Below, piece by piece: positions 1 through 64,000 of a DNA stretch of 64,000 nucleotides. Location of the stretch: contig CM035350.1 in assembly GCA_020137815.1 (NCBI GenBank), forward strand, positions 3,968,001 through 4,032,000. The letters are read 5' to 3'. Numbering within the stretch: position 1 is the stretch's first letter; each line of letters begins with the position of its first letter. The DNA comes from Hormiphora californensis. Taxonomy: Eukaryota > Animalia > Ctenophora. The position numbers and the translations under genes were made by a program. The notes beneath the pieces are model-generated. The model was not told the origin of the DNA. It did no database searches and saw only the letters and a program-made list of their open reading frames with translations.

Positions 1-709
1 GTTTGCCAACTCCCAAAAACATTTGGAACGATCGGAGAAGGTCGGGGCAACTGGCACACCCTAACTGCTAACGAATCCCCCCGGAAAGAACCTGTCCCTG
101 CGGTCAATTGAATCCCATCAGCAGAACTTGTGCTGTGCCGTAAATGCGGACAGTTAAAAAGCGGTTAGCGGACTATAAATTTATATTTTGTATTGTATTG
201 TATTGTATTGTATTGTAATTCAACTGCAAATTTTCGGGGGGGGGGGAGGCTCTGCCCCTTCACGCCCTGGTCTGCCCCTAAACGCCCTGGTCCGTTGTGG
301 GCCCCACCCCCGACACCACATGGGAGGACGCGGCTGAAAGCCGGACACCGCCCCTGCTTCCAATCCTTTGGGTTTGCAAATTAAGGTTTTAAGAATCCAT
401 TTCCCGGACCTGAGTTTTACCTTGAGACTTGTTTGTTTGTTTGTTTGTTTGTGATTGCTGCGTCTGGAGGATGACCTGCCCGAAAGTAGTAGAGGCCGCA
501 CCGAACACGCTTATTAGGCGCCCCAGCACGTCCTCCACTCCGCCGTAGCAAGGCCACCCACCAATCAGTTTATGCAGAGCATGTTACTTCAGACGCTCCA
601 GGAAGACCGTGGTCAACCACTGGCGACACCGAGCGGCGAGACCCGCACGGCGTCGACAGGGGTATCACACTACTCCTGGCCTAAATCAAATTCTAAGGTT
701 TGTGTTAAG

Positions 710-913
710 CTGGATCAGGTATCGTTTTGCCTTTGAGAGATTCTTGAGTTCGTTTGGTCTGGAACAAGGTAACGATTTGCCTTTGAGTGTCTTGAGCTTG
801 TTTTATCTGGAACAAGGTAACGTTTTGCCTTTGTGGTAGTCTTGAGATGTTTTGTTCTGGAACAAGGTAGCAAGTCTTGGACTTGGTCTGGATCAAGGTA
901 ACGTTTTCCATTG
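710..913. repeat. Degenerate tandem repeat, 5 units of ~30-50 bp (core CTGGAACAAGGTAACGTTTTGCCTTTG)
   Basis: Core recurs at ~710, 759, 807, 857 and 888; probably subterminal repeats of a non-autonomous element. Confidence 0.7.
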
Positions 914-1174
914 TGAGTACGGTCTGTCAACAGCGCTAGCTAAATGTACTAAGAATAAGATTTTAATCTCGCAATGGCAACGTTCATATTTTGGATACAA
1001 CTGTACATAACAACGGATTGACAAACTTACGACCTTGATGGATGTGATGGGTACCGTGACGTGTTGGTGATGAGATGTGAAGTGTGTCCATTTCCAGTAG
1101 AGACAAAGATAAACGAAAACGATCAAACACAAATAAGGGGTAGGACAGATTGTAGGGCTAATGGAATGTAAGAT

Positions 1175-2670
1175 CTCCGAAATAGCTCTGAAATTTTTCT
1201 AGAAAAATTCCAGTTCCGAAACAGCCTCCGAAATAGCTTTTGAAATAGCCCTTGAAATAGCTTCCGAAACAGCTCCTGAAATAGCCCCCGAAACAGCTTC
1301 CGAAACAGCTCCGGACGGGTGGCAGAAACGGCTCACACGGCCCATCCGGCAGCCGCACGACCACCACGAACACAAGGACACTCATATAAAAGCGAAAACC
1401 AGTGAACCCGACCAATTTCAATACGCCGAATCACGTGAGCAACTCTGGCAAGCGCTCAGATTCGAAGAAAGCGCCCCAACCGAGCACAATTGGGTGCAAT
1501 TGACCGGACCCACAACCCTTCTCCCGAAAACGCTACAAGTCAATGCGAGGGCACTTCTCCGACCAAATTCGATACGCCGAACCACTCAAGCAACTTTTCC
1601 CAGTCCCAAAAGGCGGGGAAATTGCCCCAATTGAGTCTGATTAGGTCTAATTGACCATAATTGCTCAATTAGGACACTTTCTTCACCTCTGAGGGCTCGG
1701 AAAAGCCGCTTACGTGATTCAGCGTACCAAAATTAGTCGGGAACACCGGCTCCCGCTCCTATACGAACGCTCTTGTGCTCACAATGATCGCGCAGCCGCC
1801 AGACGAGCCACACGAGCCGCCTCTACCACCCGGTCCGAAGCCGTTTCAAAAGCTATTTCAAAACTACTTCAAAAATAGGTACTTCAAAACTAGTTTGATC
1901 TGAATATAAAAGCGAAAACCAGTGTACCCGACCAATTCCAATACGCCGAATCACGCGAGCAACTCTGGCAAGCGCTCAGATGTGAAGAAAGCGCCCCAAT
2001 TGAGCACAATTGGGTGCAACCGACCGGACTCACAACCCCTCTCCCGAAAACGCTAGAAGTCAATGCGAGGGCACCCCTCCGACCAATTCCAATACGCCGA
2101 ATCACGCAAACAACCCCTCCAAGCCCCCAGAGGTGAAGAAAGTGTCCTAATTGAGCAATTATGGTCAATTAGACATAATCAGACTCAATTAGGGCAATTT
2201 CCCCGCCTCTTAGGGCCCGGAAAAGTTGCTCACGCGATTCAGCGTATCAAAGTTAGTCGGAAAAGCGCCCCCACACCAACTCATAGCGCCTCCAGGAGAA
2301 AAGTTGCAAGTCCGGCCAATCACACCCAACTACGCTCAACCAGGGCACCCTCCCCACATCCGAGCGCCCGCCAGAGCCGCTCACGCGACCCGACGCATCA
2401 AAATCAGTCGGGTACACTGGTTTTCGCTTTTATGTGAATGTCCTTGTGTTCACAATGACCGTGCAGCCGCCAGATGAGCCACACGAGCCGTCTCCACCAC
2501 CCGTCCAAAGCCGCTTCAAAAGCCATTTCAAAAGCCATTTCAAAAGCTATTTCAAAAGCCACTTCAAAAGCCATTTCAAAAGCCACTTCAAAAGCCACTT
2601 CAAAAGCCATTTCAAAACCAAAATCCCTCCAAAAAAATTTCAAAACTATCTCAAAACTACTTCAAAACTA
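1175..2670. repeat. Composite foldback (inverted-repeat) element, two partly duplicated units with 12-bp tandem arrays at the outer ends
   Basis: 1175-1600 is the imperfect reverse complement of ~2215-2656. 1385-1600 is directly repeated at 1904-2120. The 12-mers TTGAAATAGCTT / AAGCYAYTTCAA occur at 1215-1312 and 2508-2615. Confidence 0.9.
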
Positions 2671-2847
2671 GTTCGAACTTCGAATTACAAGCGATTCACA
2701 GGCCACCATGCATCTTTGCAATTGCTCCAGGGCGAGCCATTTCTCCCACCACAGATTGTCTCTGTAGTGGCGTGTTTCACAAAGTCCTCTACTTTGGGAC
2801 GGGCCAGGGTGGGGGAGGTGGGTGGGGTGGAGGGGTGGGTGGTGGCT

Positions 2848-3529
2848 AGTACAAGAAAACGAGCAGGGATTGAGTGCGTTAGAGATCAGATATTAGAGGT
2901 ACTGTGTTGAAAGATACAGAAAAGGGGCACCATTTGACAGAATGACTGAACCAAACTAGGCGATACGGTTGCAAAGTGATAGATTTAGGATTAAAGAGAG
3001 ACTTAGACGGGTGTATGTCAGTGTAACAGAGCATTCAAAATGAAGCAAATATGAAACTGCAAATGTATGAACTGTTTGTGAGAGAGTTTGGAGAATCCCG
3101 GTAATTCGTTTATGTCACACATCCGCAAAGTTATTCTGTATCCAGAATGCAGGATGATGCAGGGACAGTTTTAATGCTACTGAGACCACAGTTTTGAAGA
3201 TAGAAACTTGAAATTTTGGGAATTATTAGGGGATATAGTGGAGCATTGGCACAAGGAGTATGTTTTGAGACAGAGCAATATTATGGACGTGACCTGAGTA
3301 CAAGAAAACGAGCAGGGATTGAGTGCGTTAGAGATCAGATATTAGAGGTACTGTGCTGAAAGATACAGAAAAGGAGCACTATTTGACAGAATGACTGAAC
3401 CAAACTAGGCGATACGGTTGTAAAGTGATAGATTTAGGATTAAAGAGAGACTTAGACGGGTGTATGTCAGTGTAACAGAGCATTCAAAATGAAACAAATA
3501 TGAAACTGCAAATGTATGAACTGTTTGTG
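2848..3529 (+). repeat. Direct repeat pair of ~233 bp (2848-3080 and 3297-3529)
   Basis: Near-identical copies from AGTACAAGAAAACGAGCAGGG to AATGTATGAACTGTTTGTG, separated by 216 bp. Confidence 0.85.
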
Positions 3530-3934
3530 CGAATAGGGGGGTGGCAACTTCAAAAAATCCGACTTTTTTGGTGGATGATCCGATAAGAAGATTAACAGTA
3601 GACTGGAATTGCCAATTCCGAATTGGTAATGATAAGTTACCCCTCCGTGCAAGCTCCACTTGTACATCGTATTAACTATGATATATGAGTTATGACTGGT
3701 CCATTAGGGGTGACTTCGTAACGAAAGACTGGAACCTAATTAATTAATGATAAATAATGGCTGTACAATATGCAAACGCAGAAATTTGATATCAATATCA
3801 ATACCAATAATTACATTTGAAACTTGAAAGTTGCGGAAAAAAGCATACCAAAGTCCGACACTCAACACCAAACGCAGCATGACAACATAACAAAAAGGTC
3901 GTTCAACAACAAAACTCATTGATAAGGAAAATGT

Positions 3935-6900
3935 TCAATCTCGTCTTATAATCTCCTTCATTTCTATTTCAACAGGAACCACTTCACCAGGACGTACTGT
4001 AGATTTCTTCAACAACCCCACAAAAATCACAATATCATCGTAAAGAATCAGTATGGGGTTGATGATGGAATTGCAAGGCAGGAAGAAGATGGAGAAGTAC
4101 CGGTACATGTGAGAGAAGTCAAAGTACTCGGTGTAGTGCATTGCACAAACGATCATAAATGGAACCCAGGTGAAGATATCCGTGGCAACAAGCACTGATA
4201 TTTTTCGTTGAAGTTTCCTATTCCTTTTAATCAGTGCAACGTTTTTGTTTTCTCCTCCCACCGCCTCGCTAGATTTTAGTGTAACAATATTGATTACCAG
4301 ATAACATATTGCAATCGAAATAACACACAACAAGTTGCTAACCTGTACCGCTCCTATGTACCAAATCTGTGGATTATCGGTTCGGACAAAGAAGTTGAAG
4401 AGACAGATCCCACTGGTGGCATAAAAGCTCAGACTCTTCACTCTCGGAGAGGTATCGTTGTACATATCTCCAACAAGGTATCGCAATGTTTTCCAATCCA
4501 TCTCCCCACCATCGGAAACTGCCTGAAACCGACCGTAGTACCCGAGCAGAATTTTATAGTTTGCCTCCTTGTTAATTGAACCAACAAAGTACTTGTTGTT
4601 TTCATACACCACACTCCTCACAAAGAAATCTTCCAAATAAGGAATTACCGGAACAGCCGCAATAACACTCGCCAAAACTAATATGCCAAGTGTTGCAGAG
4701 GCAAGTTTTACCAGATATTTTCGGTTCAGATTAGCTTTAAAGGAAATTTCTGCACTCAATATACCTTTCATCCTTATGAAACTCAAGAGGGACATCGAGT
4801 ATAGAGAGATGAGCGATCCAATAGTGGCAAAAATTCCCAGAAAAGGACAGAGTGGCTTTGTTAGCCATTCGAACTGGGATTCACAGGTGCTCTTGTTGAA
4901 AAAAGTGTCTCCAATAGCCACACAGAGGAGAAACAAACCCTGCAAAAAGTCACCGAATGATATAACCAAAACAAATGCTTTGTTCGTTCTACCACGGTTC
5001 GTTTCTAGTTCAAAGAACTCATTGAAGCCTTGAACCAGGACAACAACGTTCAGAACCACTGCTACAATTCCGATGACCCATGCAGAAACTTTTAAAAAAA
5101 CATTCGGGAGAATCTTGACTGTAGTGGTACAATCCTCGTTGCATTCATCAGAAAAGTCCTGGCAGTCAAATATACCGTCACACCTTCTAGACTTTGCAAC
5201 AAACTCTTTCGTGTCTGTGCACTGAAAGTTATTTTCACATCTTATCTCATCACTCTGGTCACCGCAATCGTCCACAAGGTCGCATACTTTGGAGTAGGGT
5301 ACACATCGGAGGTTGGAACAACCAAATAAGTTGTTTGTGAATGTCCCATTGGGGCCTTGTACAACTCTAGTTAGCTGGTGGGCAGTATTAATTGTCAAGA
5401 ACCGTTCGGAATGAGTCGGGGCACACGACCCTTCCAGAAGAGGCTCCAGGGGGCAGGAAACAGTACAGACGCCTGTGCAGGATAGGTAGACGTACAGCTC
5501 TCCAAATATATCTTCACATGATTGTTGGTAGCTGACTGGCAAAATCAGTTGAGTGTTTTTGGTGTAAAGTGCCTTGGGGCCAATATAAAACTCCTTCTCT
5601 ATGCACGGTTCTATGTGCCGGGAAAGGCTCTTAAGTCCCGGGAGACAATATAATATATTCTTTTTGTATCCTAATTCAGTCGTCCAAACCTCAGCTCCCA
5701 GCTTATCGTTTCTCCTTGAAATGAGGCAGAGAATGTTATCACAGTAGTTTGTGTCAGTACATGCTACATCAGATCGCAGCAAGGCGGTAGGGTGGCCTGG
5801 ACATTTTAGCATAACCATCCCAAGGCAAGATGACGGACTGAGTGACTTGAGCTGTAATGTTCCAAGACCACACTTAGTGTACCACTTTCTATCTTTTTCG
5901 TCATCGCCATTTTCACAGTCCTCGATACCATCTCCGATCCATTCATTTGGAAATTGAATGGGAATCCTTTTTTCTGTCATGTACTTTCTTGTACACGAAA
6001 AATCGTCGGCCATATATGCATTTCCTATTTCATCTTCCCCGCCCTCACAGTCCAACTTACCATCGCACAACTGATGCTTGTGAATGGTGCATTGCCAGCC
6101 TGGTGTTCGACACATCTTATCAATGCCATCATCGCATAACTGCTTGTTTCGGGTTATCGATCCACAAACCATTCGCTTTGAGACTGTAGTCGGGAACCCA
6201 TTTACATTGCAAACCAGGGGAGAGCTAGCTGGTGTGTTGGGTTCACTCACCGAACAGTTCATCTGATCACGGTAGTTGCTGCAAACAAGTGATGATTTTG
6301 TGTTAGCATCGATAGGACCGCACATGTTTTCTTGGATGATTATTCGTTTGTTCGTCATGGTTACAAAATTAATGTTTTCGCAAATGGCAACCTGCTGTGA
6401 TATACACGATGCTTCATCTTTGTTATCGAAACAATGTTTAACCCCGTCGCATACGTATTTGGGTTGAATATAAACCATTTTCCGTTCTTTAGATCTACAA
6501 AAAATACCAAACTGCCGGCCGTAGCAGTTAGCCTCGTCGGAGCACGAAACACAGTCGCATTTTTCATCGCATGTGTTTCCGCGACTAACAAACTCCTCCA
6601 TTCTCCTCTTCCGGTTACTTAATACGCATCTGAAAGTTCGAGTGTTCAAGTCCATGTCACACTCATACTCGTCTACAGGGGTATTTTCTTTTGTGTTCCG
6701 ACAATCAGCAACGCCATCGCACCGAAAGAAATTGTTATTGCTGGCAGAATACCAATCTCGATCAAAAACGGATAGTAATTTCTGTTTTTTAGTAGATATT
6801 TCACATGGATACGTTAGACAAACTGCATGATTTTTCCTCAAGGCTGTCCCGTAGACGATGTCATTTTTAAAGTTGTTGATACCACACAACTGGTAGGACG

Positions 6901-7210
6901 TTGGATCATCTGGACATATCATGTTGGTCTTGGCATCTCCAAATTTCAATATGTTATAAATCTGGTAGAATAGGTTCCTCGATGGATCACTAAACGGACA
7001 CCGGTTCGCCTTTTTGTTCAACACGATGCATTGCTCGCGGAGGTAATCCTCATTATCAGCGATGATGGTGCATTTGGAAGGAGGGAAACTGGTGACGTTT
7101 TCCCACATGTCAGTTAGACTGATCCCCATCCAAGGGGTCCAAGTCAGCATTTGGGCCTTCATTGGACAAACCAGAAAGATAACGGACAAGACTATTATAG
7201 TGGGCAACAT
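3935..7210 (-). CDS. Intronless LDLa-repeat class-A GPCR (GRL101/LGR-type 7TM, no LRRs), ~1091 aa
   Basis: ATG at 7210 with a signal peptide (MLPTIIVLSVIFLVCPMKA). Many LDLa motifs (CDGVKHCFDNKDE, CDGKLDCEGGEDE, CDLVDDCGDQSDE, CDGIFDCQDFSDE). Seven hydrophobic helices with LGR-like motifs (LNVVVL, SFGDFLQG, FEWLTKPLC, TDIFTWVPF, NSIINPIL). Confidence 0.92.
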   Translation of the reverse strand: MLPTIIVLSVIFLVCPMKAQMLTWTPWMGISLTDMWENVTSFPPSKCTIIADNEDYLREQCIVLNKKANRCPFSDPSRNLFYQIYNILKFGDAKTNMICPDDPTSYQLCGINNFKNDIVYGTALRKNHAVCLTYPCEISTKKQKLLSVFDRDWYSASNNNFFRCDGVADCRNTKENTPVDEYECDMDLNTRTFRCVLSNRKRRMEEFVSRGNTCDEKCDCVSCSDEANCYGRQFGIFCRSKERKMVYIQPKYVCDGVKHCFDNKDEASCISQQVAICENINFVTMTNKRIIIQENMCGPIDANTKSSLVCSNYRDQMNCSVSEPNTPASSPLVCNVNGFPTTVSKRMVCGSITRNKQLCDDGIDKMCRTPGWQCTIHKHQLCDGKLDCEGGEDEIGNAYMADDFSCTRKYMTEKRIPIQFPNEWIGDGIEDCENGDDEKDRKWYTKCGLGTLQLKSLSPSSCLGMVMLKCPGHPTALLRSDVACTDTNYCDNILCLISRRNDKLGAEVWTTELGYKKNILYCLPGLKSLSRHIEPCIEKEFYIGPKALYTKNTQLILPVSYQQSCEDIFGELYVYLSCTGVCTVSCPLEPLLEGSCAPTHSERFLTINTAHQLTRVVQGPNGTFTNNLFGCSNLRCVPYSKVCDLVDDCGDQSDEIRCENNFQCTDTKEFVAKSRRCDGIFDCQDFSDECNEDCTTTVKILPNVFLKVSAWVIGIVAVVLNVVVLVQGFNEFFELETNRGRTNKAFVLVISFGDFLQGLFLLCVAIGDTFFNKSTCESQFEWLTKPLCPFLGIFATIGSLISLYSMSLLSFIRMKGILSAEISFKANLNRKYLVKLASATLGILVLASVIAAVPVIPYLEDFFVRSVVYENNKYFVGSINKEANYKILLGYYGRFQAVSDGGEMDWKTLRYLVGDMYNDTSPRVKSLSFYATSGICLFNFFVRTDNPQIWYIGAVQVSNLLCVISIAICYLVINIVTLKSSEAVGGENKNVALIKRNRKLQRKISVLVATDIFTWVPFMIVCAMHYTEYFDFSHMYRYFSIFFLPCNSIINPILILYDDIVIFVGLLKKSTVRPGEVVPVEIEMKEIIRRD

Positions 7211-7298
7211 AATCAATGCAGTTACGCAACCTTGAGTATCAAAAACGAAGTGTGTCTAATTTCGCGTTGTGGAACCATTTATAAAAGTAACGCTACTT

Positions 7299-7525
7299 GC
7301 GAGTTGTATTGTTGTATAAAAATGCTCATATATCAGATGATTTATAGAATATCTCGCTGTGATAGGGTTGTCGCATATAGCGTTAGTTTTTTAAATGGTC
7401 TGAGATGGCGATTTAAAAAACTAACACTCTTTGCGACAAATCACAGCGAGTTGTATTGTTGTATAAAAATGCTCATATATCAGATGATTTATAAAATATC
7501 TAGCTGTGATAGGGTTGTCGCATAT
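7299..7525. repeat. 80-bp direct repeat (7299-7378, 7446-7525) just upstream of the GPCR
   Basis: GCGAGTTGTATTGTTGTATAAAAATGCTC...GGGTTGTCGCATAT occurs twice in the divergent GPCR/ATG9 intergenic region. Confidence 0.8.
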
Positions 7526-8301
7526 TAGAATCTAACAATGCACATAATGGGTGTCACGTGTCTTGTGGCACGTGCTGACATGATCTAAATTAAAGAGCTT
7601 ACTGGTGGATCGAAAATTTCGGCGTGCTTACATTTCGATTCGAAATGAAAGTGCACGCCTGGGGGGAGCTACATCATTATTATAGGCAGGTTATAATGAT
7701 GATCCTGCTATAGAACGGAGTTTAGATCACGTGGTGCTGTAGAACAGATAATTTTGAGTGGTGCATTCTGGAGCATATCACCATGACGCTCCAGAATGCA
7801 GCTCAGTGAAACGGTAATTGTTGACCATCTGCATTCAGTTATAGTTATTTTACCGTCGTAGCTAATCACAATAGAAGAGGGCATTCTGCCGAAGAGGGCA
7901 TTCTGCCGAAACGTTTGATTTTTGTTTTGAAAATTCCTTGTTCTGAATGTCTGACACAACTCCGGAAAACGTGAGGAACACAGCAGCTATCAGCTGCAAC
8001 CCACCCACAATAGAGACATGATCACAGCGCTGGCAAGCGCCCCGGAGCTTGAGGAACTAAGGACTCCCTCTCTCTCCTGAACACAAAGAAAGGTCTGTAA
8101 GTGTATGTGGTATAGTGGTTGGTATAACTATAAGGTCCAAATATGGCACCTGGTACAAAGCTTTTTTTTTTGACTGGCCGAATCTTTTGTGGTGCAAGCC
8201 CAAATTTTCCTCTACTCAAAACAACTGCATGTTTGTGTACCCACTTTCGAAATTTAAACTAACCATGCTGGTCCAAATATTGGTGTATTATATCCCCCGT
8301 A

Positions 8302-8466
8302 CAGTGGTGCTCCGTCATATTGGCCGCCCGCTTAAAGCGTCGCCAAAGCGTTGTCCACGACGTCTAAGACACATTCCGCTAACATGCTTTTTCTTCACGT
8401 CTTGGACGTCGTGGACAACGTTTCGGGCGGTACTGTGCGGGCCGTCATTATGATGGAGCACCACTG
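8302..8466. mobile_element. Tc1/mariner-like MITE
   Basis: TIR CAGTGGTGCTCCRTCATA ... TATGATGGAGCACCACTG, preceded by TA; the right flank is not TA. Confidence 0.6.
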
Positions 8467-8638
8467 TTAAATGTACAAATGCAAATCTTCTCAGACTTGG
8501 TCCTGACTCCATACAGTTCCAGAATGAGCTGATGAGTTTATGAGAGTAAATATTTGTTAGTGTATGACTATCATGGGTATCAAATTCACATAGGGTCTAT
8601 GACATGTGAGAGAGATAAGAACTAGCAAGGACACCCGA

Positions 8639-10121
8639 ATGTCATTGTTCAAGCAGCAGAAATATGACCGGTTACTTGAGTCCGATGAAGAAGCACCCCC
8701 TGAGGTCCAGCTCCTAACAAATCACGATTCAAACCGATGGAGCCAGATCCAAAATTTGGATGATTTCTTTACAAGGACGTACAATTACCATCGGAACAAT
8801 GGATTTTGGTGCATGGTGATCAACGAGTTTCTACAACTTTTGTAAGTCTACTTTGTACCTTGTATTTTTGTATGCGTACGAAATTCTAAAATATCTGACA
8901 AAAACCTACCAATTATCTTTCACTTTCAGGCAATTTGCGTTTGTTGTCTTCTTTGTCCTGTTTCTGACGTGTTGCGTGGATTATGACAAATTAGGACAAA
9001 GTGATCCTAACATCTTTGATGCTATTGATTGGAGTGGACTTCACAAGTAAATAGGATGTTCTTAAGAATAGTCAAAACTTGTTATGTTCTACCCCTCCTT
9101 TACATTTGTAAAGGTTTCGTGTGCGAAACAGAGTCTAGCTAGGCAAGTCAAAACAATAAAAATCATCCCGATTTATTAATTCGTGAATTTAGAACTAGAT
9201 AATAGATAATCTCCCCTCCCCAAGGATTCATGGATTTGTGGCGCTGATGGTGCTTGTGGCAGTTGGCTATTGGTCCTGGAACTGTGCTCAATTTGTATGG
9301 AACACATCCAAATATTTGGAAATAAAGATTTTCTACCGGGACGTTCTCAAAATACCTGAGGTTAGATAGTTGTTGAGAATTTAGGAAGAAGTAGAGAGAA
9401 GGGAAAATAATTGGGAACGGATCCAAGCTTTATTTGTTTACACTATTCTACATTATCCCTGAATCGTTAGTATAAACCCGCTTATCCAGGACACTATTAG
9501 TAACCTTGAGTGGACAGAAGTTCAGGCGAAACTGATCGAGTCCCAGAAGCAGGTCCAGTTGTGTCTTCACAAAGACACTCTCACTGAGCTAGGTAAGATT
9601 TGTTCGGCCCTGTCTCCCCCAAATGTAAAGGTCAAAGGAGGGCTAGAACATAGCAAGATCACCGGCTTTTAACTGTGCAGTGTTTGGGCGGATAAAGCTA
9701 AGTACCGAACATACTTGTTATGTTCTAACCCTTCTTTACATTTGTAAACAGTGTGAGGGTGGCAGTGGTAAAAAGGGGAATTAGTTATTTCCGGTACAAC
9801 CTAGAGACAATGTAATTAGTTTGCACACAATATAACTGGAAACAGACACAAATATCGTGGCACACACTTTTGTGTCTTAGAACAGCAACTATTTTCTAAT
9901 TCAAGTATACACTTTCAGATGTATCAAATCGAATACTGCGGATGGACAACTATAAAGTTGCAATGATAAACAAAAAGGTCCTTCCGTACTCCTTCAATTT
10001 TCCAATCATGGGACAGAGAGTGTTCCTTCCTAAAATGCTGATGGTGAACCTGGAGTTTATTCTCTTTAATGGTCCCCGTGCACCTTTCAAGTGAGTTGGT
10101 GGCTGATCTATGGGTTGCACA

Positions 10122-10174
<53 letters not shown>

Positions 10175-12202
10175 GAGCAAGCCAGCTAGGGCCAACTAGT
10201 TTTGCAATGGATGGGGGAATATTTTATTGTGTATGGGGGAATTGCAAATGGAAGAATACAATGACATTATTGCAGATGTACTAATTCTACATTCTTTTCC
10301 AGAAGTAGCTGGAAGTTAGACGAGAGATACAAAAGAAGGGATGCAAGGGAGCACTTGGCGGAACGTTTATCCGCCTACATAACTTATAAAATGCTGATGG
10401 TGAACCTGGAGTTTATTCTCTTTAATGGTCCCCGTGCACCTTTCAAGTGAGTTGGTGGCTGATCTATGGGTTGCGCAAGGAGAGAGAGAGAGAGAAGGTC
10501 GAGTAAGCCAACTAGGGGCCAACTAATTTTGCAATGGATGGGGGAATATTTTATTGTGTATGGGGGAATTGCAAATGGAAGAATACAATGACATTGTTGC
10601 AGATGTACTAATTCTTCATTCTTTTCCAGAAGTAGCTGGAAGTTAGACGAGAGATACAAAAGAAGGGATGCAAGGGAGCACTTGGCGGAACGTTTATCCG
10701 CCTACATAACTTATCTAGCTGCGGTGAACTTTCTGCTCATGCCAATTCTTTTTGTTTGGCAGCTCATCTTTCAGATTGTTCACTATGCTGAGGTGAGAGA
10801 ATTATAGGACAGTGAAGTTGCAGGGGGATCAGTCACATGAGTGTGTGTGGCACATTCCCGGTCACACTTTTAAAGTGTTATGGTGTGTCATGTCTGTAGC
10901 GCGCGGCGTCATCCCTACAGCTGCGAGGTATCGCACAGCAGTAGGTCAATGCGACGCGCACACAATGCGCGTAGTCACGTGACTCGCCAATGTTTCTAAA
11001 TTTACCCTCCCCCACGTGACGTGAAGTGCTGTGGTGGTATAACATTGGTATAAACCTGTATATATTCCCCCTCCAGCTGGTAAAACGGGAACCCGGAATT
11101 CTCGGGGTAAGGATGTGGTCCTTGTATGCTCGGTATTTTCTTCGCCACTACAATGAACTATGTCACGAGTTCGATGCCCGGCTAAAGAGGGCCTACATTC
11201 CTGCGAACAAGTTTATGAATCTCTTCACTTCTCCCATGCTAGTTATCATTGCCAAGTAAGGAATGTTTCGACTGTGTGTTAAACAAGTGATATATATGTT
11301 TAACAAATTTAACCTGGGAAACTCATAAAAACTCTCCTCTAGGAACGTTGGATTTTTCGCTGGAGCGATTCTACTCGTTTTGGTATCTCTAACTCTAATA
11401 AATGAGGAACTACTATTTGCTGACCACATTCCCCTGGCTATAACCCTTCTGGGTATCACTGTGTCGGTCTGCAAAGCCCTCATCCCTGATGCGGTAAGAA
11501 TGTTGTTACATGGGGTGTGGAGCTTTATAAGTGTTGCTTGAGTAGCGGTAACGTGTAGTAACGCACCCAACTCTAGTATAGCCACGCATGGGGTAGGCAG
11601 GAAGGGTCACTTCTTTTCACTCTATATTAGAGACGTTCAAATCCAACTAATAGCATCCCTCCCCTACACAAATCCCCCTACTTCTCCCCAATATATGCTG
11701 CTCACACCCCCCCTCATTGTAGAACCAAGTATTTTGTCCTGATGTGCTGATGAAGGAGGTGTTACTTCACACCCACTACCAGCCAGATAACTGGAACAAC
11801 GCTGCCCAACTACCCCACGTCAGGGAGGAGTTTGGGCAGATGTTCCTCTTCAAAGGTGAGTTGTAATGGGTGTTCCACGGGGTTGTAATGGGTGTTCCAC
11901 GGGGTTGTAATGGGTGTTTCACGGGGTTGTAATGGGTGTTTCACGGGGTTGTAATGGGTGTTTCTGGGCCGGGGCTGTGATGGGTATTCCTAGTCGAGCA
12001 TGCCACCATTTATATTGTACAGTTATTATTTGTAAGTTGTTAAAAAAAGAGTATATTGGGAGTATTTGTGTGTTTCCTCTGTCTCTCTGGCACAGTGAGA
12101 TGGTGGGCTGACACACGGCAGTCAATAATAAACTGTCATACACTGCATCACCAACATTTATACTGGCAAGAAGTCTGTCTGTCTGTCTGTCTGTCTGTCT
12201 GG

Positions 12203-12252
<50 letters not shown>

Positions 12253-12267
12253 TTCTGTCTGTCTGCC

Positions 12268-12322
<55 letters not shown>

Positions 12323-15300
12323 TTCCTCAAACTATCTCATTATATTTCCAGGTGTATACTTGGCAGAAGAGCTGATTGCACCCCTTATCACCCCTTTCAT
12401 CCTATACTTCAATGTTCGCCATAGATCTCTGGATTTTGTTGATTTCCTACGAAACTACACCGTCAGCGTCGTAGGTATAACGATCTCTCATCCCCCTTTA
12501 GTATCCAGAAAACTGCACTGATTGGGATGGAAACTTCAGCAACTCTCCCAGATGGCCACTATTGTTGCCATAACTATAGTCGAATTTTTTATTTAAGCGA
12601 CGGACCGTCACGCATTCAAAGAGGTCGTGCGGCATCGTATTTGCCCGTGATAATCGAGATCGAGTTCCTGGCAATCTTAAGACTTGAACCCGAAAGCGTT
12701 GGAAAGATAATTTCAAGACCTTTCCAACGCAACCAAAATCAATTTTTTATCTAATCAGGAACCGGGGATATGAGCGAAAAGGTTTCTCGAATTGTCACAC
12801 GCAAATACAACGCCACGCGACTTCTTTGAATGCACGGCGGCCTGTCGCTTAAATTAAGAATTCAACTTTAGTAACTACTGGCATTACTAACTACTACTAA
12901 ATATGACATCCTACAGGTGTTGGAGATGTGTGCTCCTTCTCCCAAATGGATATAAAGAAACACGGTAACCCTGATTGGATGGCATTCGGAATGACTAATG
13001 GAACCCCCGTAGACCAGGCTGAGCACGGCAAGACGGAGTTGTCCCTTATCAACTTTAGTATCAGGAACCCAGACTGGAAGCCCAAAGGACAGCGAGGCCA
13101 TGTATATCAGCACTATTCCGGGCATTAGGTGAGTAGTAGAGTTATCCATGATGATTTTCAATGATTCTTCCCAAGTGCTCATGGATATATCGGGGACCAA
13201 AACTTTCTACAAAGTACCAATGTAGTTTAATATTTAACACGTGATCTCTCTCTCTCTCTCGCAGCTAAACAAGACAGTGAGGGGATGGGTGGCAGCTTGA
13301 TATCTCAACAACATGGCATGGCCAGATCCCTCATCCAGGGTTCTAGCCCTATGCTGGCTTCCATGAACCTCCCACACTTCCAGCCCACAGTGCCCATCAG
13401 CGCCCCATCTTCAAGCGAAACTGTAACTGGGGACGATCAGCCCCCTTCCTCTAACCTCTACACAGACCAGATTGCAACTTCATCTAACCACTACAGCGAC
13501 CACCCCCACCACCAGAGCGAATACCAGATAGAGGAGGGCGATCAGGATTCAGAGGAGGGACCTCCGACCCTGTTCGGTGGAGAGGGACCTCCGACCCTGT
13601 TCGGTGGACCCGAGGAAATGTTAACAAGTGTTAGCAAACAAAAGTACATTTTTGATGACCAATATAGCCAGATGGAGCAGAGTTATAGGGAATCAGGACG
13701 TAGACCCGTCACCCAGAGCATGACCGTCCCTGAGACCAGTAACCGGGGTGGATCGTTGCATGACGTCATAATGACGTCATCATCTCACCAGCCTAACTCA
13801 ATGGATTTGATGAGCATGAGCACGGTCGATGCGTCACTATTCATGTCGGCACATATGGAACACTCACAGTGGGCTGCCCGATCAAGTCTTAGCACAGGTA
13901 ACATCTCGAATTTGGTATCCCGTAAATACTAGTAATTATTAACTCCAATACTTCGAAGACGAAGCAGTTCTTCAAGAACTCTAAAACTAGTCAGTCGTGT
14001 AGATTCCTGATTCCCAATTATTCTCCCCACCACGCCCTTTCTCTTTACAGGAGATGTAAAGTGGACCGGTGTTAGAAAGGAGTACAGAGAGATGGCCCGA
14101 TCAACTGATCTCGGATCGAGTGCTCTCTTCCTCCATTCGGTAAGTGCATGGTTTCACTCAACAACTCAACAACCCTTTCTTTCTCAAAAGCAACTTCATT
14201 TCGGGCTATTATCCCGCCCAGACTTCTAGCTACTGTTATACAAGGTTTCCCCCGTCCTTTATCCTTACGAGGACAATTATAAGGCTCCGAGAGTGAATAG
14301 CTGCAAATTTGAGCAGCCGTGGGAAATTCAGAAAGCCTCCAGTGTGTGTCCTTCTTTGGTCATAACTAAAATTCTTTAACCCTAAGGAATTAGGTCACAA
14401 TTATACTGTGACATGGAATATACATTCTAGAAAATTCCACCTATTCCCCCTCTCAGCTCCACTCTTCTAACCCCATCTTCCCCCTCTCAGCTCCACTCTC
14501 CTAACCCCATCTTCCCCCTCTCAGCTCCACTCTCCTAACCCCATCTTCCCCCTCTCAGCTCCACTCTCCTAACCCCATCTTCCCCCTCTCAGCTCCACTC
14601 TCCTAACCCCATCTTCCCCCTCTCAGCTCCACTCTCCTAACCCCATCTTCCCCCTCTCAGCTCCACTATCCTAACCCCATCTTCCACCTCTCAGCTCCAC
14701 TCTCCTAACCCCATCTTCCCCCTCTCAGCTCCACTCTCCTAACCCCATCTTCCCCCTCTCAGCTCCACTCTCCTAACCCCATCTTCCCCCTCTCAGCTCC
14801 ACTCTCCTAACCCCATCTTCCCCCTCTCAGCTTCACTCTCCTAACCCCATCTTCCCCCTCTCAGCTCCACTATCCTAACCCCATCTCCCCCTCTCAGCTC
14901 CACTCTCCTAACCCCATCTTCCCCCTCTGCTCCACTCTCCTAACCCCATCGTCCCCCTCTCAGCTCCACTCTCTTAACCCCATCTTCCCCCTCTCAGCTC
15001 CACTCTCCTAACCCCATCTTCCCCCTCTCAGCTCCACTCTCCTAACCCCATCTTCCCCCTCTCAGCTCCACTCTCCTAACCCCATCTTCCCCCTCTCAGC
15101 TCCACTCTCCTAACCCCATCTTCCCCCTCTCAGCTCCACTCTCCTAACCCCATCTTCCCCCTCTCAGCTCCACTCTCCTAACCCCATCTTCCCCCTCTCA
15201 GCTCCACTCTCCTAACCCCATCTTCCCCCTCTCAGCTCCACTCTCCTAACCCCATCTTCCCCCTCTCAGCTCCACTCTCCTAACCCCATCTTCCCCCTCT

Positions 15301-18273
15301 CAGCTCCACTCTCCTAACCCCATCTTCCCCCTCTCAGCTCCACTCTCCTAACCCCATCTTCCCCCTCTCAGCTCCACTCTCCTAACCCCATCTTCCCCCT
15401 CTCAGCTCCACTCTCCTAACCCCATCTTCCCCCTCTCAGCTCCACTCTCCTAACCCCATCTTCCCCCTCTCAGCTCCACTCTCCTAACCCCATCTTCCCC
15501 CTCTCAGCTCCACTCTCCTAACCCCATCTTCCCCCTCTCAGCTCCACTCTCCTAACCCCATCTTCCCCCTCTCAGCTCCACTTTCCTAACCCCATCTTCC
15601 CCCTCTCAGTTCAGCTCTTCTAACCCCATCTTCCACCTCTCAGCTCCACTCTCCTAACCCCATCTTCCCCTCTCAGCTCCACTCTCCTAACCCCATCTTC
15701 CCCCTCTCAGCTCCACTCTCCTAACCCCATCTTCCCCCTCTCAGCTCCACTCTCCTAACCCCATCTTCCCCCTCTCAGCTCCACTCTCCTAACCCCATCT
15801 TCCCCCTCTCAGCTCCACTCTCCTAACCCCATCTTCCCCCTCTCAGCTCCACTCTCCTAACCCCATCTTCCCCCTCTCAGCTCCACTCTCCTAACCCCAT
15901 CTTCCCCCTCTCAGCTCCACTCTCCTAACCCCATCTTCCCCCTCTCAGCTCCACTCTCCTAACCCCATCTTCCCCCTCTCAGCTCCACTCTCCTAACCCC
16001 ATCTTCCCCCTCTCAGCTCCACTCTCCTAACCCCATCTTCCCCCTCTCAGCTCCACTCTCCTAACCCCATCTTCCCCCTCTCAGCTCCACTCTCCTAACC
16101 CCATCTTCCCCCTCTCAGCTCCACTCTCCTAACCCCATCTTCCCCCTCTCAGCTCCACTCTCCTAACCCCATCTTCCCCCTCTCAGCTCCACTCTCCTAA
16201 CCCCATCTTCCCCCTCTCAGCTCCACTCTCCTAACCCCATCTTCCCCCTCTCAGCTCCACTCTCCTAACCCCATCTTCCCCCTCTCAGCTCCACTCTCCT
16301 AACCCCATCTTCCCCCTCTCAGCTCCACTCTCCTAACCCCATCTTCCCCCTCTCAGCTCCACTCTCCTAACCCCATCTTCCCCCTCTCAGCTCCACTCTC
16401 CTAACCCCATCTTCCCCCTCTCAGCTCCACTCTCCTAACCCCATCTTCCCCCTCTCAGCTCCACTCTCCTAACCCCATCTTCCCCCTCTCAGCTCCACTC
16501 TCCTAACCCCATCTTCCCCCTCTCAGCTCCACTCTCCTAACCCCATCTTCCCCCTCTCAGCTCCACTCTCCTAACCCCATCTTCCCCCTCTCAGCTCCAC
16601 TCTCCTAACCCCATCTTCCCCCTCTCAGCTCCACTCTCCTAACCCCATCTTCCCCCTCTCAGCTCCACTCTCCTAACCCCATCTTCCCCCTCTCAGCTCC
16701 ACTCTCCTAACCCCATCTTCCCCCTCTCAGCTCCACTCTCCTAACCCCATCTTCCCCCTCTCAGCTCCACTCTCCTAACCCCATCTTCCCCCTCTCAGCT
16801 CCACTCTCCTAACCCCATCTTCCCCCTCTCAGCTCCACTCTCCTAACCCCATCTTCCCCCTCTCAGCTCCACTCTCCTAACCCCATCTTCCCCCTCTCAG
16901 CTCCACTCTCCTAACCCCATCTTCCCCCTCTCAGCTCCACTCTCCTAACCCCATCTTCCCCCTCTCAGCTCCACTCTCCTAACCCCATCTTCCCCCTCTC
17001 AGCTCCACTTTCCTAACCACATCTTCCCCCTCTCAGCTCCACTCTCCTAACCCCATCTTCCCCCTCTCAGCTCCACTCTCCTAACCCCGTCTTCCACCTC
17101 TCAGCTCCACTCTCCTAACCCCATCTTCCACCTCTCAGCTCCACTCTCCTAACCCCATCTTCCCCCTCTCAGCTCCACTCTCCTAACCCCATCTTCCCCC
17201 TCTCAGCTCCACTCTCCTAACCCCATCTTCCCCCTCTCAGCTCCACTTTCCTAACCCCATCTTCCCCCTCTCAGCTCCACTCTCCTAACCCCATCTTCCC
17301 CCTCTCAGCTCCACTCTCCTAACCCCGTCTTCCCCCTCTCAGCTCCAGTCTCATAACCCCATCTTCCCCCTCTCAGCTCCACTCTCCTAACCCCGTCTTC
17401 CCCCTCTCAGCTCCACTCTCCTAACCCCATCTTCCCCCTCTCAGCTCCACTCTCCTAACCCCATCTTCCCCCTCTCAGCTCCACTCTCCTAACCCCATCT
17501 TCCACCTCTCAGCTCCACTCTCCTAACCCCATCTTCCCCCTCTCAGCTCCACTCTCCTAACCCCATCTTCCCCCTCTCAGCTCCACTCTCCTAACCCCAT
17601 CTTCCCCCTCTCAGCTCCACTCTCCTAACCCCATCTTCCCCCTCTCAGCTCCACTCTCCTAACCCCATCTTCCCCCTCTCAGCTCCACTCTCCTAACCCC
17701 ATCTTCCCCATCTCAGCTCCACTCTCCTAACCCCATCTTCCCCCTCTCAGCTCCACTCTCCTAACCCCATCTTCCCCCTCTCAGCTCCACTCTCCTAACC
17801 CCAGTCTTCCCCCTCTCAGCTCCACTCTCATAACCCCATCTTCCCCCTCTCAGCTCCACTCTCCTAACCCCAGTCTTCCCCATCTCAGCTCCACTCTCCT
17901 AACCCCATCTTCCCCCTCTCAGCTCCACTCTCCTAACCCCATCTTCCCCCTCTCAGCTCCACTCTCCTAACCCCATCTTCCCCCTCTCAGCTCCACTCTC
18001 CTAACCCCGTCTTCCCCCTCTCAGCTCCACTCTCCTAACCCCATCTTCCCCCTCTCAGCTCCACTCTCCTAACCCCATCTTCCCCCTCTCAGCTCCACTC
18101 TCCTAACCCCGTCTTCCCCCTCTCAGCTCCACTCTCGACTAAAGCAGCAGGAAGAGAGTCCCCAAGATATGATGACGCGATCACTCCACGGCCAGATTCA
18201 CCAAAACAGTGGCAGTGGAAGTCACATGAGCAAATCTTATCCCAACAACACACATCCTAACACGTGTACGTAA
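8639..18273 (+). CDS. ATG9: Autophagy-related protein 9 (lipid scramblase), multi-exon
   Basis: Exons ~8639-8841, 8930-9046, 9225-9360, 9490-9592, 9919-10090, [10303-10446], 10630-10792, 11077-11255, 11343-11493, 11723-11855, 12352-12474, 12917-13128, 13265-13897, 14051-14139, 18127-18273. ATG9 motifs: NLDDFFTRTYNYHRNNGFWC, CVDYD, KREPGILGVRMWSLYARYFLRHYNELCHEF, GVGDVCSFSQMDIKKHGNPDW, KTELSLINF. Apparent frameshift at 13084-13118; the final exon is uncertain (another acceptor at ~18467). Confidence 0.93.
10031..10713 (+). repeat. Tandem duplication (~340 bp) of exon end + intron + next exon start within ATG9
   Basis: 10031-10386 is repeated at 10387-10713; the copies differ in (GA)n length and a few substitutions. 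Confidence 0.9.
11860..11963. repeat. ~22-bp minisatellite x5 immediately after a splice donor
   Basis: GTTGTAATGGGTGTTYCACGGG repeated. Confidence 0.85.
12174..12320. repeat. (TCTG)n microsatellite
   Basis: Read directly; intronic in ATG9. Confidence 0.95.
12573..12872. mobile_element. Degenerate MITE with ~90-bp imperfect TIRs
   Basis: ACTATAGTCGAATTTTTTATTTAAGCGAC... versus ...GTCGCTTAAATTAAGAATTCAACTTTAGT. Confidence 0.6.
14445..18136 (+). repeat. 34-bp minisatellite, ~108 copies; unit = branch point + polypyrimidine tract + CAG + first 10 nt of the next ATG9 exon
   Basis: Unit CCTAACCCCATCTTCCCCCTCTCAG|CTCCACTCT; the last copy runs into the exon CTCCACTCTCGACTAAAGCAGCAG (LHSRLKQQ). 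Confidence 0.95.
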
Positions 18274-18984
18274 TTAGAGTTAATTAGAGTTAATTGTGGG
18301 TTCATTATCCCTCTCCAGCCATAAAAAAGAGAGGGATCTCCCTAATAGCCAATCCTCCTAAATCATTGAAAATGGTTGTACTGTTAAAAATGGGACGAAC
18401 ATTTCAACTGCATTCACGTGTTTTGAGTATACCCAGTTAGTTTTTAAACCCATATCTTTATTTTCAGGAACACGCCATAACATAAATAGTGCAAGAAAAT
18501 GAAACCAAAGTGATAACCATAGTGGAAACAGCTCTGAAGTGGATTTAATTGAGGATATCTAGTAGATCGAGACACACACTGATTTTCTATAAAGAGAGAC
18601 ATTGGGTTCTTGTGTTAATTGGGTGTTTGTACCGTGGTATTATTCTGTAGTATACCAATTACCAGATTGATATTCAGAGACGCTAGTTAGTTGAATGATT
18701 ATTGGGCCGGATCGGCCGGTTGTGGTAAAGACAGTTTGTATATTTCGCATGAATTGAAGTTTGTTAATTATCTAGGTGGGGTTTTAAAGTGTGTGTGTAA
18801 CAAAGATTACTTGGTACTAAGTTTTACTGAAATGGGATGTATAGATAAATAGCTATATCAATAAACATAAGGGTTACCTTGCCAAGTTAGACTGTTATTC
18901 GCGTGTTACCTTGTTTGTGTTAATTCGAACGCCATCAAGGGCATGGGAGTTAGAGTAAAGAAGAAGTGAAAGATTCCCTCATCC

Positions 18985-19162
18985 TTGGTGACATAGACAC
19001 CTGGCGCGACCCCCCGCACACAGGTGTAGTCTTTTACGACAAACCGGATGCAAATCGGTCCAGTGGATCGCGTGCAACATCCCTTGAAAGACACTACCCT
19101 TTTTTAGGGGGCGGAGCCGACACCTGTGTGCGGGGGGTCGCGCCAGGTGTCTATGTCACCAA
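18985..19162. mobile_element. Mutator-like MITE, 178 bp, 9-bp TSD
   Basis: ~42-bp perfect TIR TTGGTGACATAGACACCTGGCGCGACCCCCCGCACACAGGTGT; TSD CCCTCATCC at 18976-18984 and 19163-19171. Confidence 0.8.
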
Positions 19163-19475
19163 CCCTCATCCCTGTTATAGAACTTGGATCCGAGTTGTTT
19201 TATTTACTAACATTATAATTATCGATAGAGAGGAAATCACGTGGGTGTGTTAAATATTTGTTTTATGTTCCACGTACGTGTGTTTTTTCATCCCATGTTT
19301 GTAAATTGTCGTACACTATACATTGAGTTTCCACATTGTAAATCTTGTGTGTTTTTAGTATCCTCTCAAATAAATTCAGAAACTATAAAAATGGCAAAAA
19401 GCTGATAATGCGAGTGGTCAGAAGGTGGAAGTTGGCCAGCGCGGCTTAGGATGCTAAAAGTAGCAGAGAGAGAGG

Positions 19476-19577
<102 letters not shown>

Positions 19578-20210
19578 GCATTCTTCATTCCGCTTTCTGT
19601 CAACAGCTGTGAACGAAAGCCAAATGAACGACGCAGTCTCTCAGTCAAATTTCAGTGCATAACTCTTGCTTTTGCTCCACCAATTCATTGTGCTCAGAAA
19701 TGTATGTTCCTCGTACCTTTTTACATCTGTGCTGACCCTTTCTCACGCAGAGCAAGGAGAGCGGTCAAACTATATCGTCCCTTATCCTGTCTGGTGGCGC
19801 TGCCTATTCATTGGTCTCGGTCTTTCCGCGATTCCAGATCTTTTAGGTGCTGTAATTAGGTGGGGATGTTGTAGTTAGGGGGTGTGCAATGTGCATGTGG
19901 TGTAGAGGTGAAGTTCGGGCTGGATCCATTGCAACCTATTCTCGCTCCGTGTATGTGAGATCGATCTCGGTCGCCGCGCGACCTCGATCTTACTCAGGTA
20001 TCAATGTGGCCAACAGTTCGGGGTGGGGGGGGGGGGGGGGGGTTTGGGTTCTTGGACTCTTGGAGTTGGTCATGGGGTTGGTCATGTTTTCAACTCTCTC
20101 TCCCTCCCTCTTACTCTCCCTCTCAACCCGCATATACTATTCGTCCATTCGAGTTTTCACACTGTTGAGCCTGTCGACGCGTTATACTTTGAGAAGACGA
20201 TGCAGAGCTA

Positions 20211-20298
<88 letters not shown>

Positions 20299-20418
20299 GG
20301 AAGACACCAAAAATGGGAACTTCATTTTACCAAACTATTTCTCCCTCTGTACTCAATTTGATTTATTTCTACAAAACTGTGACTTAGTTAAACTATTCAG
20401 TGAAACTGATTAGTAATC

Positions 20419-21436
20419 AGTGTAAACTATAATACCTTGGCGACATGTCTACCCATACGAGTCACCGGGCTATGAGTGAATCAAAAGGAGATCCTGTGAC
20501 TGACAGTGATTACTTTAGGATCTCCTTTTGATTCACTCATATCCCGGTGACTCGTATCATGGGTATCCATTAGGGTGTGCTATTTTTTCAAATGGTTAAT
20601 TTAATTCAAAATTTCACTTGGTATCGGGTTAAATGAGCTCCTACGATCATTCTAAAACATTTTATCACAAAGTTTTGGCTCTACCATGGCCCAATTACGT
20701 TGGCACGAGCTATGCCCATATATGGGCATATTCATTTCAAAAAGTCTGTTTTAGGGCGTGATTTCGAACAAAACACACTGTATATAAATCGTCTCGTGAC
20801 AACTTATACAACTGTTACTTTCAGTTTGAGTCTTCAGATATCCACTTTATGAACAAAAATAAAAATTTTTCTCCCTTTTTTTCTTGCTAATTTTACCAAC
20901 TTGCAGAATCGTGGGGACGAATTTTAATTTTTTTTAGTTTTTTCTTGGTGGAAAGCAAATTTCGGTTGTAATCGACTAATTTTGGCCTGCGGAACACGAT
21001 CCCGTTCATGAAAAAGCTCTCAAAATTTAAGAACATGTCCAAAATGAACATTTTTTGTCAAAAATGAACATTTTTTGTCAAAAATGAACATTTTTAGGTC
21101 AAAAATGAACTTTAGCATCACTTAATGATGCATATCAATTCTTGTCAGTTTCGAGGTGCTGAACACGATCCTGAACATAAAAAGTTGATATCAAGAACAT
21201 GTCAAAAACTGGTGAAAACCACACATATTTCCCTGTTTTTACCATTTTTCGGTTAAAAACTACACTTTTTAAATCGCGATGCCAACGTAACTGACAAACA
21301 CTATCTCGATTCTGTTTTGCTGATGTGATAGAGAATTGTCCATAGTTTCACATTAGCTAGATACTGAATGGCCTAGTCGAAAAAAATTTGAAATAGCACA
21401 CCCTAGTATCCATGTCGCCAAGTTATAGTTTACACT
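20419..21436. mobile_element. Short palindromic foldback MITE interrupted by the hAT MITE below
   Basis: AGTGTAAACTATAA..CTTGGCGACATG..ATACGAGTCACCGGG..CAAAAGGAGATCCT is mirrored at 20517-20570 and continues at 21411-21436. Confidence 0.8.
20571..21405. mobile_element. hAT-type non-autonomous element, 835 bp
   Basis: Perfect 15-bp TIR TAGGGTGTGCTATTT; 8-bp TSD GTATCCAT at 20563-20570 and 21406-21413; internal AAAATGAACATTTTTTGTCA repeats. Confidence 0.9.
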
Positions 21437-21839
21437 TTACACCCAAGTAAGGCAGGCACATTACTACATTCTTGTCATCACACTACACACGTGAAGGTGT
21501 ACCAGCTAGATTAAGATACTCAGCAACTACAACGTCATCATGTTGGGCGTTCCTCGCACTTGGTGTTGAGTATAAGTGATAAGGGGTGGAGAGTCTCAAC
21601 GCACTTGGTGATCTGTTACTGACGACGTTACTGTCATCATCTGTAGGTTGGCATCATTATATACTAGCTGTCACTGCTGCAGTTTCTAGTACAGCTGTAG
21701 GTTACATTTTAGGTTCGCTGCTTTGACAATGACAATGTGGCGGGGTGGGCTCCATTGCAACATATTCTCGCTCCGTAACACCTCACCGGTTCCAGAACAT
21801 AGGGCGAGATCACTTTTGCGGTGAACATATCACAGGATG

Positions 21840-21950
21840 CGGTCGTCTCGACATTTATTTTTCAACAAGATCTCAGTTTTATGCGGTTCCATTTGGCCTG
21901 ACAGTCGCCCCTCGATTTTGTACCCTTGTCGTGCATACATGTCTCATTTA
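21840..21950 (+). pseudogene. Degenerate reverse-transcriptase fragment (DIRS/LTR-type)
   Basis: Translates as FYAVPFGLTVAPRFCT, resembling the RT motif 'F..LPFGL..APR.FT'; no long ORF. Confidence 0.4.
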
Positions 21951-23830
21951 GCTGCCCTAACATTGTGCCTAAATCTGTCGACCTTACAATATTATTGTCG
22001 CTCGTCAAGCAGGAAGAACAATAATAGCGCACGTGTTTCCTATTGACTATAGTCTCTTGGAGCAGTCCTAATGTCATTATCCCCTAATACATACACACAA
22101 ATTTCCATGGCTTTTATAGATTCCGCTTTACGTAAGTTCTTCATTTTACCAGCTACCCATCCTTCACTTCTCTCTATCCATCATGTTGAACATGATTCAT
22201 GTTCCTTTGTTCCAGACGATTGTGCGATTGTGACTTGGATCCATGGCCATCGCAACCTATTCTCGATGTGTGATCGACCTCGATCTCACTCAGGTATCAA
22301 TGTGACCAACGTTGTGACCCGTTCCGTAGTTCGTCTGGCCTTCGGTCCAATGCTTGTAGCTCCCACCGGTAGTTCGGCCCCTGTGTGAGAGCCGGCAGAC
22401 TGAAAATATCAACTCACCCACTCTCTCTCTATCCCAGTCGCTTGTAGTGACTAGTGAGAAAAGGGTGATAGAAAAACGGAGATCCGTTTGCTCTTTATTT
22501 CACTAGTGACAGCTATTGCTGAACTCCAATTTTCACTATAAGAAACACTAGTGACACTAGAAATAGTGGTCACATATTAACTCACGGCACTTGTGACACT
22601 AGTACTGTGACTGCTCAGAATTTATTTCTTTGGAACATTTCCTCCATCTACGACCCACTACGTGAGACAGTATTTAAGCAAGAGTTATAATGCAGGCGTG
22701 GAAAATGTGTGACCACTATTTCTAGGCCCCTTTTCCTGTCCCGGCCATGACACTAGAATACCGCATATATGTATGCTAGTGGAGCACCATTTTCACTTCT
22801 TTCACAACTTGACATATTCACCTCTCTCTCTCGCACGGCAACGGCATCGCGGCAGAGCACAGCTATAGGTTTCTTCAAATATTGTAATTCGATTGCTGCC
22901 TCGAGTGAAGAGAGCTAGTCGGCTGTCTGTCTCTTGCAGCTGTGTGTTATTCAGCAAGCTTTACTAGATTATTTGTATGAATATGTTGCCTATGTAACAA
23001 GCAAATACAGTTCCATACCAGTGTATTGCCATTTCGTTGGTTTGAGACACATAGAGAGTCAGAAAAACATAGAGAAAAACAATACAAAGAGAGGAAAAAT
23101 AAATCGATAAAGTTGGGATTTTGTGGGTGAATGCCTAATTTTTGCCTTGTTACCACGTCACATACAGGGCGAGGCATCGTAAAGAATGATAGAGAGAGGG
23201 GGAAGAGGAGAGAGGCAGAGAGGAAACGAGAAAAAGAATCTGAGAGAACATCAAGAGCACCATGTATACTGCATAGTGCATACTATGCATTGCATAGGTG
23301 TGTTTGAGTGAGAGTTTGGGAGTAAAACTACCTAGCTCTGCAGCCTCTCTTATACGTGAGAGATGGAGACAGGCTCTTGGAGAACCCGTACATTTATGTA
23401 ATGAGTTCTTTACAGTTGCAACAGTCTGCTTGTGTTTCTTGTGTTTTGCAGTTGTCATACGAATGCATACCTAAACATATTGTTCATTTGAAACTATCGA
23501 CAACTTAGTTTATACGGACGTTTAATAGTGTAGGCACTGCCCACTGCCTTTTGGAAGCCTACACTATTAAACTGGGCACACAGTTATAGGGAAGGTATGT
23601 TGGTCGTTGGAATACTTAAAATTTTCCAGTTTAGTTTGTGAGCTGCACATCTTTCATCACTATGCTTTTGCAACCCCTACTACAGCAGTAATATTTCATA
23701 ACAAAGTTGAGTCGACGAGTCGTCCGTCCCGTTTTTATCAATGGGGAGCACGGGGACAGTTCAAAGACAAAGTATAGTCATATCTGATCAATTGAAAGAT
23801 ACGTTGCTATAAAAACCTTTAGGTTTTAGG

Positions 23831-26069
23831 ATGAGTAGTGGTCGAGAGAAGATCAGGGCTGCCAAGGCCAAGAAACAAGGAAAAGTGATCCGATCTCGTC
23901 TTGGAGAGAGCGAAAATGCTGAGGCGGTAAGTTTAAATTCAGAGAAGGTTATTTTTGGTTTTTAGTTAGACTTAGTCCCTAGTCACTATCATGTATTAGC
24001 ACTTGGTGCACCTCCTAATTTATTATCGGTGTTATTATCGCGATTTGACGGAGTTAATGTTATCACGGCCCCTGTCTACAGGCTTTATCAGCTGCGGAGG
24101 CAGACGATTTCGTGACCATTGCTAAACACAAGTTGCTACGAAGAAAGAGTGTCAGAATGGTGGTACCGGAAGAAATCGGTAATGAAATTGTTTCAAAATT
24201 AAATGCTTCATAACAAACTCTGCTGTGTTAGAGGGGTCCCACTCCTTACACAACAAATTAATTATTACTTTATTATTGAAAACTGACCTAGGCCATATCG
24301 GGCCTCTAAAAAAGTGACTGACCCATGCTGTCCCCCCAGAAAAGACAATTTACGAGCTCACAAAAGAGCAGCTTGATCACGTAGAGGTGAAGACCCCTGA
24401 GCAGATTGAGAAGGAGAGGAGGCTGAAAGAGGCAGAAGAGGAGGCTATCAGAAAGCAGTTGTTGAGAGAGGAACAGGAGAGACAGAGGCTGATCCAAGAA
24501 GAGAAGGAAAGACAGGAGAGGGAGGAGGCTGAGAGACTTCGACTTATCCAGGTAGAATTTATAGATGGGTATGTTTATAATAGGGGCGTAAGAATATAGA
24601 TATCTGATCTGCAATGTGACTGAAATCGCTCTGAATTTGTTGCAAGAACTTCTTACAACAAGTTCAGAGCGATTTCAGACAACTTTATTAATTTTCACTC
24701 TCCAGCTTTATGGCTATTCGGCAACTAAAGTATTTCAATATGACAGGAGGAAGAAGAGAGGAAGAGGAGGGAGGAGGAAGAGAGACTGCGAGTGGAGAGG
24801 GAGGCTCGGGAGAAGCGAGAAGCATTAGAGAGACAGCGAATGGAGGCGGAAGAGCGGGCGCGGAAGCAGAGGAAGGAAGATTATGACAGGAAACTAGCTG
24901 CTGTGATGAACGCGTCCAACCAATCCGAGAGGGTAGGTAAAACACTGTAGAACAGTAACCGCGAAAAATATCTGCAACCAGGTCTACAAATGCCTTGTTG
25001 ACGGCCTTTTTGACTCATGAACTAAAATTGTTCCCCCTCATTTTAGGAAAACGCTTTGAGGGAAGTTGGTAAGTTGACAATTGCTGACTTTGGATCACTA
25101 GAGGAATGGGAGTCTCATCAGAGGGAAGTCGGAAAGCTTAATATCCTGGTAGGTACAACATTGTAATCCAATCAACCTGTTTCAATGGCCTTGATTCCCC
25201 ATCTATGACTATCTATCTACACTGTAGATTCTACAGAGTGCCTTGGGGTTGTCATAAAAGTTAGAACCCTGAACCAAACCATTTTGTTTTCCCATGCCCT
25301 AACCATGCTCCCCCGGTATGCAGGAGATTGCAGGCAACTTCAAGAAGGCGGGAAAACGAAAGTTTAGGATGGAAAGGAGGAAGACTCAGTCAGTTAACTG
25401 GTCGAACGCCAAATCCCTCATCTCCAAGTTCTCAGATAAATTTAACCAAGATGAGGTAACCAAGGACGAGGTAACACGAATATATTGTGTATTATACGTG
25501 TCCTTGAACAATCAAAAGGTGTACATTTTATTCTCAATCCAATGTTTGTTGACTTGATCTAGCCATAATGGGGTTGCAATTTGTTTTCAACAGTCTTGTA
25601 TCTGTATATTCTCCCAAGATATCCCATACGATATCCCCCAAGATATCTCTTGTAAGATATCTCTTGTAAGATCAGATCGCATCAATACAGAAACATCAAA
25701 CAACTATTTACAAATGTTTCCCCTTGGCAGGTAATACGTTTCGTTAAACCAACAGCAGTTGATCTGAAGGATATCGACTACAACGATTCCTGCTCCACCC
25801 CCGATGCCCGATCAGATATCGGTAATTATGTTTAGGTCACGTGACTGGTTATCAGCCAATCAGGGACCAGTATTTCCTGATTCGGTCGGTTCCTGGTAAT
25901 TATATTAATTGGTTCCCATGGCAACAAATTTGTCCCAGTTGAGAGTTCAATATCATGATATTTTCTCGTCTCTAATTATACAGAACTGGATATGTTAGAG
26001 CTCAAATATGACATGGATGAGCTATCAATCGAGTGTCCAAGGCCCATTCGTAGTGCTGGGGCCTTCTGA
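23831..26069 (+). CDS. Uncharacterised ~330-aa protein with an E/R/K-rich single-alpha-helix/coiled-coil core, 8 exons
   Basis: Exons ~23831-23926, 24082-24178, 24340-24551, 24747-24932, 25047-25148, 25324-25470, 25731-25821, 25984-26069 with phase-consistent GT-AG introns; two REVGKL motifs. Confidence 0.75.
25830..25895. mobile_element. 5'-truncated copy of the ~90-bp hAT MITE
   Basis: TTAGGTCACGTGACTGGTTATCAGCCAATCAGGGACCAGTATTTCCTGATTCGGTCGGTTCCTG flanked by 8-bp direct repeat GTAATTAT. Confidence 0.75.
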
Positions 26070-26851
26070 GAGCTTCAAGAGTAAGCTTTGCAATTATTTA
26101 GTGGAGCATCGGAGCACAGAGTGAAATAATAGCATACTTTTTTAGCACAAAAAAGAGAGTTTTAGCACCGACAACTAGCAGCATCTCTCAGTTTGTTTGA
26201 CCCTTCGTTACCATAGTAACACCCTGTACCTCCCTAGCAACGCCAGACAGCGGAGTTGTAGTTAGGTCCGGCAGTCATGAGGATGATCACGACTGAAAAG
26301 CGAAGGGAAATCCTCCTGAGTTACCCATATTGGACTGCGATTGTGATACTTTTAGGGACTTAATTTGTGTGAATTTGAGTGTTGTATAGCTGAAAGTGTG
26401 AGCTTGCCAAAAATCCTTGATCCTATCATCAACAGTTTGAGTGTTAAATACAAATTACTTTTGCCCAGTTTCCCCCAAAAATGATATCTTTATTGGTGTG
26501 AAATTATTAATAACAAATGTAAAACAGCCGGTTTTTTGGAAGTGAGACAATAATTTTGAATTAAATTTACATTCTTTTGAAACAAACACTTTAAACATAA
26601 ACTTAGACGTTCTAAATATTGAAAACAAAAAATAATAAGAGAGATCAACTCAATAGTTCTGCCAGCAGAAAATCAAGTTTTACTCAAATGAAAATCAAAG
26701 GTCACGATAAAACAATAAATCAAAAACATTACCCTCTTCTTCTTACAAACCTACTCAACACCAAAACTTTTTATTATTATAACATTTGCTTAGCAAATTG
26801 CTACATATCTTTTTAAATGCTCCGCGTTGGAGCCAGCTAGGCGTGCATCCA

Positions 26852-29800
26852 CTACTTTTTGCAGTTGGGATGCGCCTTGAACACCAGGAAGACACCCTGT
26901 ATATTGATGTCGCCTGTGTCGTTAAACGTTAGAGTGATCTTCTTTCCCTTGGTTCCAGAGGCACAGTTGAACTTAACTGTTGCTGTTTTACCGCCCATGT
27001 ACACCGTGTTACAGGTTGTCTTATCAACCTTAACCTGCAATTAGAAGGGTTAGAATATTGTTATCCAGAGAAGTTGCTAGGTTATATGACCTAAAAGTAC
27101 CTGACCCTACAACACTACAAGTAACTGACCCTACAAGTGTGACATGATAGCTGACTCAAATTGGTCAGAATACTGTATCCACCAGGAATTGAACAGCCCC
27201 CACACAGTTAGTTAAAATTCCAGACCCTACTTCCCATACCCGACCCTATACTAACAGTACACTTACCACAACGTTTCCATGACAATAAGAAACAACCCCA
27301 CAACACTTACCACAACGTTTCCGCCACTCTTAGAGCAGCATTTCTGTTGGTTGTACACCTCCATGCTACGGATCATGTAGCAGTGCTTCAGATCGACTGT
27401 CACTACCTTGCCCTTCCGCTGGCCGGTACAGTCCCCATTACCACAGGGGAACCTCTTGATGTATGAGGTCATTCCTGCAGGAGCTGTCATTAGGATACGG
27501 ATCATATTTACAGAGAGATGGGTCATTAGATACGGAGAGATGGGTCATTAGATACGGAGAGATGGGTGATTAGATACGGAGAGATGGGTGATTAGATACG
27601 GAGAGATGGGTCATTACTCATTAGATACGTTCAAAGTTCAGAAAGGAGGCAAAGAGAAACAGAGACAGGGGGCTGGAGGGAGCCAACGAAGGCACACACC
27701 TGTGACCTGTGTAGAAAACAGATTGCCATTTTTGGTTTTGGCGGTTAATATGAGGGGCTATAAGGTTCCTAAAAATGTGATAAGGAGATAAAAATGGCCC
27801 CCAGCTGTTTAAATTCGCACATGCATGTTTTTTATCTTCGTCGAGTTTGTTTCTACTCTAAACTCTAGCTCCATGCAGGGAGGACATGAGCACAACTCAC
27901 GTGTTTTACTGTAGCTCTTCTTCGCAGTTCCAGTTCTTAGTGACAACTTTTTCTTGGTCTCGTCATGTTGTACCGCAGTACACCCGGCCGTCACCATGCA
28001 TTGCCTAGTTGCCTCGGCAACCGACTTGAATCCGTCCTGGCCGGGCATGGCAGTACCGTATTGGACTCCCGCCAGGGGCGTCCAGTGGAGGTAATGGTAC
28101 ACCAAGGTCATTCCACTGAGGTCCAAGGTAGTCTCTGTAGGGGGGAACAGGGATGTTATAACAACCAGCTAGTCGGGGAGATCAGGGCTAGATCGGGGAG
28201 ATCAGGGCTAGATCGGATAAGTCAGGGCTAGATCGGGGAGATCAGGGCTAGATCAGGGAGATCAGGGCTAGATCAGGGAGATCAGGGCTAGATCAGGGAG
28301 GGAGAGTCTGAATTTGGAGAGTATAGCTGGAGAGTACGTGGCATGAAAAAGATGTGTGGGGACTGTTAGGCAGATCGCGCTAACACTTTCTCTCGCGTTT
28401 AAAAGAGAGCGGATGAGCTGTATACTTACTGCCAAGAAGCCATGCCTTCTGTCCAATGGCATCTGCTGGAGAGGATCCCTTCCTTTGATACCACTTCCCG
28501 CCCTTAAAGTGGACACTCTTACAGAGGGGGTTCCGGACACATGCAGACAGAGCAGTGTTTCGCTCCGTGTAGGCGGGGGTCTTGGGGACGTCACCGGCTG
28601 TCTTGTAGTCTTCGTAGAAGTACCAGATAGTGCCTGTGTAGATGGGGGGGGGGGGGAGGGTTAAAATTAGCTTGTTCTCGCTGTGCCGGGTTCAAGCTGT
28701 TATGTCAACAAATTACAAGCAGTAACCCTAGCCATCATAAACACCAATATATTCACCAGGAACCGACCGAAACAACTCGTTATTTAGGTCACGTGACTGG
28801 TTATCAGCCAATCAGGGATCAGTATTTTCCTGATTCGGTCGGTTCCTGATATTCACACTCACTGTCATATGTGAAGGATGGGATATGGTTTCCTCCCAGA
28901 ATCCAGCATTTAGCACCCTGCTTCTTGATAAACTTGGAGCCCTCCGTGATCTTGTATTTGGTGGCACTGATGTAGTTCACTCCCGTACAATCCTTCTTCT
29001 TAGAGCAGGCGTTCATGGCGAGTTTCATGGTCTTGAAGCTGACAGATGGGTCACTCTGCACATACCCATCAACCAGTGACCAAACTCTTAATCTGTATGT
29101 TACTACCTTATCTGTGAAATGTGAGGCCATTGTTAGTTAGTTATTTAGCTCGTACCGGTACCAGTACTTGTTCTATAAAACTCTAACCCCTTATGTCTAG
29201 CTTGTACCAGCTCTACAACCCCCCTAGTTCCTTGAATAGTTCATACTTTGCACGGTCACAGTGTCAGCTGCAACTAGTTCCCAGCTGCAAATAGTTCCCA
29301 GCTTACTTCCTCTAAAGTATCCAGTAGCCTTTGCCTTGGTGGCCGTCCCAGTGCTCTTCCCCAGTCTGAACTTGTCTGAGCTCAACTGGGTCACTCCACT
29401 ACAGGCTGATTTCTTGGAGCACGCAGTTAGGACCCGCCTCAAGGTTGGCATGGGTAGTTCCGTCAAGGTAGTCCCCATCTATCTTTGTGTTATCTCCGGT
29501 AGTCCTCCAGATATACCCATCTGATACGACACCCTTGGACCGTTTCCTGAATACCATCCCTGAGCCGAGTTTGGTTTTGGTGCTTGTCGCCGTGTAGAAC
29601 TTCTTCTTCTTGGCCAGATAAGTGACACCCTTACACTTGGGGTTCTTGAGGCAACCCTTAACCGCCTGCAAATACGGATATGGTTTTGAGTGAATCAGAT
29701 TTTATATTTCCTACCGACTCCCTTGGTTATATAGATATTGTTATCCTAGTAAAACTGTAATACCCGCCCCGTTCCAAACTATACATACCTGCATGGAAGT

Positions 29801-32800
29801 CTGGTAGCCCAGTTTGCCGATGTTCACAAAGACATAAGGTGCGGAGACACTCCAGAAGTACTTTTCCAGGTACACCGAGTACTGCATATAGTTCAACTTC
29901 TTGTCATTCCTCACGTAACTTATCTCACCGTCAGCAGCCGTGTATACCGAGTGGCTGGTTGCTAAGGAAGGGAAGAGGTGTTTGCTAGGCGAGGTGGTTG
30001 CTAAGGAAGGGAAGGGGTGGTTGCTAGGCGGGGTGGTTGCTAAGGAAGGGAAGGGGTGGTTGATAGGCGGGTTGGTTGCTAAGGAAGGGAAGGGGTGGTT
30101 GCTAGGCGGGCTGGTTGCTAAGGAAGGGAAGGGTGGTTGCTAGGTGGGTTGGTTGCTAAGGAAGGGAAGGGGTGGTTACTAGGCGGGGTGGTTACTAAGG
30201 AAGGGAAGGGTGGTTGCTAGGCGGGGTGGTTGCTAAGGAAGGGAAGGGTGGTTACTAGGCGGGGTGGTTGCTAAGGAAGGGAAGGGGTGGTTGCTAGGCG
30301 GGCTGGTTGCTAAGGAAGGGAAGGGTGGTTGCTAGGTGGGTTGGTTGCTAAGGAAGGGAAGGGGTGGTTGCTAGGCGGGGTGGTTGCTAAGGAAGGGAAG
30401 AGTGGTTGCTAGGCGGGGGAGGAGTTTGACATGGTTGCTAGGCGGGGTTTTCAGTGATTGTTGTTAGGGCTTTCTCAGTGATTGTTGCCATGGGAGTTGT
30501 CAGTTATTGTTGCTATGGGATATGTAAAACTCACCGGTGTAATAACGTTTAGTTGCCTTCCTCCTGACGAACCCAGTACATTTGGGGTCCTTGCTACATG
30601 CAGCGACCACATCCTTAATACTCGTCTTGCCCTTAGTACTTTGATTAGCAATCTTCAGTCCCTCCAATTTGGTGTAGTATGTCCCACTTTGTAGAGAAAT
30701 AGGCGAGCTCTGCAGGTAGGCTGTCCTGGCGCTGCTAGCAGATAGAGTTGTTCCCGTGTTGGTCCTGAACTTAGTAGCTCCCTCCTTGGTGACACCCGTG
30801 CAGCCATCATCAGATGCACACACCTTCAGGGCTGAATCCAGGGTGGTGTATTTCTTGTCGTCATAGTAACCAGAGAGAGTGTATCCCTTCCTCTGATCCC
30901 AAAGGTACCCATGAGCTATCTCTACTCCGCCGTTATTCACCCAGCTGACCGCTCCGAACTGCTCTTTCTTCGTGCTGCTCTTATACAGCTCGTACTTGCC
31001 CTTATACAGTGTGACGCCCTTGCAGGAGCTGTTCAGTATACAGGCTTGCAGAGCGGCGTCCCGGGTCTTGTAGGTCTTGGAGTCTGCTTTGCCGCCCGTG
31101 AGAGTGTAAGGAGAGGAAACCTGGAGAGAGAAATATATTATTTGATCGGATGCCAGGATTCAGAGATTGATGACAGTGTTTAGAAGAACAAAAGTTTAGT
31201 TTGAGTATCTATATCAGGTATACTGTAGGGTAGCTTTTGACTTTTCACTAAATCATTGTTATGATGAGTCAGACTGAAAACACTCACCCCCCAGATATGG
31301 TTAGCGTAGTAGATGCTGAAGGTGGTGTAGTCGTATCCTCCCTTAGTGTAGGCTTTACCTCCCTTCAGCTTCTTTACCTTGGTACCCTTCGCTAGTCTGA
31401 AAAAAGGAAGGTTAGGCATGGAGATCGCTTTTGATTTCCGGCTTCGAAAGTTCATAATTGTGTGTTTTTTTCTTCTTGAAGAAGTCATACTTACTGGAAT
31501 TTGGTGCCTCCTATTTGGTTGATTGCCTTGCACTTCTTGCCCTTGGCAGCACAGGCCTTGCCGGCTGCGTTGAGGCTCTTGTAGACCTTCTTAGACAGAG
31601 TTGTCTTGTACACGTAACCAGGGGTGACGGTGTATAGGTAACCGCCCTCTGGAGCACTCTCACCACTGGAGGAGGGGGAGGGGGTTAATAGACATTCTAG
31701 GGGAGAGTGATATTTGGAGTCAGGAGACCTCTGACCTAATGGAGCGTTTTTTGATAGGAAGTAATATTTTAAAGGGGCATGCTTCTTTTCCCTTGGGAGA
31801 TCGATTGAGATCATGGAGAATGATGTCTGTAGTTCTTCAATCTAAAATCCTTGCAAGATAATTAAACTATGTACTTAATTACCGACAAATTATTGTTAAT
31901 TATACCTGCTGGTAATGATGCTGAATCCAGTTTTCTTTGTCTTAGTACCCGTCCCTATGAGATAGTAACGTCCCTTGTTTGTCTTCACCACACCCTTACA
32001 GCTAGCATTGTCCTTACAGGCTTGCAGGGCCTTTTTCCTGTTTTTGTAGGTCGCATTGTTCAGTTTGTCAGTCGACACGTACCCATCGGTCGTCTCCCAT
32101 GTGCGACCTGGTAGGACAGGTGGTTAGTTGGCTTTGGACAAAATTAGTTGTGTAACATTTTCCCACTGCAAGTGACCCGGTATAAGGGTCCGCATTGCCT
32201 TGCTCGATTGCCTTCCACCACGCCCGGGGGGTTAGAAAAATAACAATTGGTTGAGCACATACCTGAGGAGCTGAAACTCTTTCCTCCCTTAACGAAGGCC
32301 TGTTTTCCCTTGGCGGGAACGGGCACACCTCCCGTGTTTAGTCGGTAGTTCTTGGTTGCTTCCATGGTTACTCCTGCGCACTTGCTACTCGCAATACACC
32401 CCTGCAGAAGAGAGTTAGTTAATAAGATGGGTCAGGTAGGATCATTGATCAACTGAGAAAAGATAGAGCTATGAAACAGATACACAGACACTGTATAATG
32501 TATATGGTAGAGTACTACTAAATCTACCCTTTAGAGTTGGTTACGAAGTCACCCATATTACGCGATGAGGGGTAAATTCATTAGTATCTCTCTAATTATA
32601 GTACCTCTAATTAGTATCTCTCTAATTACAGTACCTCTAATTAGTATCTCTCTAATTAGTACCTTGAAGGCAGCGTCACGGGTGGTGTATTTCTTGGTGT
32701 TAAGATAACCGGTTAGCTTGTGTCCTGTCCTGCTCTTCCACGAGTAGTTTCCGAAGGACAGGGACATTTCAACAAAGGATGGTTTCTTTCCACCTGCAAA

Positions 32801-35800
32801 ACCGGGGGTTACCATGGTAACTGATGTTATGTTCTAACCCTAGCTAGGCAAGGTAACTAGAGAGTTTCAAAAACAGCTGATATATGGTTGTTAGAGACAC
32901 GAATATCTAGTTGTCATGGTGCACTTACCCTTGATCCAGGCTGTCTTGCCACTTGCGGGAACCAGGCTCATTCCAGAGTTGATTACATACGTCTTGGTCT
33001 TCTTGGTGTATGTCATACCAGTACACTTCTTGTTCTTGTTGCAAGCCCCTGCTGCCTTGGAGGCGGTCTTGTAGGTCTTCTTACCGATCGGTTTGGATAG
33101 TTTGTAGCTGGTCTTGGAGGTATAGTACACTTCTGTGAGAGATAGGAGGTTAGTGGGTGGGGGAGATAGGAGGTTAGTGGGTGGGGGAGATAGGAAGTTA
33201 GTGGGTGGGGGAGATGGGAGGTTAAAGTGAGGCGTGATGTCATAATGTACGCCAACATATTTTCATACTCGCTCCCAAAAGTATCAAAAGTAGAGGCCCC
33301 CACTGCGCCATACATGACTTGATTCATTCTATCCTTCTTCTCTCCCTCCCATCTCTCTCCATAATTACTTGGTCTCTCTCTCTCTATCTCTCCCTCCCTC
33401 CCCCGTTTCTCTCTCCATCTCCGTCTCGTGATGATGTAATTCGTATGCATCACAGTTACCATACACATAGAAAGCTATCGCAAGTCACACAGCTCACAAC
33501 TTTCAATATGTGATACCCTAGATGTGTTCATTCTCATAGCTCTAGCATAGCTTTCGAATCGAAGCTCTATTCGGATAACTTTGCTCTGATTTTCAGCAGA
33601 AGATATGTGCTGAAGCACGTGTCTATCCCCTTACCTTTGAGTAGTTGGAATTTCCCGCCTCTCACATAGGCAGTCATACCGCTTGCCTTGCTGAGCGTAT
33701 CGTCATTATTAGTCCGGTACTTCTTAGATCCTTCCGAGGTCACTCCCTATGGATATATTCTGTTGAAAGGAATTTATTACGTGCTCTTGTAAGCTTTGTT
33801 TTACGCTGGTATCGTCACAGTTTGATAAAATTATTTGACTTGTAATATTCAAGAAATGCGTGCACCCTGTTTCACTCTTAATTCGTGTACTCTGCTTTTA
33901 CTGTTAGGTACTAGACTGACGTTATATGAAACCGTTAGGAATTCACCGAGATAAGCTGAAAAACACGTACCCTTTTTCTCTCTCAGGTATATATTTAGGG
34001 CCCATGTGACAAGCGATACGATAGCCTCCTACTGCAGCAACTCACTTTATTATGTTGCTCCTTCTACTCTGTCTGACAGGCAACCTCGTATATGGTGGGG
34101 AATACTACCTTGGTGCGGACACTACCCCTAACATTGGTAAGGGATTCTACCTGCCTCAAACCTCAATTTACAGACTCAGTTTAGGTGGGAAGAGCCTGTT
34201 TAAAAACCTCCCCGACCGATGCTACAAATCCAGATCGGAGGGTGGGAAAACTAAAGCGGAAATCCTGTTTTTCGAGACCCCAGAATCCTTCTACCGATAT
34301 CTCGGTGCGGAGTCAGGGCTGATACATGAGGACGTGGTGGCACACACCTTCTACCGGACCCTCCTGGATGCCTCTCAGAGCATTGATCCCAACCTTGCGA
34401 TTAGGGGAGCTGGGATAGAAATCAGTAAACAGACCACGGGGTATGATATAGATCCGGATTGTCTGTCCAGTGAAGCGCTAGATCCCCAGCTCGAGAAAGA
34501 CCTGGCATCCCTTCCAGATGTGGTTGAGAAACCCGAGATGAGGGGAAGTTGGGCTGCATACGAGGTATTCCTCAAGAAATATGGCACACACTACATTAGG
34601 GGTGTGTTCTATGGGAACAAAATTGTACATTTCGTGTTTGGGAAACGCTCCAAGGGGTACAGTGACATTGAATACGGTGCTGCCGCGTGCAAGAACCTGA
34701 GAAATGCAAGTCTCTCATTTTGTAAACAATATTGGGATTCGGATTATGAGAAAGTGACAACCATGGAAACGGGAAGTTTCTATGAGGTACGTGGAGGGAC
34801 CACCCAGGCCCGGGCTAGAATGACTGCAGGGTACCCCAGTGCAGAGATGCTATATGATTTCATCCAGGGGGAGACGACTGGAGACCAAGATGTTAATTTA
34901 TATCTGGAGCCAGTATCTAGCCTCCTGAAGAAGAGATATCTGGGCAGTAAACATTTCACTAAGGTCCTGAATCTCCTCCAGTATTACGATGGATTTGTTG
35001 CCCTGGGATGCTATAAGGAGAATATCCATGGTGTACCGAGTCAGAGGTTCAGGTTGGTTAGTTCAGAACACGGTATCCCCGAGTACTCGTGCGAACAAGC
35101 CAAAACAGGATGCCGGTCAGATGATGATTGCCACCTAGCTCCAGCCTCTTTCTGGACGGCCTGTTACTGCTACGGGCAATCCTGTATTGTAAAGTCCAGT
35201 CTGACAATCCCTGAGTATGGCTCTCATGTGACCCGTGGGGTGAGGAGAGAGGCAACGGGATCCTACTACGAGGGAGAGAATCTATCATGCCACTATCAGG
35301 TCGGACCTAGCTGTTACTGTGGACAGGACCATAAAAACAAGTGGGACAGTATTTGGCCACCATCTACCTCTGACATATCACGGGATCTGGAGACATACAG
35401 AATGTTGTACACCAATATGGATAATAATGAACTCAATGGAGCGAGAAGGGGTGTACTAAATTGGACATTGGGTTTATTATGGATCGTTGCGATCTGGTAT
35501 TGGTATCGCTAGAAGTAATTTCCAATTTTTCATGTTTTGTGTGTTTGTCAGATGTTTGTTCAGATGTTTTTGTGCTTGAAATTAGTTTTTGAAATTAGTA
35601 TTTGGAAGAGTTTTCAAACTCAAAAAAGTGTTCAACATGTTCACATGAAGTCTCATATCATTTACAATCACATACCTGACATGTTGCGGAGGATGCACAT
35701 GCCTTGGTTGCCTTGGAAACGGATTTGTAGATAGTACTACTGTCATAACCTGTCATCCGGTAACCATCCTTCATAGCCCACAGGTTAGAATCACTGGTCA

Positions 35801-38800
35801 ACTGAGAAAATGATGTTATTAGAACGGCTACGGCTACGGATCCCTGATAGAACTGCCAGGGAGAGCCGCCAGATAAAACTTGAAACAAAGTGGTGATTAG
35901 TGGTGATTAGTAAACAAAATGAATGTCACATACCTTGACACCGCTATACACGAATGCAACATGGCCAGGCTTCGGTTTAACCAGTTTAGTGTAAGCATAA
36001 GCAGTAAACTTCTTTCCATTCCATTCAAAACCATTGCAACCCTTCTTCTTAGCACAAAGTGCCATCGCTCCACCAATATCAGTGGCCGTTCCAAGCTTTT
36101 TACCGGCTGTGGTGGGAAAGAAGTTGGCGATAAAGTCCTGAGATTGATCAAAAGACCATGTTACAACACGCTAGACGTGTTGGTTACGAAGTCACCTGCA
36201 CCCCTGTTGGCCTGTTATTATATTGCGGAGGGGTAATTTCATTACCAACTGGACGTGATACGATACTAAAATCCCGATACTAAAATCCCCTAACTACATA
36301 ATATTCTCATCACTTACCCATTCCAACGGGTGATTTGCCGATGTAAGCCCGGTTACCAAAGCTCACAATCCTCTCCGTGGTGTAGTAGTCACCCTTGGTC
36401 CATAGAATGCCCTTGGTACTTGCCTTCACCGCACCACCCTTATTCAACCTATAGAGGCGGGAAGAAGTTAACACCAATCTCAATACTGCCCAGTTCCGAG
36501 ATCTCATAGGTGTCTTCGAAAATTCGGGTAAGAAAATGAAGGCTCGTCACGAGACCTCCCATTGGTTATCACTATCAGAACCGCACGTGCGTTGTGCGCC
36601 GCGCGCGTGTGCCGTGTATCTTTCTCTCTCACACTCGTTCTGTTGCAATTCACCTTTTGTCTTTTGTTTGCGAGTGTGTGTTCCTTTGTAAATATTAAAT
36701 GATTGTCTAATCATCAATGATCTCATCTGTATTCTTACCTATAATTTTTGGTCTTGACCTTGCTGACCCCAACACAGCCTGATTTGCCGGCACATGCCTT
36801 CTTAGCAGAATTCTCTGTCTTGTAGACCTTCTTATTGAGGAACTTAGCACTGACGTACCCAGCAGTCTCGATAAACCGATAATCTGAAGTGTGGGGGTTA
36901 ATTATTATTCATCCAATTGGTGGTTGAAGATCTCGAATCTGGATATAATTCAACTGTTCCCATAGACCTCAATTTATTACGATGACTCGAAATTCTTTAG
37001 TTGTGTTTGCTTTCACGGAGCTTCCCCAGACCCAGTAACTTGTTTCTAGTTCTAGTTACTATTTCTAGTTCTAGTTACTATATCAGTTCCCTTTTTACTA
37101 CTTTTTACTACTGTTTCTATCTTTCTCCTCCCTCAATAACACTTAACCCTTTCTTGTTATTATTCACACGATATCTCTATTTGTACGCTTGTAATAATCA
37201 CCCAACCTATACCATCCCATTTTCAGAACTAGTTCCCGGCCTCCCTTTCTTTCTTTCGTTTGACCCTGTCGCCATCTCTCCCCCTCCTTCTAGCCCAACT
37301 ACCCAACTATTATAGTCCCCAGCTCTCTTACCGCTCTGGGTGTCGTAGTCACTCTCCTGAACCCACGCATTGTTACCACTGCTCGTCTTAGGAGTAGACC
37401 CCGTGTTCAGCCTGTACTTCTTGCTCCCCTCCTTAGTCACACAATTACAGGCACTCTTTAGCCCACAGTCCTCGAGAGCGCTGGCCAGGGATGTGTACAC
37501 CTTGTTACTAGCGTACCCAGTACACTTGTTACCCTTGTGAATGGTGAACTGTTTGACGGAGGTAAAGATGGTACCGTCACCGTTCTTGACCCAAGATTGG
37601 GATTTGGGTTTAGGGGAGGGTACACTTCCCTTGGCCAGTTTGTACTCGTCCGAACTTGTGCTCGTTACACCCTTACACTTGGAGTCACTTGCACATGCTG
37701 TAACAGAGAGAGAAATGATAGTTAGATGTTGTTATTTATTATTGTCGGGGGGGGGGGGGGGGGGGGAACAAAACAAGTCTGGCGATTTATTATTTTTGTC
37801 TGAAAATTTCATTAGGTTGGGGCGCCTGGAAATGTAAACAGTTTGAACAACACACTGATTGCTGGAATTTTTAACAACCAATGACCGGTGGCCCCCGACA
37901 ATTTATTCTAAAATTTTAAAGCAAAATTATCGACAAACAAAGATCAATTATCAGGGGAATGGGGATACACAACAACACGTACCCTTGAGAGCAGCAGTGA
38001 TGGACGTCTTGGTTGTGTATGTTTCACTCAGCTCAAAGGGTGCACTATACTTCCAGGTGTATCCACTACTGGAAACAGTGAAACTCTGACTTCCCTCCTC
38101 CTTGCCTCCCTTTATGTACGTGTTGTACCCGGTCTCAGGCCGGACACCGTGCCCCTTGCACAGCTGGTAGTGGGTGGATGATTTCCTGTTGACCGCCGTA
38201 CACTCCGCGTCCTTGGCGCAGGCTGCACGGGCTGCAGGGAGGGCTTTGTAGACCTGTTTCTGGATCTTGCTGCTAGCGTGGTTGTTCATTATGGTCCAGA
38301 AGTAATCTGAGAGAGGGAGGGGTGGTAAAATATCAGTAGTAAATTATATAGGGTATATAATGTACTATGTAGTAGACAGACAAACAGACATAAAGACAAA
38401 CAAACAAACACACGGCACTTCTGATTGGTGGATATACGGGATGTTACGTACCGTTAGCTTTGTCCATTTGGTTACCCTTGATCCAACACTTCATGCCTGC
38501 CTTGGTGGTTACCTTACTGCTGGCATTCAACCTAAACACCTTGGTTCCTTCCTGTGTTACACCTGTAATAACAGTATCGTGTTACCATGGTAACCCCAAA
38601 GGATTTGCGCTAATTTCTGAAAACTCACCACTACATCCGGAGGAGCTGACACAAGCCTTGAAGGCGGCAGAAGCACTCTTGTATTGTGCGTTTGAGAGGT
38701 AGCTGGAGAGTTTGCACTTGCTGCGAAGGTCCCAGAGATATCCACTGATATGGATTGTGTCCCCACCCACCAGGTACGCCTGATGGTTCCAGGACTCTGT

Positions 38801-41800
38801 CTTGTCCACCTAGTGGGAATATTCGTTACGACTCGGTACTTAATTGTCAAAGTGCTATTTTAGGAGCACTCCATTTACAGCAATCATATCACGGAGATAA
38901 TGGAAATACCTGGTTGTGAAGGGTGAATGATCCCTTGGATTTGTTGAGGGAGACACCCTTACAGCCCTTAGTCTTGAGGCATTTCTTGAGGGCGGCAACC
39001 TTGCTACCCGCAACTCCAATCTTGCCCTTAGTCAGTTTGTAGGGTGAGAGTACCTTCCAGGATTTACCTGAAGTAGTGGTGTGAGTGTCCTATCATACCA
39101 ATCACTTGAATCAGAACTCACTATTCTAATTTCTATAAGGTCTTAACTCTTACTTACACTCCCCGTTGTTACCAATTAAGTGTTAACCATGGTAACCATG
39201 GTAACCGATCTTACCTCCGTGTGTGACGTATCGCACAGTGGTCTTCAACCCTCCTCTCAGGTAGGCAACCATTCCAGACTTCTTCTTGGGAACGCTTCCC
39301 TTGTTAACACTGTACACCCCACTCTTCCTCTTGGTAACCCCCGTACATTTGGAGGACTTGGCGCACACCTTCAGGGCCGCCTTCAGGGTCTTGTACTTCT
39401 TCTTGTCGAGTGCCCCGGGGATCATCTTGCCGTTAAGGATGGACCACGTGTAATCTCGATACACCCGCACAGAGTTGCTGGGTGGGAGTGGGGGGATTTA
39501 GAGACAGAGTTGCTGGGTGGGAGTGGGGGGATTAAGAGACACCCGCACAGAGTTGCTGGGTGGGAGTCCCAGTGTCAAAGTATCTCAACCCGACTAGGAG
39601 CCTGAGTTTTATTAAAAATTTGACTAGGAAGGAAACAAATGTTTCTATTTTAATACATAATTAAGTTTTAACACATTGATTAATTAACTAGATTATTGTA
39701 TAATAACAAAAGGTTAAATTTAAAAAAAAGTAATGACTAAGATTTTTGTCAAACCTGGGGATCGAACCCGAGTCGCCTGCTTGACAGGCGAGAATTGTAC
39801 CACTCGACCACCAAGCTTCTGCCATTGGGACAATTCAGCGCTGTATATAATGTTTAGATCTCTAGTCTACAAAGCATGACTTTTCAGCAATTAGCTTATG
39901 GTGCGCTGCGGGATCCCTGACTAGCACATGATACCTCCTAGGCTCCCTCTCTACCTACTAGAGATCCTGACAACGATGAGAGAGATCTCACACATATGCA
40001 TTGACAAGCGTTCTTCTATGATATTTTGATGCTATCAGTGTCATGTTACAACACGCTGGAATGAATAAAGAGAGAGAAAAATTATGAAAGTAAAAAGTAA
40101 GCCAAATCACCCCATCCGGATTCGAACCCAGACCATCGGGGTGAGAGTCCATGGTGTAACCACTACACCACCGATGGAAAATGGAAGTGGTGAAAATCAG
40201 AGTTCTGCAAATCAGAGAAAATACAAAGATGGTGATTTGAATAGAAGTTTGTCACCCCTAACTACATTGTTTTTTAAAATTTGCTACAACAGTAATATAC
40301 CATTTTCTTAATTTCTCACTATGATTTTCACATTTTAGAAATTTGACTAGATGTTTTGGCGATAAAATTGACTAGCAGCCAGGATCCCTAGATACCCGAA
40401 CTTTGACACTGGGGTGGGAGTGGGGGGATTTAGAGTGGGGGGGGGGGGGGCAGAGTTGCTGGGTGGGAGTGGGGGGATTAAGAGACACCCGCACAGAGTT
40501 GCTGGGTGGGAGTGGGGGGATTTAGAGACACCCGGACAGAGTTGCTGGGTGGGAGTGGGGGGATTTAGAGACACCCGGACAGAGTTGCTGGGTGGGAGTG
40601 GGGGGATTTAGAGACACCCGGACAGAGTTGCTGGGTGGGAGTGGGGGGATTTAGAGACACCCGGACAGAGTTGCTGGGTGGGAGTGGGGGATTTAGAGAC
40701 ACCCGGACAGAGTTGCTGGGTGGGAGTGGGGGGATTTAGAGACACCCGCACAGAGTTGCTGGGTGGGAGTGGGGGGATTTAGATACACCCGGACAGAGTT
40801 GCTGGGTGGGAGTGGGGGGATTTAGAGATAGCTGTAAATATCAAACTTGGGTACAATGGTTAGATGAGGGGCAAGAAGAGAGGAGAAACCAGGGGACTCT
40901 GATCATCCCTGATCCCTTACATGTTCCTATATATACCTGCCAGCAACATAAGAAGTATATCCAGACTTTGTTTTCTTGCTCTTCTTGCTCGCCGTCACAT
41001 ACTTCCCATTCTTCTTCTTTACCACTCCCTTACAACTGCTGCTAGCAGCACATTTCTTCAGAGCGGTGGTACGGTCTGAGTACTCCTTCGCTCCCAATCC
41101 TCCCAGAGTCGTGTCTGTTGCTTCAGACCAGGTTTTACCTCTGTAAAGAGCGGTTGTTATGCTGTTGTTATGGATACCGGTTGTTATGGATACCGGTTGT
41201 CATGGAGCGAATAATGGTTACCATTTAAAAATTATGGATCTCTCATGATATATTGAGTATGGGGTTTCTAACTCTGCTTGTATACGTCATGTGGTGTTCA
41301 AAATTCGAACATAAATGTTCAAATTCAATAGAAATATCACACTCGGATAAAAATTGTTCATGTACTAACCCGAGCACAGTGACCTTTCCTCCCTTAATGA
41401 AGACTGTCATCTTGGCCCCGGGTTGAGCGGTGGTACCGGTATTCAACGAGAACTTCCCAGTGTCATCCTTGGTCACACCGTTACAGTTACTGTTATTGAT
41501 ACAAGCCTACAGGAAGGGAAGATTGTCATAGTTACAGTTATTATTATGAACTGTAGCCTGGTCACCTGGGTTACACAGTGGTAACCAAGGTAACCGATAT
41601 AAAACAGTTCTTTCTAAGATTCCCTGACAATTTATTACCTTGAGTGCGGCGCCCTGTTTCTTGTATTTCTTCTTACTGGCTTTTCCACTCAGCTGGTAGG
41701 GGCTCTTTACCTCCCAGCTGTAACCCTTGTACGTGATCTCGTAACTGGTTTCCTTGGTAACGTCCCCACCTCTCAGGTAGACCGTCCTGCCCGAGCTATA

Positions 41801-44800
41801 GACCGGTTTATCACCCGTATTAGTCCGGTACTTGCCCTCTTTCTCCATGGTGATTCCCCGGCATTTTGCGGACTTGGCACACGCTACCTGGGCTTCCGCG
41901 AGGGTTTTGTGTTCGTTGCTGTCGACGTAGCCGGACAGAGAAGCATCACTCACCTCAGACCAATACACACCTGGAGGACATTGAATTGTTCATACAGCTG
42001 GCGACTCATGTAGGAGACACTCGTTAATTAGGTATCTATCATAGAGTCTATGGTAACCATCTATGGTAACCATAGTTACTAATGCAACAAAGGTAACCAT
42101 GGCAACTTCATCATTCACTTACCAGAGACAGTGGTGTAGGCTGATCCCTTGACGAAGCAAGTCTTTCCATTGGCCTTGGTGGGTGTTCCACTCTTGCTGA
42201 GACGGAAGTTACCGGCCCCGACCTTGGTGACACCCTTACAGTTGCTGTTCCCAATACATCCTGTTATGGCCTTGCTCAGTGTCGTGTACTTGGTGTTGGA
42301 GGCCCGGCCTGACAACTTGCATGTCCCGTGTTTCGACCACATGAACCCTCCACTGCTAATCAGCACTCCCAGGAGTTCCCAGGCAACACCGCCCAGCTTT
42401 TGGACCTTGTTGTTTGCTGAAAGGGGTGGTATGATTAGGGATATGAATAACTTTGATAACTTGTTGCTGAACGCTGAATGCGTATTTGCCGTATTTTATA
42501 TAAGCTGAAATAGTTGAGGGGTAGCAAGTTGGTCAACCTTGCCAGCACGTACCAGTGTTAAGCTTGTATTTTCCTCTTGAAATCCTACTGTATCCCTTGA
42601 ACTTGCCCTTTATAGCGGCATCTCTAACCTTCCTGACATCCTTGTAGACCTTCTTCTTCAAACCGCCCATTACATACGGACTGGAACCCTTCCAAACTCG
42701 ACCTGCAATTGATACACGGATTTAAAGGGTTTGAAAGGGTTATCGGTGGTTGGAACTACTTTTACTTTCTCACACACGTTTGTCGTAAACTAAAATAATA
42801 CAATACTGTGGGGTATATGTTCTTACCTCCGTGAGTCACAAAGTATTCCATGGTAAACCGAGATCCCTGGATGTAGATGGTGGAACCAGAACTGCTAGTG
42901 AGATCAGTTCCCTTTCCACAAATGAACACCTTTGCAGATTTCTTGGTAACCCCGGTACACTTATCATCCTTGGCACACACAGCAAGGGCTGCTGCCAGAG
43001 TAGTGTACTTTTTGTTGCTATAGTTCTTGGTATACTCCAGTCCAGATACCTTGGTCCAATAGTAATCCTGTTCGATTATCAGCTTACTGGACTTTACATA
43101 CGCCACTGCCTTCTTGCTGTTTTTCTGAGTTTCCGAGCTGTTCAAACGGTAGTTACTATCTCCTTCCTTCGTCACACCCTTACATCCGGGTGTCTTGGAA
43201 CATGCGTTCAGTGCGGATTCCCGGGTCTTGTAGACCTTGTCGTTCACATAACCAGACAGGGTCTTCTTCTTGTAGAGAGCCCAGGTGTATCCTCCAGCCT
43301 TGAGGACCTTGCCTCCCTGGATCCAAACTGCCCGTCCCTTGTGGGGGCTCACCGTGGCCTTGCTGTTCAGCCTGAACTTCTTAGCTCCCTCCTTGGTTAC
43401 TCCCAAACACTTGTCAGTAGCGGCACACGCACTGAGAGCTGCGTTCCGCGTCTTGTACTTGGCCTTATCAGCGTACCCAGAGAGTGTAAAGGGCTGCTTG
43501 AATGTCCAGGAATACCCAGCGTATGTCATGGTGAACTTCTGAATGGACACAATAGCTCCTCCCTTGATGTAGGCAGTCATACCGTTCTCTGGTATGGGAA
43601 TGAACCCAGAGTTTAGCCTATACTTGGAGTTTGCTTCCATGGTAACACCCTGACATTTGGAGTCTGTGAGACAGCCCTTCAGAGCTGCATCTCGGCTCTT
43701 GTAGCTCTTGTTATCAGCGTAACCCACCAGCCGGTAACCCTCAGCTTCAGTCCAGTAGTACTTCTTGTACAGGACAAACGGATCTGAGTGGGGGTGATTG
43801 GGCTGTGAAACTGAAAATACACAAGTATAACAAGGAAACTATAAATAGAAATCATATTTAAAGTTTAAAGATACATGATCACATGATCAGTATGAATGAA
43901 TTGCAATTACAACTTACTGCCTTGGATGTAAGCATTCTTTCCCTTGGCCGTTTTGGGCATGATTTCCGTGTTGAGTCTGTACTTGTTGTCCGCGTGTTGC
44001 GTGACACCCTTACAATCAGTGGATCCTGCACAGGCAGAGTAAGCCTCCTTATCAGTCTTGTAGATGATATCATTGAAGGATCCAGTGAGTTTCTTATTGG
44101 GGTGATAATCCCACATGTACCCATTAGCCTCCATGAACTTGCCACCCTTGGCATAACAAATACTACCCACTCCGTCCTTCAGCTTTAGAGATTTGGCTCT
44201 GGTGAACTTGGAGCCGTCATAGTTGACAGAGTTACAGTTTTTACTCTTGATACACGCGTCCAGTGCATCAGATAGGGTGTTAAAGGTGGACCCGTAGCTC
44301 AGATCACAAACCTTGGCTGACCGAGCATGGATCACACGACCTGGGAGGGGTGTGAGTTAGTAAGATAGCATCGAAATAAAGAAGGACTCCTATAGTATGT
44401 CTGACTTAGTTGTGGATTATACTTTATCATCGACGGGCTATTATAAAGGAGAGCTAACAGATGTACTCACCAGCGTAGAAGAGAGTAAAGGAGGTGGTAG
44501 CAAGACCGCCCCTGACGTAAGCAGTTCTACCCTTCTTGGGGGTGACTCCAGCACCTGTATTCAGCCTGTAGTCCCCATCGCCAAACTTGGTGAACCCTGA
44601 GCACGTGCCCTTCTTAGCACATGCCTTCGCGGCAGCCTTCTTGGTCTTGTACTTCTTGCTCCCCGGTTTGCCTAGTTGCCAATTCTCCTGTGGTGTCCAA
44701 TCATAGCTACTCATGGTCTCCACCTGGTCGCCCTGGATCCACACCTTGTACCCCTTGACGCTCTTGGTAACACTGGAGCTGTTCAATCGGTACTTGCTCG

Positions 44801-47566
44801 ATCCCTCCTTGGTTACTCCCTTACAGGCGGCCTTAGAGGCACACACCTTGAGGGCGGTCGTCTTGCTCGTGTAGACCTTCTTGTTGTAGTATCCCTGGAG
44901 TTGTTTGTCCTTGAGGTAGGTCCACGTGTAGCCCTTGTAGGAGATGGACTTGCCAGACAGGATGAAGGCAGAGTTGCCCTTGGCAGGGTGAGGTGTACCG
45001 CCCTTAGCGAGGCGGTATTTCTTCCCATTGAATGTCACTCCGTTACACTTGGAGGATGAGGCAGCACAGGCTTTTAAGGCACTATCCTTGCTTCCATACT
45101 TCTTTCCATAGGCCCCCTTCAGCTTGAAGGGGTGATGGTAGGTCCAAGCGTACCCTCCGCTGGCAAGCGTCATCTTGGACTTCTTAACAAGCTTGTCAGT
45201 TCTCAGGAAGGTGATGGTTGTGCTCTTTGGGGTGAGTTTCACGTCCTTGTAAAGGTAGTACTCCTTGCTACCCTCCTTGACAACACCCTGACAGGTCTTC
45301 TGAGCTGAAGCACAGGCCGTCAGAGCAGATGCCAGGTCGGTGTATTTCTTGTTAGTTGCCCTCTTTGTTAGTGTGTATCGAGGCATCTTCAGCCAGTTGA
45401 ATCCTGTGGAAATACATGGTAGTCATAGGAACGAACATTGGTTAATTTACTAACAGATAGCATAGAAAATTCGGCAGGTCGGAAGAATCTCGACACCGAA
45501 ATATATATGTATTTCAAATACATATGTATTTCAAATACACATGTCTATTTCAACTGAAATATATATGTATTTCAAATATATATGTATTTCAAATGCTAAT
45601 GAGGGGGATGGACATGTGATACGATTCTGGAACGCCTTATTAGCAGTGGGAGACAATACGGGATATGAACCATGTGATTCGGGGAAGCTTATTAGCGGTA
45701 GGAGACGATACGAGATATGGAACATGATTCGGGGAAGCCGATCAAGAGTGTTAGACGATATGAGACACGATTCGGGGAAGGTTTCTATCGCGTTCCATCC
45801 CTATGACCCTATCCACATCGATGTGTCTCTCTGTCTGTCTCTCTTTCTTTCGAATGAGAAAAGACAGTTTCGTCGCTTTCCTAGCAGGTAGATGTAGGCG
45901 GTAAGCGGACTCTAGTGCTAAAATCACGAAAAGCGAACTCGAGATTTCGGCCGCTAGGCCGGAAACGAGAGTTTGCTGTGCCTTTATACTCGTTTAGAAG
46001 TGTTAGGGCTGTTATTTGGGTTCGAGGTTAGGGTTTAGTGTAAAGGTTAGGGCTAGATAAAGAGTCCTCCTTGGGTTTATATAGAGTCCGTTAGCACTAG
46101 AGTCCGCCTACCAGATGTAGGCACCTAGCCTCTCGGTCGTTTCTTGCAGATTGTCGGTTTAGCTAGAGAAACCGGATTGGAAGGAGGTGGCGGCATTGAA
46201 GGACTAATGGTCAGGGAGGTCAAGAAGATATCATCCATTCAATTCGCATGGCTAAACCATGTCTTTTCTCATATCATTCGGTAAAAAGTTATGGGTATCT
46301 CTCTTTCTCCATGTTTCTCTTTCTCCCTTCGAGAAAGTGAGAGAGAAAGAGGGAGATAGAGAAAGAAAGAGAAAGAAAGAGAGACACAGAGATGTGGATT
46401 GGGTCATAGACTTCTCACATATCGCTTATCAGTTTTGTTGCTCCAGCTCGCTGCTGATCGCACCCTTTGTTCAACTGATCCTGCTATTGTACTAAAAACT
46501 TGTTCAACACGGAGATGGATCGTACCTTCTCCAGCTGGCGCCATGGAGGTCCAGGTGGAAAGGCTTGTACTGCGGACTTCCTCAGGTTAGAGACATCTAT
46601 CATTGCTACACTACGGCGTGCTGCGGGGTACTCTGAACCCAACAAAGAGGGAGGTGAGTTTGATCCGAACAAGTTGACGAACAACTACTTGAAAGGGCTA
46701 GATACCAACAAGAAGCTGAAGATAATCGCTGACATGGCTGGTCTTCTCTGGTACCGGTCACTGCCTCTCTCACAAATGACCAGGAAGCAGATAGAGGAGA
46801 AGAAAGAGGATACAAAACCTGCTATCAGTTGCCCGGCTAATGATAAGTTATCAGATAACATGGAAGTCGATTTTGAAGTCCTAGACGATCTGAAGACCAC
46901 CAGGGACCGTCTTGACGCCACCAAGGATGAACTGTTGGAGCGGGACCGCAAAATCATCGCGTTACAGGACGAGGTTAGTGCCCTCAAAGACTCTATCATC
47001 GCCTACAAGGATTCCCTGCTAGAAAAGAGTATCAGCGCTGTACAAACGGTGGTCAAGGAGGAGATTATGAGCTACTCCACTGTTTTGGAGACTGCCGCCA
47101 CCGCTGTAAAGGAGAGCTGTGTATCTGCTCTCGCCCCCAGCAAGATCCGGACAGCCATCGCCAGTGCCTCTGAAGATCGTACCGCCAACTTGATTGTTTA
47201 TGGACTGCCTGAAACAACGGATAGCAACGATTGTGACAAGATAAAGGACGTGTTCCAGGAACTTGGTGAAGCTCCAGTTGTTTCGAAAGTTGAGAGACTT
47301 GGGAGGAGTGGTGAGCAAGTACGGCCTGTTCGGGTATTTATGAGGACCAGAGAGGCAGCAAGGACAGTTCTGGGGAAGTCTGCTCAGCTCAAAGACTCAG
47401 ACTCTTATCAGACAGTTTATATAGCTCCAGACAGGACTGTTGAGGAGCGAGCTGAGCGTAGAGTTTTGGTAGCGAGATTGAGAGAGAGAAGGGAACTTGA
47501 ACCAGAGAAGACTTGGCGTATTAGAAGGGGTTCAGTTGTTGAAGAGGCCCAGGAAGAGTGAGAGAG

Positions 47567-47656
<90 letters not shown>

Positions 47657-50600
47657 GAGAGAGAGAGAGAGTGAGAGAGATCATCCTACAATTAATTGTA
47701 TAATTTATGTTTATATCGTTGTTATAGTTTTCATTTTTGTAAGGACGCAGTGGGGACCAGGGTGGGGTAGCAGGTTCAAAGCACACATAAGACCTTACCG
47801 TCTTCGTGCTAACGACCCTGTAACCTGTTACGCCACCCTGAATCCTCACTTAGTTTGGTCCGTGTGGCTGGTTTGCTTAATATTATATGTTTATTTCGGC
47901 GCAATGCCACTGCCAGCGGCAGTTTGAATGAAAAAATGAATGAATGAATGATAGAGATGGAAAGCGATAGAAACCTTCCCCGAATCGTGTCTCATATCGT
48001 CTAACACTCTTGATTGGCTTCCTCGAATCATGTTCCATATCTCGTATCGTCTCCTACTGCTAATAAGCTTCCCCGAATCACATGGTTCATATCCCGTATT
48101 GTCTCCCACTGCTAATAAGGCGTTCCAGAATCGTATCACATGTCCATCCCCCTCATTAGCATTTGAAATACATATATATTTGAAATACATATATATTTCA
48201 GTTGAAATAGACATGTGTATTTGAAATACATATGTATTTGAAATACATATATATTTCGGTGTCGAGATTCTTCCGACCTGCCGAAAATTCCTAAAACCGA
48301 GAAAAACCAGATCGTAAATAGATGTTTTACTAACCGGTTGCAGTGTGTGTTTGTCCACCTAACAAGTAGGAAACCTTGCCCGAGCCCAGCTGTGGTGCAG
48401 TGCTAATCTTGAACTTGTTGGCTGCAATCTGACTGATACCATGGCAAGACGTAGAGTCTTTACACGCGTCCATTGCATCGCTGTCACTAGTATACACCTT
48501 ACTGCCAAGACTCTTGAACTGCTTCCCCTTCAGTGTCGGCCAAATGTAACCTCCATGCTCCACGTAGGTAGATTTCTTGATGAAGGCAATGCCTCCAGTG
48601 TGTACTTTGGTTGTTGTCTGGAAATAATAGAGGGGTTTTTAGAAATTACATTGCAGTAAAAAGAGCAGTGTAATAAAGTTTTGGAATGATCATGATAAAT
48701 AAGTGAGAGTTAATATAACCTCGCTTACCTTTGAATTGATGACGAACTCTCTGAGGCCAACTCGGGATACACCCTTACACTTCTTAACGGCGACACACGC
48801 CTCGAACGCCTCGAAGAGCGTAGAATAGGACTTATCTCCAATCTTCTTGGTCAGCTTGAAGGGACTCTTCAGTTGCCAAGCCGAACCCATGAACTTGAAG
48901 TAAGTGCTGACAATGACCCGATCACCAATCAGATACGTCTCGTCATTCTTACTGGGGACAAGACCAGACCCTGACATGACAAAGTAGCCATCCTTGCCCA
49001 GCTTAGAGACTCCAGTACAGGTTGCACTCTTGTGAGCGCACTCAGAGAGAGCCTTTGCCTTGCTTTTGTAGGCCACCTTGCTCAGCTTCTTATCCAGCTT
49101 ATACTTCTTCTTCTCACTCCAATAATAATCATCACTCTGGGTAACGCTGTCTCCCTGGATCCAAGATGTTGCACCGCTCTTTTCTACCTCAGTAACAGAT
49201 GAACGCAGTCTGAAGTCTCCTGAACCGTATTTGGTGACACCCTTACACCCAGCATTGGCAGCACACACCTTAAGAGCAGATGCCTTGGTTGTGTACTTCT
49301 TCTTACTGTAGCTGCCCTTCAGTTCAACCCCAGAGTCAACGGTCCAGCTGGTTGCTGCCACTGTTTCTGACTTGCCCTTTTTGACAAAGGCCACGGTACC
49401 GGGAGCAGGAATGAAGGTGGACCCAGTGACAAGGTAGAACGCATTAGCTTTCATTCTCACCACGCCATTACAATTCTTATTCTTGTTACACGCCTTCAGC
49501 GCCTTGTTCCTCTTCTTGTAGACCTTTTTACCGATGCGTCCATCCAACGTCATGGGCTTCTGCATCTCATAACTGTGCCCATTGAACCCAAAGCCAGCTG
49601 AAGTTACCTTGACCTCATTGCCCGCTACAATGTAGGCTGTTGTGTCTGAGTTGGGGGTAATCCTAGTGTTGGTTCCCAGGTAGAACTCCTTGTCGCCGTG
49701 TTTCTCAACACCATAGCAACCACCCTTGCTGTACGCCTTGAGACATGCCGTCATGGCCTCTCCCAGGGTGGTGTACTTCTTCGTTCCCTTAGCGTTAAAC
49801 TTGTAACCACTGAGAACGGTCCAGTATTTTCCCTCAACGGTCTGGAAAGGAGATCCCTTGATAAATGCTACCTTGCCCTTTGCTGCATTGGTAACAGTGT
49901 CCGAGTTGAGCTGGAACTTCTCCTTCTTCAGCTTGGTAACTCCCTTACATTCACTGTTTGAGGAACAGGCAGTCAACGCATCTGCAACCGTCTTGTATCT
50001 TTTCTTGTTCAGGGCGCTGGCAAGCTTGGCATTAGGTACTCGGGCCCAGAGCAGTCCGTTAGCCTTGACCGCCTGACCGTTAATCTTACTGAATGAAAGT
50101 CTTCCAGTGGCAGACTTGTCCTGAACTGTGGACTTGTTGAGCTTGTAGTTACCCGCCCCTATCCTGGTTATGCCCTTACACTTTTTACTCTTAGTACATG
50201 CAACCAGGGCCTTTTCTTCACTAGCAATCTTGCTTCCATAGGTCTTCTTCAGTCCGTACGGTTGCTTAACCATGTAGATAGTACCGCCCTCTCTAACAGT
50301 GTAATGAGTCTTGAACACAGACCCCTTCATGTAGGCGGTCTTGCCGGAGGAGGCACTGGGGTCTGTTCCCTTGTTTGTGGAGAACGCTCCAGATCCCTGT
50401 GGGAAAACACAGTTAGAATAAACCATTTAAAACTAAGTTGGCTCTGTTATTAGACTTTAAGTCTACTTGTTGCTAAAAGTTAGCAAAAAATGGATTTTAA
50501 GAGCTTACCAGAGAGTTGACTCCATTACATGCTGAATTCTTGGTACAAGCTTTCATAGCAGCACCCAAAGAGTTGTGCTTGCTGATTTGTCCGCTCAGTT

Positions 50601-53600
50601 TCTTGTCAGAGTAGACGGTCCAGGTGTGATCATAGGCACTCTTTTCCTCGCTCGTCTTCATAATCAACTTCACTCCGGCCTTCTTGACCCTCTTGTCACC
50701 CCCGATAATCCGGTATTTCTTGTTGACGTAAACCACTCCCTTGCACTTGGAGGACTTCTTACAGGCCTTAAGAGCTTCCTTTTGCGTATCGTACTCTGTG
50801 GTTGGGGGGGTTGTTAATGGCTTACTTGATGTAACTTCTTACTTAAAGTAAAGTGGCCCAAATTAAAGGGAGGGTACGTTGGCCTTCTTTTCACCCAGAA
50901 GTTTAATTTCAATCACTCTGAGATTTTGACACAATGTCTGCATGGGTACTCATTCGAGGAATCCGAAGTTTCAAATCATAAAAGTTGAAAGTTCATTAAT
51001 GAACTCAATTTTTCGTTTTTCGGGTTTTTTGAGGTTTTCTCTTGATTAAATTCGATTTTATTATTTTAAAAACCGCCATACAATAGAACAAGTATCAACA
51101 AATGGCAATCTGAATTTTTATTAAAATTGAATCAAGTTTAGTGGGTGAAATAAGTTATTTAAAGATGATATTTTTTACCAAACATCGATTTTGACCTGTT
51201 TTGACCAGAAATCGGTAAAATCAGGCGCTAAAAATCTGTACGGCCACTACACTTGATCAATTTTGATGTTAGCCGGAATTTAAGCTCTCTATCTTAAAAT
51301 TCATTTTTCCGACTGGAATGAATCCTGAATGAACTCGAAAACAGGAATGCTTTTTGGAACCAGAATTTCACAGTCGCCTTCGGGTATCGATTTCCTTTCA
51401 AACGCGACTAATTTGAGCTCAATTGCACCACCACAAGAGACACAGTGTCTAGTTATCTAACCCTAGGTTTGGTCATCTGACACCTAATGAGACGATAGCG
51501 TCATTACTAAGTGCCAATAAGCAGGTGTAACGGACGAGTATCACGTATCACGTCTGATAATGAGGATGGTGTACCGATACAGCATCCGTTAAAATGTAAG
51601 CTCTCTTGCTAACACGTCACAATTTGATGGGGATCACATGACTTACCCTAGGCTTAGAAAACGGATCACTGTGATTCTTGTGGTGATCCAATTAAGCTTA
51701 AACTGGTCCCATTCGAAAGGAAATCGATAGCCAAACAAATTTGTGAAACTTTGGTACCGAAATAGGGTCCCATATTGGTGTTCATTCAATGTTCATTCGG
51801 TCGAAAAAAATGAACTTTTATCCAGAGGGCTGAAACTTCGGATTCCTCGAATGAGTAACCATGCAGACATTGTGTCAAAATATCAGAGTGATTGAAATTA
51901 AACTTCTGGGTGAAAAGAAGGCCAACGTACCCTCCCTTTAATTTGGGCCACGCGGTATAGTGTCGCTAATCTTACCATTTCTGAATCTCAACATTAAACT
52001 TACTTTTGTCATTAACGTAAGACCCGTCGAAGGTCCAGTTATCCATGGTAGTCCAGGTCATGCCTCCAAAGGTCTTAACCTTGCCTGCCTTCTCAAAGAT
52101 CTTAGTTCCCTTTGAGGGTATCTTTACAGTCGTCGTGGACAGTCGGTAATTCTTCTTCTTCTGTAGGTTAGATAGGGATTAAACTCAGTTCTAGACTTGT
52201 ATTAGTATATGTTATCCATATTCCATAGTCTCGACATGAGTCAGTCTGAAGAAGTCTAGACATTGACGCATGATCTAAACAGTAAAATATGTCACTTACC
52301 AGTTTGGTGACTCCCTTGCAAGAATCAGCCGCCTTGCATGCCTTGAATGCTGCTTTCCTGGTTTTGTAAACCTTCTTCCCCTGTTTGGCATACTTCCAGC
52401 TTTTCTGAGTTATCCACGTGTACCCGTACATGGCGACCGTTACCTTGGTCTTCTCAGCTGCCTGGCCTCCCTTCACATGGATAGTAGAGTCGGAGGATGA
52501 CGCCACGGAGGAGCCCTTGATCGTGTAGTATTTGTCACCTGTCTCTGTCACTCCGCCACACTGAGGGATAGGGGGTTGTACAAGCTGGAGTATGAGGTAT
52601 GAAGGAACAGACTCCCACGTAATGAGAGAGAGAGATGACTTATGAGTGATAGGGGTACCGATATTTGAAGGAGGACACCACTTACCGTGGCTGAAGCGAG
52701 ACACTTGGTCTTGGCAACATTAAGGGAAGTGTAAGCCGTTGTTGGGGAGTGCGTTTCACCCTTATACCCCTTGGTTTGAGTCCAATAGTACCCCTTGTAC
52801 TTTACAGTTAGACCTGGGAGGGGTTGAATTGTTCATACTTTCGGAGCACGGAAACAGTGTCAAGCGACACAAGTGAGGGGAGGGCGGATACAACTAATAA
52901 AAAGTAGTATTCTCAAGTTTGACAAAAACATAATATCCGTGTGCCTAGTTTGGTTACGAAGTTACCCCTTGCCAGCACGCACGAAGGTCGCCCGGCGAGG
53001 GGTTATTTCGTAACCATGTGTCTAGTTCACACCAACTTACCCTTCTGGATCCAGCAGGCAGTACCCTTCTTCTTCTTAGTCTTGGTGCTACTGTTCAGCC
53101 TAAACTTGTTGTCCCTCATCAGTGAAACTCCCTTACAGGCTCCCTTCTTAGCACATACCGCAGCTGCCTCGTCGAAAGATCCATACTTCTTCTTGGAGTA
53201 CAGTCCCTTTAGATACCGGCCTGGTATCATCTCCCACATGTTTCCATGATCGACTATGGCGGCGTTACCCCGCACAAAGGCACTGTGTCCGGTCTTTTGG
53301 ACGAGTTTCCGCTTGGAGTTGAGGGTGAACTTCCCGTTGTATTTTGTGAATCCGACACACTTGGGATTTGCTGTACACTTGGCTAGTGCGGTAGATTGAG
53401 ACTTGTAAGTCTTCTGGTCTGCCTTCCAAGTAGTTTGTAGGGTGAATAGACCTTCCAGAAAGTATCTGCGGGAATAAGTAACATTGTCACTTTTTCAAAC
53501 TAGACTTTTCTTCTTCAAGTGACAGAACGTGATGACTCAAATTTGACTCATCATGAGAGGAATATTATTACACACAGTACTTACTGGTCGAGTTGTCAGA

Positions 53601-56600
53601 GATTTCTACTTACTGGAGTAGCTGAAGATGTAAGTGCTCTTGGACACACCACCCTTGGGATAAAGTGTGCTTGTTCCGCTCGCTACCACCTCATTGCCAC
53701 TGTTCAGTCGGAATTTCTTGTCACCCAATTTCGTTACTCCCTGAGGTGGGTGGGTGGGTTACAGTAAACAACCAATCAGAGGTGAGGTGGGGTACAGTTG
53801 AGTTGCATATTGTGTCCATGTGAGGCGGGGTGCAGCTGATATAATGGGGTTTCTGGTTTCTAGATTCATTAACCTCAAGAAATGAAATGAAGGTCTGTTT
53901 ACTAGTTACTTCACTAACCGTGCATTTAGGATCTTTTGAGCAGGCAGTCAGGGCCTTTTGTTCCGATTTGTAGACTGTGTCGCTCAGCCAGCCACCGTAC
54001 TTGTATCCAGATAACGCAGTATAACTGTAGCCACCATATACAACCACAGAGTCTAGAAAATGGGTTATAAAAGTTTAATATTCTGTGAATATTGTTGGAG
54101 AGGAAAATTTGCTTGTGAATACCATCGAGGACCAACCGAAATGATTTACTAATTCGTACCTCCCTGAACGTAGGCAACGATTCCTCTGTTTGATTCAACA
54201 TCATTCTTTTTCATAAGGTAGAACTCAGTACTGCTTATCTGGTTAACTCCATTACAGTTACTGTTACCACCGCACGCTGGAGAGAGGGGGAAGAAGATGG
54301 GTGAGCGGATGGGGATTGAGAGGGATAAGACACTAAATCAATTGAGATTGAGGGTATTTATTTATCACATAATATTGTAGCACTACATTCCAGCTGTGCT
54401 ACGTACCCATGAGTGCAGTTGGTAGGTCAGTGTACTTGGTCTTGCTCAGCTTAGCTCCGGGTATCTTATGGTTGGGGTACATACTCCAAGTTTTTCCTGC
54501 CGCAGTATACTTCTTACCCTCCTTGAACCAGAACTTCTTACCACGGGCCTTCTTCTCCTTACTTCCCTTCAACAGATAGTACTTCTTCTTTCCAATCCAC
54601 TGGACACCAGTACATTTCTTGTTCTTTGTACAGGCCTTGAGGGCCTTTTTGAGGGTCGTGTACCTCTTGCTGGATGCATAACCACCGGTAATCTCCTTGT
54701 TGGTTTTGAACTTCCAGCTGTACCCACCGTAGCTCGTTGTAAAGGATACGTCCGCTGAAAAACATTTCGTGACTACCATGGAAGTTACACGAAAGTTACA
54801 TGAAATGCATTTCATTTTGACTTTACTTATTCTAGGCTTATGATACGTATTTAATCTGCAACTTACCAACTTTGGGAAGAACGACGTAACTTCCACCTCT
54901 AAGGTAAACCTTGCCCTTTGAGTAAGGCACTAAAACTTCTCCTGATGCCAGACGGTAGTTCTTCTTCCCAAGCTTGTTGACTCCTCGACATTTAGGATCC
55001 TCGGTACATTTAGATAGAGCTGCAGCCAGTTTGGTGTAGCGTTTCTTGCCCTGTTTGTTCAGCTTCTGACCCTCCACTGTGGGCCAGGCTAGATTCAGGT
55101 ACTGAACAACCTTGCCTGAAGATATTCGATTTAGTATGAGACCATCACTATACCAATAGCCCATCTATACTCCCCCTCCTTTACACTTTAGAACTGGCGG
55201 TGAGAGAAAGAAGAATCATGCGTTATTCTTCTTTCTTTCACCGCTGCAGTAATTCTAAAGGAGGGGGAGTATAGTAGGTAGGGGGAGTAAAGTAGGTAGT
55301 TTTATCTACTGATGCTGAAAACAGAAGCAGCATAATAATATAGCTCTAGTTTGGAATGCAGTATAAACTTACTTCCCTTGATCCAAGACTTTTGCCCGGC
55401 CTTCTTTTCAGTTCCTGTCATCTTGTTGAGACGGTACTTTCCCTTCTTCACCCGGGTTACCCCCGTACAAGCTGACTTGGCGGCACAGTCCTAGAAAAGT
55501 GAGATGTTTAAAACGAGGGAAACTATAAGCTATAAAGAAGTGTACGCAATCTTATACATGTCCTATATCAAAGCATATATCATTGTGGTACATACCTTGA
55601 GGGCATCCTTCAGGTTTCCATGGGATGACCCATCCAGATATTCCAACTTGATCCTGGTGTTCTTGGCTGTAGGGTTCCACACGACATTACTCGATACATA
55701 CCCCTTATTGCCCTTAGTGTAGGCAATGCCAGGTCCAACCATCAGGGTGCTCTTCTTCGCTATATGCCAGGTCTTTGTCTTCACCTTGTACGTGATGCCC
55801 TTGCAGGCGGAGCTGCCAGCACAGGCGGACATTGCAGATTTCTTGGTTTTGTGTCCCTTTGTTTTGAGAGTATCATGCATGTAGGGTGCCTTGACCTCCC
55901 AGAAGTATTCCTCCTCCATTGTAGATGCAGAGACGTAGTTGAGTTTCAGATCATTGTAGATAAAGGAGGTGTAGCCAGGAGAGGAGAACATGTAGACGGA
56001 GGTTGCCAGGTAGTACCACTTGCCCTTCTTAACGAACCCAGTACATGTCTTCTTCTTTCTTATCCTAGCCGCACAAACCGCAGCAGCCTTCTTCTCTGTC
56101 TTGTATTTCTTCTTGGTTTTCACACCCTGTAGTTTGATCCCCGTTACCTTGGAGAAGTAGACTGATTTGTGGAGAACCACATCGGCCCCCTTCTTGTAGG
56201 CAGTACGAGAGTTATTTGAGCTCAGATCACTTCCATTGTTGGTCCTGAAGTTGACTGTGCCCTCCTTGGTGACCCCTGTGCAACTGCTCGAGGAGGCACA
56301 CTCAGCCAGAGCCTTGGCCAGAGTTTTGTGTTTGGTTGTGCTATCGTAGCCAGTAAGGGTATACCCTGCCTGCTTGTCCCAGATGTAAGCGTTAGCCACC
56401 TCTAGTGCTCCACGGAAGACCCATGTTATCGCACCAGACTTTTCTGTCACGGTGGTTCGCGAGTAAAGCCTATACTTTTTACCAGACAGACTGACGGCCT
56501 TGCAATTCTTGGTGCTCATGCACGATCTCAGTGCGGCATCACGTGTCTTAAACACCTTGTTGTTCATTGGGGAACCCTTGACAACATAGGGACTCTTGAC

Positions 56601-59600
56601 ATTCCACATCCTGTCTGCAAAGTAGATACTGGTACTGATGTAGTCATACCCTCCCTTGGCGTAACTAACTCCACCCTTGGATGGTTTCAGTTGGTCTCCA
56701 GTGGCCAGAAGGTATTTGCCCTTCTTGGTCTTGTTGACACCCGTGCACTTGGGGTTGGTGGAACATGCCTTTGCAGCTAAAGCCAGGGTCTTGTAAACCT
56801 TTTTGTTCTTCTTGATCAGCCCAGCAAACACAAATCCACTGGTTTTAGTCCAAGTATACCCGCTGAGGGTCTCACTACTGCTGCCCATCTCATAGAACAC
56901 ATATCCCTCCTTCTTGGTCTTCTTCCCACTGGCCCCTTCTCCCACCAGATAGAAGGTGTTCTTGTTCGTCCTCACCACACCCTTACACTTCTTATTCTTG
57001 GCACATGCCGCCAGGGCTGCTGATTTAGTTTCGTATTCCTTATCGCTCAACTTGGTGGTGACTGCATATCCCTCCCAGCTGCTCCATGTGTACCCGTACT
57101 CGGTGAGGGAGGTACCTCCCTTTACCCAGGTGGTCTTGCCCTTGGCAGGGAGAGCCGTGCTGCCCGTGTTCAGAGAGAAGAGTCTCGGTCTCTCCATGGT
57201 AACACCAGTACACTTTGGATTCTTTATACACGCCTGAAGGGGAAGTTTATTGTCAGAGGTGTGTTATAATAGGAGGTGTGTTATAATAGGAGGTGTTATA
57301 ATAGTCATCATGGCTATTTAGACTCAGCTATTTAGACTCTTTCTATATTTAGTGTTTATGTACCTTTAGTGCTTGTTTGAGAGTACGATAAGCAACGTTC
57401 GAAACTAGTCCAGGAAGTCGGTAAGGACTCTTCTTGGTCCATGTGTATCTTCCATAGCTAACTGTCACGCTCACTTCAGGTGGCTTCTCTCCTCCTCTCA
57501 GGTAGACAACCTAAATTGTGAGAGTGGTCGTAAAACAAGGTCAGTGCAGCCTGGTGGGGCTGTAACAACACCTGAAAAACAACACCTACATGGTTAGTGG
57601 ATGGATTGAGAGCCTGTGACTTGGAGAGACGATACTTCTTCGTCTTGGTGTTGTACACCACACCCGAGCACCAGGCCTTCTTCTTGCAGACCTTCGTTGA
57701 CACGGACTTTTTACCCGTCTTGAACTTGCCGTGTGTGATCAGCTTGAAGTTGCTCTTTTTCGTGTAGAACACATCTGCAACGGAGATTTAAGTTACAGAG
57801 GGTTAAGAAAATCCATGAAAGTTATCAAAAGAAATCTGCAATAGATTACATTTATGCACTTCTGCAATTTGCCTGTTACTTACTGTTATTAACTTCATAG
57901 GGATCACCCAGAATGTACGCAGTCATTCCCTTCTTGACGTTAGCCACATTGTTATTGTTCGTCCTGTACAGACCACTGCCCTCTTTAGTAACTCCCTTAC
58001 AGGTAGCAGAGGTGGTACAGGCCTTGCCAGCGCTCTCAAATGTCTTGAACTTGGTATCACTGTCATAACCGGTAAGTCTGGAGTGAGGTTTCATGGCCCA
58101 CAGATATCCACTCTTCTTGATCGCCATACCGCTCACTACGAAGGCAATGTAACCCGGTGCAGGTGCTACCATCTGCCTAGCCTGGTATATCTCAAACTTC
58201 TTGCCGGTCCATTGGAACCCATTGCATGCACTCTTCTTAGCACACAGTTTGAGAGCCTGGAACATGGTCTTTGCCTCGCCCATCTTACTTCCCACTGCAG
58301 AGAGAGAGAAATTGAAATTGATTCAAAATGTTATGGTTCAATTTCACCAAGAGTGGTCCTGACTAGTTTCTAAAAGTGTAATGTTTAATTGTGCGTTATA
58401 CCTAGTTTTCGTGGTGAGTATCCCATGTAAGCAAGGTTTCCGAGTGTAACGATTCGGGTAGTCTCAAATGTCTGTCCCTTACTGTAGAACATCGACTTTT
58501 GTCTGATCTTCACATCTCCACCCTTGTTCATTCTGCAAATAGGTAATCATCTTAGTCAGTAGTCACACAAATGGGATTATTAGTAAGAATTTTAACTAAA
58601 AGCTAGATACAAGTGAGATGGTTATGGTGACCTCTGGCATGGCACGTACCGGTATTTCTTCTTGATGAAGCTCACACCAGTGCACTTGGGGTTCTTTGTG
58701 CATGCCACAAGGGCAGGTTGGAGCTTGGCGAACTTTTTACTTCCAAGATACTTTGTTCCATAGTAGTTTTCCACCTTGGTAAACCGGTGATCTGAATAGG
58801 GGAGGGGTTATGACTTATGATGCTAACTGGAGCGCGATTAGAGATGATTTGAGGGTAAGGCAAAAGGGTCGATAAGAGTAAACTAGAAAACTTGAAAACT
58901 CATTCTCACCTCGTGCAGTGACAAAGAATCCAGACTGAATCCAGCAGTTCATTCCCCTCTGTTTGAATGGTGTGTTGCCGGTATTGAGCCGGTAGTTGCT
59001 GGCACCTTCCTGGGTCACCCCCAAACACTCATCTTCCTTAGAACATGCAGCCATCGCAGTAGCCTTGGTCTTGTACACCTTCTTGCTCTGATACCCGGTC
59101 AGCTTGTGACCCTCGTAGCTAGCCCAGTTGGTATTATGCTCGTACTCTACTCCGTTACCCTGTTTAATCCACACCTGACTCTCAGGATCTGGCTCCTGGG
59201 TGGACCCCTTACATACCAGATACCCATCCTCTCCATTCTTCTTGGTAACTGAGTTACAATGGGAGTGGGCAGCACATACTCTTAGTCCCATAGTGAGCGT
59301 TCTAGTCCGCCCATAGCAGTTGGTTGCGCGGAATGGAGCTGCGAAATTCCAAATGTACCCCTCCGCTCCCAGGGAGAACTTCTTCAGCTTGATGTTCTTG
59401 CCGCCCTTCACATACGCGTTGTACCTGCTGTCCTGTCTGACTCGACTGGAGAAGGCCATGTAGAATCCCTTGCCCACAGTATCCTCGTTTACTCCCTTAC
59501 ACTTGGGTTTCGTGCCGCACATGTACACCGCATCGTCGATTGAGGCCATCTTGGCTCCCTTCTGGTTGTACAGCACGAATCCCTCGCTCTTACCAAAGGT

Positions 59601-62600
59601 GAACGACTCGATTTCCATAATGTCCTCCTCTTTGATGTATTTGTAAATGGTGGCTTCCTTGAACGCCATTCCCTTGATCCACATCTTACGATCGGAGTTA
59701 CGTTTAGGGACCATGCCTGTGTTCGTCCTGTACACCTTGGACTTCTCGTAGGTCACTCCGGTACACGTATCAGACGCGGTACACGCCCTAAATGCAGCCT
59801 TGGCGGTCTTGTACTTGGTATCATTGTCATATCCTTCCAGCTCCCATCCGTTCTGGTATCCCCAGACAAAGCCTGAGTTGGTGATCTGGGATCCCCGGCG
59901 AGTATAGATCATGCTACCCTCCTGCTCCTGTTTATCGAGCGAGCTGTGTAGGGTAAAGTAGGTAGGGGTCACCTGGGTAACTCCCTTACACTTCTTACTC
60001 TTGTGACACTTCTTAAGGGCCTTGTCCCGGGTGTTAGCAGATCCTATCTTGTCACCAGTGAACTTGTAGGGTGATTGTAGGATCCAAACTATCCCTCCAT
60101 GAGTAACGGACCGTGTGATGGACTGTATACCACCCTGGAGATACACCACCCTACCCTTCTTGACACTTGGCTGGGTGTCTTTATAGAGCCGGTACTTGTT
60201 GGCTGAGATCTTGGTGACACCACGACATTTGATGTTCTTGGCACACACCTTCAGTGCGCTCTGCAGGTTGGGGTATTTCTTCTTGTTCAGTGGCTCGCTC
60301 AGGGTATATCCGTTCATCTGGGTCCAGGTGTAGTCGAAGTAGCTGAGTGCGGTACTGCCCTTTAGGTAGAGCTTGTAGCCACTCTTCTTGCTAACTTTAC
60401 TGCCATTGGCAAGTTTAAACTTGCCCGTATTTGTCTTGACAACTCCCTTACAGGATCCCTTCTTAGAACACGCCACCAGCGCTTCCTTCCTATTCGTATA
60501 TTCCTTCTCCTGGATATCGTTCAGGGTATAACCTGACTTGACCGTCCAGGATTTACCCTCTGCCATCTTCGCTTTGCCCGCCTTCACATAGGCCTCAGCC
60601 CCGGGGGTGGGGCTCGCTGAGCTACCGGTGTTGAGGACATACTCGTTGGTGGGTTTCTTGGTCACACCATTACACTTGCTGTTGGCCGCACACGCGGTAA
60701 GGGCCTCATCTCGTGTTTTGTAGGAAGTCTTCCAATCTGGCCATCCAGAGCAGCCGGACCTTGGACATCCCAGGTGTGGTCTTTGAAGGTCATCTCGTAA
60801 CTATAACTACCCTTAGCAGATCCTCCCATCAGATAGACCTTACCCACCGAACTGTACTTGATCTTGTCAGTTTTGTGGAGAGTGTACTTCCCATTCTTCT
60901 CAGTGATTCCCTTACACAGAGCCTTCTTGTAGGCCTTACACGCAGCCTTGGCCTTCTCCAGTGTCTTGTACTTCCTTTTACCAAGCTGGAGGGGCAGCCT
61001 TGCATCCCCCACCTCAGTCCAGAACACCCCACTTGTCAGGGTGTAGGGTGATCCCTGGATGTACGCAGTCTTCCCTGATGCACTGCTGGGGGTATTCTTA
61101 GTGTTGAGACGGTAGTTTGCACTACCCTCCTCAGTCACACCCTTGCACTTCTTAGACCCGATACACGCGTTCATGGCCTTGGCGAGAGTCTTGTACTTTG
61201 TGGTGTCATAGTAACCAGACAGTTTTTTGTTCTTGTGGACACTCCACATGTAGTTCCCGTGACTCTTGTACTTGCCTGGCGGGGAATTTATAATTAGGCT
61301 GAAATTACTGTGTTAGCCTTCACTATGAGCTAGCCTAACGAAACAATTGTCTGTCACTAAACTCGTGTTTTGTTTTGTAATTCTACGCTGAAACGTGGTA
61401 TTGATCTACAGTTTGAAACTTGGATTTTGAATTGTACGGGGTAGGCAGGTAAACCACACTCACCTAGCAGCTGTACGGCGGTATGTCCAACACTTTTGAC
61501 AAACTCAGATCCAGTATTCAGCTGGTACTTCTTCCCACTTAGTCGTGTGTAACCCTTATACTTCCCCTTGGAGGCAAGCACTGCGCTTATGGCCGCCTTG
61601 TTAGTCTTCACGTACTTCTTAGTAGGCCCATTCAGCTTGTAGGGGCTCTTAGCACGCCACATTTGACCTAGGAAAAGCAATATAAATTAAACAGGTCCCA
61701 ATTATATGGAACAATGTATCAGTAGAATGACCAGGTATAAATACTAATACTACTAATACTACTAATAGTTGTCCAGTAGTGTTATAGTGTTTTACCTCTG
61801 TTGATAAAGAAGTACTCCTTCTCATAACTGGATCCCAGCACAAACACCCTTCCCTTGGGTTTGCTCCTTAAACCGGTACTACTAGCAAGTCTGTATACTC
61901 CCTTTGGAGTCTTACTGATTCCAACACACTTGGAGGACAGCTTGGTACAGGCCCGGGCTGCCTTGGTAAACTTCTTGTACTTCTTTCCACCGATATGCTT
62001 GTTAAAGTTAAAGCCCTTCACTTGTGTCCAATAGTAGTCTTGTGAGATTATCAGCGCACTACTCTGGATATAAGCAGTGGAGGCTTTGTTGGGTTTAAGG
62101 GTCGTTCCAGTGTTCAATCTGAACTTATTCTCTCCCTCCTTGGTGACTCCCTTGCACCCGGACAACTTTCCACACGCCCGGAGTGCCTTGGATCGGGTTT
62201 TGTAGACCTTGTTCGTTGCGTACCCACTGAGGGAATGCTTGGGATACTCCGCCCAGTTGAACCCGCCCTCTTTCACTACTGGACCTCCTTGAATCCACAC
62301 CGCCCTACCCTTGAATTTCTTGGCGGTGCTCGTCGTGTAGAGCCTAAAGTTCTTTTTAGCTTCCTTTGTCACACCCAGACACTTGTTGGTAGCAGCACAC
62401 GCGCTTAGCGCCGCGTTCCTTGTCTTGTAAACGGTCTTGTCCTGGTAGGGTCCGGTCAGGGTGAAGGGACTCTGGTAAGTCCAGGAGTATCCAGCATAGG
62501 TCATCTTGTACTTCTTCAGGGAAACAAGCTCGTCAGCGGCTATATAGGCTGTAGCCGAGCTTTCAACCACTGGAATGGTATTAGAGTTGAGTCGGAAATT

Positions 62601-62861
62601 CCGGACACCCCAGTGCGTCACTCCCTTGCACTTGGAGAGTCCAGCACAGGCATTCAGGGCTGAATCACGGGTTTTGTACTTCTTCTTGTTTACTCGGCCG
62701 GTCAGCTTGTAGCCCTCGGCAACAGTCCAGTATCTTTTCTGGTGCAGCAGATAGCCGTCTGCAAAGATAGGGAGACATGTTATCAGTGATAAGGCGGTGT
62801 CAACGGTCAAAACATAACCGATGATCCATATCTATAATATCAAGGCAGAGAGAGAGAGAGC

Positions 62862-62910
<49 letters not shown>

Positions 62911-63888
62911 TGAGAGAGAGAAAAGAAAAAGAGAGCGATAGAAACATAGTTGATCACTTACTTCCTTGAATCCAACATTGGTAGCCCTTTTTGGTTTTGA
63001 CGGTTGTACCACTGTGCAGCCTGAACTTCTTGGATCCCTCCTTTGATACCCCATTACAATCACTAGTACCGGCACACACCTTGTATTAGGGAATTGGTGT
63101 GAATCTCGTGTATAGTAGCTCGGTTTAGCAGTTCATATTTCCACAATGTTGTTGTGCGTTGTCACACAGCTTGGTAGCTCTATAATACTGCCAATTTATT
63201 AACATTATGATTACACTCAGTATAAATTCCCTAGGTTCCTCTACCCTGTCTCTCTTACCTTCATGGCAGCGCTATCAGTTTTGTAGGTAATGGAGTTGTA
63301 GTAGCCAGAGGTGAGCTTGCATTTGGTCCTGTGATCCCACATGTAACCACGGTTTGATACCAGGGCACCTCCCTTCGTGAAGGCCGTGTAACCCACTGCT
63401 GCCACTGCAGTTGTCGTCTTGGTTCTCTGGTAGGTCTTCCCGTTGAAGTTGACTCCCTTGCACTTTTTATCAGTGGCACAGCTGCCCAGAGCGTCCGACA
63501 GGGTGCTTGTTTTCTCCCCGTAGCTACCCTTGAACTTGTAGGGTGCCTTACCGGACCACACCAAATCTGCGAGGGGAAAGTGAATGAATGTAGAAGTTGC
63601 CTCCCTCCGTATCTTATAATAAGTATCTATAATAAGTACACCCCCTATTTGATGTGTGATTGCTGATTATATATCATATAAATATGATATATATCATATA
63701 TATATATAATCAGCAATCACACATATCAAAGAGGGAGTTTACTACAGTCTACAAGTATTTTAAAACTCTTACCGGAATGAATGACGGTAAAGCGGAGTTT
63801 AGCGTATCCTCCTCTGATGTATGCCCTAGCACCTTTAGTTTTCTTCAGGTTAGGTCCTGTGTTGACCTTGTACTTTCCGTTCTTGTAC
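26852..63888 (-). CDS. Giant (5'-partial) multi-exon protein of ~75-aa Lys-rich PAN/Apple-like repeats with a C-terminal F-type-lectin-like domain
   Basis: Dozens of minus-strand exons (e.g. 48729-50396, 55595-57233, 58909-61275, 61795-62758) encode W-x5-L-x-G-Y-x4-Y-K-T-x3-A-x3-C-x5-C-x-G-V-T-K-E-G-x3-Y-R-L-N-x10-G-x2-A-Y-x-K-G. Hand-checked junctions are GT-AG and phase-consistent. TAG stop at 26852-26854; AATAAA (minus) at 26489-26494; continues past the window edge. Confidence 0.9.
27503..27628. repeat. ~22-bp intronic minisatellite (GAGAGATGGGTCATTAGATACG) x5
   Basis: Read directly; lies just upstream of a minus-strand acceptor. Confidence 0.85.
28170..28300. repeat. ~20-bp intronic minisatellite (CTAGATCGGGGAGATCAGGG) x6
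   Basis: Read directly. Confidence 0.85.
28757..28848. mobile_element. 92-bp hAT-type MITE
   Basis: TIR CAGGAACCGACCGA ... TCGGTCGGTTCCTG; 8-bp TSD ATATTCAC at 28749-28756 and 28849-28856. Confidence 0.88.
29954..30417 (-). repeat. ~38-39-bp minisatellite x~12 whose unit contains the 3' splice site of the adjacent exon
   Basis: Minus strand unit ...CCCCTTCCCTTCCTTAG|CAACC; the last copy continues into the exon (A)TSHSVYTAADGEISY. Confidence 0.85.
34052..35512 (+). CDS. Secreted or membrane-anchored MACPF (perforin-like) protein, anemone-toxin-like; intronless CDS nested in an intron of the giant gene
   Basis: Signal peptide MLLLLLCLTGNLVYG; MACPF signature FLKKYGTHYIRGVFYG; Cys-rich C-terminal module GCRSDDDCH..CYCYGQSC; hydrophobic C-terminal tail; host intron 33747-35675. 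Confidence 0.9.
   Translation: MLLLLLCLTGNLVYGGEYYLGADTTPNIGKGFYLPQTSIYRLSLGGKSLFKNLPDRCYKSRSEGGKTKAEILFFETPESFYRYLGAESGLIHEDVVAHTFYRTLLDASQSIDPNLAIRGAGIEISKQTTGYDIDPDCLSSEALDPQLEKDLASLPDVVEKPEMRGSWAAYEVFLKKYGTHYIRGVFYGNKIVHFVFGKRSKGYSDIEYGAAACKNLRNASLSFCKQYWDSDYEKVTTMETGSFYEVRGGTTQARARMTAGYPSAEMLYDFIQGETTGDQDVNLYLEPVSSLLKKRYLGSKHFTKVLNLLQYYDGFVALGCYKENIHGVPSQRFRLVSSEHGIPEYSCEQAKTGCRSDDDCHLAPASFWTACYCYGQSCIVKSSLTIPEYGSHVTRGVRREATGSYYEGENLSCHYQVGPSCYCGQDHKNKWDSIWPPSTSDISRDLETYRMLYTNMDNNELNGARRGVLNWTLGLLWIVAIWYWYR
39751..39818 (-). ncRNA. tRNA-Asp(GTC)-derived Pol III unit (pseudo-tRNA / SINE-head-like)
   Basis: A box TGGTCGAGTGG, loop CTGTCAA, B box GGTTCGATCC, T8 run ~22 nt downstream; stems imperfect. 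Confidence 0.55.
40109..40178 (-). ncRNA. tRNA-Glu(CTC)-derived Pol III unit (pseudo-tRNA / SINE-head-like)
   Basis: A box TGGTGTAGTGG, loop CTCTCAC, B box GGTTCGAATCC, T5 run ~15 nt downstream; stems imperfect. Confidence 0.55.
45900..46112. mobile_element. 213-bp MITE with 10-bp TSD
   Basis: TIR GGTARGCGGACTCTAGTGCTAA; TSD AGATGTAGGC at 45890-45899 and 46113-46122; internal GGTTAGGG motifs. Confidence 0.8.
46411..47950 (+). mobile_element. ORF1-only non-autonomous LINE (CR1/L2-like), 1540 bp
   Basis: Interrupts the right TIR of the host element; TSD ATAGA (46406-46410, 47951-47955); (TGAA)n 3' tail; no ORF2. Confidence 0.75.
46515..47561 (+). CDS. LINE ORF1-like protein (coiled coil + RRM-like + C-terminal domain), 348 aa
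   Basis: Coiled coil (LDDLKTTRDRL...EVSALKD); motifs NLIVYGLPE, VERLG..RPVRV, VYIAPDRTVEER, WRIRRGSVV typical of CR1/L2 ORF1p. Confidence 0.8.
   Translation: MDRTFSSWRHGGPGGKACTADFLRLETSIIATLRRAAGYSEPNKEGGEFDPNKLTNNYLKGLDTNKKLKIIADMAGLLWYRSLPLSQMTRKQIEEKKEDTKPAISCPANDKLSDNMEVDFEVLDDLKTTRDRLDATKDELLERDRKIIALQDEVSALKDSIIAYKDSLLEKSISAVQTVVKEEIMSYSTVLETAATAVKESCVSALAPSKIRTAIASASEDRTANLIVYGLPETTDSNDCDKIKDVFQELGEAPVVSKVERLGRSGEQVRPVRVFMRTREAARTVLGKSAQLKDSDSYQTVYIAPDRTVEERAERRVLVARLRERRELEPEKTWRIRRGSVVEEAQEE
50853..51951. mobile_element. 1.1-kb MITE with ~120-bp near-perfect TIRs and older internal inverted repeats
   Basis: GTGGCCCAAATTAAAGGGAGGGTACGTTGGCC...GGCCAACGTACCCTCCCTTTAATTTGGGCCAC; diverged inner arms ~51285-51470 / 51645-51830. 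Confidence 0.85.
52950..53018. mobile_element. Small MITE family (TGGTTACGAAGTYACCCC...GGGGTWATTTCRTWACCA); related copies near 3622-3725, 32538-32583, 36180-36250
   Basis: Shared imperfect TIR motif at four loci. Confidence 0.6.
55165..55274. mobile_element. Palindromic ~110-bp MITE (Tc1/Stowaway-like ends)
   Basis: CTATACTCCCCCTCCTTTA ... TAAAGGAGGGGGAGTATAG with inner palindrome GGTGAGAGAAAGAAGAAT/ATTCTTCTTTCTTTCACC. Confidence 0.7.
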
Positions 63889-64000
63889 CTGGAGTAGAGT
63901 TAGTAATACCACGATAGAAGTTAATCGGTGAGGGAAATGTTAGTTTAGTATAACACAGGTAGGTGGAAGGAACAATTCGAAACTATTTAGACTATATGTT

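What the first reader, a model, noticed from the sequence alone, without database searches (positions are those of the whole stretch)
1175..2656. Foldback element whose arm mismatches are almost all G-U wobbles on one strand: genomic A-to-G hypermutation or a hairpin-RNA gene
Seen: aligning left arms to the reverse complement of right arms gives dozens of mismatches, nearly all of one type (left C/A versus T/G). Example: TCCGAAACAGCTCCGGACGGGTGGCAGAAACGGCTCACAC versus TTTGAAGCGGCTTTGGACGGGTGGTGGAGACGGCTCGTGT. On the + strand these are C-A mismatches; on the - strand they are G-U pairs, so only the minus-strand RNA folds into a ~430-bp nearly fully paired stem. Polarity: the 12-mers vary from TTGAAATAGCTT mostly by T>C, and 1745-1782 differs from its paralogue 2415-2452 by clustered T>C (GGTTTTCGCTTTTAT > GGCTCCCGCTCCTAT), i.e. 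A>G runs on the minus strand. Neutral decay would split transitions between strands and add transversions, as in the inner arms at 51285-51830. Known: ADAR hyper-edits both arms of long dsRNA, and Drosophila hpRNAs are G-U rich. Inference: edited dsRNA written back into the genome, a hairpin-directed adenine deaminase, or selection on an endo-siRNA hairpin.
Basis: partly seen in the sequence, partly recalled or inferred. Interest (0 to 1): 0.88.

Follow-up and report, generated by a model that had tools for sequence, protein, structure and literature searches.

The report
RNA-editing marks fixed in transposon DNA
In a comb-jelly-like genome, one copy of a common palindromic repeat has about half of the adenines on one strand changed to guanine in its paired arms but not its centre, the same in the DNA of two samples, which likely means that RNA edited by the enzyme ADAR was copied back into inherited DNA.

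Summary
Arms 1175-1743 and 2076-2656 differ at 151 of 569 columns, and 142 of these are G-U pairs on the minus strand. Paralogous arms and family contigs give the direction: T>C on plus, that is A>G on minus. 175 of 382 arm adenines are changed, against 1 of 46 in the two centres. A 5' G is avoided (0.23 against 0.42-0.62; p=6e-5), as with ADAR. DNA contigs from two samples carry the same changes, so this is neither an artefact nor live editing. The locus is two head-to-tail copies of a high-copy foldback-like repeat with opposite centre orientation. Their right arms were edited independently. The centres would pair in a 512-bp helix in one joined RNA, yet are unedited, so the two hairpins were likely edited apart and joined later. 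Best reading: ADAR hyper-edited hairpin RNA reverse-transcribed into the germline (0.78), possibly by a template jump between two RNAs. Selection for a hairpin gene is unlikely. Closest precedents are ADAR-hypermutated retroviral proviruses and plant mitochondrial retroprocessing. Ten literature searches found no inherited case in a DNA-transposon-like repeat. The enzyme, the RT step and transcription are inferred.

The parts
1175..2674 (-). A>G hypermutated tract (T>C on plus); in sample S2 it goes on at least 18 nt further left
   Evidence: 175 of 382 called arm sites changed; S2 loose end
1145..1153 (.). candidate 9-bp target-site duplication, left copy
   Evidence: same 9-mer at 2751-2759; chance about 0.03 in the searched flanks; one contig joins 1152 to 2754
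1154..1174 (.). 21 nt standing where sample S2 has the continuation of the left arm; probably a deletion with filler in the window's allele
   Evidence: X5 and X6 contigs have 76-78 other letters before 1175; no listed contig bridges this junction
1175..1313 (+). copy 1, left array of 12-mers, 29 of 61 sites changed
1314..1597 (+). copy 1, left arm: arm 1314-1407, 39-nt module 1408-1446, spacer X 1447-1558, module 1559-1597; 34 of 70 sites changed
1598..1701 (.). copy 1 centre, an imperfect palindrome; inner part 1614-1690 has 1 of 26 sites changed
1702..1898 (-). copy 1, right arm: recombinant module 1702-1740 (151-nt spacer plus one module lost), arm 1741-1835 (18 of 31 changed), 12-mers ending at the position equal to 2676
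1899..1903 (.). 5-nt filler at the head-to-tail junction of the two copies
   Evidence: junction bridged by contigs of X1, X3 and X5
1904..2117 (+). copy 2, truncated left arm, paralogous to 1384-1597; 29 of 55 sites changed
2118..2221 (.). copy 2 centre, inverted relative to copy 1; inner part 2129-2205 has 0 of 20 sites changed
2222..2676 (-). copy 2, right arm: two modules, spacer, arm and 12-mer array; 56 of 135 sites changed in 2222-2656; last visible change at 2674
2677..2750 (-). likely outer terminal inverted repeat, apparently unedited
   Evidence: S2 left arm mirrors 2675-2686 with 0 of 8 sites changed; 2687-2750 has no genuine mirror in view; multi-copy by depth
2751..2759 (.). candidate 9-bp target-site duplication, right copy
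   Evidence: 4-6 contigs per run (X1, X5, X3) reach 2754 from other sequence

Best explanation
This is one compound copy of a high-copy palindromic, foldback-like repeat whose arms carry about 46% A>G changes on one strand, fixed in DNA, likely because hairpin RNA from the repeat was hyper-edited by ADAR and then likely reverse-transcribed into the germline genome. Shown: the direction, extent and context of the changes, the spared centres, independent changes in the two right arms, and presence in the DNA of two samples. Inferred: (1) each repeat transcript folded on itself and ADAR edited both arms to near saturation, sparing the interrupted terminal stem and loop; (2) a reverse transcriptase supplied in trans put C opposite inosine, giving T>C on the plus (cDNA) strand; (3) two separately edited molecules, read in opposite directions through the repeat, were joined head to tail, most simply by a template jump from the 5' end of one RNA (1898, equal to 2676) into the next, with a 5-nt filler (about even odds); (4) the cDNA replaced the inside of a genomic copy by homology, which would leave the outer repeat and the candidate 9-bp duplication unedited; (5) ordinary mutation and deletions followed. 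It is most likely a rare accident with no present function.
For: Polarity: in 1384-1597 the patterns expected from T>C on plus number 16+13, those from G>A on plus 3+2. Family contigs read T where the locus has C at 18 of the 31 shown rows inside the element, and again in 1150-1405. Context: 5' U 50/80, C 43/78, A 67/159, G 15/65 (p=6e-5); 3' G highest at 43/78; UAG 16/22, GAA 5/32; neighbouring As co-edited, 0.55 vs 0.31. This matches 5' G avoidance and 3' G favour, and ctenophores have ADAR1 and ADAR2 (PMC9989829; PMC4365171). The 46% level matches the 'nearly 50%' reported for a retroviral inverted repeat (PMC12925331). Centres 1/46 vs arms 175/382, p=3e-10. In the fold of the joined pre-edit sequence all 46 centre sites lie in a 512-bp helix; P(<=1 edited)=2e-11. 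Right arms are independent: both 7, neither 13, one only 21 of 41, P=0.81. X1 contigs match five pieces with 0 differences; X5 (other sample, other study) differs at 2/275, 5/272, 3/111 and 1/188. No other T>C-bearing copy appeared over 1150-1405 in four runs.
Against: No RNA holder was laid, so transcription and editing in vivo are unseen. No poly(A) or other target-primed hallmark is visible, and no RT was identified. 5' C exceeds 5' A here, whereas PMC9989829 reports U and A favoured; the 3' G effect is weak (p=0.07). 5 of the 31 shown family rows are A>G, meaning G>A at this locus (1337, 1420, 1654, 2091, 2110); 12-13 A>G places per run were counted over 850-3000 and 65 rows were not shown. 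The centre is not a plain loop: folded with copy 1 alone, 11 of 26 centre sites fall in a long interrupted helix. The two left arms share more edits than trinucleotide rates predict (37 of 53 concordant vs 28.6 expected; p=0.014). The unedited outer repeat rests on 0 of 8 sites (p=0.007) and a cut table. The run kinds are guessed by the tool ('DNA?').
Confidence: 0.78

Rival explanations
1. Adenines were deaminated in DNA itself, by ADAR on an RNA:DNA hybrid or by an unknown enzyme acting on extruded hairpin DNA; replication of one strand then fixed them. No reverse transcription is needed.
For: One-strand polarity is also expected after replication of a deaminated strand (inference). ADARs can edit DNA in DNA:RNA hybrids at A-C mismatches in model substrates (PMC12925331). 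No RT hallmark is seen. The 5' order U>C>A>G is not the textbook ADAR order.
Against: A hybrid with a full transcript, or a single-strand deaminase, would hit the centres, which are spared (1/46). In the joined DNA the centres would pair with each other. Near-saturating deamination of DNA would have to escape base repair (established knowledge, recalled).
Confidence: 0.12
2. A hairpin-RNA (endo-siRNA) gene under selection keeps RNA pairing through G-U pairs while the DNA palindrome decays.
For: The minus strand still folds almost perfectly, and the locus is present in two samples.
Against: Selection for G-U would accept C>U as well as A>G; the changes are 29 to 5 one way. It predicts neither 5' G avoidance nor clustering. 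Transitions of the edit type outnumber other differences between same-orientation arms 11:3 and 16:2, which suggests a burst. One arm is truncated and one spacer deleted.
Confidence: 0.05
3. The hairpin rode inside a larger retroelement transcript (the flanking repeat) and came back by ordinary retrotransposition, as in hypermutated proviruses.
For: Both flanks are multi-copy repeats, and this route has precedent.
Against: One RNA holding the whole compound would pair the two centres and the outer repeat, yet both look unedited. No tRNA, Rfam family or RT frame lies near the locus. This is a variant of the best explanation in its last step only.
Confidence: 0.04
4. Assembly or sequencing artefact, for example edited cDNA mixed into the assembly.
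For: The run kinds are guessed. The window's left junction at 1154-1174 is not bridged by a listed contig.
Against: Contigs match with 0 differences over 145-313 nt in X1, X3 and X4, and at 97-99% in a second sample. Independent editing could not repeat the same pattern.
Confidence: 0.01

Closest known systems
ADAR-hypermutated retroviral proviruses (avian leukosis / Rous-associated virus inverted repeat; BLV 3' LTR)
   Same: A>G clusters in DNA copied from RNA; nearly 50% of adenines in an inverted repeat (PMC12925331, passages); integrated BLV copies (PMC8025556, passages).
   Different: Those are infections of somatic or cultured cells by elements with their own RT. Here a non-coding palindromic repeat with no RT carries the marks, and they are shared by two samples.
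APOBEC DNA editing of endogenous retroelements
   Same: Deaminase clusters fixed in genomic repeat copies (PMC2873906, passages).
   Different: That is G>A from C deamination of cDNA, without structure dependence. Here it is A>G confined to paired arms.
Retroprocessing in plant mitochondria
   Same: Edited RNA is reverse-transcribed and converts part of the genomic copy (PMC4987113, abstract).
   Different: C-to-U editing of organelle mRNAs with intron loss; here A-to-I-type hyper-editing of a nuclear repeat in an animal.
Foldback / Mutator-like elements (FB, Tm1, Phantom)
   Same: Composite long inverted repeats with internal tandem units and a candidate 9-bp duplication (PMC3169594, passages).
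   Different: No transposase was seen and the duplication rests on one locus. I found no such hypermutation in the passages read.
Drosophila hpRNA genes
   Same: A long inverted repeat that folds as RNA (search listing only; G-U richness is recalled, not checked).
   Different: Here the G-U pairs arise one way from a multi-copy repeat with ADAR context; no expression or small RNA shown.

Membership tests
ADAR hyper-editing product | Clustered A>G changes on one strand | tested here: met
   142 of 151 mismatches; polarity 29 to 5; family reads T
ADAR hyper-editing product | G depleted at the 5' neighbour | tested here: met
   15/65 vs 160/317, p=6e-5
ADAR hyper-editing product | G favoured at the 3' neighbour; U and A favoured at the 5' neighbour | tested here: inconclusive
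   3' G highest but p=0.07; 5' U highest but C above A
ADAR hyper-editing product | Confined to long duplex, both arms hit | tested here: met
   arms 175/382, centres 1/46; the centre is an interrupted stem, not a plain loop
ADAR hyper-editing product | Inosine in RNA, dependence on ADAR | not testable with these tools
   no RNA holder listed
Retro-copy by target-primed reverse transcription | Poly(A) or simple-repeat 3' tail with a duplication at the cDNA ends | tested here: not met
   no T-run at the left end in the window; S2 continues as inverted repeat; 48 S2 letters unseen
Foldback / Mutator-like non-autonomous DNA transposon | Long composite inverted repeats with internal tandem units | tested here: met
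Foldback / Mutator-like non-autonomous DNA transposon | Dispersed multi-copy family | tested here: met
   761-1285 contigs laid per DNA run; summed depth up to 2.9e5 against 35-200 for the locus-specific contigs (not a copy number)
Foldback / Mutator-like non-autonomous DNA transposon | 8-10 bp target-site duplication at both termini | tested here: inconclusive
   9-mer at 1145-1153 and 2751-2759, chance 0.03; left terminus missing in the window
Foldback / Mutator-like non-autonomous DNA transposon | Cognate MULE transposase with matching ends | not testable with these tools
   no whole genome held
hpRNA / endo-siRNA gene | Stranded transcript processed to siRNAs | not testable with these tools
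   no RNA holder listed
hpRNA / endo-siRNA gene | Pairing kept by changes of both kinds (C>U and A>G, compensatory) | tested here: not met
   one-way changes
APOBEC-edited retroelement | G>A on the element's sense strand as the dominant change | tested here: not met
   minor class only: 5 of 34 polarised sites, 5 of 31 shown family rows

The most novel reading that the evidence does not exclude
Ctenophore germlines routinely write ADAR-hyper-edited hairpin RNA back over palindromic DNA transposons by RNA-templated repair. This would be an RNA-directed, RIP-like mutagenesis that destroys DNA palindromes and transposase-binding repeats, leaving many one-strand G-U relics across the genome.
Probability: 0.1. 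Interest if true: 0.95.

Novelty: new variant of a known kind. Interest (0 to 1): 0.8.

Why it matters
If right, it is a heritable genomic fossil of A-to-I editing: an RNA modification made permanent in an animal germline, in a repeat that should never pass through RNA to be copied. It shows a route by which non-retro repeat RNA templates DNA. It also gives a cheap signature for any animal assembly: inverted repeats with one-strand G-U excess, 5' G avoidance and spared centres. That would make the long-debated question of how often edited RNA feeds back into inherited DNA countable.

Tried and rejected
No whole genome is held, so no genome-wide family alignment was possible. Two degenerate-motif scans of metagenome contigs found 0 matches. 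Rfam and ARAGORN on 1-4200 found nothing. Earlier findings: none in three look-ups. I first read the X1 loose end before 1206 and the X4 stop at 1172 as further left ends. I rejected this: the X1 joint is AATT next to AATT (sites at 1206 and 2720) and X4 stops at a GATC, which look like restriction-ligation chimeras (recalled library chemistry). They are dropped as evidence for the terminus and for an unedited outer repeat. The count of A at sites where two partners read G (34 of 134) cannot separate G>A here from two edited partners and was not used. A mitochondrial-type strand bias would give both C>T and A>G and would not spare the centre; rejected. A single RNA of the joined compound is rejected. 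Double copying of one edited RNA is rejected on the independent right arms and the inverted centre. The atlas look-up of the 46479-47561 frame did not complete.

Full report
Setting. The window is eukaryotic and animal-like: microsatellites, an LDLa plus 7TM receptor frame, an ATG9 piece and a MACPF frame. The only species-named relative of the MACPF protein is from Mnemiopsis leidyi at 43% identity, one of 2 hits, so I treat the organism as a ctenophore, by inference. No whole genome is held.

Observation. Arm 1175-1743 against the reverse complement of 2076-2656 gives 418 identical, 142 G-U-on-minus, 3 G-U-on-plus and 6 transversion columns of 569. The minus strand folds at -1055 kcal/mol and the plus at -647. 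Six other inverted repeats tested, and the 6 found by a transition-blind scan, show no such bias.

Anatomy. The locus is two head-to-tail copies of one palindromic unit: 12-mer array, arm, 39-nt module, spacer X, module, centre, and the mirror of these. Copy 1 (1175-1898) has lost the right spacer; its right module resembles the centre-side module up to 1722 and the arm-side module from 1732, as expected from a slip between direct repeats. Copy 2 (1904-2676) lacks most of its left arm and has its centre inverted. Copy 1 ends at the position equal to 2676, then come 5 filler bases, then copy 2. The same 9-mer lies at 1145-1153 and 2751-2759 (chance about 0.03), and one contig joins 1152 to 2754. 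With composite inverted repeats this resembles Foldback/Mutator-like elements (PMC3169594, passages), but the duplication is only a candidate.

Direction. Two processes give G-U on the minus strand: A>G or C>U. With two copies in each orientation they can be told apart. In 1384-1597 the A>G patterns number 16+13 and the C>U patterns 3+2; a further 17+27 discordant columns cannot be polarised this way. The family settles it: 761-1285 contigs lay on 850-3000 per DNA run, and of the 31 shown rows inside the element 18 have T where the locus has C, 5 have G for A, 3 have C for T and 5 are transversions; 65 rows were not shown. Over 1150-1405 the family contigs again read T at 1336, 1338, 1342 and 1354.

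Signature. I called a site when all opposite-orientation partners read T; other sites were dropped. 175 of 382 arm sites and 1 of 46 inner-centre sites are changed (p=3e-10). Rates by 5' neighbour on the minus strand are U 0.62, C 0.55, A 0.42, G 0.23 (G vs rest p=6e-5); by 3' neighbour G is highest at 0.55 (p=0.07); runs of A are co-edited. 5' G avoidance across metazoans, weaker 3' G favour, ADAR1 and ADAR2 in the ctenophore, and repeats as main targets are stated in PMC9989829 (passages) and PMC4365171 (passages). C above A departs from the reported order.

It is DNA and inherited. X1 contigs match 1206-1411, 1712-1933, 2008-2152, 2236-2548 and 2588-2749 with no difference; X3 matches 2236-2548; X5, from another sample and study, differs at 2 of 275, 5 of 272, 3 of 111 and 1 of 188 letters. 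X6 and X4 agree with their samples over 1175-1385. In S2 the left arm goes on beyond 1175: the 30 letters shown mirror 2657-2686 with 7 more differences, all of the G-U type, and the outer 12 are identical. So the event predates the split of these alleles, and ordinary changes followed: 1337 is G in S2 and in the family, A in the window. No other copy with T>C changes showed over 1150-1405 in four runs; contigs can miss rare copies.

Two molecules, not one. Restoring the called sites in memory and folding the joined unit puts all 46 centre sites in a 512-bp helix, yet 1 is changed (P=2e-11). Folded alone, copy 2 has 0 of 20 centre sites in a long helix; copy 1 has 11 of 26 in an interrupted one, so the local model fits well but not perfectly. 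Both right arms are edited although only one full left arm remains, and their edits are independent (P=0.81); the left arms share somewhat more than expected (p=0.014). Spacer X of copy 1 is edited (16 of 32) though its partner is gone, so that deletion came after editing.

Mechanism. Shown: the pattern. Inferred: ADAR on self-folded repeat RNA, then reverse transcription. The plus strand is the cDNA sense, with C opposite inosine. Copy 1 ending where visible editing of the right repeat also ends (2674-2676) suggests a common RNA 5' end; a jump from one RNA's 5' end to another RNA without homology is a described property of R2-type RT (PMC12203849, passages). That step I hold at about even odds, since the editing boundary rests on 0 of 8 sites. 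With no poly(A) and an apparently unedited outer repeat, insertion by homology into an existing copy fits better than target-primed insertion; the analogy is partial retroprocessing in plant mitochondria (PMC4987113, abstract). DNA-level deamination (0.12) and selection (0.05) remain as rivals.

Novelty. ADAR marks in DNA are known from proviruses (PMC12925331; PMC8025556; passages), and APOBEC marks from endogenous retroelements (PMC2873906, passages). Ten searches (listings only, apart from the eight papers named) showed no inherited ADAR-type hypermutation of a DNA-transposon-like repeat; one search returned 0. The library lacks most subscription papers, including the large-scale DNA-editing surveys I recall, and I read no supplements, so a prior mention is possible.

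Verdict. Real, not ordinary; a new variant of a known kind; interest 0.8.

Noticed in passing
window 45465-45804 and 47951-48290; frame 46479-47561 (+): A 340-bp inverted repeat, 98% complementary, brackets a 360-aa frame with no Pfam match that by recalled motifs looks like a LINE ORF1-type protein followed by an (AG)n tract; possibly a captured or nested mobile element inside the giant gene.
   Followed up: partly
window about 30000-63700 (-): A very large multi-exon gene made of dozens of short Cys-containing, Lys-rich repeats; one 661-aa frame had no Pfam match.
   Followed up: partly
window 34025-35512 (+): Intronless MACPF-domain gene on the opposite strand within the span of the giant repeat gene; relatives at 94% (EukProt) and 43% (Mnemiopsis).
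   Followed up: partly
window 3935-7255 (-): Intronless 1106-aa receptor frame with LDLa repeats and a rhodopsin-type 7TM domain.
   Followed up: partly
window 12132-13932 (+): ATG9 exon pieces.
   Followed up: partly
window 1172-1175 and 1897-1900: Both internal junctions of the locus sit on a GATC, 2 of the 4 such sites in 1100-2800; unexplained, perhaps chance.
   Followed up: partly
window 14444-18136: 3.7-kb minisatellite of 109 copies of a 34-mer, 98% alike, with extreme C skew.
   Followed up: no
window 2848-3083 and 3297-3532: 236-bp direct duplication, 97% identical, in the right flank; this flank is very high-copy.
   Followed up: no
window 50853-51951: Nested inverted repeat: outer arms 98% complementary, inner arms 72% with balanced changes; used as control.
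   Followed up: partly
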